In this document: positions 1 through 64,000 of the stretch, piece after piece
Position numbering within the stretch: the stretch's first letter is position 1
How the letters are laid out: each line of letters starts with the position of its first letter
Assembly: GCF_963921235.1 (NCBI RefSeq)
Contig: NC_086108.1
Coordinates: 15,996,001 to 16,060,000, forward strand
DNA: 64,000 bases
Source: Mobula hypostoma
Taxonomy: Eukaryota
Reading direction: 5' to 3'
Translations under genes and position numbers: made by a program
The notes under the pieces: model-generated
What the model was told of the DNA's origin: nothing
The model's input: the letters and a program-made list of their open reading frames with translations, nothing else
The model's database searches: none

Positions 1-676
1 GAATCTCAATAAATGCAGCTACGATCTGCACAAAGTCATCAAGGCAGTGAAACAACAATACAGGGACAAGATCCACACTCAACTCTCCACCAACAACACA
101 CGCAGATTATGGCAAGGTCTGCACACCATCACAGACTTCAAAGCTAAACACAGTGGAGTTTCCAACATTGCCTCCTCTCTCCCAGATGAGCTAAATATTT
201 TTTACGCTCGACTTGATGTTGCCAACACTGAGCCACTGAGGAGAGCCGTTGATGCGACCTGCAGCTTGGTCATCTCTGAAGCTGAAGTACGCAGGTGTTT
301 CCAACGAGTGGACAGTCGCAAGACTTTGGGACCAGATAGAATCCCGGGGCAGGTACTCAGAGTGTGCGCAGCACAACTGGCAGGTGTGTTTACCGACATT
401 TTTAATCTCTTCCTCTTCCTCTCCCAGTGTAGAGTGCCCTCCCACTTCAAAACATCCACCATTATTCCTGTACCGAAAAAGACCAAGGTAACATGTCTGA
501 ATGACTGGTGTCCTGTTGTACTCGTCTCAATAATAAGCAAATGCTTTGAGAGGCTGGTCAAGGACTACACCTGCAACATATTACCACCCACACTGAACCC
601 CGTACAATTCGCCTACCGTCCTTACACACCTGGAGAAGAAGGATGCTTATGTGAGAATGCTGTTCTTGGACTATAA
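1..676 (+). mobile_element. Rex1/Babar-type non-LTR retrotransposon RT fragment (degenerate)
   Basis: ORF 47..676 has GPDRIPGQVLRVCAAQLAGVFTDIFN, FKTSTIIPVPKK, LNDWCPV and PVQFAYR, typical of the Rex1/Babar RT N-terminal region. Confidence 0.85.
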
Positions 677-1164
677 TATGCAAATAATTCAGAAAATTAG
701 GTTGGTGCTGGATCCCAAGAGAGGGAATTTGTAGAATGTCTATGAGATGGCATTGCAGAGCAGTCTGCGGTTGAGCCCACTAGGAAAAAAACAATTCTGG
801 ATTGTGTGTTATATAATGAACCAGATTTGATTAGGGGATTTAAGATAAAGGAACCCTTCAGAGGCAAATATCATAATATGATAGAATTCACCCTGCAGTT
901 TGAGAGGGAGAAGATAAAGTCAGATGTATAAGAATCACAGTGGAGTAAAGTGAATTATTGAGGCATGAGAGAGCAGGTGGCCAAAGTTGATTGGAATGGG
1001 ATGTATCAGAGATGATGACAGAACAATGGATGCAGTTTCTGTGGGCAATTTGGAAGGTGCAGGATAGATACAGAGCATCACAAAGATGAAGAAGTATTCT
1101 TAAGGGAGAATGAGGCAACTGTGCCAGAAGGAATTTAATGTAGACAAGTGTGAGGTTTTCAATT

Positions 1165-3862
1165 ATTTCAGGTTCCCTGGCCCTCATCTTACTTTTACTC
1201 TGATGTGCAGTCCCTATACACCTCCATCCACCACCAGGAAGGGCCAAAGCTCTCCGTTTCTTTCTGGACACTAGACCTAACCAGCTCCCTTCCACTACCA
1301 CTATCCTCCACCTAATAGAACTTGACTTCACTCTAAATACTTTCTCCTTTGGCTCCTCCCACTTCCTTCAAACAAAAACTGTAGCCATAAGCACTCGCAT
1401 GGGTCCCTGCTATGCCCGTCTATTTGTTGGCTATGTGGAACAGTCTATGTTCCAAGCCTACACTGGTGACCGTGCTGTACTTTTCCTGCGCTACATTGAC
1501 AACTGCTTTCGTGCTGTTTCCTGCACCCATGCTGAACTTCTTGACTTCATTCACTTTGCCTCCAACTTCCACCCTGCCCTCAAATTTATCTGGTCCATTT
1601 CTGACACCTCCCTTCCCTTTCTCAATCTCACTGTCTCTATCTCTGGAGACAGCTTATCCATTGATGTCTATTGCAAACCCACAGACTCTCACAGCTGCCT
1701 AGACTACATCTCGTCCCACCCTACTACTTGTAAAAACGCTATCCCCATTTTTCAATTCTTCCGTCTCCACCGCATCTACTCTCAGGATGTGGCTTTTCAT
1801 TCTAGAATGAAGGAGATGTTATTTGTCATCTATATCAATGATCTGGATGATGATGTGGTAAATTGGATCAGCAAATTTGCTGATGATACAAAGATTGGAG
1901 GTGTAGTAGACAGTGAGGAAGGTTTTCAGAGCCTGCAGAGGGACTTGGACCAGCTGGAAAAATGGGCTGAAAAATGGCAGATGGAGTTTAATACAGACGT
2001 GTGAGGTATTACACGTTGGAAGGACAAACCAACGTAGAACATACAGGGTTAATGGTAAGGCACTGAGGAGTGCCGTGGAACAGAGGGATCTGGGAATACA
2101 GATACAAAATTCCCTAAAAGTGGCGTCACAGGTAGATAGGGTCGTAAAGAGAGCTTTTGGTACATTGGCCTTTATTAATCGAAGTATTGAGTATAAGAGC
2201 TGGAATGTTATGATGAGGTTGTATAAGGCATTGGTGAGGCCGAATCCGGAGTATTGTGTTCAGTTTTGGTCACCAAATTACAGGAAGGATATAAATAAGG
2301 TTGAAAGAGTGCAGAGAAGGTTTTCAAGGATATTGCCGGGACTTGAGAAACTCAGTCACAGAGAAAGGTTGAATAGGTTAGGACTTTATTCCCTGGAGCG
2401 TAGAAGAATGAGGGGAGATTTGATAGAGGTATATAAAATTATGATGGGTATAGATAGAGTGAATGCAAGCAGGCTTTTTCCACTGAGGCAAGGGGAGAAA
2501 AAAACCAGAGGACATGAGTTAGGGGTGAGGGGGGAAAAGTTTAAAGGGAACATTGGGGGGGGCTTTTTCACACAGAGAGTGGTGGGAGTATGGAATGAGC
2601 TGCCAGACGAGGTGGTAAATGCGGCTTCTTTTTTAACATTTAAGAATAAATTGGACAGATACATGGATGGGAGGTGTATGGAGGGATATGGTCCGTGTGC
2701 AGGTCAGTGGGACTAGGCAGAAAATGGTTCGGCACAGCCAAGAAGGGCCAAAAGGCCTGTTCTGTGCTGTAGTTTCTATGGTTCTATGGTTCCATGTCCT
2801 CCTTTTTCAAAGAAAGGGGCTTCCCTCCACCATCAATGCTGCCCTCAACCGCATCTTTTCCATTTCATGTACAACTGCTGTTACCCCATCCTCCCGCCAC
2901 TCTAACAGGGATAGGTTAGAGCCTCACCTATCACCCCACCAGTCTCCAGGTCCAGCACATAATTCTCCAAAACTTCCACCATCTCAAACCGGATCCCACC
3001 TCCAAACACATCTTTCCCTCCCTCTTCACTTTCTGCTTTCCGCAGGCATCTACGTGACTCCCTTGTTCATTCTACCCTTCCCACTGAACTCCCTCCTGGC
3101 AAGTGGAATGAGTGCTACACCTGCCCCTATACCTCCCACCTCACTACCATCCAGAGCCTAAACAGTTCTTCCAGTGAGGCAACACTTCACCTGTGAGTCT
3201 GTTGGGGTCATCTACTGTATTCAGTGTTCCTGTGGTCTCCTGTGTATCAGTAAGACCCAACATAGATTGGGAGACCGCTTCGCCAAGCATCTAACAGAAA
3301 AAGCGGGATCTCCCAGTGGCTATCCATTTTAATTCCACTTCCCATTCCCATTCCGATATGTCCATCCATGGCCTCCTCCACTGTCATGATGAGGCCACAC
3401 TTAGATTGGAGGAACAACACTTTATATTTCATTTGGATATTCTTCAACCTGACAGCATGAAGATCGATTTCTCGAACTTCTGGTAATGCCCCCCACACCC
3501 TTCACCATTTCCCATCCCCATTTTCCTCTCTCACCATATCTCTTTGCTATCACCTTCCTATGGTGCTCCTCCCCCTTTTTCTTCTTCCATAGCCTTCTGT
3601 CTCTTTCACCAATCAACTTCCCAGCTCTTTACTTCATCCCTCCCCCTCCAGGTTTCACCTATCGTCTTGTGTTTCTCTCTCCCCTCCCCCCCCACCTATT
3701 AAATCTACTCATCAGCTTTTTCCCCCAGTCCTGACAAAGGGTTTCAGCCTGAAACGTCCACTGTACTCTTTTCCATAGATTCTACCTGACCTGCTGAGTT
3801 CCTCCAGAATTATGTGCATGTTGCTTGGATCTCCAGCATCTGCAGATTTTCTCTTGTTTGTG
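1165..3862 (+). mobile_element. Penelope-like element (RT, GIY-YIG remnant, 3' terminal repeat), interrupted by a CR1 insertion
   Basis: RT motifs MGPCYARLFVGYVEQ and LRYIDNC from 1399. The sequence resumes after the CR1 near 2792. GIY-YIG-like FTCESVGVIYCIQCS near 3186-3230. The 3' repeat carries a hammerhead-like motif at 3726-3763. Confidence 0.85.
1819..2791 (+). mobile_element. 5'-truncated CR1 LINE inserted into the Penelope-like element
   Basis: FVIYINDLD, SKFADDTK, LVRPNPEYCVQFWSP and RGDLIEVYKI motifs. Ends in a (TTCTATGG)n-type tail. Confidence 0.92.
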
Positions 3863-3864
3863 AG

Positions 3865-5915
3865 GTTTCCACTTCGGTAGGACCAACCAGTGTAGGTCTT
3901 AAATGAATGTTAGAATGTTAAAGACTGAAGATTGTGGAAGAACAAAGGGATCTGGGAATACAGATGCATAATGCATTGAAAGTGGCAACACAGGTAGATA
4001 GAGTCGTAAAGAAAGCTTTTGGCACATTGGCCTTCATAAGTCAATATTTTGAGTACAGAAGCTGGGATGTTAGGTTGAAGTTGTATGAGACATTGGTGAG
4101 GCCTAATTTGGTGTATTGTGTGCACTTTTAGTCACCTACCTACAGAAAAGATGCAAACAAGGTTGAAAGGATGTTGCCGGGTCTAGAGGACCTGAGTTAT
4201 AAGGAAAGACTGAATAGCTTAGGACTGTATTCTTTGGAACACAGAAGATTGAGAGAAGATTTGATAAAGGTATACAAAATTATGAGGGGTATAAATTTGG
4301 TAAATGCAAGCAGACTTTTTCCACTGAGGTTAGGTGGGACTACAGCCAGAGGTCATGCGTTAATGGTGAAAGATGAGAAGCTTAAGGGGAACATGAAGGG
4401 AAACTTCTTCACTCAGAGGGTTGTGAGAGTGCGAAATGATCTGCCAGCACTAGTGGTCCGTGGGAGCTTGATTTCTATGTTTAAGAGAAGTTTGGATAGT
4501 AGGGATATGGAGGGCTATGGTCCTGGTACGGGTCAATGGGAGTAGGCAGTTAAATGGTTTTGGCATGGGCCAAATGGCCTGTTTTTGTCTGTACTCTGTG
4601 ACTATGACTCTATAACTAAAATGAACTATAAAGTGTTAAACGATGAAATATGAAATAGAAAAGAAGATAACAAAAGTTTTTTTCAATAATATAAAGAGTA
4701 AAAGAGAAGCGAGAATGGATATTAGACCACTGGAAAATGATGCTGGAGAGGTAGTAATGGGGGACAAATAAATGGTGGATGAACTTAATAAGTATTTTTT
4801 GTCAGTCTTCACTGTGGAAGACGCTAGCAGCATGCCTGAAATGCAAGAGTGTCAGAGGACAGAAGCGAGAAAGGTTGCCATGACTAAGAAGAAGGTTCGA
4901 AGTCAAAGTAAACTTATTATCAAACTACATATATGTCTCCATATACAACCCTGAGATTCATTTTCATGTGGGCATACACAGCGAATCTAAGAAACACAGC
5001 AGGATCAATGAAAGACCACAGCTAACGGGACAGACAAAGAACCAATGTGCAAAAGACAACAAACTGGGCAAATACAAAAATAAATGAATGAATGAACAAA
5101 TTAATAACACAAATAAACAAACAAATGAATAAATAAATAAATAGGCAATAAATATCGAGAACATGATGTGAAGAGTCCTTGAAAGAGAGTCCATAGGTTG
5201 TGGGAACTGTTCAGTGATGGTGTGAGTGAAGCTGAGTGAAGTTATCCCCTCTGGTTCAAGAGCCTAGTGGTTGAAAAGCAAATGCAATGTCAGCATTCAT
5301 TTCGAGAGGACTAGATTATATAAAAGCAAGGATGTAATGTTGAGGCTTTATAAGGCTTTGGTCAGACCACACTTGGAGGATTGTGAGCAGTTGTGGGCAC
5401 CCTGTCTAAGAAAAGATGTGTCAGCACTGGAGAGGGTCCAGAGGAGGTTCACGAGAATGATTCCATGAATGAAAAGGTTACTGTGTGAGGAGAATTTGAT
5501 GTTTCTGGGCCTGTACTCACTGGAATTTAGAAGAATGAGGGGGAATCGCATTGAAACATATTGAATATTGAAAGTGTAAATAAAGTGGATGTGGAGAGGA
5601 TGTTTTCTATGGTGGTTAAGTCTAGGACCAGAGGGCACAGCCTCAGAATAGAGGGATGTCCATTTAGCAGGAATTTTTTTAGCCAGAGGGTGGTGAATCT
5701 GTGGAATTCATTGTCAGGAACTGTTATGGAGGCCCAGTCATTGAGTACACTTAAAGCGGAGGTTAATAGGTTTTTAGTTAGTCGGGGCATCAAAGGTTAC
5801 GTGGAGAAAATAGAAAAATTGGGTTGAGAGGGCTAATAAATCAGCCACAATGGAATGGCGGAGAAGACTCAATGTGCCAAGTGGCCTAATTCTGCTCCTA
5901 AGTCTATGTCTTATG
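3865..5915 (+). mobile_element. Cluster of decayed CR1 LINE fragments (about 3865-4610, 4630-4897, 5272-5915) with an intervening repeat
   Basis: ORFs 3934..4131, 4171..4545, 4772..4954, 5271..5468 and 5561..5827 carry CR1 ORF2 motifs (LVRP.LE.C, FF.QRVVN.WN.L) broken by stops and frameshifts. Confidence 0.85.
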
Positions 5916-5921
5916 GATTTA

Positions 5922-7957
5922 GTGACCAACACACTTCAATCGGTAAGGATAGAGAACAATACCTCTGCTGTGATTGTTCTCAACACTAGCTCCCCACAAG
6001 GCTGTGTTCTCAGCCCCCTACTCTATCCCTTTTACACTCATGACTGACTGGCTCGAACCTGCTGTAACTTCATCTGAGAGTTTGCAGACAATGCTACTGT
6101 AGTGAGCCATATCTCAAATAAAGCTAAGTCGGAGTAATAAAGGCATCTGTTAGTCTTGCGAGACCATGGATCTGCGCCTGGAAAGTCTTCACTCTCCAGG
6201 GTGCAGGCCTGGGCAAGGTTGTATGGAAGACCAGCAGTTGCCCATGCTACAAATCTCCCCTCTCCAGGACACCAATGTTGTCCAAGGGAAGGGAATTAGG
6301 ACCCATACAGCTTGTCACCAGTGTCGTCGCAGAGCAATGTGTGATTGAGTGCCTTGGTCAAGGACACAACACATTGCCTCGGCTGGGGCTCGAACTCACG
6401 ACCTTCAGGTTGCTAGTCCAATGCCTTAACCACTTGGCCACATCGGAGTACAAGAAGGAGATAAGGAACCTCGTGCCATGATACTATAACAAAAACTTTC
6501 CCTCAATGTCAGCAAAATGAAAGAGCTGGCATTGATTTCAGGAAGTGGGGTGGTGCTCACTGTTTGTTTACAGCAACAATGCTGAAGTTGAGAGAGTTAA
6601 GAGTTGAGAGTTCCTTGGATTGAACATCACCAAAAATTTCTCCTGTACAATCGCTTAACACCACAACCAAGAAGGCTCACCAGTACCCCTACTTCCCCAG
6701 GAGGCTATAGAAATTTGCCATGTCCTTCTCGACCCTCACCAATTTTCATTGATGCACCATAGAAGGAATCCTATCAGGACACATTTTGACCTTGGTATGG
6801 CAACTGTTCTCTTCATGATGCAAGAAACTGTACTGGACACAGCTCAGTACGTTATACAAAACAACCTCCTCTCCATGGACTCTGTCTACACTTCTTGCTG
6901 GCCAGCAACCAAAGATTCTCTCTTGTTCCACCTACCCCACCCACCTTCAGGCAGAAGATACAGAAGCCTGAAAGCAAATTCCACCCAGATTCAAGGACAG
7001 CTTCTACTCTGCTGTTATGAAACCCTTGAATGGTTCCCTAGTGCTATAAGATGGACTCTTGACCTTACAACCTACCTTGTTGTGATCTTGCATCTCATTA
7101 TCAACTTTCTGTACAGTAACACTTTAATTCTGCATCTTATGACTATTTATCTTGTATGACCTCAGTGCAATGTTGATCAGTATAGAAGTTAATTTTTACA
7201 TTGTATCTCTGTACACATGATAATAATCTTCTTGGTGTTCACCTGGTGGAGAATCTCACCTGGTCCCTCAACACCAGCTCCATAGCAAAGAAAGCCCAGC
7301 AGCGTCTCTACTTTCTGCGAAGTCTGAGAAAATTCCATCTCCCATCCCTCATCCTCACCACATTCTACAGAGGTTGTATTGAGAGCATCCTGAGCAGCTG
7401 CATCACTGCCTGGTTTGGAAATTGCACCATCTCGGATCGCAAGACCCTGCAGCGGATAGTGAGGTCAGCTGAGAAGATTATCGGGGTCTCTCTTCCCACC
7501 ATTATAGACATTTACATCATACGCTGCATCCGCAAAGCGAACAGCATTATGAAGGACCCCACGCACCCCTCATACAAACTCTTCTCCCTCCTGCCATCTG
7601 GCAAAAGGCACGAAAGCATTTGGGCTCTCACGACCAGACTATGTAACAGTTTCTTCCCCTAAGCCATCAGACTCCTCAATACCCAGAGCCTGGACTGACA
7701 CCAACCTACTGCCCTCTACTGTGCCTATTGTCTTGTTTATTATTTATTGTAATGCCTGCACTGTTTTGTGCACTTTATGCAGTCTTGGGTAAGTCTGTAG
7801 TCTAGTGTAGTTTTTGTGTTGTTTTACATAGCTCAGTGTAGTGTTTGTATTGTTTCATGTAGCACCATGGTCCAGAAAAACATTGTCTCGTTTTTACTGT
7901 GTACTGTACCAGCAGTTATGGTCGAAATGACAATAAAAAGTGACTTGACTTGACTTG
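5922..7957 (+). mobile_element. Two adjacent Rex1/Babar LINE 3' fragments (about 5922-7225 old, about 7227-7957 younger)
   Basis: PQGCVLSPLLY motif. ORF 7201..7662 has KKAQQRLYFLR, FYRGCIESILSSCITAWFG and LLPSGKR. Ends with AATAAA and a (TGACT)n tail. Confidence 0.85.
6137..6442 (-). mobile_element. tRNA-derived SINE with 8-bp TSD
   Basis: The minus-strand head GTGGCCAAGTGGTTAAGGC...GTTCGAGCCCC has Pol III A and B boxes. TCGGAGTA is repeated at 6129-6136 and 6443-6450. It interrupts a Rex1-like RT remnant. Confidence 0.85.
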
Positions 7958-8049
7958 AATAACCAATTTACCAATTTTACATGAGCCATTTATTATTTAT
8001 TTTATTATTATTATTATTATTATTATTAGCTTGTTTATTTCGGCTTTTT

Positions 8050-8127
8050 TCATAAAGATGTGCTGGGTGCGTTCCGGCTACCGCTGCACCCCTGCATGCT
8101 TCGCGGCCCGGAGGTTGGGGACCACTG
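8050..8127. mobile_element. Terminal fragment of a hAT-type DNA transposon or MITE
   Basis: Ends in AGGTTGGGGACCACTG (reverse complement CAGTGGTCCCCAACCT), similar to the hAT TIR at 36527. No partner end found. Confidence 0.5.
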
Positions 8128-8199
8128 ATCTAAAAGACACTTAGGTAGGTACATGGATGGAAAAGATTCAGAGGGATATAGATCAAATGTAAACAAGTG

Positions 8200-9050
8200 A
8201 AAAATGCATGGTCATGCACTTTGGTAGTAGAAATAAATGTGCGGACTATTTTCTAAATGGGGAGAAAATCCAGGAATCTGAGATGCAAAGGGACTTGAGT
8301 GTCCTTGTGCAGAACACCCTAAAGGTTCATTTGTAGGTTGAGTCAGTGGTGAGGAAGGCAAATGTCATGTTAGTATTCATTTCAAGAGTTTAGAATACAA
8401 GAGCAAGGATGTGATGCTGGGGCTTTAACCAATTTCCTCCCAGATCAATAAAGTATGACTATGACTATAAGGCACTGGTGAGGCCTCACATTGAGTATTG
8501 TGAACAGTTTTGGGCCCCTCATCTTAGAAAAGATGTTCTCCTATTGGAGAAGGTCCAGAAGAGATTCACAAGAATGATTCCACGAATAAAAGGGTTATCA
8601 TACGACGAATGTTTGATGGCTCTGGATCTGTATTCGCTGGAATTCAGAAGGATGAAGGTGGATCTCACGGAAACCTTTCGAATTTTGAAAGGCCTAGACA
8701 GAGTAGATGTAGAAAGGATGTTTCCCATGGTGGGAGAGTCTAGGACAAGAGGGCGCAGCTTCAGAATAGAGGGGCACCCTTTCAAAACAGAGATGCAGAG
8801 AAATTTCTTTAGCCAAAGGGTGGTGAATTTGTGGAATTTGTTGCCACATGCATCTGTGGAGGCCAGATCATTGGGTGTATTTAAGGCAGAGATTGATAGG
8901 TTCTTGATTGGACATGGCATCAAAGGTTATGGGGAGAAGGCTGGGAACTAGGGTTGAGGAGGAAAGGGAAAAAAAGATCACCCATGATTGAATGGCGGAG
9001 CAGACTTGATGAACCAGATAGCCTAACTCTGCTCCTGTGTCTTATGGTCT
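8200..9050 (+). mobile_element. CR1 LINE 3' fragment with a roughly 40-bp Rex1-tail micro-insertion near 8428-8468
   Basis: ORF 8478..8951 is a CR1 C-terminus. The inserted AACCAATTTCC...AATAAAGTATGACTATGACTAT matches the tail at about 15568-15610. Confidence 0.85.
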
Positions 9051-10405
9051 AAGTGGAATGGTATCTTGGACCATCTGGGCCAAAGTACCTGTTTCTGTGC
9101 TGTGTGACGCTAGGGAGGAACAAGGGAACTGACTGGTGAGAGAAACTCTATTTCTGCTGAAAGGAGAGTTCAGAATGAGGAAGCAGACTGTAAAACTGAA
9201 ACTAAACCTTTCAGTAAATGGTTAGAAAACATCCTAGCACCACAATAATATTGCTGAATTGAAACAGCAATTAATGCTAAGTTAGTTGCTAATTTTAAAA
9301 CTGACACTAACAGGTTTTGTTACTCAATATGTTAATGGATCAATGGAGTTGGGTCATATGTCAGCCATTCTCCAGTGGTTCTCCGGGTGGAACCTAGAGA
9401 TCAACCTTCGTATTCACAGAGACTATTGATACATCAATAGAGACATCAGAGATGTGCTTCAGTAAAGATTTAATGGAGTTGTCCAAAAATAAGAGTTATA
9501 AAATTATTTAAGGGAAATAATTTACAGCAGCAGGATGGTTGCTATGCAAAGACAAAGATAACGAGAGGATAGTAGGTTCAGAGACCTCGTGGCTTTATCA
9601 GGAAATCAGTATACAGAGTCCTGTATTATTGATCAGCATAAGCAATTTTGAAAACCACTCACCAGAACTGGGGAACTTAAAATGAATTATTAAGTAAATG
9701 TGGAATAGAAAGCCAGTACTAGTAATGATAATTACATAACTACGAGAATGTCATAAATACCCTCTGTTTCACAAATGTCCTTGTCGAAGGAAACTGGTCA
9801 TTCTTAAGCAGTCTAGTTTATATTGATGGTTTCAGACCCATCAATGTAGTTAGCTTTTGACTACCTAATCAAGTGGTCCCTTCCCGGAGCACAATGTGGG
9901 TCAGTGACAAAGGACATTCAGGGTCTTGGCCTCTGGGCTCAAAGGCCAACAACATGGATATGGGATGTGGGGCATCTGGAATTCAGGCTTTCACTCAACG
10001 CTCAAAGGCCAGTGACACAGACCGGTGACAAAGGACATATAAGGGTGTCAGTCTGTCCCAGTTCAGTGGATCCCAGGGTCAGTGAGTTGGCCAGCCCAAT
10101 GTTCAAGGTTGGAGTTCAGGGTCCTGTTATTGGCTACTCTGGGGGTCATTACCAAAGATCGAAGCCTGAAGGTCTATTGGAAGCTGGAGGTCGAAGACCG
10201 AAGCCTCAACACTGGAGATAAGATGTCATCCATGTGGGTGGGTTGGTGTGGGAGAGAGAAAAGGGTATTTTTTTGTTGCCCTATTGCTTGCTGTGTTCTG
10301 TGTTGCTCTGTTGAACATTGTGGGCATGCTATATTGGCACTTGAATGTGGAGCGATGGTTGTGGGCTGCTCCCAGCAGACCCTCAGGTTTGTAGGTTGTT
10401 GACAC

Positions 10406-11267
10406 TGTGACGGGGTCCTGAATTACCCCTATGAACTGTGCTTTTGAAAAGACAGAAAGAGAGATATTTACCACCGATATCTTGTTTTGAAAAGAGAGAG
10501 AGAAAGAAAGAGAGAGAGAGATGAAGACTCAAACAACAGGAATTCTGCTTGAGAGATGAAGACTAACTGTTGGACTGTCATTTTAGGACACGAGAAAGAA
10601 CTGGCTAACTTTCGGATTTCTGCTGAGTTGGAGACAGCGCTGAGCAACTTGTAAGTTGCTATGGTGACCGAAGGCGGCGTTATTTGATAGGCACTCAATG
10701 TTATGATTTTCCGGCAGCGTGTTGATACTTCTCAAGGATATTCGCCTGCTTGTGCATTTCTTACACAGAGAGAGGAAGGAGGAGTTATTTAAGTGACAGT
10801 GGATGTTCAGCATGGGAAGATAAAATAGAAGGTCAGATGATAGACCTCAGGCACATGTTTTGGACACTGAATGAGCTTTGTTGTGCCCGCAGAAAAAGTG
10901 GGTTTTTGGAGGATTGATCAGGCGGATCGATCAGTTGGCTCTTACAGTGAGAAAAGGGATTGATCGGTGGGGAGTTGCCCATGTGTCCACCCTTTGCCTG
11001 GGTTGATAGCTCCACCACAGGAAACCAGTCCCCTTTGTTGTGGTCATAGACGGTGACTTTTAAAGGATTTCGGAGGACAACGAGAAGATCGACGGGGTCA
11101 GCTCAACTGAAGACTCAAATCTCTCCCTCTCTCTCCATCACTACTCAACTCAATACCATGAACTGAACTGAACTGAACTTTACTCATCATCGTAAGACTG
11201 TATCTTTTTACCCCTAGACTTGAAGCAGCTTTGTTTTTCATATATATTTCCACACTTACTGATATAC

Positions 11268-11327
<60 letters not shown>

Positions 11328-11486
11328 TTATTTATTTATTTATTTATATATCATTGCTAACCTGTTTGATTTATCTACATTTATATTTCTGTATTGTGTA
11401 GTTACGAATAAATATTATTAGTTAATAGCAATACTGGACTCCAAGGTGTTCTCTGTTTCTGCTGGTTCTTCACGGGTTACGTAACA
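10406..11486 (+). mobile_element. Solo LTR of a Gypsy (Gmr1-like) family
   Basis: TGTGACG...TACGTAACA termini with ACAC TSD at 10402-10405 and 11487-11490. Shares blocks (TTTTACCCCTAGACT, GCTAACCTGTT, TTTCTGCTGGTT) with the LTRs at 56332 and 60349. Confidence 0.9.
11270..11325. repeat. (CA)n microsatellite inside the solo LTR
   Basis: Uninterrupted AC run followed by (ATTT)n. Confidence 0.97.
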
Positions 11487-11624
11487 ACACAAATGGGGCA
11501 TGTTTTGATGTATGTATGATAAATAAATGAACATCAATTTGACTTTGACTCTGAATTAAAGGTAAAACAAAAATAAACATGAAGCTAGCAATAGCCACAT
11601 CTCATGAATTAGTAAGCAGACAAA

Positions 11625-12520
11625 ACTTTCTGCTTTCCATGGGGATCATTCCCTTCATGACTCCCTTGTCCATTCATCCCTCCCCACTGATCTCCCTCAT
11701 GGCTCTTCTCCTCGCAAGCGGATCAAGTGCTACACCTGCCCCTACACCTCCTCCCTCACTACCATCAGGGCCCCAAACAGTCCTTCCAGGTGAGGTGACT
11801 CTTCACCTGTGAGGCTGTTGGGGTCATATACTGTATCCGGTGCTCCCGGTGTGGCCTCCTGTATATTGGTGAGAGTCGACATAGGTTGGGAGACCGCTTT
11901 GCTGAGCACTTACGCTCCATCTGTCAGAAAAAGCAGGATCTCCCAATGGCCACCCATTTTAATTCCACTTCCCAGTCCCATTCCAACATGTCAGTCCATG
12001 GCCTCCTCGACTGTCGTGACGAGGCCCCTCTCGGGTTGGGAGAACCATCTGGGTAGCCTCCAAACTGATGGCATGAACATCTCAAACTTCTGGTATACAC
12101 ACCCCCCTCACCATTCCCCATTCCCATTTCCCTTTCTCACATTATCACCTTACCTACTTATCACCTCCCCATAGTGCTCCTCCCCCTTTTCTTTCTTCCA
12201 CGGCCTTCCGAATTCTCCTATCAGATACTCCCTTCTCCGGCCCTGTATTTCCACCAATCACTCCCCCCCCCGCCCCGCCAGCTCTTTACCTCACCCCTTC
12301 CACCCTCCCGGTTTCACCTATCACCTTGTGTTTCTTCCTCCCCTCACCCCACTTTCTTACTCTGACTCCTCGACTTTTTTTTCTCCAGCCCTGCTGAAGG
12401 GTCTCAGTCCAAAACGTTGACTATACTCTTTTCCATAGTTGCTGCATGGCATGCTGAGTTCCTCCAGCATTCTGCGTATGTGGCTTGGATTTCCAGCATC
12501 TGAAATTTTCTCTTGTTTGT
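11625..12520 (+). mobile_element. Penelope-like element 3' fragment (GIY-YIG remnant and terminal repeat)
   Basis: FTCEAVGVIYCIRCSRCGLLYIGE reading near 11801-11872. Homologous to 3030-3862. Confidence 0.85.
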
Positions 12521-13219
12521 TATTAGACAAAAAATAAAAGTTATTTATAAAAGAACTCAAGGCATCTGAGAATTAGTGGTATTTTATGTGGAATGACCGG
12601 CAGCTCTCACAGCTTTAAAAAATGGATAAATACTTTAGAAATATCATGAGGATAACAGAGAAAGAGTTTGGAGGTACTAGGAGTTGATAGCTATGCAAAA
12701 TTGGTCCTTTTATGCTGACGGCTTCTGTAAAAGTAAAAATATTTGATTGACTGTGCAATTGTCTATGAACTTTATTGACTCTTCTCAACACTTTCCAAGT
12801 CGCTGCTTGAAAGTCACAATAATATCTTTGTGACTATATTTGGCAGTTCAAAGCATCAAATTGTTTGAAAACTACAGCAAACTGAGAGCAATACACAGTT
12901 ACAAGCCATGGACTTGGAATGTTCATTTCCTACATTCTGCAATCAATCAAGTTTAAACCCCTCTTTGGGCAGATGTTTAAACAACTGGAATTTCAGAAGG
13001 AAACAATCACCCTTTCCTGCTTCAGTTTAAAACCAGCTAAATCACACAAAAGCAAGCCAAACAGTTAAGAAATAAAACGAATCAAGTCTTACACTGGGCA
13101 AATTACAAAGAAATTAAAAACATGTTAAGCAAAAATGTAAAAAAAACGAGCTAATTTTTAAATTATATGAAACACCAATAGGCAAAGCTTTACAAATGAT
13201 CAGAATTTTACTGACTTAC

Positions 13220-13355
13220 AAGCTGCTTGTCAAAAGTTCCTTATTGTTTTCTTCAAAACTAAGAACACACATCTACTTCCTGCTCTACGATAGATTTGAT
13301 AGTTGTAGGTGGGGTGACATTTAACCAAATATGTCTCGGCTACAACTGCATCACA
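13220..13355 (-). other. Candidate internal exon of the divergent minus-strand transcript
   Basis: Minus-strand acceptor CCTTTCCTTTCAG just before 13355 and consensus donor GTAAGT at 13219-13214, in non-repetitive sequence. Product unknown. Confidence 0.5.
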
Positions 13356-14369
13356 CTGAAAGGAAAGGCGGCAGTTCTATTTCGTAATCACTTCTTTCCT
13401 GCCCATCATCTCCCTCTGGTGCTCCTCCCCTTCCCTTTCTTCCACGGTCTTCTGTCCTCTCCTTATCAGATTCCTCCTCCTCCAGCTCTTTATCTCTTTC
13501 ACCAGTCAACTTCTCAGCTTTTTACTTTACCCCACCCCCTCCCAGTTTTACCTATCACCTGCCACGCCTCCAACACTGCAGCTGAATCTACTGTCACCTT
13601 CACAGAAGTAAGATCAGCCATATAGAGCGTGAATCCACAGAAAGCTTTGGGCCAGATGGTGTCCAAGGCCATGCCTCTTAGATCCTCTGTAGATCACCTG
13701 GCAGGCACATTTGCAGACATTTTTTTTTAAACCTCAGCCTGCTTCAGACTGTGGTACCCTCCTGCTTTAAGAAGACCATGATCATCCTGGTGCTAAGATA
13801 ACGTGGCTTAATGACTACTGATGAAGTGCTTCAAGAGGCTGGTCATGGCAGCACCAATTCCAGCATTCCGGACAACCTCAACTTACTGCAGTTTGCCTAC
13901 TGCCAAAACAGGCCTACGGCAGATACTATCTCCCTGGTTCTACACTCTGGAGCAGCTGGACAGTAAAGACACCCACATCAGACCATTGTTTAGTGAATAC
14001 AGCTCCACTACTTAACGTTTCAGGATGGCAAGAGAATGAAAGGGGAGTTGGTAGGAATGCAAAAGAAAATAATTTGTAGGAGAGGGGTAATGGATTGTTC
14101 GGCTAAGACCTAACATGGTCCTGATAGTTCTATGAACTCATTACACATTTAATAATTAGTCTAGTTTTCGACTCTACCTTTGAGAAATTATTGGAGGCAG
14201 TGTTAGAAGCTTCAGAAGATTTATTAATGAGTTCAATGGACATGAAGAAAGATTGATCTATATATCTATATATATTTGAATTTAGAGCAATAAAACATGA
14301 ATTTATTGAAACATACGTTTTTAGGGGAGCAGTAAGTGTGATGCTGAGAGGATGGCTCTAGAGGAACAA

Positions 14370-14490
14370 GGTGTTCACAGCTTTAGAACCTGATCTCAGG
14401 TGCTGACTGTATGGAGTTTGCACATTCTCCTTGTGACTGTATTAAGTTTCCCCTGGGTGCTCTAGTTTCCTTCTACATCCCAAAGGTTGG
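14370..14490 (+). mobile_element. Degenerate HE1/V-SINE-like element (another remnant near 17565-17680)
   Basis: TGTATGGAGTTTGCACATTCTCCTTGTGACTG...GGGTGCTCTAGTTTCCT resembles the V-SINE core. Confidence 0.65.
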
Positions 14491-15249
14491 AACGTGGGGA
14501 GAGGGATACAAGAAGGGAAGAGAGATAACTCTACATGGGTGATTGATGGTCAGCCTGAACTCAGTAGGATGAACTGTGAAGGGCTTATCACTAAATATAT
14601 TCAAGTTGAAGTCTGGAAGTATGGGGAGAGCTCAAGAAAATGTCCTGAGATTAAGATTGCACCAACCATGACCCAATTTGAGGCAATGATAGGCCCATTC
14701 TTGCTACTCTTTCTTACCTCCAAGGTCAGAGTCATACAGAACTACAGTACAGAAACATGTCCTTCAGCCCATCTAGTCTGCGCCAAACTATTTAAGCTGC
14801 CTAGTCCCACCTATCTGCATCCAGACCATATCCCTCCATACCCCTGCCATCCATGTACCTATTCAAACTTCTCTTAAAAGTTGAATTCACGTTCACAGAC
14901 TCCACTTGTGCTGGCAGCTCATTCTGCACTCCCACCACCCTCTGAAGAAGTTTATTTAATTTATGGCTCTGATTACTTTTTAAAATTAAATTTCTGCACT
15001 TACTTTTAAAAATAACTTAATTATTTCAAACGTGTATAAATAGATTTGCATGTTTAATGACAAGGGGTTGAGCACAATGACCTGCCTGCTGGGTTGTTGC
15101 GAATATACTTGAAGAGTTGATGAGTGTTTTGGATGGATAATCAGAATCAGGTTTAATATCACTGGCATATGTTGTGAAATTTGTTAATTTTGTGGCAGTA
15201 ATACAATGCAATACATGATAAATATACCATGTACCTCTGAAAATATATA

Positions 15250-16330
15250 TCTCTGAAAAGAGGAAGCTGTCTAAGTTGCATGCCATCTTGGTCAATGTCT
15301 CCCATCCACTACATAATGTACAGGGTGGGCACAGGAGTACATTCAGCCAGAGACTCATTCCACCGAGATGCAACACAGAGCGTCATAGGAAGTTATTCCT
15401 GCCTGTGGCCATCAAACTTTACAACTCCTCCCTTGGAGGGTCAGACACCCTGAGCCAATAGGCTGGTCCTGGACTTATTTCATAATTTACTGGCATAATT
15501 TACATATTACTATTTAACTATTTATGGTTCTATTACTATTTATTACTTATGGTGCAACTGTAACGAAAACCAATTTCCCCCGGGATCAGTAAAGTATGAC
15601 TATGACTATAAAATAAATAAATAAATTGGTGGTGGTGGTTGGCATCCATCTGTCTGGAAGGACGATGGGCAATGATGATCACCATCACAAGCCTGGGCGG
15701 AAGAATGAGGGGAGATTTGATAGAGATATATAAAATTATGATGGGTATTGATAGAGTGAATGCAAGCAGGCTTTTTCCACTGAGGCAAGGGGAGAAAAAG
15801 ACCAGAGGACATGGGTTAAGGGTGAGGGGGGAACAGTTTAAAGGGAACATTAGGGGGGGCTTCTTCACACAGAGAGTGTTGGGAGTATGGAATGAGCTGC
15901 CAGACGAGGTGGAAAATGCGGGTTCTTGGGATATGGTCCCTGTGCAGGTCAGTGGGACTAGGCAGAAAATGGTTCTGTTTCTGTGCTGTAGTTTCTATGG
16001 TTTCTATGGTATGGAGATCCCCCTCTCGGCCTCACCAGTGTAGTCCAAAGGAAAGCTCATGAAGCAATACGTCTGGCACCAGCTTGGCCACAGGAGCTGC
16101 CGGAAGGATGTTCAATGATGTTCAGCGATGCTCAGCCACCTTAAGGGCTCCACTCCACTCTGGATTTTTTGTCTGGGTTTACTCCCGTAGCCTTCTTCTC
16201 TCCCAAAGCTGCCCACAAGGCAGTGAGGCTATTTATCCATAGCTGGGGATCTACTTGACAAGCAGCAGGGCATGTCCACACACCAGTGGGCCTGCGTGCT
16301 ATGTGTGCAGGGGCCATATCTCCTCCCCAT
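15250..16330. mobile_element. Rex1 3' end (+, 15250-15610), CR1 3' fragment (+, about 15700-16010) and an RTE-related short element (-, to about 16330)
   Basis: Rex1 HPLH...FLPVAIKLYN motif and (ATGACT)n tail. The CR1 piece is nearly identical to 2403-2790 with an internal deletion. The minus-strand segment shares GAAGGCTnCGGGAGTAAA with the element near 61606. Confidence 0.7.
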
Positions 16331-16339
16331 CCTCTGTAG

Positions 16340-16757
16340 GAGGCACCTTTTGAGAAGGAATAGGAGGGAAGATGTGTGGTCGGAGTGACTGAGGTATGGA
16401 CATGCAGGTTTGCACTCCATTTTGGTTCTTGTTGGTAATCATGGGAATAGGCGGTGTGATTTTTTAAGGTCCCAGAGACAGTGGAACATGTGATCATGGT
16501 GTGCGGCAAATATTCATTAAAACGTGAAAAGCTATTTAGGCAATTATTGGGTAGAACCTGGATGCTTAGTTTGCAGAATATACTGGAACGTGAGACATGG
16601 GCGGTTAAGACGTGTAATGCCTCCTTTCATACCCCATTACAGTAGGTGGCGGTAAAGCACCTTCTTCTGTATCTTTTTTGACGGCGGTTGGCATCCAGCT
16701 TAATAGTGCATTACCGCCGCAAAGCACCTTCTTGAGACGCCATCGGCACAAAAGAGG
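16340..16757 (+). mobile_element. I-clade (Nimb-like) LINE 3' end with a second tail inserted in the opposite orientation
   Basis: Remnant LRYGHAGLHS and PETVEHVIMVCGKY zinc-knuckle-like C-terminus, with 3' motif CAGTAGGTGGCGGTAAAGCAC. The inverted tail at 16667-16720 is flanked by AAAGCACCTTCTT direct repeats. Confidence 0.65.
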
Positions 16758-17050
16758 ATGACGTGGCTGCTGTCAGAAGGCCATCAAGGAAGTCGGTGGG
16801 TGGGACTATGGTTCCCGCCACTAAATGGCTGCTGCACGGGCGGCGCGAATCTACTTACGGGTGGTTACGAGCAGCGGTCGAAGCTGGTAGCTGCTGGCGT
16901 GTGTCGGGAGGCGAACCAGGCACAAGGCCGGGGCAACTCGATCGCGCCATGAACGGTCACGTGGGCAACTTCCGGCCTTTGGTGACCTCGCCGTAAAATG
17001 GCGGCGGCGGGCTGCGCTGGAGCTGCTGCGATACGCCTAAGATGGAGCAG
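16750..17050. promoter_or_regulatory. CpG-island-like bidirectional housekeeping promoter
   Basis: The most CpG-dense non-repeat segment in the window. E-box CACGTG 16958-16963, ETS/GABP ACTTCCGG 16968-16975, pyrimidine run CCTTT 16976-16980 and YY1 AAAATGGCGGC 16995-17005. Splice donors point outward on both strands. Confidence 0.8.
16859..16950 (-). other. Candidate first exon of a divergent minus-strand transcript
   Basis: Consensus donor GTAAGT at 16858-16853 on the minus strand, inside the CpG island. An ATG at 16950 is open to the donor but hits a stop in the candidate next exon. The start coordinate is a guess. Confidence 0.55.
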
Positions 17051-17859
17051 GTTTTCCTTCTCAAAAGACGGCACACAATTGGCAGGGTTCCCACCTCTCG
17101 CTATCCTGGGGTTGTAGCTGCCATTCTGCCACCAACCGACTGCGAGTATAGAATTTAGAGGGAGTCGGATCTAGAGATGGTGGGATGCCCTCATTTCTCT
17201 CCTGGAGCCTTGTTGCCCCAGAACTTTTGAAATCCCCACTCCCCAAAAATGGGGAAAATTGAGAATGGGCAAAATCCATTGTGGGTGTTTTGGTCCAGCT
17301 TGGCATTTGATATGCTGAAAGATAGCTTAGTAATTTGAAATCGCATGTCCCAACGAATCGATGATTGGTTGCAAAACATGAAGAAAGTTTAGGGAGTTTG
17401 CTGATGTTTGCGATTTATGGTGCGCTGCAGTGATTACGAAGAGGCCGCCGTGGACCGCCGAAAGGTAAGAAGAGGGGACAGTAATTGAAACACGTTATTA
17501 TGCGTCGGGACCGATGAGTTTCCCCGACTGTGTAAAATCGGAGAACACATTCATGTTCACCGTGCACTGGCGCTGCTGTCTCACAGCTCCATCAAGCCAG
17601 GGTCAATCCTTCCTGCTAGTGCTAGCTATCTCGAGAATGTGTATGTATTCCCTGTGATTGTTGGGTATCCACTGGTGTCCTCCATCATTAAGGACCCCAT
17701 CACCCAGAGAAGGCTGTGCAGACTGAGCCTGTTTCTATGACTGACCGAGTGAGTAGTTAATTTATTTATTTATTTAGATGCCGTGCGGAATAGGCACTTT
17801 GAGCCACGCCGCCCAGCAACCCTCGTTTTAACTCCAGACTAGTCACAGGACGATTTACA

Positions 17860-18500
17860 ATGCAATGTTGGCATTTATTTCTAGAGGAATAGCGTATAGG
17901 AGCATGGATGTGATGTTGAGGCTCTATAAGGCGCTGGTAAGACCTCACTTGGAGTACTGTGGGCAGTTTTGATCTCCTTATTTAAGAAAGGATGTGCTGA
18001 TGTTGGAGAGGGTACAGAGAAGATTCACTAGAATGATTCCGGGAATGAGAGGGTTAACATGAGGAACGTTTGTCCGCTCTTGGACTGTATTCCTTGGAGT
18101 TTAGAAGAATGAGGGGGGACCTCATAGAAACATTTTGAAAGTTGAAAGGCATGGACAGAGTGGATGTGGTAAAGTTGTTTCCCATGATGGGGGAGTCTAG
18201 TACGAGAGGGGATGACTTAAGGATTGAAGGGCGCCCATTCAGAACAGAAATGCGAAGAAATATTTTTAGTCAGAGGGTGGTGAATCTATGGAATTTGTTG
18301 CCATGGGCAGCAGTGGAGGCTGTCATTGGGTGTATTTAAGGCAGAGATTGATAGGCAGCTGAGTGGTCAGGGCATCAAAGGTTATGGTGAGAAGGCGGAG
18401 GAGTGGGACTAAATGGGAGAATGGATCAGCTCATGATAAAATGGCGGAGCAGACTCGATGGGCCGAATGGCCGACTTCTGCTCCTTTGTCTTACAGTCTT
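17860..18500 (+). mobile_element. CR1 LINE 3' fragment
   Basis: LYKALVRPHLEYCGQF and FSQRVVNLWNLLP motifs, followed by a CR1 3' UTR. Confidence 0.88.
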
Positions 18501-19509
18501 ATGATCAATCCGTACGCATTTGGATTGTGTGAGGAAACCCACAAAGTCATGGGGAGAACGTACAAACTTACAGGAATGGTAGGAATTGAACCCCAGTCTC
18601 AGGTACTGAAAAGCTTTGTGTTCAATAGGCTTTAATATACTGATATATTCAATGCAAAGATAGATTTTGGGATGTTGAGCGATGCAGAGTTGATGTGAGA
18701 CTATACTGTTCAATCCTTGCAGCTTTTTGCTGTTTGATCCTACCTAATAGACCATAAGATATAGGAGCAGAATTAGGCCATCCTGTCTGCTCTGCCATTT
18801 CATCATTGCTGATACAATTTTACTCTCAACCCAAATCTTCTGCCTTCACCCCAAATTCCTTCATGCCCTGACCAGTCAAGAATCTATCAATCAATTATTG
18901 CTGTTTACTTTGCATACTTTATGCATATAGGCATTTAATTGCACCCAGGTGTAAGTTTAAATTTATTTAAATTTAAGGGTTGATATTGATTGAGTTGCAT
19001 GATAGTTTGAGGCTGAATATCCTGCTTTTTCCTCAATTCAATGCCCCTCCTTTTTATCGTTAAACATTCTAACTTTACCAAGAAGACCTTCAATCTGAAA
19101 TACTTTTTCTCTTTCCACAGTTACTTTCTGCTGTGTTTTCCAGAATTTTATTATACTGTACCAGATTTCTAGAATCTTCATTTTCATCTCAAAGAGTCAC
19201 AAGATGATTTCTCATCACAGTTGCTTTAAATGATGAGGATTTACACATTCTTTAGTGAAACTGATAATCCTGTATGTACTTTGCAGCAGGAGTGATTATA
19301 GGAGTTTTGGCTAATCTATTTTACCCACTCTGGAAGGCTGTGCCATTGCTGAGAAGTAAAACCTGTCTGAATATTTGAGAGTGGGGATCATTGCTTTGAA
19401 GTTACTCCTTATAAACTTGGCTGTAGGAACAGGAGCAGAACAGACCTGAATGAATTTCTGTTCCTCTGCCAGTGCAAGATGTCATCAGTTTATGGCATAT
19501 GGCATTAGA

Positions 19510-19970
19510 CATACAGTGCAGAATCAGGCTCTTTGGCATTCTGGGCCATGCAATTCAAGTTGTCCATCTGAGCTAGTCCTGTTTACCTGCATTTGGCAAT
19601 TATCCCTCAAATCTTTCCTAAATGTATACCTGTCCAAATGTCTTTGAAGTGTTGTTTTACCTTCCACAGCCACTTGCCCTAGCAGCTCATTCCCTCTACC
19701 TCCCACCTTCTGTTTGAAAAGTTTGCCCCTTGAGCTGCTGATAAACCTTGCCATTCTTGGCTTATATACCTCGTATAAGATCACCTCTCAGTCTACTTCG
19801 CTTCACAAAATAAAGTCTTAGCTTGGCCGGCATCTCAAATTGTTGCACTACCCATTCCTCAAGTCCTGACATCATCTTTGTAAATCTACACTCTTCCCAG
19901 TTTAATGGCATTGTTTCTGTAGCGTGGTGACCAAATGTCTTGTATGACTGCAACATCCCATTTTCCATAC
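19510..19970 (-). mobile_element. Old CR1 LINE 3' fragment
   Basis: SRLRGDLI motif in ORF 19762..19968, with a degenerate CR1 3' UTR. Confidence 0.7.
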
Positions 19971-20425
19971 TCAGGACTCAATTCTCTGGTGAGAGCCTGC
20001 ACGTCAAAAGTTGTCTTCATCACCCTCTCAGCCTGTGACTGTTTCATCAGAAATCTTTAATAACCTGCCTCAGGGTGTGTCACTGGCAGAGAAACCAGTT
20101 ACAAGATTTGGCAGTGGTCATTTAAAACTGAGGTGTAGGAGCTTCTTGCAGGTAATGAATCTCTGGAGTTTTTTATTTGGGAGGGCTATGGAGGCAATAT
20201 CATTGGGAATATTTAAAAAGCAATTGGAAACATTTTTTTTGAAAGGTCAGGGAAGTAAGTGCCATGGGGAACTAATGCAACAGAGATGAGGCTCAAGGCA
20301 GATTAGCCACGATCATATCTGCAGGCCATGCCTGCTGTCCAAGGGCACGTTTTTGCATTCTGTTTAGTTGTTTGGCTGATATGTTTGGGATAAGTATCAA
20401 AGCCAGCAATGTTATTATACAACAG

Positions 20426-20499
20426 CAGGATGCAGGTGATCATTTAGTATTTTTCTGATTTCAGCCAAGGGCTCAAAGTAAATGCTCTGGTGTATCCTG
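20426..20499 (+). pseudogene. SNORD105: SNORD105-like box C/D snoRNA copy with degenerate boxes
   Basis: Terminal stem CAGGATGCA/TGTATCCTG. Box C is mutated (GTGATCA 20436-20442) and box D is mutated (CTGG 20487-20490). Guide TCAAAGTAAATGCT has one G:U pair with 18S. Confidence 0.75.
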
Positions 20500-23193
20500 G
20501 AGCCCATTCTAACATGTGCTCACAATAACTAAGTGCAGTGGGCCTATATAAGCCGATGCATGCCTTTCTCCTTGTTCCTTTGCTCATTGAGGTTCCAAAT
20601 AGAATTCCTGAAGTTAATTTGGGATTATGTTCAAAATCAGTTTCAGATTACTTCATTAACAATATGTAAAAAGATTCCTTTCGAAGCCTAGAAATTTGTT
20701 TTGCTAAATATCTGGCCATAGTGATGCTCACGACCCACATTTGATTCATTTTCATAAAATACAGTTTGGGGCTCTTGGATTATCCCCTTTCTGTGTCTCC
20801 TGGATGCAAATCAATTTAATTTCTTTCTCATTTGACTAGATAGATTATAATAGACTTTGGGCTCAAAGAATGGGAAGTTGTTAAAAGAAGCACCACTACT
20901 TTAACTGTGGTGTTTTATACTGCTGGAGCTTCGCTTGACAGTCTCTTCAGAGTCTGCAGCACATTGGGCATCTCTGGTACAAGGAGGCAGAGAGCCATTT
21001 GCAATATCATTGAGCCAGCAGAGAAGGACTCAAGGTGGCTCTGGATGAAGCAAGTCCATGGGGATCTGCAGCACATGCTACCTGAGCACAAGTTGTGGCT
21101 TGATCAACCACGGCTGGGTCACCCAATGACCCCAGGTTACATCATTGATTATGTGTTCAGAGCATCTTGAGATGTATTTTTCGAAAGAAAATGCTCTGAT
21201 TAAATGCAGGCTGTCTCAGGACAATGAGTTAGCTCAATGAGCACCAGGTCTTTCTGCTCTGAATACTTCAAACTATTGAAATCATAGCTTGTGTAAGCTA
21301 TTGACTGTTTTACTATGGCACAAGCACTCAGTTACACCAGAATTCTTTTATGTCAGCATGGTGGGAACACATCCACCATGGTTACTTTTATAAGACCCAT
21401 CAACTTTGCACTGAGGGACTGTTAATTGGAAACTGCATTGTGAACAGCAGTTTTCTAAAATGAAAGCAATATAGTTTTTCCTGGTTAAGTGCTTGGGAGT
21501 AGTGTAAAGGGACAAACATTGCATCTCTTGCAGTTGGTTACAAAGAGGTCATGAGAATGAAATTTGGAAGGTAAATGCAACAGCACCCGGGGAAGTGATC
21601 CCTTCATATAGCAAAAGAAGAAAGAGGTATTTTGATGGTGGCATTACTTTGAAAATAAATGAAAATTTGAGCGATGATCCACTGGTAGTGGAGGCCGGTT
21701 AGTTGAAGACAGTGTCCTGGCCTCACTGTTAATAGTTTAATCCAAGGAGAGCCCAAGATCCCTTCTATTCTCCGCTGGAGTTTTAGCCACTATCCCTCCA
21801 CCACTACTGTCTTCTGACTGTTACTGTACATTGAACGGTGTTTGCTTTAACTCCACTCACTTTCTCTAAATGCTATGGAAGCCTTTTGGGTTCAGGAATG
21901 CCTATTATTGTTGGGCTTATGGAACATTATTTCCTTGTCCCATACACTGTCTTTGTCCAGTCAATTAATAACAGTGGAAGCGCCTTCCCGTTCTTTGCTT
22001 TGAGCTTGCATCTATATATAATTCTGGTTTCATCATGTGCTCCATCTTGAACTCTTGTTTATCTTATTTCCGTTATGGACAAGTGAGCAGCATTGACCAT
22101 GTACTCTCCACTTCCCATCGCTGTACTCATTTTATGCTTCCAGTTTTTATGCCTTTGTCTTGTTAGCTCTTATAATGTCACTTTTGTCATTTTTACTCTC
22201 TTAAAGTAGAAAGGCCCATACTGCTTGGAGTCTATTCCGACTTGCTTCGCTGTAATATGTTCCCTTATTTTTTTGTACCCATTGATTCCGTCCTGATTCT
22301 CCTGGCACTTGCCAAGGATAAATTTACAGTGGGCCAATTAATCTAACAAACTATTTTGGGATGTGGCAATAAACCAGAGCACCTGGGAGAATACATACCA
22401 TAGATGGAATGAGAGGTCAGGTTTAAGCCTGGGTTACTGTAAGTGTGAGTCAGCAGCTCTGATATGCATCAGGTTTGGCATTTTTCTTCAACTCAGGTTT
22501 CCCCTCTTTAGTTGCCAGCACTCCTGACTGCTCCACTCTCACTCCAGCACCATATTGTGATGCTCGTTTCCCATCTACATCTGGTGACTGGTCTGTTGTT
22601 TATGCACTTGTCCATTTCTTGGCTTCTGACCATACCTTTAAATTAATATTTAATTTACCTGACTTCCAACCCACCATAGAACTTACCTTTTTTGCTTTTC
22701 CCCCCATTTTTTAAATTCTGCAGCATTGTCTTTTAATCTTTGATTTTTGTTTTTCAGATCTCATTAAAGGATTAAGATTTTTGCTCCAACCAGTTGTTAT
22801 AAATGTTGAGTTTTTGCAGGATTGCGTCTTATTAAGGAAGAAACATACTGTTCTGCACAATGGAAATCAGTGTAGAGCTCTGACTAATTTATTTAGTCCT
22901 TGAAATGAGGAACAAATGCCAATTTTTAATAAAACTGCTGAGCCTGGGTTGCTCAGTTTACTCACAAACCAGGAGGAGGCATAAAACAGATTTGTGTGAT
23001 TTTTTTTAAGTCTAAATATTGTGGAAGTTTTGCAGTTAGCTGTAAATTGCAAGTCAGCCTTCTGCATTAGGTAATGATTTCTGTTGTGGTTAGTAGAAGG
23101 ACATCTTCACAAGACAGACTGAATGCATTTGTCATCAGTACTTTATCATGAGCTCTTAATCTTGTGGGGTGGCCCTCTTGTGAAGAGGGGAAA

Positions 23194-23261
23194 GGACACA
23201 AATGATGATTTTTGTTTGCAGATTCTACCGTGAGGCTCAAAGTAAACGCTCTGATGTGTCC
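23194..23261 (+). ncRNA. SNORD105: Box C/D snoRNA, SNORD105 (U105) family, guide for 18S rRNA Um799-equivalent
   Basis: Perfect 7-bp terminal stem GGACACA/TGTGTCC. Box C ATGATGA 23202-23208 and box D CTGA 23251-23254. The 14-nt guide TCAAAGTAAACGCT is complementary to conserved 18S AGCGUUUACUUUGA. Confidence 0.93.
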
Positions 23262-23928
23262 AACAGATCAACGTGTGTTTTGTTTTTGATAAAACAAATG
23301 GGGCTTTATACTATCGGGTGCAACTTGTTTTCTGTGCACAATAATTATTCATTGAATATTTTCTGAACTTCTTAGATTTTTTATTATATTGCTCTTGGAG
23401 TTATAGCCAAATTATCAGCTTGCATATTTCTGTTGTCACAACTGGGGTCATTTGTGATGGACATAGAAACATCAGTGAAGCATAGTTTTTCTTTATATTC
23501 TATTACTCTGGGGGGCAAGCTGTGCTTAAAAAGTTTATTTTCCACATAATGGTTAGTTTATTCTATATATGCAAAGTTCAATGAATGTTTAAAAATAACT
23601 GTCCAAACTCAGGTGTGACTGGTTTTTAATTATTTATTGTTATTAAGGCCTGTCGTGTGAAATGAAGTCTATCAGTATATGTTGATTATGGGCTCTTTGT
23701 ATGTTCCAGACACTCATGAATTCTGAAGTTTGGACAAGGTTTTTGCATTTGCTTGGAGGGATGGCTTGTAGAAGACCATGGAAGTGACTTCAAAAACAGT
23801 AGGTTTTTTTTTGTAGTGAGAGCCTTCAGGATACTGAGACTGTATTTCGCGCAATTTGTTTTTAAAAGAATATTAGGTGTGAGGAAGAATCACTACGATT
23901 AGGTTGCACATCTCTGCATACTTTACTT

Positions 23929-25415
23929 AGAAACATAGAAACATAGAAAATAGGTGCAGGAGTAGGCCATTCGGCCCTTCGAGCCTGCACCGCCATTTAT
24001 TATGATCATGGCTGATCATCCAACTCAGAACCCAGCCTTCCCTCCATACCCCCTGACCCCTGTAGCCACAAGGGCCATATCTAACTTCCTTTTAAACATA
24101 GCTAATGAACTGGCCTCAACAGTTTGCTGTGGCAGAGAATTCCACAGATTCACCACTCTCTGTGTGAAGAAGTTTTTCCTAACCTCGGTCCTAAAAGGCT
24201 TCCCCTCTATCCTCAAACTGTGACCCCTCGTTCTAGACCTCCCCAACATCGGGAACAATCTTCCCGCATCTAGCCTGTCCAATCCCTTTAGGATCTTATA
24301 CGTTTCAATCAGATCCCCCCTCAATCTTCTAAATTCCAACGAGTACAAGCCCAGTTCATCCAGTCTTTCTTCATATGAAAGACCTGCCATCCCAGGAATC
24401 AATCTGGTGAACCTTCTTTGTACTCCCTCTATGGCAAAGATGTCTTTCCTCAGATTAGGGGACCAAAACTGCACACAATACTCCAGGTGTGGTCTCACCA
24501 AGGCCTTGTACAACTGCAGTAGTACCTCCCTGCTCCTGTACTCGAATCCTCTCGCTATAAATGCCAGCATACCGTTCGCCTTTTTCACCGCCTGCTGTAC
24601 CTGCATGCCCACTTTCAATGACTGGTGTATAATGACACCCAGGTCTCGTTGCACCTCCCCTTTTCCTAATCGGCCACCATTCAGATAATAATCTGTTTTC
24701 CTATTTTTGCCACCAAAGTGGATAACTTCACATTTATCCACATTAAATTGCATCTGCCATGAGTTTGCCCACTCACCCAACCTATCCAAGTCACCCTGCA
24801 TCCTCTTAGCATCCTCCTCACTGCTAACACTGCCACCCAGCTTTGTGTCATCCGCAAACTTGGAGATGCTGCATTTAATTCCCTCATCCAAGTCATTAAT
24901 ATATATTGTAAACAACTGGGGTCCCAGCACTGAGCCTTGCGGTACCCCACTAGTCACCGCCTGCCATTCTGAAAAGGTCCCGTTTATTCCCACTCTTTGC
25001 TTCCTGTCTGCTAACCAATTCTCCACCCACACCAATACCTTACCCCCAATACCGTGTGCTTTAAGTTTGCACACTAATCTCCTATGTGGGACCTTGTCAA
25101 AAGCCTTTTGAAAATCCAAATATACCACATCCACTGGTTCTCCCCTATCCACTCTACTAGTTACATCCTCAAAAAATTCTATGAGATTCGTCAGACATGA
25201 TTTTCCTTTCACAAATCCATGCTGACTTTGTCCGATCATTTCACCGCTTTCCAAATGTGCTGTTATCACATCCTTGATAACTGACTCCAGCAGTTTCCCC
25301 ACCACTGACGTTAGGCTAACCGGCCTATAATTCCCCGGTTTCTCTCTCCCTCCTTTTTTAAAAAGTGGGGTTACATTAGCCACCCTCCAATCCTCAGGAA
25401 CTAGTCCAGAATCTA
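23929..25415 (-). mobile_element. Young 5'-truncated CR1 LINE with an uninterrupted RT reading frame
   Basis: ORF 24025..25383 (452 aa) has [32 protein letters not shown] and FADD with no stops. Ends in a (TTTCTATG)n tail. Confidence 0.96.
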
Positions 25416-25974
25416 ATCTAATCTACTTCTCATGGGTCAGCTGGAAATCTTGTTGCTGATTTTGAGAAGCCCTTTTAACTGATGCCAGGGGTTACAGAGC
25501 CATAACTGCTAAATGGAACTAGGTTGAGATGTAGGGATTTTTATAGTAACTTGCTGTATATTTATTTACATTGTACTGCAAAACAATGTATTTCATGACA
25601 TGTCAGTGATAATAAACCTAATAATCATTCCGATTAATAGAGTGTCGGTAAAAAAACTTTTTGACATTTCCACCCTGAAAGAAGGACTGATTATCTACCC
25701 TATCTATACCTCAATTTTTTTTATACTTCTGTCTCAATCATAAGGATAAGTAGCACGGAAACAGGCCCTTTAGCCCAATCCATCCATGTTGACTGAGTTG
25801 TCTGCCTTTGGCTCATAATCCCCTAAATCTTCCCTATCCATGTACTGATTTTTAGATTGTATGCACCACTACTAGTTTTAGCAGCTCATTCCAATTATCC
25901 TCCACCCTCAGAGTGAAAAATGTGCCCCTCAGGCCCCTGTAGTATCTCTCTCTTTTGGGGCCCCTGTGATTTTC

Positions 25975-27325
25975 ATAATTGCCTTGGATGACGATGTGGG
26001 AGGGTGTGTTAGTAATTCTGCAGATGACATGAACGTTGTTGTGGATAGTGTGGAGAGTCGTCGTAGGTTGCAGCAGGATAGCAACAAGATTCAGAGTTGG
26101 CCTGAGAAGTGACAGATGGGGTTCAACCCAGTAAAAAGTGAAGTGATCCATTTTGGAAGGTTGAGTTTTAAGGCAGAATACAGGGTTAATGTCAAGATTC
26201 CTGGCAGTATAGAGGAACAGAAGGATCTTGGGGTCCACATCCCTCGGTTGATGTGAAGGTGATAGGGTTGTTAACAAGGCGTATGATGTGTTGGTTTTCA
26301 TTAGTCGGGGGCTTGCGTTCCAGTCCCATGAGATAATTTTGCTGCTGTATAGCTGGTTAAACTGCACTTGGAATATTGCTCAGTTCTGGTCGTCTCATTA
26401 TACAAAGGATGTGGAAGTTTTAGAGAGGGTGCAGAGGAGATTTTACCAGGATGCTGTCTGAACCTGTCTTAGGAATAAAAGAGGTTGAGAGAGCTAGGGC
26501 TCTTCTCTTTTGGAGTGGAAGGATCAGAAGTGTACAAAATGATAAAAAGGCATAGATTGGAGTGGATAGACAGACATTTTCCCCTAGTCAGAAATGACTA
26601 ATACATGGGGACATAACTTGAAGGTGATTGCAGGAAAGTAGAGGAGGGATGTCAGGTGAAATGGTGGTCGAGGCAAATACAGTGGTTTGGCAGTTGTCCG
26701 GTATCGGACCGCTAAGCACTCCAGCGTGTGGTGAAAACTGCCCAGTGGATTATCCGCACCCAATTGCAAACCATTGAGAACATCTACCATAAATGCTGCC
26801 TGGGCAGGGTGAAAAGCATTATCAAGGACGCATCTCACCCTAACCATGGACTTTTTACTCTCCTCCCATCCGGTAGGTGCTACAGGAGCCTCCGCTCCCG
26901 CACCGGCAGGCACAAGAAGAGATTCTTCCCTGAGGCTGTGACACTGCTGAACCTCACATCACAGCACTAAGCAGTATTGCATCCATACTGTACCGTCTCA
27001 TTACTTCTATATTTGTGTGCTGTAGCACTTACTTTTTATTCGCAGTTATTTTGTAAATAACACTATTCTTTGCATTTCCGGTCAGATGCTAACTGCATTT
27101 CATTGGCTTTGTATCTGTACTCGGCACAATGACAATAAAGTTGAATCGAATGGAATCTAATCTAATCTACATTAGGGGCATATAAGAAACTTAGACACGT
27201 GGATGATAGGAAAATGGGGGGCCTTGTAGGAGGGAAGGGTTAGATTGATCTTGGAGTAAGTTAAAAGGTTGGCACAACATTGTGGACCAAAGGCCTGTAC
27301 TTGCTGTAATGTCCTATGTTCTATA
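25975..27325 (+). mobile_element. Decayed CR1 with a nested Rex1/Babar 3' fragment (about 26658-27170)
   Basis: CR1 RT remnants on both sides. ORF 26728..26970 has KDASHPNHGLFTLLPSGRCYRS and the insert ends in an (AATCT)n tail. Confidence 0.8.
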
Positions 27326-27582
27326 GCTTTGCATTTAAAGTGCACCAATAAATCTGGAAGCAAAATATTTTTCTAGAAAGTAAAGCACTACTAGATACAT
27401 AAGAGGCCTTTTTTTTAAAAAAAAAAGCTCTTAGATAGGCACATGGGTGATGGAAAAATGGCTGTGACAAATAGATTGATAGAGTAGGTTAAAGAGTCGG
27501 CACGACCTGGTGAGCTAGGGCCGTGTACTGTGCTGTACTGTTCCAAAATCTGTGTACGCCTTGCTGTAAATTTGAGCGGAGT

Positions 27583-27664
27583 GATGCAAATGATGAGTAT
27601 TGGGAAATGTGATGTCAATTGTCTTCAAGGCAGGTGATCTTCAAAGTAAACACTCTGATGCATC
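27583..27664 (+). ncRNA. SNORD105: Box C/D snoRNA, SNORD105 family (variant guide)
   Basis: Stem GATGCA/TGCATC. Box C ATGATGA 27590-27596 and box D CTGA 27655-27658. Guide TTCAAAGTAAACACT has one mismatch to 18S, 3 nt upstream of box D. Confidence 0.88.
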
Positions 27665-28296
27665 CTGTTTATGGTTTGGAATCTGATTACATGGCGGTGA
27701 TTTTGGCATATCATGTTTGTCTTGGCTCTGATAGATATGCATGCAGTATATGATAAATTGCTACTATTGTCACTAATAATTTTTTTTTGTTGACAGGTCA
27801 AAGGCTTTAAACCTCTCGCCTTTTCAATATGTACGTGAGTGCTTAATTTAGTGTTATTTTGTTTTAAAATGGCTTTCCTCCATGGTGGAGTTTTGGCATA
27901 CCAAGTTTTTAAGACAGGTGTTTGTTTAATGACCAAAAAGGGAGAGTTATTTCTTGTAGCATAAGCAGAGAGTCTGGGAGGAGATTGATATCTTTTGCTG
28001 TGATGCAAAAGAATTCAGTTTATTTTCTGAGGCACCAACGTTATTGTTCTAGACTGGCCCATTCAACACATGGATGGTTGAGGTTGAGCTGAAACAAGTG
28101 CCATTAATTCCAGGTCACTCTGGTATGGGTAATACGTGCAGACTTTGACATTCCCCATTATCTCACAATGGGACAGAAAGCGTGTACTGGTCTATAGGTA
28201 GTGATTGTGAGAGGCTTGCTATGAATCCTGATTGATTTAACTCCCATTCAATTCTCCAATACCTGCAAACTTGAAAGTGAGCTTGATCAGCCATTT

Positions 28297-29570
28297 CATA
28301 GAAACATAGAAAACCTACAACCCAATACAGGCCCTTCGGCCCAAGATGCTGTGCGGAGCATGTAATTATTTTAGGAATTACCTAGGGTTACCCATAGCTC
28401 TATTTTCCTAAGCTCCATGTACCTATCCATGAGTCTCTTAAAAGACTATCGTATCCACCTCCACCACCATCACCGGCAGTCCATTCTGTGTGTGTGTGTG
28501 TAAAAAAGAAAAAGCAAACAAATAACAACAGCTTAACCCTGACATCTCCTCTGTACCTACTTCCAAGCACCTAAAAACTGTGCCCTTTCATGCTAGCCAT
28601 TTCAGCCCTGGGAAAAAGCCTCTGACTATCCACATGATCAATGCCTCTCATCATCTTGTACACCTCTATCAGATCACCTCTCATCCTCTGTTGCTCCAAG
28701 AAAAAGAGGCCGAGTTCACTCAACCTATTCCCATAAGGCATGCTCCTCAATCCAGGCAACATCCTTGTAAACCTCCTCTGCGCCCTTTCTATGGTTTGCA
28801 CATCCTTCCTGTAGTGAGGTGGCCAGAAATAAGCACAATACTCCAAGTGGGGTCTGACCAGGGTCCTATAAAGCTGTAATGTTACCTCTCAGCTCTTAAA
28901 CTCAATTCCACGATTGATGAAGGCCAACGTACTCCGTATGCCTTCTTAAGCACACAGTCAACCTGCGCAGCAGCCGAGTGTCCTATGGACTCGGACCCAA
29001 AGATCCCTCTGATCCTCCACACTGCCAAGAGTCTTACCATTAATATTATATTCTTCCATCATATTTGACCTACCAATATGAACCACCTCACACTTTCTGG
29101 GTTGAACTCCCACCTGCCATTTCTCAGCATGGATTTGCATCTTATTGATGTCCCGCTGTAACCTCTTGACATCCCTCCACTTCTTCATCCAGGTCATTAA
29201 TAAAAATCACAAAGAGAAGGGGTCCCAGAACAGATCCCTGAGGCACGCCACTGGTCACCTGTCTACAACCACTCATTGCCTTCTGTGGGCAAGCCAATTC
29301 TGGATCCACAAAGCAAGGTCCCCTTGGATCCCATGCCTCCTTACTTTCTCAATAATCCTTGCATGGGGTATCTTATCAAATGCCTTGCTGAAATCCATAT
29401 ACACCACATCTTCTGCTCTACCTTCATCAATGTGTTTAGTCACATCCTGAAAAAAAAAATTCAATCAGGCTCGTAAGGCATGACCTGCCTTTGACAAAGC
29501 CATGCTGACTATTTCTAATCATATTATGCCTCTCCGAATGTTCATAAATCCTGCCTCTCAGGATCTTCTA
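28297..29570 (-). mobile_element. CR1 LINE fragment
   Basis: YMDFSKAFDKIPH and RGDLIEVYKMMRG motifs. Same family as 50882-54640. Confidence 0.9.
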
Positions 29571-30052
29571 CAAAACCTTAAAGCTCAAAACTCAATTAAG
29601 CAACAGTTGATCCTGCAGCTATCTGTTCAGTGGATCTACTTATCAGTGGTGGTGTTTGTATGTGATGTCTGTCCAGGAGAGCTTTCTCTCGCCCTCAGAA
29701 GTCAGGCAGATGTCACAGACAGGTTTTGGTTGCAGTGGATGACCATGGCATCTTTTGTGCTTTGTCACACCCTTATTTCTGCAGTGTTACAGTTTTGTGT
29801 TCCTGGCAGTTGGATCTCACTGTACACCTCAGGCTGGCTGTAATACATGAGTGTTTTAGTTTTCTAAAACTACAGGTTGATGTCATGAAAAATGATTTTG
29901 CAGTCCTACAATAAAATTTTGTTAATTTTAACCATTGGCAACGATTTTCATGAGGTATTGTGTTGAGACTTATCACCAGAAGGAAGTGTATATTAGCTTG
30001 CTGGCTATTATGTTTGAGGTGATTACCATGGGCAGAATTGCTAGTAATGAAT

Positions 30053-30128
30053 AACAGGATGCAAGTGATGACATACTTTTTTGCTGATTTTGGTGAGGCT
30101 CAAAGTAAACGCTCTGATGCATTCTGTT
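30053..30128 (+). ncRNA. SNORD105: Box C/D snoRNA, SNORD105 family
   Basis: 11-bp stem AACAGGATGCA/TGCATTCTGTT with one G:U. Box C GTGATGA 30065-30071, D' CTGA 30084-30087 and box D CTGA 30114-30117. Perfect guide TCAAAGTAAACGCT. Confidence 0.93.
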
Positions 30129-30719
30129 TTATTGTGTGTACATGCCCTTAATATCTGTGAAGATCTAAACACTAATTTTCTGATGAATATCATCACTAAT
30201 CTTGGGCAGCTCTTTTCATGGTGATTTAACCATGCAGTTTGTTTGTACCCCCGAGTTCACTGTGCATATAGTGAGACTAATGCATAGGTAAGCTATTTCT
30301 TTCAGACAGAGGCTGTGATGTGAGAAGGGGCTGGATCAATGGGCTTTGTCAGTGGATCCTTCAGTGCGGAGGTTTCCAGACCTATAGTCACAAGGAACAA
30401 GAAAAATGCAGTTTCCATACAGCAGCGATATTCAGGACGAAATCCAGTTACTGGATAATTTGATCAGTTGAAGGTGGCGATAGATAAATATTTGAATTGA
30501 GGGTATGACAAACTGTCACAGGAGAGGAATGGAAGTCAGCTTGAATCAGCGCTTATCTTTATGAATAGGCAGGCTTAAAGCTACTCTTATTTTCTTATGT
30601 TCAGAGACAACTGAAGACCTGATTGCTGATTTTTTTTTCAGCAGTGCGGTCTAATTGATGGTGGAGGCCTCTTGCAGGTCCTGAAGTGCGAGATTTAATG
30701 AAAGAGCTTTTGTGGGATC

Positions 30720-33500
30720 TGGTAAGTTTCTTCTGTCTTTTGTCATCTGTTAATGTATACTTAGAACACTGAGAATGATTCAGTTATGTTCTTTGTGTGA
30801 GATGTGGGAATTCTGAGTGACCTCTGGTCCCCTGGATAACCACAGATGCACTGTCAGGAGATGGAAGGGAAGTGGGCAGCCAGTACAGAGTACTCCTCTG
30901 GCCACTCCATAAATAACAAGTATACCATTCTGGATATCTGTGAGGGAGACGGTCTCTGACACTGAGCCAGGTGCTATGGCTCAGAATGGAAGTGGGGGAG
31001 GTGGGGGGGTGGTTTAGAAGAGGACGGCAGTAGTAAAAGGGGATTCCATTGTTTGAGGAGTAGGCGTGAGATTGTGTCACCCAGATAATAAGTTGCCTGC
31101 CGGGTGCCAGGGTAAGGGATGTCTTGGATCGAGCCCACGACATTCTAAAGGGGGAGAGGGAACAGCTAGAAGTCTTGCTATATATTGGCACGAATGTCAT
31201 GGGTAGGAAAGGTGAGATATTCTTGAAGAGAGATTGTGGAGAGCTAGGTGGAAAGCTGAAAAGCAGGATCTCTAGGGTAGTAATATCATTAACAGTGAGG
31301 GTAAGAATATGATGATTTGGCAGATGAATGCGTGACTGTAGGGGGCAGGGTTTCAAGCTGTGTTGGAGAGGGTTTTAAACTAATTTGGCCTAGGAGATGG
31401 TAACTGGAGAATAGGGCTGGGTTTACAAGCAGAGGCAGTGGTAGTGAACATGTCAGGAAGGACAGGCAGTTAATAGGGCAAAATTTCAGTCAGTGGGATG
31501 AGCTGCAGTTTAAAAGGGGAACAAAATCGAAAGGAGTGATGGATACATGATTGAAAGTGTTGTGTTTCAATGCACACAATATCCAGAATAGTGTAGATGA
31601 TCTTGTACAGTTAAAGATTGATAAGTTTGATGTTGTGCACATCATTAAGTTGTGGCTGAAAGCAGATCACAGTTGGGAGCTTAACCTCCAAGGATATCAA
31701 AAGGACAGGCAGGTAGGCAGAGGGGGTGGCGTGGCTCTGTTGGTAAAATACGAAATCAAATCATTAGAAGGTGATGTAGGTTTGGAAGATGTAGAATCCT
31801 TGTGGGTAGAGCCGAGAAACTGCAAGGGTAAAAAGACCCTGGTGGGAGTTGTATACATGTCTTCAAACAGTAGCCAGGATGTGGGCTACAAATTACAACA
31901 GGAGTTAGAAAAGGCATGTCAAAAAGATAATGTTATGATAGTCATTTGGGGGGGCGGGGTGAGATTCAGTATGCAGGTAGATTGGGGAAAATCGGGTTGG
32001 TGTTGGATCCCAAGAGGGAGAATTTGTAGAATACCTATGAGATGGCTTTTTAGAACAGCTTGCAGTTGAGACCACTTGGGGATCAGCTATTCTGAAGTGC
32101 ATGTTATGTAATAAACCAAATTTGATTAAAGGAAAGGAACCCTTAGGAGGCAGTGATCGTAATGATAGAATTCACCCTGCAATTTGGGAGGGATGTAAAA
32201 GTCAGATGTATCAATATTACAGTGGAGTAAAGGAAATTACAGGGGCAGGAGAGAGAGAGAGAGAGGCCAAAGTTGATTAGAAGAGGCCACTTGCAGGGAT
32301 GACAGCAGAGCAGCAGTGGCTGGAGTTTCTGAGAGCATTTTGGAAGGCACAGTATAGATACATCCCAAACAAGTAGTGGTATTCTAAAGGCAGGATGAAG
32401 TTACTGTGGCTGACAAGGGAAGTCAAAGCCAACACAAAAGCAAAAGAGGAGGCCTAAAATAGAGCAAAAATTACTCAGAAGTTAGAGGTTTGGGAATCTA
32501 AAGCCAGCAGAAGGCAACCAAATAAAAGCCATGGGTAAGAAAATGAAATGTGAAGATAAGCTAGCTAATAATATCAAAGAAAATGCTAACATATTTTCCA
32601 GATATATAAAGAGTAAAAGGGCTGAGAATAAATATTGGACTACTGGAAAATGAAACTGGAGAGGTAGAAATTGTAGACAAACTAAAAGAATTTTGCATCA
32701 GTCTTCACTATGGATGACACTAGCAGATGCCAGAAGTTCAAGAATATCAGGGCAGAAGTGAGTGCAGTTATTACAAGGAAGAAGGTGCTTGGGAAACTGA
32801 AAATTCTGAATATTGATAAGTCAGCTGAACCAAATGGACTACGCCCCGGAGTTCTGAAACAGGTAGTTGCAGAGATTGTGGAGGCATTAACAATGACCTT
32901 TCAAGAATTGATTCTGGCATAGTTCCATAGAACTGGAAAATTTAAAATTTCACTCCACTCTTCAAGAATTGAGGGAGGCAGAAGAAAAGAAATTAAAGGC
33001 CAGTTAGCCCGACTTCAGTGGTTTGGAGTCTAGTGTTAAGGATGTGATTTCAGGGTACTTGGAGTCACATGATAAAACAGGCCAAGTCAGCATGGTTTCC
33101 TTAAGGGAAAATCTTCACTGATAAATCTGTTGGAATTTGAGGAAATAAGAAGAATGATGGATCTCATTGAAACCTATAGAATTTTGAAAGGCCGAGATAG
33201 TGGATGTGGAGAGATGTTTCCTGCGGTGAGGGAGTCTAGAATCAGGGCTCACCCTCAATATAGAAGGATGTCCATTTAGATGAGGAATTTCTAGCCAGAG
33301 GCTATGATTGTGTGAAATTCATTGCCACAGGTGGCTGTGGAGGCCAAGTCACTGGGTATATTTAAAGAGGTTGATAGGTTCTTGATTAGCCTGGGCATGA
33401 AAGGTTAGAGGGAGTTGGCAGGAGAATGGGGTTGAGGGGGAAATGGTGGAGCAGAGTTGATGGGCTGAATGGTCTGATTCTACTACGTCTTGTGGTCTTG
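30720..33500 (+). mobile_element. Long decayed CR1 LINE with ORF1 (esterase-like), APE and RT remnants
   Basis: ORF1-like CLPGARVRDVLDRAHDILKGE...IGTN. APE-like LCFNAHNI and RGGGVALLVK. RT linker and 3' end with large internal deletions. Confidence 0.85.
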
Positions 33501-36500
33501 TGTTGGGTCACATTGAAGGTAGAATCCACATTTTCATTCACCTGTGGTCTGGGCAGTTTATGAATGTTTATTAATTCCAATATGCTACATTTTTTATAAA
33601 CAACACCATCCAGGATTTGTGGGCAGAAATATCTAAGTTACAAAACTTATGTGCGTAAAGTTTTGGCACAGCTTTTGAAAATTTAATCTATATTGTCTCA
33701 TTTGTATCTGTATCTGAAGAGTTAAAAAGTTTGGCGGGGGGGGGAGAATCCCACAATTCTCCACTCCAGCTCCATCAGATGCACCCATCCAGCATGAGGT
33801 AGTTTGCTTACTTTAAATATAGTTTGTTTTTCCCATACTTTCTCCAAATCAACCTTACTGTTCCAAACATTATTTTTCCTCATCTTATTTCCCTATCACT
33901 TCTCCCTTTAGTCTTACTATATTCAGTCTGGCTCTTACTGGAGTTATTCACATGACTTCCTACGAGTTCTGACAAAGGCTTTGACCGACAACATATTATC
34001 TGTGTTTCTTTGCAATAGTTGTTGCCTGATGTGCCAAATGCTTCCTGAATTTTGGTCTTTACTTTGTACATCCTATCAATTTCTTTTTCCCTAGGTAGAA
34101 ATATACATTGCCTGCAAGTGAAGTGTCTTCTCAGGAATTGCTGTCCTGTCGAGATGTCAAGCAACGATGGTTCGATTTTACCCTGACTCAGAATGATACT
34201 ATTTAAGTTATCCTTCCTGCTATTTTAAATAAATAAACAATCTACTGTGGATCCTCTTTACCCCCCCTCATTTATCAATTTTAACATTATCTGTTGAACA
34301 CTATGCTGATCTTTGTAAGTGGTATTTATTTTTTGCTGCTGAATAAGTAGTTTTCTGTAAAATGAAATTGTCTTGGACCAGTGTAATCTAAGACACCAGA
34401 ATCGGCTGTTGAATGTTGGAGGGTGATGACAAATCACTGAGGCACTAAGGCAGTGGCACTCATTGCCATCGATGGGCTCCAAACTTCATGATTTGCTTTT
34501 ATTGCCTATCAATATCTACTTTGCGTTGTTGACAGCCCTGCTGAAACCCATTACCTTCCTTCTGTGGATCTGAGTTTTATGATGAGCAGTAATCAAATTA
34601 GGAACATCTTTCTGGTGTGTACTAAAGTGCAAGCTCAAAATAAGATTTTGTTCACTCAGCTCCTTGTGCTGCCTTGGCTTTCATTACAGCAGCTATAGTA
34701 TATGGAGAACTGACAAGTATGGGTTCCCTTGGTTGCCCTTGATTGAATCAAAGCCCATGAAGAGGTCTGAGCTCTGAAGGGAATCTTGTAGAACTAGCAA
34801 GCAAAGCTTGCGCCACCAGGAAGCCTGTAATGTCGCCAAATTAATGGTTATTCATTTCTTAAAGAAAATAAAATCTGCATTTGCTCAATATGACATGAGT
34901 GACTCCAAATCTGCACTACTGTAGTTATCTCTTGTCTATCCTTCGAGTTGCCTGAGCAAGCCAAGTGGTTGCATCAAAGTCACTGAGTAAAAGTAAAAAG
35001 CAGCTAAACTATCTAGCATTTGATTTGGGGATCTTATTTAGGCAAGGTAAAGACACTGCTGGCTCAGTCAATTTTGCTGTTTCACAAACTGCTAGTACCT
35101 AAACAGAGTCCCATTATTGTGTAGAGCAATGGCCTAACAGTTATGCACACAGAATCGTTCCTGCGAAGCAGTGTGCCAGATTCCATCACTAATCTTGGGC
35201 AGGTCTTGTCACATTAGAGATGATGTTGCAGAGGCACATGTGGGAGAAAAAGGATCTGATTCTAAACCCTATGACTTTTAGTTGTACCAAGCAATGCTAG
35301 TTCCATTTTACCCTGGCTTGGGTGATCCTGTTGAAGTTGCAGTTTATACTTTGGGTCTTCTCTGTCCTCTCTTAATTAAGTATTTAAAAATTAATCTGAT
35401 AACATGTCACATCACTGTTTCCCAGCTCATAACATTATTTATCATTGTTAAATGACACTTGCAGCTAGTATTTGGGAATTTTAATGTCTATCACCACTGG
35501 CTATGTTCTGAAGATAATTGTCAGGATCTTTGGCAGCTAAGTAAATGAATAATATAATAGTATAATATCCCTAATTCATTTTCACCAATCTACATGTAGG
35601 TGAATCATCATTATCAATGTCAAGACACAGCCCTTGTTGAAACTGCTCTCACTTTATCTGGGACATCATTGTATTAGGATGAACCCAAATCTTGCAGGTC
35701 AAAAGTGCATTAATGATCTGAAGTGCATAGATTTTGGCCTTTCTCAAAAAATAATCGAATGGTTTAGTATTGGAGGGACTTATCGATGCATGAAGAAATA
35801 GGATTTACCGTGATAATCAAATTGCCCCTTCGCCAATCACCCACAAAGCCATCAATTCTGTCATCCAAATCAATGATACATAAGAAGCAGTCCCAACATT
35901 TACCCCTGCAGAACATCACTAATCACTGGTATCCACCCAGAAAATCCCTTTAATCCTATGTATTACTTATACCAGTCAGCCAATTTTCTAGCAATGCTGG
36001 TATCTTTCCTGTAATACTATGGGATGAATTGGTGACAATTATCATGAGTTGTGATGGTGGTGATGAGTCACCATGTAAAAGTGAGATCGATCATGTGATT
36101 GAGTGATACTGCAGCAACAACCTTGTGCTCAGTGTCAACAAAACAAAGAATCATCCCTGACTTCATAAGGGGAACTCAGGAACAGGTATTTTCCTACAAC
36201 CAACAGTTCTTGAAATGACCAGCATAACCCTAACTCAGCAACTCTATGACCACATTTTGCACTTGTTATTGTTTCTTTGCACTAATATTTTGATTTGCAA
36301 ACTTTTTCTCTTCATGGTCTTGTACAATTTACTCTAAGGTTTGTATGTTAACTGAATTGGCTGTAGGTGTGTCATTCTACTGCAAACAAGTTTTGCACTG
36401 CAATTGTACCTCACCTTATTTATGCATATGACAATGAGCTCCTCTTTACTTGAGAATCATGGAAAATTAACTCAAGTTCAGCATCAACATTAAACTTGGC

Positions 36501-36938
36501 AAAATCTAACGTATGATCATTCAGTACAGTGGTTCCCAACCTTCTTTGGCTCACTGTCCACTCGGGTCCCAGACCACAACCCCAGCACCTCTCCCCCCCG
36601 CTCCCCCCATTCTGGCCATTACATAAAAACTTCCAAGAATTTTGATTTACGATGCACAGTGAAAGAAAATAGGAACTGCAAATTCAATGCAGTGGCAAAT
36701 AATTGCAAAAATATTCAAGTCTATGTAAAGCTACAAATAAATTATTTATTTAATTACAGTAAATTAAATTTTAGAAACATAGAAAACCTACAGCACAATA
36801 CAGGCTCTTCAGCACACAATGCTGTGCTGAACGCCTACTTACTTTAGAAATTACCTCGGGTTAGCCATAGCTCTATGTACCATATTTTTCTGAACAATTT
36901 TAGAGCGTATGTTAGTAGTCCAACCTTTCAATGAGATG

Positions 36939-37122
36939 CAAACAACAGGAATTCTGCAGATGCTGGAAATTCAAGCAACATACATCAAAGTTGCTGGTGA
37001 ACGCAGCAGGCCAAGCAGCATCTATAGGAAGAGGCGCAGTCGACGTTTCAGGCCGAGATGAAGGGTCTTCCTATAGATGCTGCTTGGCCTGCTGCGTTCA
37101 CCAGCAACTTTGATGTATGTTT
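36939..37122. mobile_element. Fold-back Penelope terminal-repeat insertion with 14-bp TSD
   Basis: CTTTCAATGAGATG at 36925-36938 and 37123-37136. Perfect inverted arms at 36977-37032 and 37066-37121. Confidence 0.9.
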
Positions 37123-39126
37123 CTTTCAATGAGATGGATGGGTTTGGTGCAGTGATACCAGCTTCTCAACATCAGGCTGAATGTCATTCAGAAGAAGTCT
37201 CAGATCCCCACATTCAGTCATTTCCAAACTGCTTTGTTGCTTTGAAAGAAGTTGGGCTATTGTACTGGAACTGCTCCACTAAATATGATGTTAGAAGGGC
37301 AATAAAGACCACCATGACTTTTTTCCCACACTGCAGGATAGCGTTCAGAGATTTCTTTCTGCAATCAATTGTCTTCATATGATTTTGTTGAACCTTGGCT
37401 TCAGTTCAAAATCATTTTGTGGTAAAATCATTTCCTCCTCCATCCTTCTTGTTAATTTCTCATTATAAGTGTTCAGGAATGTATTTATTTTACCCAATCT
37501 GGAACTTGGATCAAGAGAAGATCCTGAAATATCTCTGTCATGACTTTATGCACCTCATCCAGATGTGCACAGTGTAGTTGAAGATCTCAGAGATCAGAGA
37601 GGCTCTGAGATTGGAAAAGGTCACGACGGCCAATATTGCAGTTAAATAGAGTTAACTTGGACAGAAATGTGGAGACAACCGATTTGACTAAGGTAAGATT
37701 CACATAATTTCCTTGTAATTGAAGATTGATTTCATTAAACTGCAAATAATTCTAGCAAATAAGCAATGTCATGCCTAAAATTCTTGAGTTGTTACTGAAT
37801 GAAACATTTAAGTCTTCAAAGAATTTTATCAGTTTCAAAAAGGACATAAAAGCATCTTTGCAGTTTTCTTTTGAGAGCCATCTGACTTTTGTGTACAACA
37901 TCTAGTGTTCAAATTGTTCCTCATTCTCAATACACAGCTCTCAAAACAGTTGAGAATTGAAAGCAAGTATATGATTTTAATTACCACTGTGGTAACAGTA
38001 TTTAATGATTTATGCAGGTGATCACTTAGATTTTTTTTTGCAACAAGATGTCTGTGAAACAGCTTTTTTCAAGTACTAACTCTACATGTGTCGTGTTATT
38101 AATGGTGTCCTATCTGTTACACAAGCAAGAATGTTGGTGAGTGGAATGTATTTATCTCTAAAAGTTCATTCAGTCCAAAATATTGACTCCCCCTTTGTAT
38201 CCACTTCTAGTTCTCTTGCAAATAACAAATCTTGAACCATGCTTTCATCCTTTATGAATCAAACATAACCACAAAGCAAAGATTTGTTGCCTGATAAAGT
38301 TGACTCATCCAGCTGCAGAACAAATTCGGTTATCCTAAATATGTTGCACAATGTGTCTTCCACATTCTCAAACATTTCATCTATTTGTCTTTTAGACAGT
38401 GTTGATGCCAAGCAGAATTGCTTTAGTTACTTGATCATGTGACTTTTGCAACACTGTACTCAGAACCTCCCTTACTGCTGTCAGATTCAGTTCTTCTCCA
38501 ATTGTATGGGGCTTTCCAGATTTAGCAATAAACAATGAAATGTATGAAGCACACAAACAATCACTGTTTTGTTGTGAAATGCTGGCAAACATGTTATGAA
38601 GTGTTTTCCTTTTCTGAAGGTGACTGAAAATAAGACAAGTTCTTGTTTGCTTCATCAGAGTGTAATCTCTTCAAATGTTCAGGGAGACTGGATGGTTTCA
38701 CTGTCTCATTTGAAAAACAAAACCCTTTCACACACCAAACACATTGCTGCTGTTGGTTGCTTGGTGCTGGTATAAATCCAATTTTCAGATACTTCACACC
38801 GTACTATTGAGACTTCTTTTTTGTTTGGCCCACTTCTGCCATTTTCATTATGGATTAATGACCGGAATTAATCACCTATTGTTTAAGTCCAACCTCAAGT
38901 GCTACAATCAATAAAGGGGAAAGTTATGATGTTATCATAGCTCAGGCAAAACCTGATTTCTGCCTGAAGGTACATATAGTGGGGCAGTGATATGTCGGTT
39001 GGGTCTTAGATCTAAAGAAATGTGGTCAAGACCATTCAAAAGGGCAGATTCTGAACTTTACCCCATTGAACAGCAAACCCTAATTCACAGGAATTGCATC
39101 ACTGCATGATTAGCGTATGGGAACCG

Positions 39127-39505
39127 TATAAAACGTATAAAATCCTAAAAGGATTGGACAGGCTAGATGCAGGAAGATTGTTCCCGATGTTGGGGAAGTC
39201 CAGAACGAGGGGTCACAGTTTGAGGATAAAGGGGAAGCCTTTTAGGACTGAGATTAGGAAAAACTTCTTCACACAGAGAGTGGTGAATCTGTGGAATTCT
39301 CTCCCACAGGAAACAGTTGAGGCCAGTTCATTGGCTATATTTAAGAGGGAGTTAGATATGGCCCTTGTGGCTACGGGGATCAGGGGGTATGGAGGGATGG
39401 CTGGTGCAGGGTTCTGAGTTGGATGATCAGCCATGATCATAATAAATGGCGGTGCAGGCTCGAAGGGCCGAATGGCCTACTCCTGCACCTATTTTCTATG
39501 TTTCT
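39127..39505 (+). mobile_element. Young CR1 3' fragment, near-identical to the 3' end of the copy at 23929-25415
   Basis: TYKILKGLDRLDAGRLFPMLG and the 3' UTR match the minus-strand copy. Confidence 0.92.
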
Positions 39506-41164
39506 AACACTGTACTACAGAAGTGAACAGCAGTAATGCATAGGCCAGGCCCAGAAATATCACAATTTCTTCAGTCCATATTTCTTAGGATATGTCAAGT
39601 ACAGAAGTGTCACATTGCTTTTCAATAACTATAACATACTTCGAGCAAAGTCTACGAGAACGATGGGTTAGCAAGGGATGCGGTGATTACATGATTATTT
39701 TAATTAATTTTGAGGCACTGAAGATCAAATGCTTGTAATAAGCAATTCATTTCTTAAATTAAGCCTGTAATCCTCCAGCTGTCTGCCCTTCCTACCAAGA
39801 GCCAACACCTCCCCACCACCAACCACTTCCTTTATCTCCCCCTTAGAAATACCAACTACCCCCACGGGTGCGATATCACCCACTTTGGAAACCTTGAAAA
39901 TATATTAAAAATGCAAAAACGAGTAGTAATGCTTCCGAAAATAATTTGTGATGGAGTGGGGGAAGAGTAAAAATTTCCAAGGACACCATTCAGTTCTTAA
40001 TCTTTTCTTTCTCTTGGAAGTTACTTTTTAACCTGCTTCCAGAATAGAAAGTTCCTAAAATACAAAACACCAAAAGAATGTGAAAATGTCTTTATTGTAA
40101 CAGAAACAGCTTAATCTCTCCCCTCCTTCACAACGTTCCCAGTTCTCTCTCCCTCTCCAGCTGTGCTTCTCTTGTGCCTTTCACGTAGCATCTTAGTTCT
40201 TAATTTTTTTTATGTTGAACGAGAATGACTTTTCTTTTCTTCCCTTCTCTCTGAACTTCTGACTGCTTTTTTACCCAAAGGACTTATTCCAAACACAAAC
40301 ATTATTAGTGAAATATCATAGAGAACATTGCATGTAACTATCTGATAGCCAGCAATAAGTTATTGAGTAAAAAGATCCAAAAATAAACAGCCATGAGAGG
40401 TCTGGCTCAAAGTATCGGAAAATTGACCAAGAACTACAGCCAAAAGAGTTTTAATTAAAGATAAGGATTTTGTCTAAGCTGTAAGGGACAAGGTCAAATA
40501 GGTATGAATGTAGTCCAAGGAAGGATGGTGTGAACATGGTAGAAGGTAGTGATAGGAAAGGTACATCTATGGGAGATGTACTTGGGCCACACGAAGGAAC
40601 TTACCCACAGGAGATCAGAGTGAGGGCAAAGGAAAGGGTCATGGACGAAAGGACGGTCATGGGGGAAAAGGGCAAAACCGCACGTTGCTGGTAGGTTGCT
40701 TTTGGGACAGAGATGTGCCAGGTGGAAGAGAGATAAGGGTCCAGGAGGCAAAATGAGAGTCTGTGGGACAAGGGTATTGGGCCTAAGGGAAAAAGGGTGA
40801 AAGCCCGGTGGGGCATTATGAGGGTTTTTGAGAACAGAATGGAGGGTCTTTGGGGAAAGGGGAAGAGGGGCTATGGATACAGGACAGACGGGAGGGGAGA
40901 GGGCTGGATACAGGAGGGAGAGTCTGTGGGGAAAATGGAGAGGGCCTGTGGAGACAGTGTGAGTGTTTGTGTGGACAGGGACTTGGACAGTAGATATATT
41001 TTGCATTCTTAAAAACCCTAGAGATGTTTGAATTTTGAAATAAGAAGAGAAAATACTAAAAATGCAGGTCATTCAGCATCTGTGGAAAGAAAAAGGTCTT
41101 CACATTCAAGGCTTTTCAGCAAATGAAAGGATCACAAACCTAACTTTCTCTCTTCGTAGATAAT

Positions 41165-41300
41165 CTTACCCTATGAAGGGTCTTAGCCCGAAATGTTGAC
41201 TGTTTATTCATTTCCATAGATGCTGCCTGACCTGCTGAGTTCTGCCAGCATTTTGTGTGTGTTGCTCTGGATTTCCAGCATCTGTATGATTTTTATGTTT
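41165..41300 (+). mobile_element. Penelope terminal-repeat fragment
   Basis: ATGAAGGGTCTTAGCCCGAAATGTTGACTG...GATGCTGCCTGACCTGCTGAGTTC...GATTTCCAGCATCTG, as in the other copies. Confidence 0.8.
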
Positions 41301-42160
41301 AACATTTATTTTATGGTGTTACTATTTTGCTTTAGCAGTCATATACATAATCCTTTGCACAGTTCTAGCCAATGAAATATTGAAAAGCCCACTCACTGAT
41401 TGACAGGATTCAGATCTGAGGTGCTGTTTCTGTGACTTGAAGTATCATTTTCCACTACATATTCAAAGAGCAGAATATTATGGTTAACAGAGTTTTACCA
41501 TGACACATTAGTCTGCAAAGTCATCCTACTCAAGTAGGAGCATTAATATAGGCTACACACAGCTCTTATACTGTTTTTGAATAAAGAGCAGAGACCAGAG
41601 GATTGCATCATTAAAAGTAACTGGTAGCCACTTCATTGCTACAGGTGGTAGTTACAGACATGATGGCTGAAAGGGAAAGCTAACGGAGAAACAGCAAGCC
41701 CCTCATTTCACCACCTGCCTGGGAATGCAGATGGTAGGAGAGGTGCCTCTCACAGTTGAACAGTGAAATAAGACTCCCTTCCCGGCTGGACAGAGGTTTT
41801 GCCACTCATGGTCAGATGGACACCTTTCCTAATCTCAGACAGCTGAACAAATGGCAGCAAACTGGACAAAATAAAGATCAATCAGTCAGTGATCAGTTCT
41901 GCTGCTATTTAAGTCTAGTGGAGCTGGAAGGTAATGGATAAAAGGTGCAAAGTATATGAGACTTGCAGGGAACTCTCAATTCATAGGCAAGAAATGGTGT
42001 TCTATATGTGACTTTAGATTCAGTGAGCCATTGCTTGGGCCTTGACACCACGTGTTAGAACAGAGAACATAGAAAATACAGAACAGTACAGGCCCTTCAG
42101 CTCGCAATGTTGTGTCGACCTTTTAACCTACTACTTTCAGTCTAACCCTTCTCTATTAAA

Positions 42161-43310
42161 TGGCCCACACGGTAGGCTTATTCAGAAAGTCAGAAGAAAT
42201 GGGATCCAAGGAAGTTTGGCCAGGTGGATTCAGAATTGGCTTGCCTGCAGAAGGCAGAGGGTCGTGGTGGAGGGAGTATATTCGGATTTGAGGGTTGTGA
42301 CTAGTGGTGTCCCACAAGGATCGGTTCTGGGACCTCTACTTTTCGTGATTTTTATTAACGACCTGGATGTTGGAGTAGAAGGGTGGGTTGGCAAGTTTGC
42401 AGACAACACAAAGGTTGTGGTGTTGTAGATAGTGTTGAGGATTGTCAAATATTGCAGAGAGACATTGATAGGATGCAGAAGTGGGCTGAGAAGTGGCAGA
42501 TGGAGTTCAACCCAGAGAAGTGTGAGGTGGTACACTTTGGAAGTACAAACTCCAAGGCAGAGTACAAAGTAAATGGCAGGATACTTGGTAGTGTGGAGGA
42601 GCAGAGGGATCTGGGGGTACATGTCCACAGATCCCTGAAAGTTGCCTCACAGGTAGATAGGGTAGTTAAGAAAGCTTATGGGGTGTTAGCTTTCATCAGT
42701 CAAGGGATAGAGTTTAAGAGTCACGAGGTAATGATGCAGCTGTATAAAACTCTGGTTAGGCCACACTTGGAGTACCGTGTCCAGTTCTGGTTGCCCCACT
42801 ATAGGAAGGATGTGGAAGCTTTGGAAAGGGTATAGAGGAGATTTACCAGGATGCTGCCTGGTTTAGAGAGTATGGATTATGATCAGAGATTAAGGAAGCT
42901 AGGGCTTTACTCTCTGGAGAGAAGAAGGATGAGAGGAGACATGATAGAGGTATACAAGATATTAAGAGGAATAGATATAGTGTATAGCCAGCACCTCTTC
43001 CCCAGGGCACCACTGCTCAATACAAGGGGACATGGCTTTAAGGTAAGGGGTGGGAAGTTCAAGGGGGATATTAGAGGAAGGTTTTTTACTCAGAGAGTGG
43101 TTGGTGCGTGGAATACACTGCCTGAGTCAGTGGTGGAGGCAGATACACTAGTGAAATTTAAGAGACTACTATACAGATATATGGAGGAATTTAAGGTGGC
43201 GGGTTATATGGGAGGCAAGGTTTGAGGGTCGGCACAACAATGTGGGCCGAAGGGCCTGTACTGTGCTGTACTATTCTATGTTCTTTACTGTGCTGTACTG
43301 TTCTATGTTC
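42161..43310 (+). mobile_element. 5'-truncated CR1 LINE nested in the 3' UTR of the minus-strand CR1
   Basis: [29 protein letters not shown] and FFTQRVV motifs. Duplicated TACTGTGCTGTACTnTTCTATGTTCT tail. Confidence 0.9.
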
Positions 43311-46300
43311 TTTATCTATATGCCTATCTAAGTGTTTCTTACATGTGCCTAATGTATCTGTTTCTACTACCACCCCTGGAAGGTTATTCTATGCAACAAC
43401 CAATCTCTGTGTAATAAAGCTTACTTCTGACATCCCCCCATACTTTCCTCCAATCACCTTAAAATTATGCTCCCTTATATTTCCCGTTTCTGTCCTGTGG
43501 AAAAAAATTGTCTCTGGCTATCCACTTTTTCTATGCCTCTTATCCACTTGTATACCTCTATCAAGTCACCTCTCATCCTCCTTGGCCCCAAAGAGAAATG
43601 TCCCAGCTTGCTCACCCTCTCCTCATTGGACATGCTCTCCAATCCAGGGAGCATCCTGGTAAATCTCCTCTGTACCCACTCGAAAGCTTCCACATCCTTC
43701 CTATAATGAGGTGACCAGAACTGAACACAATATTCCAAATGTGGTCTAACCAGGATTTTATAGAGCTGCAACATTACATCACGGCTCTTGAACTCAATCC
43801 CCCGACTAATAAAGCCAAACACACCACACGCCTTCTTAACAACCCTATCAACTTGGTTGGTAACTTTGAAGTATCTATGGATGTGGACCCCAAGATCCTT
43901 CTACTTCCACATTGCCCCAGAATTCTGCTATTTACCCTGTATTCTGCCTTCAAATTTGATCTTCCAAAGTGAATCACATCTGCCACTTCTCATTCCAGCT
44001 CTGCATCCTGACAATGTCCTGTTGTAACCTACGACAACCTTCTACACTACTGACAACTCCACCAACCTTCATGACATCCGCAAACTTAGCAATCCATTTC
44101 CTCATCCAAATCATTTTTAAAAATCACCAACAGCCGGGGTCTCAGAATACATCCCTGAGGAACACTACTCGTCACTGACCTCCAGGAAAAATACACTTCA
44201 TCTACTACCACTCCTTGTCTTCTATGGGCAAGCCAATTCTGTATCCACACAGCTGCATCTCCCTGGATTTCTTGCCTCCTGACTTTCTGAATGAGTCTAC
44301 CAGAGGGAATCTTATCAAACACCTTACTAAAATCCATATATATCATATCACTGCTCTAACGTCATCAATATACTTCGTCACATCCTCTTAAGAATTCAAA
44401 CAGGCTCATGAGGCATGACCTGCCCCTCACAAAGGAATACCATTTGCCAGCCTATAATCACCAAGTACTACTGCTGTGGCAGTGAGAATGCAAAGATCAT
44501 TGCGAAAGCTGCAGTAACCTCTTCCCTCACATCCTATAGCAACTTAGAATATATTGCCCTGGCCTGGAGACTTATCTATCCTAAAGTTTTTCAAAAGTTC
44601 CAATACACCCGCTTTCTTAACATTGACATGTTCTAGCATAATAGTCTGATTTATGCTGTCCTCACAAACATCAAGATGAATACTGAAGCAGTATTCATTA
44701 AGGACCTTCTCTGCCTGTCTAACATCAGGCGCATGCTTCCTCTTCTAGCCTTGATCGGTCCTACCCTCACTCTAGTCACCCTCCTGTTCTTCACATACGT
44801 ATAGAAAGCCTTGAAGTTTTCCTTAATCCTCTTCTAGCACTCCTAAGTCAGCTCTTTCCTGGCTACCTTCTAACTCTCCCGTCTGATCCTTGCTTCCTAA
44901 ACCTTAAGTAAGCTTCTTTCTTTCTCTTGACTAGATGTTCCACATCTCTTGTCAACCATGGTTCCTTCATCCTACCATCCTCTCCCTCATTGTTGCAAAC
45001 CAATCCAGAACCCCATGCAAGTGCTCCCTAAACAATATCTACATTGCCAATGTGCATTTCCATGAGTACATCTGTTCCCAATTACGCTCCCAAGTTCCTG
45101 CATTATATTTCACCCTCCCACAATTAAATACTTCCCCATACCATCTACTCTAAGCCTATGATAAAGGTCAGGGTCACTGTTTCCGAAATGCTCACCCACC
45201 AACACCTGATGTGGTTCATTGCCCAGTAACAGACCCAGTATGGCCTATGCTCTAGTCAGCCTATCCACATATTATGTTAGTAATCTTTCCTGAACACACC
45301 TAACAAATTCCACCCCATCTAAACTATTTGCACTAAGGAGGTGTCAATGAATGTTAGGGAAGGTAAACTCCCTCATGACAACAACCCTGTTAATTTTACA
45401 CCTTTCCAGAATCCTGATCTGTTCCTCAGTACCTCTGTCGCTATTGCAGGTTGAGGTCAATAGAGTTGACCTAATAGAGTGATTTCTACGCAAACTAACT
45501 CAGTAGACAATCCCTGCATGACGTTCTCTTTTTCTGCATCTGTGATACTGTCCCTGATTAGCAATGCCACTCTTCCACTTGTTTTACTTCCTTCTCCGTT
45601 CCTACTGAAACATCTAAACCTGAAACATCCAGCAGCCATTCCTGCTCTTGTGACAGCCAAGTCTCTGTTATGGTCACAACACTGTAGTTCCATGGACTGA
45701 CCCATGCTCTTAAGTTCATCACCCTTGTCCCTGATACTTCATGCATTAAAATAGACACACTTCAACCCATCCCACTGACTGCAATTCTGCCCTATCAACT
45801 GCCTATCCTTTCTCAGTCTCTCTACATGCTGCATCTACCTGTATACCAATTGCCCCAACCTCTGACCTATGACTCTGGATCCGATCCTCCTGTGAAACTA
45901 GGTTAAACCCTCCCCAACAGATCAGGCAAATCCAGCTCAAGGAAAAAGTCCAATCACACAAAAGGGAAAACCTGCAGATGCTGGAAATCCAAGCAACATA
46001 CACAAAATGCTGGAGGAACTCAGCAGGCCAGGCAGAATCTATGGAAAAGAGTTCAGTGGATGCTTCAGGCCGAGACCCTTGGTCCTCCACAAGTTCAGGT
46101 GTAACCTGTCCTTTTTGTACAGGTCATACCTTCCCCAGAAGAGAGGCCAATGATCCACAATTTTGAAAACCTGCACCAATTCCTCATTCATCTGCCAAAT
46201 CATCCTATTCCTACCTTCACTGGCGTGTGACACAGGCAGTAATCCAAACATCACACACTCCTGGTGTCCTTCATTTTTGTTTACTACCCTAACTCTCTAT

Positions 46301-46403
46301 ATTCTCTTTTCAAGACCTCAGCCCTTACCCTACCAATGTTACTTCCCTACATCCAGCTATTCACCCTGCCCATTTAGAACACTATGGACTCGATCTGAGA
46401 CAC

Positions 46404-48751
46404 GATGATGATGATGATGATAACCATAACCATATAACAATTACAGCACGGAAACAGGCCATCTTGGCCCTTCTAGTCTCTTACTCATACTCTCACCTAG
46501 TCCCACCGACCTGCACTCAGCCCATAACCCTCCATTCCTTTCCTGTCCATATATCTATCCAATTTAACTTCAAATGACAACATCGAACCTGCCTCAACCA
46601 CTTCTACTGGAAGCTCGTTCCACACAGTTACCACTCTCTGAGTAAAGAAGTTCCCCCTCATGTTACCCCTAAACTTTTGCCCTTTAACTCTCAACTCATG
46701 TCCTCTTGTTTGAATCTCCCCCAGTCTCAATGGAAAAAGCCTATCCACATCAACTCTATCTATCCCCCTCATAATTTTAAATACCTCTATCAAGTCCGCC
46801 CTCAACCTTCTACGCTCCAAAGAATAAAGACCTAACTTGTTGAACCTTTCTCTGTAACTTAGGAGATGAAACCCAGGCAACATTTTAGTAAATATCCTCT
46901 GTACTCACTCAATTTTATTGACATAGTTCCTATAATTCGGTGACCAGAACTGTACACAATACTCCAAATTTGGCCTTACCAATGCCTTATACAATTTCAA
47001 CATTACATCTCAACTACTGTACTCAATGCTCTAATTTATAAAGGCCAGCATACCAAAAGCTTTCTTCACCACCCTATCCATATGAGATTCCACCTTCAGG
47101 GAACTATGCACCATTATTCCTAGATCCTTCTGTTCGACTGCATTCTTCAATGCCCTACCATTTACCATGTATATCCTATTTTGATTAGTCCTACCAAGAT
47201 GTAGCACCTCACATTTATCAGCATTAAACTCCATCTGCCACCTTTCAGCCCATTCTTCTAAGTGGTCTGAATCTATCTGCAAGCTTTGAAAACCTACTTC
47301 ATTATCCACAACGCCACCTATCTTAATATCATCTGCATACTTACTAATCCAATTTACCACCCCATCATCCAGATCATTAAAATATATGACAAACAGTGTT
47401 GGACCCAGTACAGATCCCTGAGGCACACCACTAGACACCGTCCTCCAATCTGACACACAGTTATCGACCACTACTCTCTGGCATCTCCCATCCAGCCACT
47501 GCTAAATCCATTTTACTACCACGATATTAATGCCTAACAATTGAACCTTCCTAACTAACCTTCCATGTGGATCCTTGTCAAAGGCTTTACTGAAGTCCAT
47601 ATAAACAACATCCACCGCTTTACCCTCGTCAACTTTCCTAGTAACCTCATCAAAAAATTCAATAAGATTTGTCAAACATGACCTTTCACGCACAAATCTA
47701 TGTTGACTGTTCCTAATCAGACCTTGTCTATCCAGATATTACATATACCATCTTTAAGAATACTTTCTATCAATTTACCCACCACTGACATCAAACTCAC
47801 AGGCCGATAATTGCTAGGTTTACTCTTAGAACCCTTTTTAAACAATGGAACCACATGAGCAATACATCAATCCTCCGGCACCATTCCCGTTTCTAATGAC
47901 ATTTGAAATATTTCTGTCAGAGCCCCTGCTATTTCCACAGTAACTTCCCTCAAGGTCCTAGGGAATATCCTGTCCAGACCCAGAGACTTATCCACTTTTA
48001 TATTCCTTAAAAGTGCCAGTACTTCCTCTTCTTTAATCATCATACTTTCCATAACTACCCTTCTGGTTTCCTTTACCTTACACAATTTAGTATCCTTCTC
48101 CTTAGTGAATACCGAAGAAAAGAATTTATTCAAAATCTCCCCCCATCTCTTTTGGCTCCTCACACAGCCGTCCACTCTGATTCTCTAAGGGACCAATTTA
48201 ATCCTTCACTATCCTTTTTGCTATTAATATAACTGTAGAAATCCTTTGGATTTATTTTCACCTTACTTGCCAAAGTAGCCTCATATCTTTTTTTAGCTTT
48301 TCTAATTTCTTTCTTAAGATTCTTTTTACATTCTTTATATTCCTTGAGCACCTCATTTACTCCAAGCTGCCTATATTTATTGAAGATCCCTCTCTTTTTC
48401 CGAACCAAGTTTTCAATATCCCTTGAAAACCATGGCTCTCTCAAACTTTTAACCTTCCTTTCAACCTAACAGGAACATAAAGATCCTGTACCCTCAAAAT
48501 TTCACCATTAGACCTCCATTTCTCTATTACATCCTTTCCATAAAACAAATTGTCCCAATCCATTCCTTCTAATTCCTTTCGCATCTCCTGAAAGTTAGCC
48601 TTTCTCCAATCAAAAATCTCAACCTTGGGTCCAGTCCTATCCTTCTCCATAATTATATTGAAACTAATGGTATTGTGATCACTGGACCTGAAGTGCTCCC
48701 CAACACATACCTCCGTCACCTGCCCTATCATCATCATCGTTATCATCATCA
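46404..48751 (-). mobile_element. CR1 LINE with 8-bp TSD inserted into ORF1 of an older CR1
   Basis: TGAGACAC at 46396-46403 and 48752-48759. RT ORF pieces span 46497..48833. Confidence 0.92.
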
Positions 48752-50881
48752 TGAGACACCCCTGACTCTGGAACCTGGCAGATAATATACCATCTGGGTA
48801 TCTCTTTCGCAACCACCAAATCTCTTGTCTCATCCTCTATTGAACTCCTCCCCTCCCCCATCACTACTGCCCTCCCCTTCTCCCTTCTTCCCTTCTGAGC
48901 CACTGAACTAGTCTAGATGCCATCCTAAGTGTTAGTCAGGGGAATGGCTACGGGCCATTCTGCACTACCTACCTATTCCCTTTCTCTCTCCTGACAGTCA
49001 TCTAGCTCCTGTCTTCTGTCTCCTGACTACCTCCCTGTCACTCTCATCTATTACTTTCTTATTCTCCTGAATGAGCTACAGGTCATCCAGTTGCAGCTCC
49101 AGTTTCCTAACACAACCTGTACGGAGTTACAGCTGGGTGCAATTCACACAAATTTTGTTACCAGGAAGACTGGGGGGGGCTTTCATCATATAGCAGGCCT
49201 CAGTGGCTGAAAACTGTGCAGAAGACCCTTTGAATAAAGATGGCCCTTAATCCCCAACGTGCTTCCATCAGGTAACATGATCAATGAGAAACTATCAATG
49301 AACAGAATCATGTGAGCTTCTGCATACCTAACACTAACCATGGGAAAGTTCCTCTGATTGATCAGGAGATGAGGGAGTGGCATCCCCTGAATTTCAGAGG
49401 TCCAGATTCTAAAGGGGACACCGGGGCATAATGTTTGCAGTCGCGATGGGTCTGCTCTGTGCTGAAGAAACTGTTGAGGAAGGAGCTTGTACAAGAATAT
49501 ACATCAACAGTGACCTCAGTACAACAGCATTCAGCACATTCAGATGAATGAGGCGTATTCTGAGAGTTCGAAGTGCGACAGAATTAGATCAATCAAATGG
49601 GCCAGTTTTGCAGTGTATCACACCTGTCTCCTGCTGTTGAGGGATCAGTATCTGTATTCCTTTGGCTAGTGTGAATCTGAGAATCGGGAACTCCTCTAAA
49701 AAACATGTGAAAGGACAATTACTTTACTGACTTCAAGCAATAAATCAAGAAATACATCGCATTTGAGAATAATATTTCACATAAAATTTTGAAATTTTGA
49801 TTCCCTGTTGTAAGAATTTATTTTAAGTGACATTAATACAGTATAACAAAAAAATGCTTAACATCAATTAAAATTACCTGCGCATGCAAAATTAACATAC
49901 AGTGTTACCTACTCTGAAGGTGACATACAAGCATATGTTTTTGTATTTGCCTCTAGCTTCCACCCTGCCCTTAAATTCACTCAGTCCATTTTGACACCTC
50001 CCTCCCCTTTCTCAATCTCCGTCTCCACCTCTGGAGACAAACTGTCAACCGACATTTTATAAGCCACAATTCCCATGTTTATCTCTTCCTACCCTATTCC
50101 CATAAAACTGCTATTCCCTTTTCTCATCTCCTTCACCTCCACCACATCTGTTCCAAGCTGCAGCTTTCCTTTCCAGGGCATCAGAGATATCTTCCTTCAG
50201 AATAGGGCTTCCCTTCCTCCACTATTGATGCTGTCCTCACCCTCATCTCCTCTTTCCTTACCCTACGAGCCTTCACATCCAACATATCATCCTCTGCAAT
50301 TTCTGCCATCTCCAAAGGGATCCCACCTCCCTTCCTCCCTCCACATTCTGCAGGGATCACCACGATTCCCTTCTCCATGCGTCCCTCCCAGCACTTATCC
50401 CTGCAAGTGGCCTAACTTCTACATTTGCCCATTCATCTCCTCCCTTCATTCAGTGTCCCAAACAATCCTTCCAGGTGAGGCAACACTTAACCTGTGAGTC
50501 TACTGGGGTCACCTATTGAGTCCGGTGCTCCTGATGTGGCCTCCTCTGCATAGGTGAGACCGGTCATAAATTGGAGGACCGCTTCATTGAGCATCTCCGC
50601 TAAAAGTGGAACTTGCCGGCGGCCAAACATTTTTATTCCCATTCTCATTCCAAATTGTTGGGCCATGGAGCCCTCTTGTGCCAAAGATGAGGCCACCCTC
50701 AGGCTGGAGAAGCAACACCTTATATTCCGTCTGGGTAGCCTCCAACCCAAAGGCATGAATATCGATTTCTCCTATCGGTAAAAGGATTTTTTCCCTCCCC
50801 TTCCTCTCTTCCCACTCTGGCCTTTTACACCTTTTCACCTGCTTATCATTCGCCACCTCCTTCCCTTTCTCCTATCAGATT

Positions 50882-53800
50882 CATAGAAACATAGAAAACC
50901 TACAGCACAATACAGGCCCTTCGGCCCACAAAGTTGTGCCGAACATGTCCCTACCTTAGAAATTACTAGGCTTACCCATAGCCCTCTATTTTTCTAAGCT
51001 CTATGTACCTATCCAAAAGTCTCTTAAAAGAATCCACCTATCGTATCCACCTCCACCAGCAGCCCATTCCACGCACTCACCACTCTCTGAGTAAAAAGCA
51101 TAACCCTAACATCTCCTCTGTACCTACTCCCCAGCACCTTAAACCTGTGTCCTCTTCTGGCAACCATCTCAGCCCTGGGAAAAAGCCTCTGACTATCCAC
51201 ATGATCAATGCCTCTCATCATCTTATACACCTCCATCAGGTCACCTCTCATCCGCCGTCACTCCAAGGAGAAAAGGTCGAGTTCACTCAACCTATTCTCA
51301 TAAGGCATGTTCCCCAACCCAGGCAACATTCTTGTAAATTTCCTCTGCACCCTTTCTATGGCTTCCACATCCTTCCTGTAGTGAGGCGACCAGAACTGAG
51401 CACAGTAGTCCAGGTGGGGTCTGACCAGAGTCCTACATAGCTGTAACATTACCTCTTGGCTCCTAAATTCAATTCCATGATTGATGAAGGCCAATGCACC
51501 ATACACCTTCTTAACCACAGAGTCAACCTGCGCAGCTGCTTTGAGCGTCCTTTGGACTTAGACCCCAAGATCACTCTGATCCTCCACACTGCCAAGAGTC
51601 TTAACCATTAATACTATATTCTGCCATCATATTTGACCTACCAAAATGAACCACTTCACACTTATCTGCCACTTCTCAGCCCAGTTTTGCATCCTATCAA
51701 TGTCCTGCTGTAACCTCTGACAGCCCTCCACAATATCCACAATACCTCCAACCTTTGTGTCATCAGAAAACTTACTAACCCATCCCTCCACTTCCTCATC
51801 CAGGTCATTTATAAAAATCATGAAGACTAAGGGTCCCAGAACAGATCCCTGAGGCACTCCACTGGTGACCGACCTCCACGCAGAATATGACCTGTCTACA
51901 ACCACTCTTTGCCTTCTGTGGGCGAGCCAGTTCTGGATCCACAAAGCAATGTACCCTTGGATCCCATGCCTCCTTACTTTTTCAATAAGCCTTGCATGGG
52001 GTACCTTATCAAATGCCTTGCTGAAATCCATATACACTACATCTACTGCTCTTCCTTTATCAATGTGTTTAGTCACATCCTCAAAAAATTCAATCAGGCT
52101 CGTAAGGCACAACCTTCCCTTGACAAAGCCATGCTGACTATTCCTAATCATATTATACCTCTCCAAATGTTCATAAATCCTGCCTCTCAGGATCTTCTCC
52201 ATCAACTTACCAGCCACTGAGGTAAGACTCACTGGTCTATAATGTCCTAGGCTAGCTCTACTCTCTTTCTTGAATAAAGGAACAACATCCGCAACCCTCC
52301 AATCCTCCGGAACCTCTCCTGTCCCCACTGATGATGCAAAGATCAGCAATCTCCTCCCTCGCCTCCCACAGTAGCCTGGGGTACATCTCATCCGGTCCCG
52401 GCGACTTATCCAACTTGATGCTTTCCAAAAGTTCCAGCACATCCTCTTTCTTAATATCTATATGCTCAAGCTTTTCAGTCTGCTGCAATCACCAAGATCC
52501 TTTTCCATAGTGTATCAGAATTGGAATCAGAATCCTTTATTATTGCCAAGTATGTGGACACATACAGGGAATTTGATGTCGATTTCCCTGAGCTCTCGCT
52601 GTACAGAACCAAAAAGCAAACAAAACGATAGTGCAAATAACCGTGAACTATATACAATGAGGTATACCTGTGTATGTACAGGTGGACTTGGTTTATAATA
52701 GACTAAAATTCAAGTGTTCATAAGACTGATGGCATACGGAAAGAAACTGTTCTTGTTCTGGCACTGTCACTGTTCTGGCATACAGTGATCTAAAGCGCCT
52801 ACCAGAAGGAAGGAGTTGAAACAGGTGATGTCCAGGGTGTGATGGGTCTACAATGATGCTGCTTGCTCACTTCCTGACTCTAAATGCATATAAGTCCTGG
52901 ATCGAGGGCAGCTTCACACCAATAATCCTTTCCGCAGCCCTGACAGTTCTTTGGAGTCCATTCTTGTCTTGTTTGGTAGCTGATCCAAACCAGACAGTGA
53001 TGGACGAACCGAGAACAGAATGGATTATTCCTGAATAGAATTGATTCAGCAGCTCCTGAGGCAGGTTGTACTTCCTGAGTTGACGTAGGAAATACAACCT
53101 CTGCTGAGCCTTTTTGATAAGTGTGTCCATGTTGGGTGTCCACTTCAGGTCCTGGGAGATTGTGACACCCAGAAACCTGAAGGTCTCCACAGCAAGCACA
53201 ATACTGTTGAGTATAGTGAATACTGAAGTAAAGTATTCATTAAGTACCTCTGCTATTTCCTCTGGTTCCATACGTACTTTCCCACTGTCACACTTGATAG
53301 GTTCTATTCTTTCGTGTCTTATCCTCTTGCTCTTCACATACTTGTAAAATGCCTTAGGGTTTTCCTTAATCCTACCCGCCAAGGCCTTCTCATGGTCCCT
53401 TCTGGCTCTCCTAATTTCCTTCTTAGTCTCCTTCCTAATTAGCCTTATAATCTTCCAGATATCTAACATTACCCAGCTCCCTGAACCTTTTGTAAGCTTT
53501 TCTTTTCTTCTTGACTAGATTTATTACAGCTTTTGTACACCACAGTTCCTGTACCCTACCATAACTTCTGTCTCATTGGAATGAACCTATGCAGAACTCC
53601 ACACAAATATCCCCTGAACATTTGCCACATTTCTTCCGTACTTTTCCATGTTTCCAATCTGTTTCCAATTTAAGCTTCCAATTTCCTGCCTGATAGCCTC
53701 ATAATTCCCCTTACTCCAATTAAACACTTTTCTAACTTGACTGTTCCTATCTCTCTCCAATGCTATTGTAAAGGAGATGGAATTATGATCACTATCTCCA

Positions 53801-54640
53801 AAATGCTCTCCCACTAAGAGATCTGACACCTGATCAGTTTCATTTCCCAATACCAGATCAAGTACAGCCTCTCCGCTTGTAGGCTTATCTACATACTGTG
53901 TCAAGAAACCTTCCTGAACACACCTAACAAACTCCACCCCATCTAAACTCCTTGCTCTAGGGAGATGCCAATCGATATTTGGGAAACTAAAATCTCTCAT
54001 CACGACAACTTTGTTATTATTACACCTTTTCAGGATCTGTTTCCCTGTCTGCTCCTTGATAGCCCTGTTACTATCGGGTGGCCTATAAAAAACACCCAGT
54101 ACAGTTATTGACCCCTTCTTGTTCCTAACCTCCACCCACAGAGACTCCGTAGACAATCCCTCCATGGTGTCCACCTTTTCTGCAGCCGTGACACTATCTC
54201 TAATCAACAGTGCCACACCCCCACCTCTTTTGCCTCCCTCCCTGTCCTTTCTGAAACATCTAAAACCTGGCACTTGAAATAACAATTCCCGTCCCTGAGC
54301 CATCCAAGTCTCTGTAATGGCCACCACATCATATCTCCAAGTACTGATCCACGCTCTAAGCTCATCCGCTTTGTTCACAACATTCCTTGCGTTAAAATAA
54401 TCACATCTCAAACCTTCGGTCTGAGCGTGTCCCTTCTCTATCCTCCTTCTCGCACTGTCTACAAGCTTTCTCTATTTGTGAGCCAACCTCCTCTTCCCCA
54501 GTCTCTTCAGTTCAGTTCCCACCCCCCAACAATTCTAGTTTAAACTCTCCTCAGTAGTCTTAGCAACCCTCCCCGCCAGGATATTGGACCCCCTGTGATT
54601 CAAGTGCAACCCGTCCTTTTTGTACAGGTCACACTTCCCC
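50882..54640 (-). mobile_element. Long CR1 LINE (ORF1 end, APE endonuclease, RT), itself interrupted by a Rex1 fragment
   Basis: APE ORF 53587..54411 (FNARNV, ITETW, GGGVALLI, SDHN), RT ORF 51627..52442, and ORF1 esterase-like DLYKKDGLHLN near 54600-54632. Confidence 0.93.
52512..53212 (-). mobile_element. Rex1/Babar 3' fragment nested in CR1
   Basis: KKAQQRLYFLRQLRKYNLP motif. ATAGTG is duplicated at 52506-52511 and 53213-53218. An inverted near-identical copy lies at about 62438-62938. Confidence 0.9.
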
Positions 54641-55667
54641 AGCCCTTTACCTTTCTCTGGCTTCACCTATCACCTTCCAACCAGCCTCCTTCCCCTCCCC
54701 TAACTTTTTATTTTGGCATCTACCCCCTTCCTTGCCAGTCCTGAAGAAGGGCCTGGGTGTGAAACGTGAACTGTTTACATGTTTCCTTGGATGCTGCCTG
54801 AACAATTGAGTTCCTCCAACATTTTGTGTGTGTTGCTTTGGATTTCCAGCATCTGCAGACTTCCTCGTGTTTATGATGTGGTGGTGGGTGGACTGTAAAC
54901 TTGCTAGTGATCTTTAGCAGGATTTAATCCTACAAGTAGTGAATGTAGAGAGAGGTTAATCGCCAACAAACATGCCTGCAGAAAAAGAATCTCAGGGTTG
55001 TATGTGATCACAAGTATGTACTCTGATAATAAATTCTACATTGACTTTGAATTTCTCCATTATTTGAAGTCATCAGCTCTAAAATTCCTTTCTAAGGTCC
55101 CAGAGCGATATTTCATTTCCAATTTCAAAACAGCAATGTTTTCACCAAAAATATGCAAAAAGTTTAGCTTGAAATTAAACCGATAAGTATAAATCATGTT
55201 TTTTTCTCTTAAATTGATCAGACAAATCTGACAATGTTTCCATGTATTTGGAAAAACTATTATTTTTATCTGCCTTATAAGGTTACAGTGCTTTCTGCAG
55301 TTACCCCATTGTGTTGCAAACCATTTCTTATCTGTTGATTGCTAGGAGCAGACACATCCCCACACTCACATTGCAGCTGTCCCTGTTTTGATCTTTTTCC
55401 AGTATTATTTGCAGCTATCTGCATTTTATGGCTTCAGGATTTTACCTCACATGGTAATGAGGTGCCTGGCTTCATGGAGAAGACAGGGCAAGTACAACAG
55501 AATCCCTCCCAAAGCCCGTACTGAGTGGATCAACCATCACAATTTCCAGTACATCAAAGGAATGTCACCAGCAGACACCCTCCCCAATGATGGTCAGCAT
55601 TTTGTGATCAACATACCAATTCTGTCCACTCTTCAATCACCTTCATCATACCTTAGAGACATAAAAT

Positions 55668-56187
55668 GTTTGTCCATCGTGTCCGATGATGACATGAAAC
55701 CTGTGCAGGAGTTTTTAAAGTGGAAAAGCTGTTGTACTGGGGAAGTTCCACTCTCTCAACCTCAGAAGTCCGGTCCAGTGGCATAAACAAATGTCACAAA
55801 CTGGAGTCTTCCCTAGCGGCAGTGGATGAGTCCATGTTTTCTGTGCCTTGTCATGCCCTTTGCTCTCCACGGAGCATTACAGAGCCGCCTTCCTGGTCAT
55901 TGGATCTCACTGTACATCTCATCCACCTGGTCTGCCGGAGCTGACTTCGCATGCTAGGACAGGCATGTCCCTGTCTCCCTGGGGTACGAGGCTGCTGGCG
56001 ATCCTCACCTGATTTAGTCCACCTGCTGAAGCAGTGCATTGGGGTGTGGCTGCTGTCGCATGCAAACAGCTACTTGGAGCCACAGGTGAGAGCTGAGTGT
56101 TCACCGGGGACCAAAGGTAAGTGAGCTGCCCCAGAATTGACATGACAAGACCATTCCCCAGAGGTGCTGCTCCTCGCTGGACACCCC
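55668..56187 (-). mobile_element. Short non-coding retroelement, probably RTE-related, with a structured 5' end
   Basis: GC-richer block with no credible ORF. A partial second copy lies near 29725-29830 (shared GATCTCACTGTACA and GCAGTGGATGA). The RTE assignment is from general resemblance only. Confidence 0.6.
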
Positions 56188-57332
56188 GTATATTCCTATA
56201 TGAATACTTACCATCCCATGTCTGAATGTTGCATGCAGGTGTGAACTGGTTCATTTACATAAGATTTTCAGATGAAATTAGATAATGTGCACCAATCGTT
56301 AGTGAACATCCTCATTTTTGAGTTTATGAAATGTGACGAAAGTACACATAGACTAAGATGTTGACTGTCCTGTCATATCACCAGTGGGATCAACAGTTGA
56401 TCTGCCACCTGTCTTCAGGAGAGAGATAAGTAAGACAATGGAGCAGCATTTGGAAATGTTAATGAAGAGACGAGAGAGATTAACAGAAGGAGACACCGGT
56501 CTGGGTATTGTCAAGACTGGTTTGCTTTGAACCTGAACTGTTTGAAGTGATGGACAGGCGATACCCCAACAGGGGGATAAAAAGGGACGGGTTCGCTAAG
56601 GCAAGAGACACCACACGAGACACCACTCACGACACCACCAGGTATCGAGACCCTGGAAGCAGTGCGCCCCCACAAGTCGGTGGGAGTTTTTGAGCGCTGG
56701 TCACGGGACCAGCCATAGACACACAGGGTGGAAAGATTCGGTCGGCGGGAACCTGGTGTGTGTGTCCACCCTTGCCTGGGTGCCGGGTTCACCGCAGAGG
56801 AACGATCGTATCTGAAAACGGAGGGGTCACAGTCGGTGACCTCAGAAGACATTACAAAGGGCTCGCCCGAAAGCTAACTGCGAGAAATATCAAAGGTCTG
56901 TTGAATCCGATTTTGAATATCAGCATTCGCTCTCTCTCTCTCTCTCTCTTCAACGGCACAACAACGATTGCTGCCAACTGAACTAAACTGAACTCTGTCA
57001 CTTGTGATTGAACATTTTACTCCTAGACTGCGATAGAGCTTGATTGATCCTATTATCCTAGTTCTGTGTACATGTGTGTTTATTCAGTGCTAACCTGTTG
57101 CATTTATATCCTTACTATTAGAGTACTGTGTTGCTTATTTCTTTAATAAAACTTCCTTAGTTCCAGTAATCCAGACTCCAACTGAGTGGTCCATTTCTGC
57201 TGGTTTGGCAACCCAGCTACGGGGTACGTAACATAAGTGGGGTTCTCGTCCGCGATTTTGAACGCTAAATTTGGGATGGGGTAAATTGATTGGGTTAAAA
57301 TTCCCGAAAGAAAGAAAAGGCAAACAGCAGAA

Positions 57333-59570
57333 ATGGAGATTGAGGAATTTCTAAAGGCGCCGACCTTGGAGGCATTAGAGGATGCCAGGAAAGCGGAATT
57401 GGCAGCTGTGGCCAAACGGTTGAATCTTGTTAAGGGGAGGTCGACAATGAAAAGAGAGGAGATGCACAGAGCCATCATACAGCACTATGTATCTACAGGT
57501 GTGTTTCCCCAAGGGGAGCTGGAGGTAATATCTATTGGAAAACCTAGTGGAGACGCAGTACAGGTGCAGCTTGAAAAACAGACTCGAGCACGAGTTCCGG
57601 GTACGGCAGCTAGAACACAGTTAGAATGGCAGGAGAGAGAGAAAGAGAGGCAGTTGGAGCGAGAGGAGAAACAGAGGGAAAGGGAATTCGAGCTGGAAAG
57701 GTTAAAGATAAGGGCAGAACAGGGACCCATGCTGAACCAAGGTGGAGGGTTCAGGGTGACCCAGGAGGTTAGGCTGGTTCCCCCATCTGACGATACCGAT
57801 GTGGATCGGTACTTTCTCCATTTCGAAGAAGTTGCTGCAAGTCAGGACTGGCCGAGGGATAAGTGGGCTGTTTTGCTTCAGAGTGTACTTAAAGGAAAAG
57901 CCCAACAAGCTTACTCAGCTTTGTCCGCGGAAGATGCCCAGAGGTATGAGGTGGTGAAAGAGGCCATCCTCAGGATTTATGAGTTGGTCCCGGAGGCATA
58001 CCGGCAGAGGTTCCGGAATGCGAGGAAGCAGTGGGACTGCACGTATTTAGAGTTTGCCCGTGAGATGCAGACATATTGTGAGCGTTGGTGCGCCTCGAAG
58101 GGGGTAAATGGGGATTATGACAGACTGCTACAGCTGATCCTGATTGAGCAGTTTAAAGGTTGTGTCCCTAATGGTATGAGACCCTACCTAGATGAGAAAG
58201 AGGCAGCCACGTTAGCCGCAACTGCTAAGTTAGCGGATGAGTACGCGTTGACGCATAAAGTGAAGTTTGCCCCGAGTAAAGGCTACCAGAAGGGTAGTCA
58301 GGACGGCGGGGAGAGTCCGCCAGAAAAGTCAGTAAGTAAGCCGGGGACTAGTGAAAAGGATAAGGTAGACCAGGAGCAGTCTGGTAGGAAGTCTCCTGGG
58401 GTCGTCTGTTATAATTGTGGGAAAGTCGGACACTTTGCGTCCAAGTGCTTTGCCCCAAAGAAGGAGACGGGGAAAGGAAAAACGGCGATTTCGACTGGCT
58501 GTATCGAGCAGGTAAACGAACCGCTAGGAGAGGAAAGGTCTGCCAAAGTTCAGGAAGGGCGCGAGAGGTTTATCTCGGCCGGATTGGTGTCGGTGAAGGA
58601 GGGGTTAAACCCAGTTCCAGTGCGGATCTGGAGAGATACGGGAGCGTGTCAGTCATTGATATTGAAGAGTGTGTTAGAGTTTAGTTCAGAGACCCAGACT
58701 GGGGAGGTCAGGGTCAAGGGTATTGGGAAAGGGACAAAAGCAGTCCCTTTGCACCAGATACACCTACAAAGCAACTTGGTCTCTGGACTAGTCACGATCG
58801 GGGTGAGGCCCGAATTACCGATGAAAGGCGTGGAAGTCTTGCTCGGTAATGACCTCGCCGGGGGAATTGTGTTCTCGGCAGTGAGGTTGACAGGTCAGCC
58901 TGCCAGCATTGAGGCCCCGCCCATGGACTCACAGGTTCATCCTGTTTGCGCAGTGACTCGCTGTATGTCCAGAGAGACTGCTGAGACGTTTCTACCAGCC
59001 TTGTACAAGGAGGGGGTAGAAAGTGAAAAGAAGGAGCGTAATGAAACAGGAGGAAGTGGGGAAATTAAGGTAGATTTATCAGTAAAGAAGGACTTTATAC
59101 AGGTACAGGAGCAAGATGAGGAAACAGCTCTCTCTGAAGCAGGATTAAAAAGAGAGCCAGTAGGCTATTGTGTGGAGGAGGGTGTGCTAAGGAAGAAAGG
59201 GAGACCAAATACCGCAGATGAGGAATGGAGGGTGGTGCAAAAGAGTTATGGGGATGAGATTTTTAACCTGGCCCACAAAGTACCCCTTGGTGGACATTTT
59301 GAGGTGCTGAAGGAAACAATCGGCGAAGCCATGAGAGAGTTTTTCTGGCTGCACAGGAGGAAGGATGTTATTGATTATTGCAGACGCGAACTGAGACGGT
59401 CACAGGCTTTTGATATGCTAACAAACCTAGGCGGTGTCAGCGCGGAAATCAATGAAACTAGGGTGCCACCTGATAAGGGGAAAAACCATTTTGAAAAGAT
59501 GAGTATGGTACCGACCAGATGGGAGAAGGCTATTGTTTTGGCCAACTCTGCTGATAAGGTCTCTCCCTGA
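57333..59570 (+). CDS. Gag (SCAN-like capsid, CCHC knuckle), aspartic protease and integrase N-terminal remnant of the Gypsy element
   Basis: 745-aa ORF with YELVPEAYRQRFR...LILIEQF (SCAN-like), CYNCGKVGHFASKC, RDTGACQS protease site and AHKVPLGGHF...IDYCRR HHCC remnant. Confidence 0.88.
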   Translation: MEIEEFLKAPTLEALEDARKAELAAVAKRLNLVKGRSTMKREEMHRAIIQHYVSTGVFPQGELEVISIGKPSGDAVQVQLEKQTRARVPGTAARTQLEWQEREKERQLEREEKQREREFELERLKIRAEQGPMLNQGGGFRVTQEVRLVPPSDDTDVDRYFLHFEEVAASQDWPRDKWAVLLQSVLKGKAQQAYSALSAEDAQRYEVVKEAILRIYELVPEAYRQRFRNARKQWDCTYLEFAREMQTYCERWCASKGVNGDYDRLLQLILIEQFKGCVPNGMRPYLDEKEAATLAATAKLADEYALTHKVKFAPSKGYQKGSQDGGESPPEKSVSKPGTSEKDKVDQEQSGRKSPGVVCYNCGKVGHFASKCFAPKKETGKGKTAISTGCIEQVNEPLGEERSAKVQEGRERFISAGLVSVKEGLNPVPVRIWRDTGACQSLILKSVLEFSSETQTGEVRVKGIGKGTKAVPLHQIHLQSNLVSGLVTIGVRPELPMKGVEVLLGNDLAGGIVFSAVRLTGQPASIEAPPMDSQVHPVCAVTRCMSRETAETFLPALYKEGVESEKKERNETGGSGEIKVDLSVKKDFIQVQEQDEETALSEAGLKREPVGYCVEEGVLRKKGRPNTADEEWRVVQKSYGDEIFNLAHKVPLGGHFEVLKETIGEAMREFFWLHRRKDVIDYCRRELRRSQAFDMLTNLGGVSAEINETRVPPDKGKNHFEKMSMVPTRWEKAIVLANSADKVSP

Positions 59571-59714
59571 ATCCCTGAACAAAGCGACCCTTTAGGAGAG
59601 TTAATTAAACAGCTCGCACACGTGTGTTTGATTGTCCCGAGGCGATGCAAAAAACTGGGACGTTGGGTGGTGTTTGTTACGCTAGGTTAGCCTAGTGAGC
59701 AACACCCCTATAGA

Positions 59715-60232
59715 ATGAGTAATTCAGTGACGAAAGGGCTAAAGAACACAAAAGTGTATATTGGCGATGTAATATGGCTGTCTGAAGCCAGCTTGATAGT
59801 GAACCTTGAAAAAAATGAGTTCGGCCACGCGAAGGTCACTTATCTGGGAATTGTGGTAACACAGGGGCAGCTGGCAGCGATGCAAGCTAAGGTGCGGGCT
59901 ATCTCTGACATCCCAACCCCAACAGACAAGAGGGCCCTCAGAAGGCTCTTGGAGATGGTGGGGTACTGTAGGAAGTTTTGCAATAACTTTGCGGGTACTA
60001 CCCCTCCCCCTCCTACTAAGCCCTTGCGAAAGAAAACTAAGTCGGGATGGGACGACCCTTGTTATCGTGGTCCAGGACGAAACCCAATGAGAGGTTACAC
60101 TGATCACCATTCATCAGTGTTTTCGGCCACTATGAAGTTTGCTAAGATGGAGCCTGGTTTAAAGGATTATTAAAATTACACATATAAAAGGAACGGAAAA
60201 TGTGATTGCTGACAACCTGTCAAGGTGTTGAC
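59715..60232 (+). pseudogene. Deleted RT/RNase H remnant of the Gypsy element
   Basis: VYIGDV in place of YxDD, VNLEKNEFGHAKVTYLG and LRRLLEMVGYCRKF. RNase H C-terminal HIKGTENVIADNLSR from 60181 in another frame. Confidence 0.85.
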
Positions 60233-61309
60233 AACTTAAAATTCTCTGTATTAGCCAAATAGCTGATGAAGATGTATATTTGTGTGTATCTAATAATGTA
60301 TTCATGCTTATAATTTTTACCCCGGTAAAAATCCTTAAAGGAGAGGGGTGTGACGAAAGTACACATAGACTAAGATGTTGACTGTCCTGTGCTATCACCA
60401 GTGGGATCAACAGTTGATCTGCCACCTGTCTTCAAGAGAGAGATAAGTAAGACAATGGAGCAGCATTTGGAAATGTTAATGAAGAGACGAGAGAGATTAA
60501 CAGAAGGAGACACTGGTCTGGGTATTGTCAAGACTGGTTTGCTTTGAACCTGAACTGTTTGAAGTGATGGACAGGCGATACCCCAACAGGGGGATAAAAA
60601 GGGACGGGTTCGCTAAGGCAAGAGACACCACATGAGACACCACTCACGACACCACCAGGTATCGAGACCCTGGAAGCGGTGCGCCCCCACAAGTCGGTGG
60701 GAGTTTTTGAGCGCCGGTCACGGGACCAGCCATAGACACACAGGGTGGAAAGATTCGGTCGGCGAGAACCTGGTGTGTATGTCCACCCTTGCCTGGGTGC
60801 CGGGTTCACCACAGAGGAACAATCATATCTGAAAACGGAGGGGTCACAGTCGGTGACCTCAGAAGACATTACAAAGGGCTCGCCCGAAAGCTAACTGCAA
60901 GAAATATCAACGGTCTGTGATTTTCAATATCAGCATTCTCATTCATATTCATTCTCTCTCTCTCTCTCTCTTGCTGCGAACTGAACTCTGTCACTTGTGA
61001 TTGAACATTTTACCCCTAGACTGTGATAGAGCTTGATTGATCCTATTATCCTAGTTCTGTGTACATGTGTGTTTATTCAGTGCTAACCTGTTGCATTTAT
61101 ATCCTTACAATTAGAGTACTGTGTTGCTTATTTCTTTAATAAAACTTTCTTAGTTCCAGTAATTCAAACTCCAACTGAGTGATCCATTTCTGCTGGTTTG
61201 GCAACCCAGTTACGGGGTACGTAACAGAAAGCAAACTGTAAATAGGTTTATTATTGTCACAAGTCCAAAGTATAGTAGAATGAACTTGTCTTTCATGATC
61301 AAGATTATT

Positions 61310-61690
61310 ATAACCATGGATGGTAATGGGGATAAGCTCCCATTACTCATTAAATGCTCCCAATGGTGTGCATGTCAAATAGCCTCTGACAACCAAGTCC
61401 AGCCATGAGCCTTCATATATGGCTTAGCTACTAACTCCAGCGGAAAAGTTCCTACTGGCAAGAGAAGGGGCAAAGGCAAGATACAGGCACCTTAAAACCA
61501 GTCACTTTGGGCAGATGGGGCTCGTCAGCCATGGTTGGCAACTCATCTAGAAGGAAAACTCTGATCTTAAGCCGCCGCTGTCTTGTGGCTATACTCACTC
61601 ATGGGGAAGGCTTCGGGAGTAAATCCTGAGGAAAAGTCCACAGCTGGAGTCCCTAAGGCAGTCCTACATTGAATTCAATGCTGATTGGTA
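61310..61690 (+). mobile_element. RTE-related short repeat
   Basis: Shares GAAGGCTTCGGGAGTAAA...TGGAGTCCCTAAGG with the minus-strand segment near 16140-16195. Confidence 0.55.
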
Positions 61691-62437
61691 ACCTATATCA
61701 ATCTCTGCCATTCCTTTGGATTCATAAAATGCATGGAGAGGGAGAACTTGCTACATGGGCAACAATTGCTCTCCATATCGTACTGCCCTGGCTTGCCTAT
61801 CACATCGACAGCTGGGACACAACATCCATGGTCAACCAAATCATTTCATCACTTCAGCAGACTGTAGAAAATGGGTAAAGCAGTAAGAGAATGGAGAATA
61901 TAGTGCAGTACAAGCAGACAATAAGTTGTAAGGCCATAACAAGGTTGATTGTGAGGTCAAGCATCCTACTTATTGTACAAAAAAGTGTGTTCAATAGTTT
62001 TATTATGCAGGATAAAAAATGTCTAGTCTGATACAGGTAGTACTTTTTCTCAAGTTTTTGAATCTCCTCCCCAATGGAAGGGGGAGAAGAGAGTATATCT
62101 GGGGCAGTAGAGTTCTTTGATCATGCTGGCTGCTTTACCGAGGCAGTGAGAAATGTAGACAGAGTCCACGGAGGGGAGTATGGTTTTTGTGATGTGCTAC
62201 GCTGTATCAGAATTCTCTGCAGTTTGATAACGTTTGCTATCTTAAATAGGATGATAGATAAGTATCACACTGTTTCACAACACATTCCCCTCTTTGGCAG
62301 AGCAGTTACCATACCAAGCACGAAGGATTCTTTCTACAATGCATCAATAAAAGTTGGTGAGGTTCAGCAGGGGCATTAGTGAGGTTTCAGACTGTAGCTT
62401 TGTACATTTCTGCTACTGTTCCCACTGCGTTCCCTAA

Positions 62438-62938
62438 GTCTGTTCTCTGTTCGTCCATCACTGTCTGGTTTGGATCAGCTACCAAACAAGACAAGAATAG
62501 ACTCCAAAGAACCGTCAGGGCTACGGAAAGGATTATTGGTGTGAAGCTGCCCTCGATCCAGGACCTATATGCATCTAGAGTCAGGAAGCGAGCAAGCAGC
62601 ATCATTGTAGACCCATCACAGCCTAGACATTACCTGTTCCAACTCCTTCCTTCTGGTAGGCGCTTTAGATCACTGTATGTCAGGACAAAATAGGTACAAG
62701 AACAGTTTCTTTCCGTATGCCATCAGTCTTACGAACACTTGAATTTTAGTCTATTATAAACCAAATCCACCTGTACATACACAGGTATACCTCATTGTAT
62801 ATAGTTCACGATTATTTGCACCATTGTTTTGTTTGTTTTTTTTTATTCTGTACAGCGAAAGCTCAGGGAAACCGGCATCAAATTCCCTGTATGTGTCCAC
62901 ATACTTGGCAATAATAAAGGATTCTGATTCTGATTCTG
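62438..62938 (+). mobile_element. Rex1/Babar 3' fragment
   Basis: SSITVWFGSATKQDKNRLQRTVR and LLPSGRR motifs, AATAAA and a (GATTCT)n tail. Confidence 0.9.
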
Positions 62939-63467
62939 AAGACATGGTCATCATCACCAATGCTATCATGAATAGATGCATCTGCTACAGGTGGATTGGT
63001 AAGAATGAGATCTGGTATGTTTACATTTCATATTGGAGATCCACGAAGATAACTATGAGCTTCAGAGGACACTGACTCGTCAGCAGCAGAGAGCAGGTGA
63101 TAGGTGGTGATCACTTTTCAGTGCATGTGTTCTCAATCTGCAGGGGTTACTCTCAGTTACTGTTGCATGCCCTTTAGTTATTAATGCCACTCCTATTTTG
63201 GCCGTCTCCACTACCATAGTGAGGCCCTTCTGTCTTGGCACCATGCACACTTCTGGGATGAACACTAAGTTTTCCAGCTTCAAGCGAATTTCTCTCTTGT
63301 CATTTCCCATGTGATGTGATCTGTGTGGATGGCATGCAACACAAAGATTTTCACGGTACCTTGGTACACATGACAATAGTAAGTCATCATTGTGCTCATG
63401 TCCCTTTCTCATTTCGTTTCTATAAAATGCCTTGCTAATGGTCAGTCCTCAAATTCTTTATTATGTG

Positions 63468-63915
63468 ACGAGAAGATCTGCAGATGCTGGAAATCCAAGC
63501 AACTCTCACAAAATGCTGGAGGAACTCAGCAGGCCAGGCAGCATCGATGGAAAAGAATAAACAGGCAATGTTTCAGGCCGAGTTTCTTCACCAGGACTGG
63601 AGAAATAGATGAGGTTACAGCAAAAAGGTGGAGCGAGGGGATGGAAAAGTACAAGGTGGGAGATGATAGGTGAAACCCGGAGAGGGGGAGAGGTGAAGTA
63701 AAGAGCTGGGAAGCTAATGGGTGAAAGAGATAAAGGGCTGGAGATGGGGGTATCTGATAGGAGAGGGTAGAAGACCATGGAAGAAAGGGAAGGGGGAGGA
63801 GCATCAGAGGGCAGAGATGGGCAGTCAAGGCGATGAGGTGAGAGAAGGAAACGGGATAGGAATGATGAAGGTGGGGAGGGCAATTACCAGAAGTTTGATC
63901 AATGTGCATGCCATC
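63468..63915 (-). mobile_element. Penelope-like element 3' terminal fragment
   Basis: Reverse complement of the repeat at about 3450-3862. Confidence 0.85.
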
Positions 63916-64000
63916 AACAATAGAGGAAAGGTGCCCACTAAATTTGATCACCTGCCCCAACCGGAAATGCCTTCTGAAAACCTGCAAATTGATTTTGTAC
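63910..64000 (+). mobile_element. Retrovirus-like integrase fragment, running off the window
   Basis: Reads AINNRGKVPTKFDHLPQPEMPSENLQIDFV, resembling the linker and first catalytic Asp motif of retroviral integrases. Confidence 0.5.

What the first reader, a model, noticed from the sequence alone, without database searches (positions are those of the whole stretch)
16976..34245. SNORD105 copies appear to sit in a non-coding host gene rather than PPAN
Known: human SNORD105/105B lie in introns of protein-coding PPAN. Seen: no PPAN/Brix-like reading frame here. Instead there is a CpG promoter with a short pyrimidine run (possible 5'TOP start), several 34-50 nt exon candidates with good splice signals placed between the snoRNAs, and a terminal exon with overlapping AATAAA. 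Inference: a GAS5/SNHG-style non-coding host, implying a host-gene switch or a different ancestral arrangement for this snoRNA.
Basis: inference. Interest (0 to 1): 0.78.

Follow-up and report, generated by a model that had tools for sequence, protein, structure and literature searches.

The report
Ray non-coding gene hosts SNORD105
In this ray, the small guide RNA SNORD105, which human and zebrafish keep inside the protein gene PPAN, sits as four copies in the introns of a spliced gene with no reading frame over 41 codons that starts back-to-back with the antiviral gene RNase L, a likely host-gene switch of a kind already known for other guide RNAs.

Summary
Largely confirmed. Four SNORD105/U105-type box C/D units lie on the + strand. 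Two pair perfectly (14 bp) with this genome's 18S rRNA and predict methylation of U762 (human U799); one has a guide mismatch; one is decayed. Contigs of runs guessed to be RNA splice five exons around them (exon 1 ends 17464; 23710-23798; 27797-27830; 30642/5-30721; from 34095). The longest ATG frame is 41 codons, and exon-1 homologues in two other organisms carry frameshifts. Intact PPAN lies on another contig with no SNORD105 in its introns, and no PPAN remnant was found here. Zebrafish keeps SNORD105 in ppan, as human does. The 5'TOP start is untested. The direction of the switch is open; the region is a duplication paralogue of PPAN's region, so a decayed PPAN twin is not excluded. Host turnover is common in vertebrates, so this is a new case of a known kind. 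The scan had not noted SNORD105 before, but had noted similar non-coding hosts on other DNA.

The parts
16500..17250 (.). CpG island; promoter region shared by the host (+) and RNASEL (-), with E-box 16958, ETS-type CTTCCGG 16969 and YY1-type motif 16995 (motif names recalled)
   Evidence: both genes' first exons start here
16859..16963 (-). Exon 1 of RNASEL, spliced over about 41 kb to the ankyrin/kinase exon upstream of the window
   Evidence: X2 loose end at 16854 equals RNASEL exon 2; a processed copy on C1 joins the same two exons and reaches 16963; domains
16969..17464 (+). Host exon 1 (start inferred, donor shown); holds only short ORFs
   Evidence: donor joint; homologues in organisms B, C, E
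20436..20490 (+). SNORD105 copy 1, likely decayed (box C GTGATCA, box D CTGG, G-U pair beside the target), intron 1
23202..23254 (+). SNORD105 copy 2, canonical boxes, 7-bp terminal stem, perfect 14-nt guide, intron 1
23710..23798 (+). Host exon 2 (89 nt), sometimes skipped
27590..27658 (+). SNORD105 copy 3, canonical boxes, 6-bp stem, one A-C mismatch in the guide, intron 2
27797..27830 (+). Host exon 3 (34 nt; 3' end inferred)
   Evidence: acceptor joint; contigs begin at 27801; length arithmetic of X4 record 25
30065..30117 (+). SNORD105 copy 4, canonical boxes, 11-bp stem (G-U counted), perfect 14-nt guide, best Rfam match, intron 3
30642..30721 (+). Host exon 4 (80 or 77 nt; tandem CAGCAG acceptor)
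   Evidence: side 79 in X2, 76 in X3 and X4
34095..35215 (+). Host terminal exon; AATAAA at 34228/34232 and 34867; 3' end not fixed
   Evidence: pieces end 34886, 34888, 35197, 35215
41384..49696 (-). Last two coding exons of the convergent RGSL1-like gene (41384-41455, 49625-49696)

Best explanation
Four SNORD105-type box C/D units lie in three introns of a spliced five-exon gene that has no ATG reading frame over 41 codons and begins back-to-back with RNASEL, while the intact PPAN gene on another contig carries none; the intact copies are likely cut out of the spliced introns and are predicted to guide 2'-O-methylation of 18S rRNA U762. Shown: the copies, their pairing with the genome's own 18S, the exon joints, the short frames, the absence from PPAN, the shared promoter region. 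Inferred from established snoRNA biology: polymerase II transcribes the host from the CpG island; each intron lariat is debranched and trimmed to the protein-bound C/D core; fibrillarin methylates the base paired to the fifth guide nucleotide before box D. The spliced RNA is probably a by-product removed by nonsense-mediated decay, as its first stop (17117) lies far upstream of four junctions. Copies 2 and 4 probably do the work, copy 3 is weaker, copy 1 is dead, leaving one live unit per intron. Most likely origin (about 0.45 of the origin odds): the snoRNA moved from PPAN into a broadly expressed divergent transcript of the RNASEL promoter in the cartilaginous-fish lineage, multiplied there long ago, and the PPAN copy was lost.
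For: Guide pairing: 14 bp for copies 2 and 4 with SSU rRNA found by Rfam in this genome; the target falls at position 762, the number given for Xenopus SNORD105 (PMC6984369 supplement rows). Genome-wide, 3 of 47 pattern matches are exact and all 3 are here; the other 44 have one mismatch against 38 for the control pattern, none on C81. PPAN: 11 coding exons at C81:6358160-6396618; Rfam to E 10 on 60 kb around it gives 14 matches, none a snoRNA; a model built from the four copies gives at best 9.4 bits, partial, without box D, beyond PPAN's last exon. Non-coding: longest frame 41 codons against a shuffled median of about 63. In organism E an 11-nt deletion breaks ORFs A and B and about 22 nt are missing in ORF C; in organism C ORF A loses its stop, an 8-nt insertion breaks ORF B and 88 nt are replaced by 49; changed versus silent codons in ORF A are 6:3, 3:2 and 3:1. 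The exon-1 donor is kept in organisms C and E. Exon 1 has no second, spliced copy in the genome. Zebrafish SNORD105 is intronic in ppan (PMC7668251 supplement row), human in PPAN intron 3 (PMC8649375 passage). Copy flanks share no similarity (0 of 12 comparisons clearly above shuffles; best 12 of 200), so the copies are old.
Against: The runs are only guessed to be RNA and are contigs: no strand, start, end or level, and no small-RNA or methylation data. No copy reaches Rfam's gathering score, and the genome-wide Rfam searches scored only 58 and 56 candidates of several hundred thousand. Copies 2 and 4 lie 455 and 524 nt from the next shown acceptor, farther than the 65-100 nt I recall as optimal. 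The codon counts use only the difference rows shown (40 of 78; 40 of 236). Whether organisms B, C and E keep SNORD105 in this host was not seen. PPAN exon 1 was not located; the sensitive scans reach 13 kb above exon 2. In Xenopus SNORD52 also guides this site, so the copies need not be essential. The origin step has no outgroup.
Confidence: 0.86

Rival explanations
1. Origin rival: the host is the decayed whole-genome-duplication twin of PPAN. After the early vertebrate duplications one copy kept the protein and the other kept the snoRNA in rays, while bony vertebrates kept both in one copy.
For: Three close ANGPTL-type paralogues (68-77% identical over 91-92 aa; best PDB matches ANGPTL2 and ANGPTL6) lie on C81, C67 and C50; the C81 gene is head-to-head 68 kb from PPAN and the C50 gene is 4.76 Mb from this host. 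Landing that near one of two paralogues by chance is about 0.6%, on C50 at all 3.4% (window chosen after the fact). Human 1q, 6p, 9q and 19p are paralogous regions (PMC1578592 passages); the human positions of RNASEL, RABGAP1L, ANGPTL1 and PPAN are recalled.
Against: No PPAN remnant by HMM or sensitive blastn; exon sizes do not match; the host is not next to the ANGPTL paralogue. It needs SNORD105 in PPAN before the duplications, yet the site is listed as methylated in human and Xenopus only, not in fly, yeast, Arabidopsis or Dictyostelium (PMC11014333 supplement row).
Confidence: 0.25
2. Origin rival: the non-coding host is the ancestral jawed-vertebrate home, and SNORD105 moved into PPAN on the bony-vertebrate stem.
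For: Four old copies with unrelated flanks; exon 1 kept in four organisms; with two lineages the direction is formally open.
Against: No outgroup support; no SNORD105 host at the RNASEL promoter is known to me in bony vertebrates (recalled; searches listed none).
Confidence: 0.22
3. The copies are unexpressed or non-functional passengers in an ordinary divergent promoter transcript, and another guide (such as SNORD52) or none marks U762.
For: Copy 1 is decayed and copy 3 mismatched; sub-threshold Rfam scores; SNORD52 doubles for this site in Xenopus.
Against: Copies 2 and 4 keep both boxes, stems and an exact 14-nt guide while flanks have lost all likeness; all four are on the sense strand in introns; they are the only exact copies in the genome.
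Confidence: 0.07
4. The host encodes a micropeptide or is the 5' part of a protein-coding gene.
For: ORF A (39 codons) starts in a strong context at 16998 (sequence).
Against: Frameshifts or stop loss in organisms C and E and mostly changed codons; no Pfam match; terminal exon with AATAAA and a convergent neighbour.
Confidence: 0.04

Closest known systems
Human SNORD105/SNORD105B in PPAN; zebrafish SNORD105 in ppan (Rfam RF00584, RF01173)
   Same: Box C/D unit with the same box-D guide to 18S U799/U762
   Different: Host is non-coding and on a different contig from PPAN; four copies against two in human and one listed in zebrafish and Xenopus
Non-coding snoRNA host genes GAS5, SNHG1/UHG and the SNHG class (names recalled; chicken gas5-like host in PMC2653536 passages)
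   Same: Spliced, short poorly conserved exons, no conserved ORF, C/D snoRNAs in introns, CpG promoter
   Different: Carries one snoRNA family only; long repeat-rich introns (49% masked); exon 1 about 490 nt; head-to-head with RNASEL; 5'TOP start not shown; not an orthologue of a named SNHG
Vertebrate snoRNA host-gene turnover (PMC13736004 abstract and sections 10-11; 'constrained drift', PMC3511168 abstract)
   Same: Same snoRNA, different host and host class between lineages
   Different: The 20 species named for the heatmap of PMC13736004 include no cartilaginous fish, and its text names neither SNORD105, PPAN nor shark

Membership tests
Box C/D guide snoRNA, SNORD105 family | Box C (RUGAUGA), box D (CUGA) and terminal stem | tested here: met
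   Met by 3 of 4 copies (2, 3, 4); copy 1 fails both boxes
Box C/D guide snoRNA, SNORD105 family | Guide before box D pairing with 18S so that the fifth nucleotide meets U799 (human numbering) | tested here: met
   14 bp in copies 2 and 4; target U762 of this genome's 18S; same site as zebrafish and Xenopus SNORD105
Box C/D guide snoRNA, SNORD105 family | Rfam gathering score | tested here: not met
   Best 44.5 of 49 bits (RF01173, E 2e-5 genome-wide); 28.3 of 45 (RF00584). Read as divergence from the model; the name rests on the guide and best-family match
Box C/D guide snoRNA, SNORD105 family | Mature RNA accumulates and the site is methylated | not testable with these tools
   No small-RNA or RiboMeth data available
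Non-coding snoRNA host gene (GAS5/SNHG type) | Spliced transcript with snoRNAs in sense-strand introns | tested here: met
   one of the four consecutive joints inferred
Non-coding snoRNA host gene (GAS5/SNHG type) | No conserved reading frame | tested here: met
Non-coding snoRNA host gene (GAS5/SNHG type) | One snoRNA per intron (recalled rule) | tested here: inconclusive
   Intron 1 holds copies 1 and 2, but copy 1 is decayed; an unseen exon between them is not excluded
Non-coding snoRNA host gene (GAS5/SNHG type) | 5'TOP/TCT start (recalled feature) | not testable with these tools
   Only C plus four pyrimidines at 16969 and 16976; contigs show no start
Non-coding snoRNA host gene (GAS5/SNHG type) | Spliced RNA is a nonsense-mediated decay target | not testable with these tools
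   Predicted from the early stop; PMC4233243 seen as search listing only
PPAN (Brix domain) gene or remnant | Similarity to PPAN protein or DNA | tested here: not met

The most novel reading that the evidence does not exclude
The host is the fossil second copy of PPAN from the early vertebrate genome duplications: it lost the protein, kept and multiplied SNORD105, and its housekeeping promoter now also drives RNASEL, so rays and bony vertebrates resolved one duplicated snoRNA-host pair in opposite ways.
Probability: 0.25. Interest if true: 0.68.

Novelty: new member of a known kind. Interest (0 to 1): 0.42.

Why it matters
It adds an apparently undescribed non-coding snoRNA host and shows that the SNORD105-PPAN pairing, kept from zebrafish to human, does not hold in a ray; it also dates this guide to at least the jawed-vertebrate ancestor. 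The case is clean enough (one guide, one protein host, one new host) to test how non-coding hosts arise: by a snoRNA landing in a divergent promoter transcript, or by decay of a duplicated protein gene. The promoter shared with RNASEL would tie an rRNA-modifying guide to an rRNA-cleaving antiviral enzyme; that link may be accidental.

Tried and rejected
Rfam at gathering score: 0 matches in the window and in 140 kb around PPAN. The 7 other genome-wide Rfam candidates (4, 3) have 3-5 mismatches in the 14-nt guide and were rejected. A 12-nt core match with one mismatch in a PPAN intron (C81:6388211) has no box C or D and is near chance by my arithmetic. Further C/D snoRNAs in the host: 3 other candidates with a stem, two inside a repeat and one overlapping copy 4, none convincing; the box pair at 19230-19264 is too short. 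Duplicated exons or flanks among the copies: none. PPAN remnant: none. SNORD81, as a marker for GAS5 nearby: no match, uninformative. No listed run is on record as RNA; organism D gave nothing on exon 1, no evidence either way. A genome-wide search with my own RNA model was not available, so faint copies elsewhere are not excluded. Literature: nine searches listed no paper on SNORD105 in cartilaginous fish; no SNORD105 passage in the main texts of PMC3349704, PMC2653536 (U105 and PPAN searched), PMC11880993 or PMC13736004. Supplements of the last two were not searched and 5 of 17 files of PMC7668251 were not searched; they may list hosts in further species. PMC109273 is not held, so the 5'TOP definition is recalled.

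Full report
The snoRNAs. Rfam at gathering score finds nothing in the window. At relaxed threshold snoU105B matches four places on the + strand: about 20445-20500, 23192-23264, 27580-27668 and 30055-30127, at 22.0, 26.9, 26.1 and 44.5 bits. The shared 18-nt guide+box D motif occurs four times against 0.02 expected. I fetched this genome's rDNA and paired each guide with it. Copies 2 and 4 form 14 bp; the fifth nucleotide before box D meets U762 of the 18S (position from the Rfam start). Xenopus SNORD105 is listed for U762, equal to human U799 (PMC6984369 supplement rows). Copy 3 has one A-C mismatch. Copy 1 has damaged C and D boxes and a G-U pair next to the target.

The host. One search listed 22 runs, all guessed to be RNA. 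Contigs of four runs from two organisms, laid on 16600-35600, show GT..AG joints 17464>23710 and 23798>27797 in 3 of 4 runs and 30721>34095 in 4 of 4. One contig of X4 links exon 1 to the last exon with 201 nt between, which equals 89+34+77 nt plus the joint offsets. The joint 27830>30642/5 was not in the 15 rows shown and is inferred. A second lay shows exon 1 joined to exon 2 and also directly to exon 3. Intronic contigs have depths of about 3-26 against 26-309 for spliced ones, but contig depth is a poor measure. The exon 1 region has no second full copy in the genome.

Coding potential. The longest ATG frame is 41 codons, below the median of about 63 for 1000 shuffles. Exon-1 homologues at roughly 90% identity or a little less in organisms C and E end at the same donor, yet carry an 11-nt deletion, 8-nt and 2-nt insertions, a 4-nt deletion, about 22 nt missing before the donor, and loss of the ORF A stop. 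Changed codons outnumber silent ones in ORF A in all three comparisons (shown rows only). Organism D gave no cover.

PPAN. A Brix search of the genome gives 2 matches; the one on C81 matches human PPAN in the PDB at E 3e-27. Its closest named proteins come from devil rays and other batoids, so the genome is a ray's. PPAN has 11 mapped coding exons over 38 kb; exon 1 was not located. Its introns hold no snoRNA by Rfam to E 10, by motif and box scans or by a model of the four copies. Genome-wide, the only exact guide+box D matches are the three in this window. The host holds no PPAN remnant.

Neighbours. Upstream on the - strand lies RNASEL. Its first exon is 16859-16963: the X2 contig leaves the window at that donor into RNASEL exon 2, and a processed copy on C1 joins the same exons. 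The two genes thus start within about 15 nt of each other if the pyrimidine runs at 16969-16976 are the host's start, which is untested. Downstream on the - strand an RGSL1-like gene ends near 41384. No outside + strand transcript is needed.

What is known. Human SNORD105 lies in PPAN intron 3 (PMC8649375, passages). Zebrafish SNORD105 is intronic in ppan (PMC7668251, supplement row). For Xenopus a position but no host is given. The site is listed as methylated in human and Xenopus, not in fly, yeast, Arabidopsis or Dictyostelium (PMC11014333, supplement row). Host turnover is common: exact host retention is called uncommon across vertebrates (PMC13736004, abstract and sections 10-11), and snoRNAs may occupy any broadly expressed site (PMC3511168, abstract). 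Nine searches listed nothing on this case. The scan's own notes held no SNORD105 finding but several non-coding hosts, one in this genome read as a decayed RPS8 copy; that note prompted the twin test below and was not checked.

Origin. With two lineages and no outgroup the direction is open. A move into a divergent transcript of a CpG promoter fits known snoRNA mobility and the lack of any PPAN trace; I give it about 0.45. The decayed-twin reading gains from paralogy: ANGPTL-type paralogues sit beside PPAN on C81 and 4.76 Mb from the host on C50, a coincidence of about 0.6-3% by genome share (post hoc), and 1q and 19p are known paralogous regions (PMC1578592, passages). Against it stand the missing remnant, the missing micro-synteny and no sign that the guide predates the duplications; about 0.25. 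An ancestral non-coding host gets about 0.22.

Verdict. It works like a GAS5/SNHG host and meets the two testable defining features (sense intronic snoRNAs in a spliced RNA, no conserved frame); 5'TOP and decay are untested. It is a new member of a known kind, with a host switch of a common type; interest 0.42, higher if the twin origin is borne out.

Noticed in passing
window 16859-16963 (-) and L053-L055: An RNASEL gene (ankyrin, kinase, Ribonuc_2-5A domains) has its first exon in the window's CpG island, about 41 kb from exon 2.
   Followed up: yes
L075 (G000:C1:51.67 Mb) 1270-1605: A processed copy of the RNASEL 5' end (exon 1 joined to exon 2, 88-92% identical).
   Followed up: partly
window 41384-49696 (-) and L059-L067: RGSL1-like gene, convergent with the host and on the same strand as RNASEL; I recall the two being tail-to-tail in human, which would imply a local inversion.
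   Followed up: partly
window about 56350-60900: LTR retroelement with near-identical terminal repeats and a 761-codon frame with SCAN, zinc knuckle and integrase zinc-binding domains.
   Followed up: partly
window 24025-25422 (-): A 465-codon open LINE reverse-transcriptase-like frame (named by eye) in host intron 2, antisense to the host.
   Followed up: no
G000:C50:8673-147394: rDNA array at the start of the window's own contig: 8 target matches, mostly 19-21 kb apart, plus one on C55.
   Followed up: partly
G000:C81:6345498-6472224: PPAN keeps its human-like neighbours: a GPCR exon downstream, fused in protein model P0001 (PPAN-P2RY11 read-through, name recalled), and an ANGPTL-type gene head-to-head upstream.
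   Followed up: partly
window 30639-30644 and 23710-23798: Both acceptors of a tandem CAGCAG are used, and exon 2 can be skipped, which would put copies 1-3 in one intron.
   Followed up: partly
L048:74-157: An exon resembling the RABGAP1L C-terminus (recognised from memory, no Pfam hit) about 100 kb upstream of the window.
   Followed up: no

Follow-up and report, generated by a model that had tools for sequence, protein, structure and literature searches.

Host switching and the gain of additional snoRNA copies are already known from frogs and fish, and the vertebrate SNHG/GAS5-type genes form a class of snoRNA hosts with a 5′TOP start and turnover via nonsense-mediated decay. For the guide of 18S Um799, human SNORD105 is described in intron 3 of PPAN (PMC8649375), and supplement file 4 of PMC7668251 gives zebrafish SNORD105 as intronic in ppan and lists the equivalent site as methylated with SNORD105 as its guide. 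In Xenopus tropicalis, the supplementary table of PMC6984369 equates human U799, the SNORD105 target, with 18S-U762 and provides coordinates for the gene with no host name; three supplements of PMC3349704 contain no SNORD105 entry. A close non-coding parallel is zebrafish FP101887, a host of ten SNORDs, nine of them from the SNORD52/202 family (PMC7668251, section 10). Here we describe a locus in a 64 kb window of the genome of the ray Mobula hypostoma, the whole stretch of DNA analysed, that is very probably a non-coding snoRNA host of the SNHG type. Its introns carry SNORD105-type guides for 18S U762 that were duplicated nearby, two of them presumably working, one probably weak and one decaying, and they lie outside PPAN, whose introns house the guide in human and zebrafish. 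Like SNORD105 and SNORD105B (RF00584 and RF01173), the ray units have a C/D layout, a guide beside box D directed at the same position in 18S, an intronic position and their best Rfam match in this family; unlike them, they score below the Rfam cut-offs and lie in a non-coding host off the PPAN contig. Human has two copies and X. tropicalis a single one (PMC6984369 supplement), compared with four in the ray.

A first-pass annotation of the window had placed four plus-strand units at 20426, 23194, 27583 and 30053 (hereafter U1 to U4), and all four are present. The word formed by guide and box D occurs four times in the window at up to three mismatches, compared with 0.02 expected, and none of 100 shuffles reaches four. 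Scanning the 64 kb on both strands for an exact box C, an exact box D and a stem of at least five Watson-Crick pairs yields three candidates, U2, U3 and U4. Each unit has its own terminal stem beside the boxes, as had been claimed (6-11 bp, with 27 of 28 stem cells paired), and folding z-scores range from -0.04 to -1.93. Boxes C and D, previously credited to every unit, follow the consensus in U2, U3 and U4 but not in U1. The covariance-model check proposed in the first-pass annotation gave a divided answer: the snoU105B model (RF01173) matches all four units, at 44.5 (U4), 26.9 (U2), 26.1 (U3) and 22.0 bits (U1), but none reaches the gathering score of 49 bits (45 bits for RF00584, SNORD105; both in clan CL00075), and no Rfam family matches at gathering level anywhere in the window. 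Because this score is not reached, we label the units SNORD105-type rather than members of an Rfam family. Searched across the genome, snoU105B matches U4 alone and RF00584 returns a blank, which does not equate to absence.

The copies appear to have arisen nearby from one another. U1 and U4 share 127 nt at 72% identity, including about 50 nt of 5′ flank, and this shared flank supports the local duplication that had been proposed. Inner sequences have drifted, as originally described, but still align (19/28 positions between U1 and U4, 20/26 between U2 and U4), and mean column identity across the copies is 69%. The further suggestion that the stems carry compensating changes is not supported: of seven pairs, two have changed in both strands of the stem, each time in U2, a level that 60 of 500 shuffles match, so the covariation is not significant. 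A scan of 355 kb of host and flanks with a model built from the units, which the four match by construction, found no extra copies.

The guide is complementary to positions 758-771 of the ray's own 18S rRNA, and the D+5 rule points to U762 in all six 18S copies examined, as the earlier reading had anticipated; the target is intact in nine of ten genome matches. The units are thus predicted to target U762, the site of human Um799. U4 (30053..30128) is the best copy, with box C at 30065-30071, a D′ box CTGA, a perfect 14-bp guide at 30100-30113, box D at 30114-30117, an 11-bp stem and a snoU105B E-value of 5.9e-7. U2 (23194..23261) is canonical, with box C at 23202-23208, a perfect 14-bp guide at 23237-23250, box D at 23251-23254 and a 7-bp stem, and is covered by public contig X1-3 with zero differences. 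Both form 14/14 Watson-Crick pairs with 18S. U3 (27583..27664) has intact boxes C (27590-27596) and D (27655-27658) and a longer inner part, and its guide (27640-27654) has one A·C mismatch at -3; the sequence is identical in public contig X2-12, so this variant is no assembly error. U1 (20426..20500) keeps its stem and a guide (20473-20486) with one G:U pair at -4, and has GTGATCA for box C (20436-20442) and CTGG for box D (20487-20490; snoU105B E-value 1.4). The A of U3, which had been listed as part of the guide motif, is a true mismatch rather than a permissible variant. Candidate second guides at D′ were discarded: their best pairings to 18S or to about 4.3 kb of 28S span 10-11 nt with at most two G:U and are copy-specific, as expected by chance.

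That all four copies are active and selected, as first proposed, is unlikely, even though every unit retains a terminal stem and an unbroken run of 12 or more pairs with the target. U1 is altered in both boxes, at sites that form the kink-turn. Mutated boxes are a hallmark of snoRNA pseudogenes (PMC12309372). The mismatch of U3 falls at position 3, and zebrafish guides require nine paired bases at positions 2-10, where mismatches are seldom allowed (PMC7668251); none of the ten genome matches to 18S holds a variant that would compensate it. The Discussion of PMC6984369 does describe some weak guides as functional when tested. The copies are nonetheless unequal as genes, two intact and two damaged, and their sequences mark U1 as probably a decaying copy, a pseudogene.

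We also considered whether the units are SNORD52-family RNAs that carry a U762 guide as in Xenopus, in a host that is the SNORD48/52 host gene, and judge this very improbable. We tested the units for SNORD52 identity with the antisense motif of a D′ guide for the 28S U3904-type site; it is absent from all four, and the site itself is present in the ray's 28S. Rfam searches of the 16-40 kb interval to an E-value of 10 return snoU105B and zero SNORD52 or SNORD48 matches; a genome search with RF00276 (SNORD52) was blank, a result that is uninformative. The idea draws on two parallels: in X. tropicalis, 18S-U762 is listed as an additional target of three of the four SNORD52 copies (PMC6984369 supplement), and the zebrafish host of SNORD52 is an lncRNA that carries nine related copies (PMC7668251, section 10). 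As neighbours, the ray locus has one gene that is RNase L-like and one that encodes an RGS domain, in contrast to the human SNORD48/52 locus on chromosome 6 (PMC6984369 supplement). The ray units resemble the X. tropicalis SNORD52 copies in placing an 18S-U762 guide outside the SNORD105 locus (PMC6984369 supplement), and differ from those double guides, which also target 28S, in having no 28S element.

The first-pass annotation described the units as dispersed among LINE debris. The repeats are real, with a LINE reverse transcriptase frame at 24025-25422 and roughly 48% of 17465-34094 matching other DNA compared, but the units are intronic in one spliced gene. Public contigs from four runs (X1-X4) in two studies, which are presumed to be RNA and from which start sites are not readable, trace a GT..AG-spliced plus-strand transcript that extends from a CpG island around 17 kb as far as a final exon at 34095; a second organism among them differs by only 1-2%. 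The island (16501..17500; CpG observed/expected 1.01 and 0.74) is a probable bidirectional promoter. Host exon 1 (17050..17464, 5′ end approximate) ends where contigs X2-9, X3-17 and X4-25 stop matching, at 17462-17464, with a donor GTAAG at 17465; contigs of both studies span 16854/16903-17462/17464 and then run on both sides into sequence that is not continuous here. A pyrimidine run occupies 17052-17062, near the approximate 5′ end. Downstream on the plus strand lie a small internal exon at 23772..23798 (start 23710 or 23772), a 34-nt exon at 27797..27830, whose probable donor at 27831 is suggested by a 34-letter side and by intronic contigs starting at 27801, an 80-nt exon at 30642..30721 and a terminal exon at 34095..35197 (3′ end approximate), covered by contigs X1-8, X2-15, X3-23 and X4-25 and containing AATAAA-type words at 34228 and 34867. 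The GT..AG joint 23798>27797 occurs in two of four runs, X1 and X2, from one study, and the GT..AG joint 30721>34095 (30720/1>34094/5) in all four runs from both studies. Contig X4-25 joins exon 1 to the last exon with 249 nt between them, skipping U1 and U2. A processed pseudogene is ruled out as the origin of the joints because the last exon is single-copy in the genome (first 606 nt). The longest ORF in the terminal exon, and in four exon models of the host, is 39 aa, with an upper bound of about 90 aa if some 134 nt of unmapped middle exon were open.

Within this gene, U3 lies in the directly seen intron 23799-27796 and U4 between the exons at 27797-27830 and 30642-30721, each the single snoRNA of its intron; U1 and U2 are both located between exon 1 and the small exon that ends at 23798. 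The distances of U3 (132 nt) and U4 (513 nt) to the 3′ splice site exceed the roughly 70-90 nt that are typical. With its probable CpG-island promoter, short exons, intronic snoRNAs and lack of a long ORF, the gene resembles SNHG/GAS5-type hosts, although no orthologue among them can be named. It also resembles FP101887, a poorly annotated lncRNA that contains, within its introns, several paralogues from a single guide family, a few of them with degenerate guides (PMC7668251), but differs in family and target, in having four single-guide copies and in its much longer, LINE-filled introns. A mir-3926-type match at 37003-37095 is a repeat-derived hairpin that also occurs near PPAN and is unrelated to the units.

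On the minus strand, the same CpG island appears to serve the RNase L-like gene, which is oriented away from the plus-strand host. A candidate non-coding first exon of this gene (16859..17000, 5′ end unmapped) is followed by a donor GTAAG at 16858-16854, and contig X2-9 stops matching at 16854 and continues for 1866 nt more, suggesting a possible splice link to the gene and a head-to-head layout with the host. The ATG exon is about 41 kb away, at L053:5434, and the kinase region shares 97% identity with a Mobula protein and 82% with one from Hemitrygon. RNase L is an antiviral nuclease that cuts rRNA, and the layout invites the speculation that in rays the sole 18S Um762 guide shares a promoter with RNase L, so that guide dose, and hence the ribosome mark, tracks antiviral signalling. 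We regard this as a long shot; if true, a mark otherwise taken as housekeeping would depend on antiviral signalling. The mark is unlikely to shield the site directly, since RNase L, following the UN^N rule for its cleavage, would not use the 2′-OH of U762. A literature search on RNase L synteny found nothing relevant.

The host gene and a guide-free PPAN, both absent from the first-pass annotation, are the informative parts of this analysis. PPAN lies on a different contig (C81), and a 70 kb span across it, free of N, contains no snoRNA match to an E-value of 5; none of the 36 genome-wide matches to the guide and box-D word falls on C81. Across the genome there are three occurrences of the exact guide pattern and two of its reversed control; allowing one mismatch gives 36 and 44, respectively. 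These counts are at chance level, so that weight rests on boxed and stemmed matches, found only in the cluster. None of 27 matches outside the cluster has a box C with a stem or scores above 19.7 bits with the unit-built model, a count that covers all but six of the 36 near-matches; the search would overlook another snoRNA whose guide differs at more than one position. By this search the genome seems to have no source of a U762 guide other than the cluster. The contrary reading, in which every copy in the cluster is defunct and U762 either lacks the methyl group or relies on an RNA that escaped detection, is highly improbable. Scores under the Rfam cut-off, damage in two of four copies and small RNAs known from sequence alone speak for it; against it stand two perfect copies within introns of a spliced transcript, the lack of an alternative candidate genome-wide and the zebrafish entry for the site as methylated under a SNORD105 guide (PMC7668251 supplement file 4). 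The ray houses its U762 guides in a non-coding gene and lacks them in PPAN, where human and zebrafish carry theirs, and the SNORD105-PPAN pairing of those species is not universal among jawed vertebrates.

Which arrangement is older bears on how this difference arose. The non-coding host beside RNase L may be the ancestral jawed-vertebrate home, with PPAN acquired later in bony vertebrates rather than left by the ray lineage, a history that we consider possible but doubtful. Relative to human and zebrafish the ray is the outgroup, which is compatible with a move in either direction, and the copies are widely diverged. Set against this, the second organism among the contigs differs by only 1-2%, the comparison includes no second cartilaginous-fish or jawless-fish locus, and non-coding hosts turn over readily (PMC6984369 Discussion).

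On the favoured explanation, relocated and locally duplicated guides in an SNHG-type host, the CpG island near 17 kb would drive a plus-strand transcript spliced to a short RNA without a useful ORF. By analogy with established C/D biology, SNORD105-type RNAs would be trimmed from its introns and bind the 15.5K/NOP56/NOP58/fibrillarin core, and the box-D guide would pair with 18S 758-771 to direct 2′-O-methylation of U762. Duplication of intron segments would have supplied the copies, which the same biology ranks as functional (U2 and U4), probably weak (U3) and decaying (U1). The relocation is genuine but of a kind already familiar for snoRNAs, and it requires no new mechanism. A literature search found no chondrichthyan snoRNA or SNORD study, including for elephant shark, and the locus gives this lineage a clear-cut example of a switched snoRNA host. 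It adds an unrecognised non-coding gene below standard Rfam thresholds, and its graded copies, two intact, one with a guide mismatch and one with broken boxes, offer a natural test of the C/D rules.

The guide of the four plus-strand SNORD105-type box C/D units, read together with its box D at up to three mismatches, occurs four times in the window against 0.02 expected, a count that none of 100 shuffles attained. The units lie where the first-pass annotation had placed them, at 20426 (U1), 23194 (U2), 27583 (U3) and 30053 (U4). A structural scan of both strands of the 64 kb, which asked for both boxes in exact form and a stem with five or more Watson–Crick pairs, returned three candidates, U2, U3 and U4; the two boxes earlier ascribed to every unit thus hold for these three but not for U1, which the scan omits, as its boxes are GTGATCA and CTGG. 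Rfam gave no match at gathering level, and in E-value mode over 16–40 kb all four units matched snoU105B (RF01173) below its 49-bit cut-off (U4, 44.5 bits; U2, 26.9; U3, 26.1; U1, 22.0). Pairing is kept in 27 of 28 cells of the terminal stems. In two of the seven stem pairs both partners have changed, each time in U2, and the same level was reached in 60 of 500 shuffles, so that selection, as previously read from compensating stems, is compatible with the data but not demonstrated. The proposed local amplification of the guide family fared better: over 127 nt, of which about 50 nt belong to the 5′ flank, U1 and U4 are 72% identical, which suggests that intron segments were duplicated locally and that U1 decayed afterwards.

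The complementary 18S rRNA site is present in the species' own genome, with ten matches, nine of them exact and eight lying within an rDNA array near the beginning of the contig that carries the host gene. In all six 18S copies examined the base at D+5 is U762, the residue to which a supplementary table of PMC6984369 assigns Xenopus tropicalis SNORD105 and which it equates with human U799, in agreement with the earlier assignment to the SNORD105 Um799 site. The guides of U2 and U4 pair with the target at 14 of 14 positions, and that of U1 has one G:U pair adjoining the methylation-target base. U3 carries an A·C mismatch three bases 5′ of box D (position −3), in a sequence that a public contig matches exactly, and none of the ten genome matches contains a compensating 18S change. 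Because this mismatch falls within the nine pairs at positions 2–10 that zebrafish guides are described as requiring, with few exceptions (PMC7668251), U3 is predicted to be a weak guide. The rDNA array itself (G000:C50:8,663–147,396) lies about 16 Mb from the snoRNA host and holds eight copies of the 18S site in units mostly 19–21 kb apart; an 18S-like copy on another contig (G000:C78:2,461,590), possibly an rDNA pseudogene, has a G-to-A change within the target site.

The units lie in introns of a spliced non-coding gene that probably begins at a CpG island (16.5–17.5 kb). Contigs from four public runs of two studies, presumed to be RNA, were placed on 16500–36400; they give no readout of strand, level or mature small RNA, and the plus strand is assigned from splice signals. 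GT..AG joints connect 23798 to 27797 (two of four runs) and 30721 to 34095 (all four runs), and a single contig joins 16903–17462 to 34094–35040 with just 249 nt in between. A retrocopy was ruled out as the origin of these joints, since the last exon, over its first 606 nt, occurs only once in the genome. The plus-strand exons comprise exon 1 (up to 17464), an internal exon ending at 23798, two more at 27797–27830 and 30642–30721, and a last exon from 34095 to about 35197. Between exon 1 and 27797, some 134 nt lack full placement. U3 and U4 each occupy their own intron. The longest ATG frame in the four exon models is 39 aa, or at most about 90 aa were the unplaced part open. LINE pieces do fill the introns, but the setting formerly described as LINE debris is that of introns of a spliced host. 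A short stretch starting CATCACTAATCTTGGGCAG is shared by the U4 intron (30194–30220) and the end of the last exon (35182–35208).

About 41 kb upstream lies a minus-strand gene (G000:C50:15,957,077–15,971,434; L053:3791–5434 and L054) in which one large exon codes for ankyrin repeats together with a kinase-like domain; human RNase L is the top structure match of its product (E = 1.3e-91). Along its kinase region the product shares 97% identity with a Mobula protein annotated as 2-5A-dependent ribonuclease-like. Of the 14 matches in total one lacks a name, and the 12 other named ones come from rays, skates and sharks, which marks the genome as that of a Mobula-type ray. Two contigs extend 1.6–1.9 kb beyond a minus-strand donor at 16858, which suggests, through a splice link that we infer, that the RNase L-like gene starts at the host's CpG island; the two genes apparently stand head-to-head across it. 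On the other side of the host, some 130 kb downstream, is a divergent minus-strand exon for an RGS domain (G000:C50:16,146,855–16,147,040; L061); human RNASEL, too, has RGS neighbours. Elsewhere in the window, a plus-strand 761-aa open frame (57285–59570) matches SCAN, zinc knuckle and, weakly, integrase zinc-binding domains; it is a gag region of Gypsy type, and a second CpG-rich stretch is found there. A repeat at 36935–37127 contains a long perfect hairpin (37003–37095), mir-3926-like below cut-off.

Human SNORD105 is placed in PPAN intron 3 (PMC8649375) and zebrafish SNORD105 within a ppan intron (PMC7668251, supplement file 4). The Mobula PPAN lies on contig C81, where one exon has its match in human Suppressor of SWI4 1 homolog. 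Further exons, identified by eye and which we take to be PPAN-like, fall in C81:6,358,157–6,399,365, a stretch free of N. Rfam found no snoRNA to E 5 in 70 kb covering PPAN, and none of the 36 genome-wide matches to the guide and box D at one mismatch, a search blind to guides with two or more changes, is on C81. Among the 27 lying outside the cluster of the 30 examined closely, none has a box C with stem or scores above 19.7 bits against a model built from the units; the remaining six share one common word, repeat-like in look. Searched by family and by DNA, the genome yielded this cluster alone. A hairpin similar to that at 37003–37095 sits inside PPAN (L045:1591–1675), and a long tandem repeat with six frames open for about 500 codons adjoins a Brix-domain exon (L004:1–2013, G000:C12).

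An origin from SNORD52 was considered because three of the four Xenopus SNORD52 copies bear the same U762 guide (table in PMC6984369), and was rejected because the 28S element is missing from all four units. Judged by their sequence, the units would resemble SNORD105 in mode of action, but they fall short of its Rfam threshold and do not lie at the PPAN locus. On the strength of established C/D biology, the host pre-RNA would be spliced and the snoRNAs trimmed out of its introns, to join the fibrillarin core and bring about methylation of U762 in 18S, a course that we consider highly probable. Among open-access papers we found none on cartilaginous-fish snoRNAs or on this locus. Earlier work describes snoRNAs that moved from one host to another, as well as copy numbers that are higher outside placental mammals (PMC6984369 and PMC3349704), and in zebrafish a lncRNA is known to host nine paralogues of a single snoRNA family (PMC7668251, section 10). 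The island apparently shared with the RNase L-like gene is a curiosity, and the locus is a further example of this already described host movement and copy gain.
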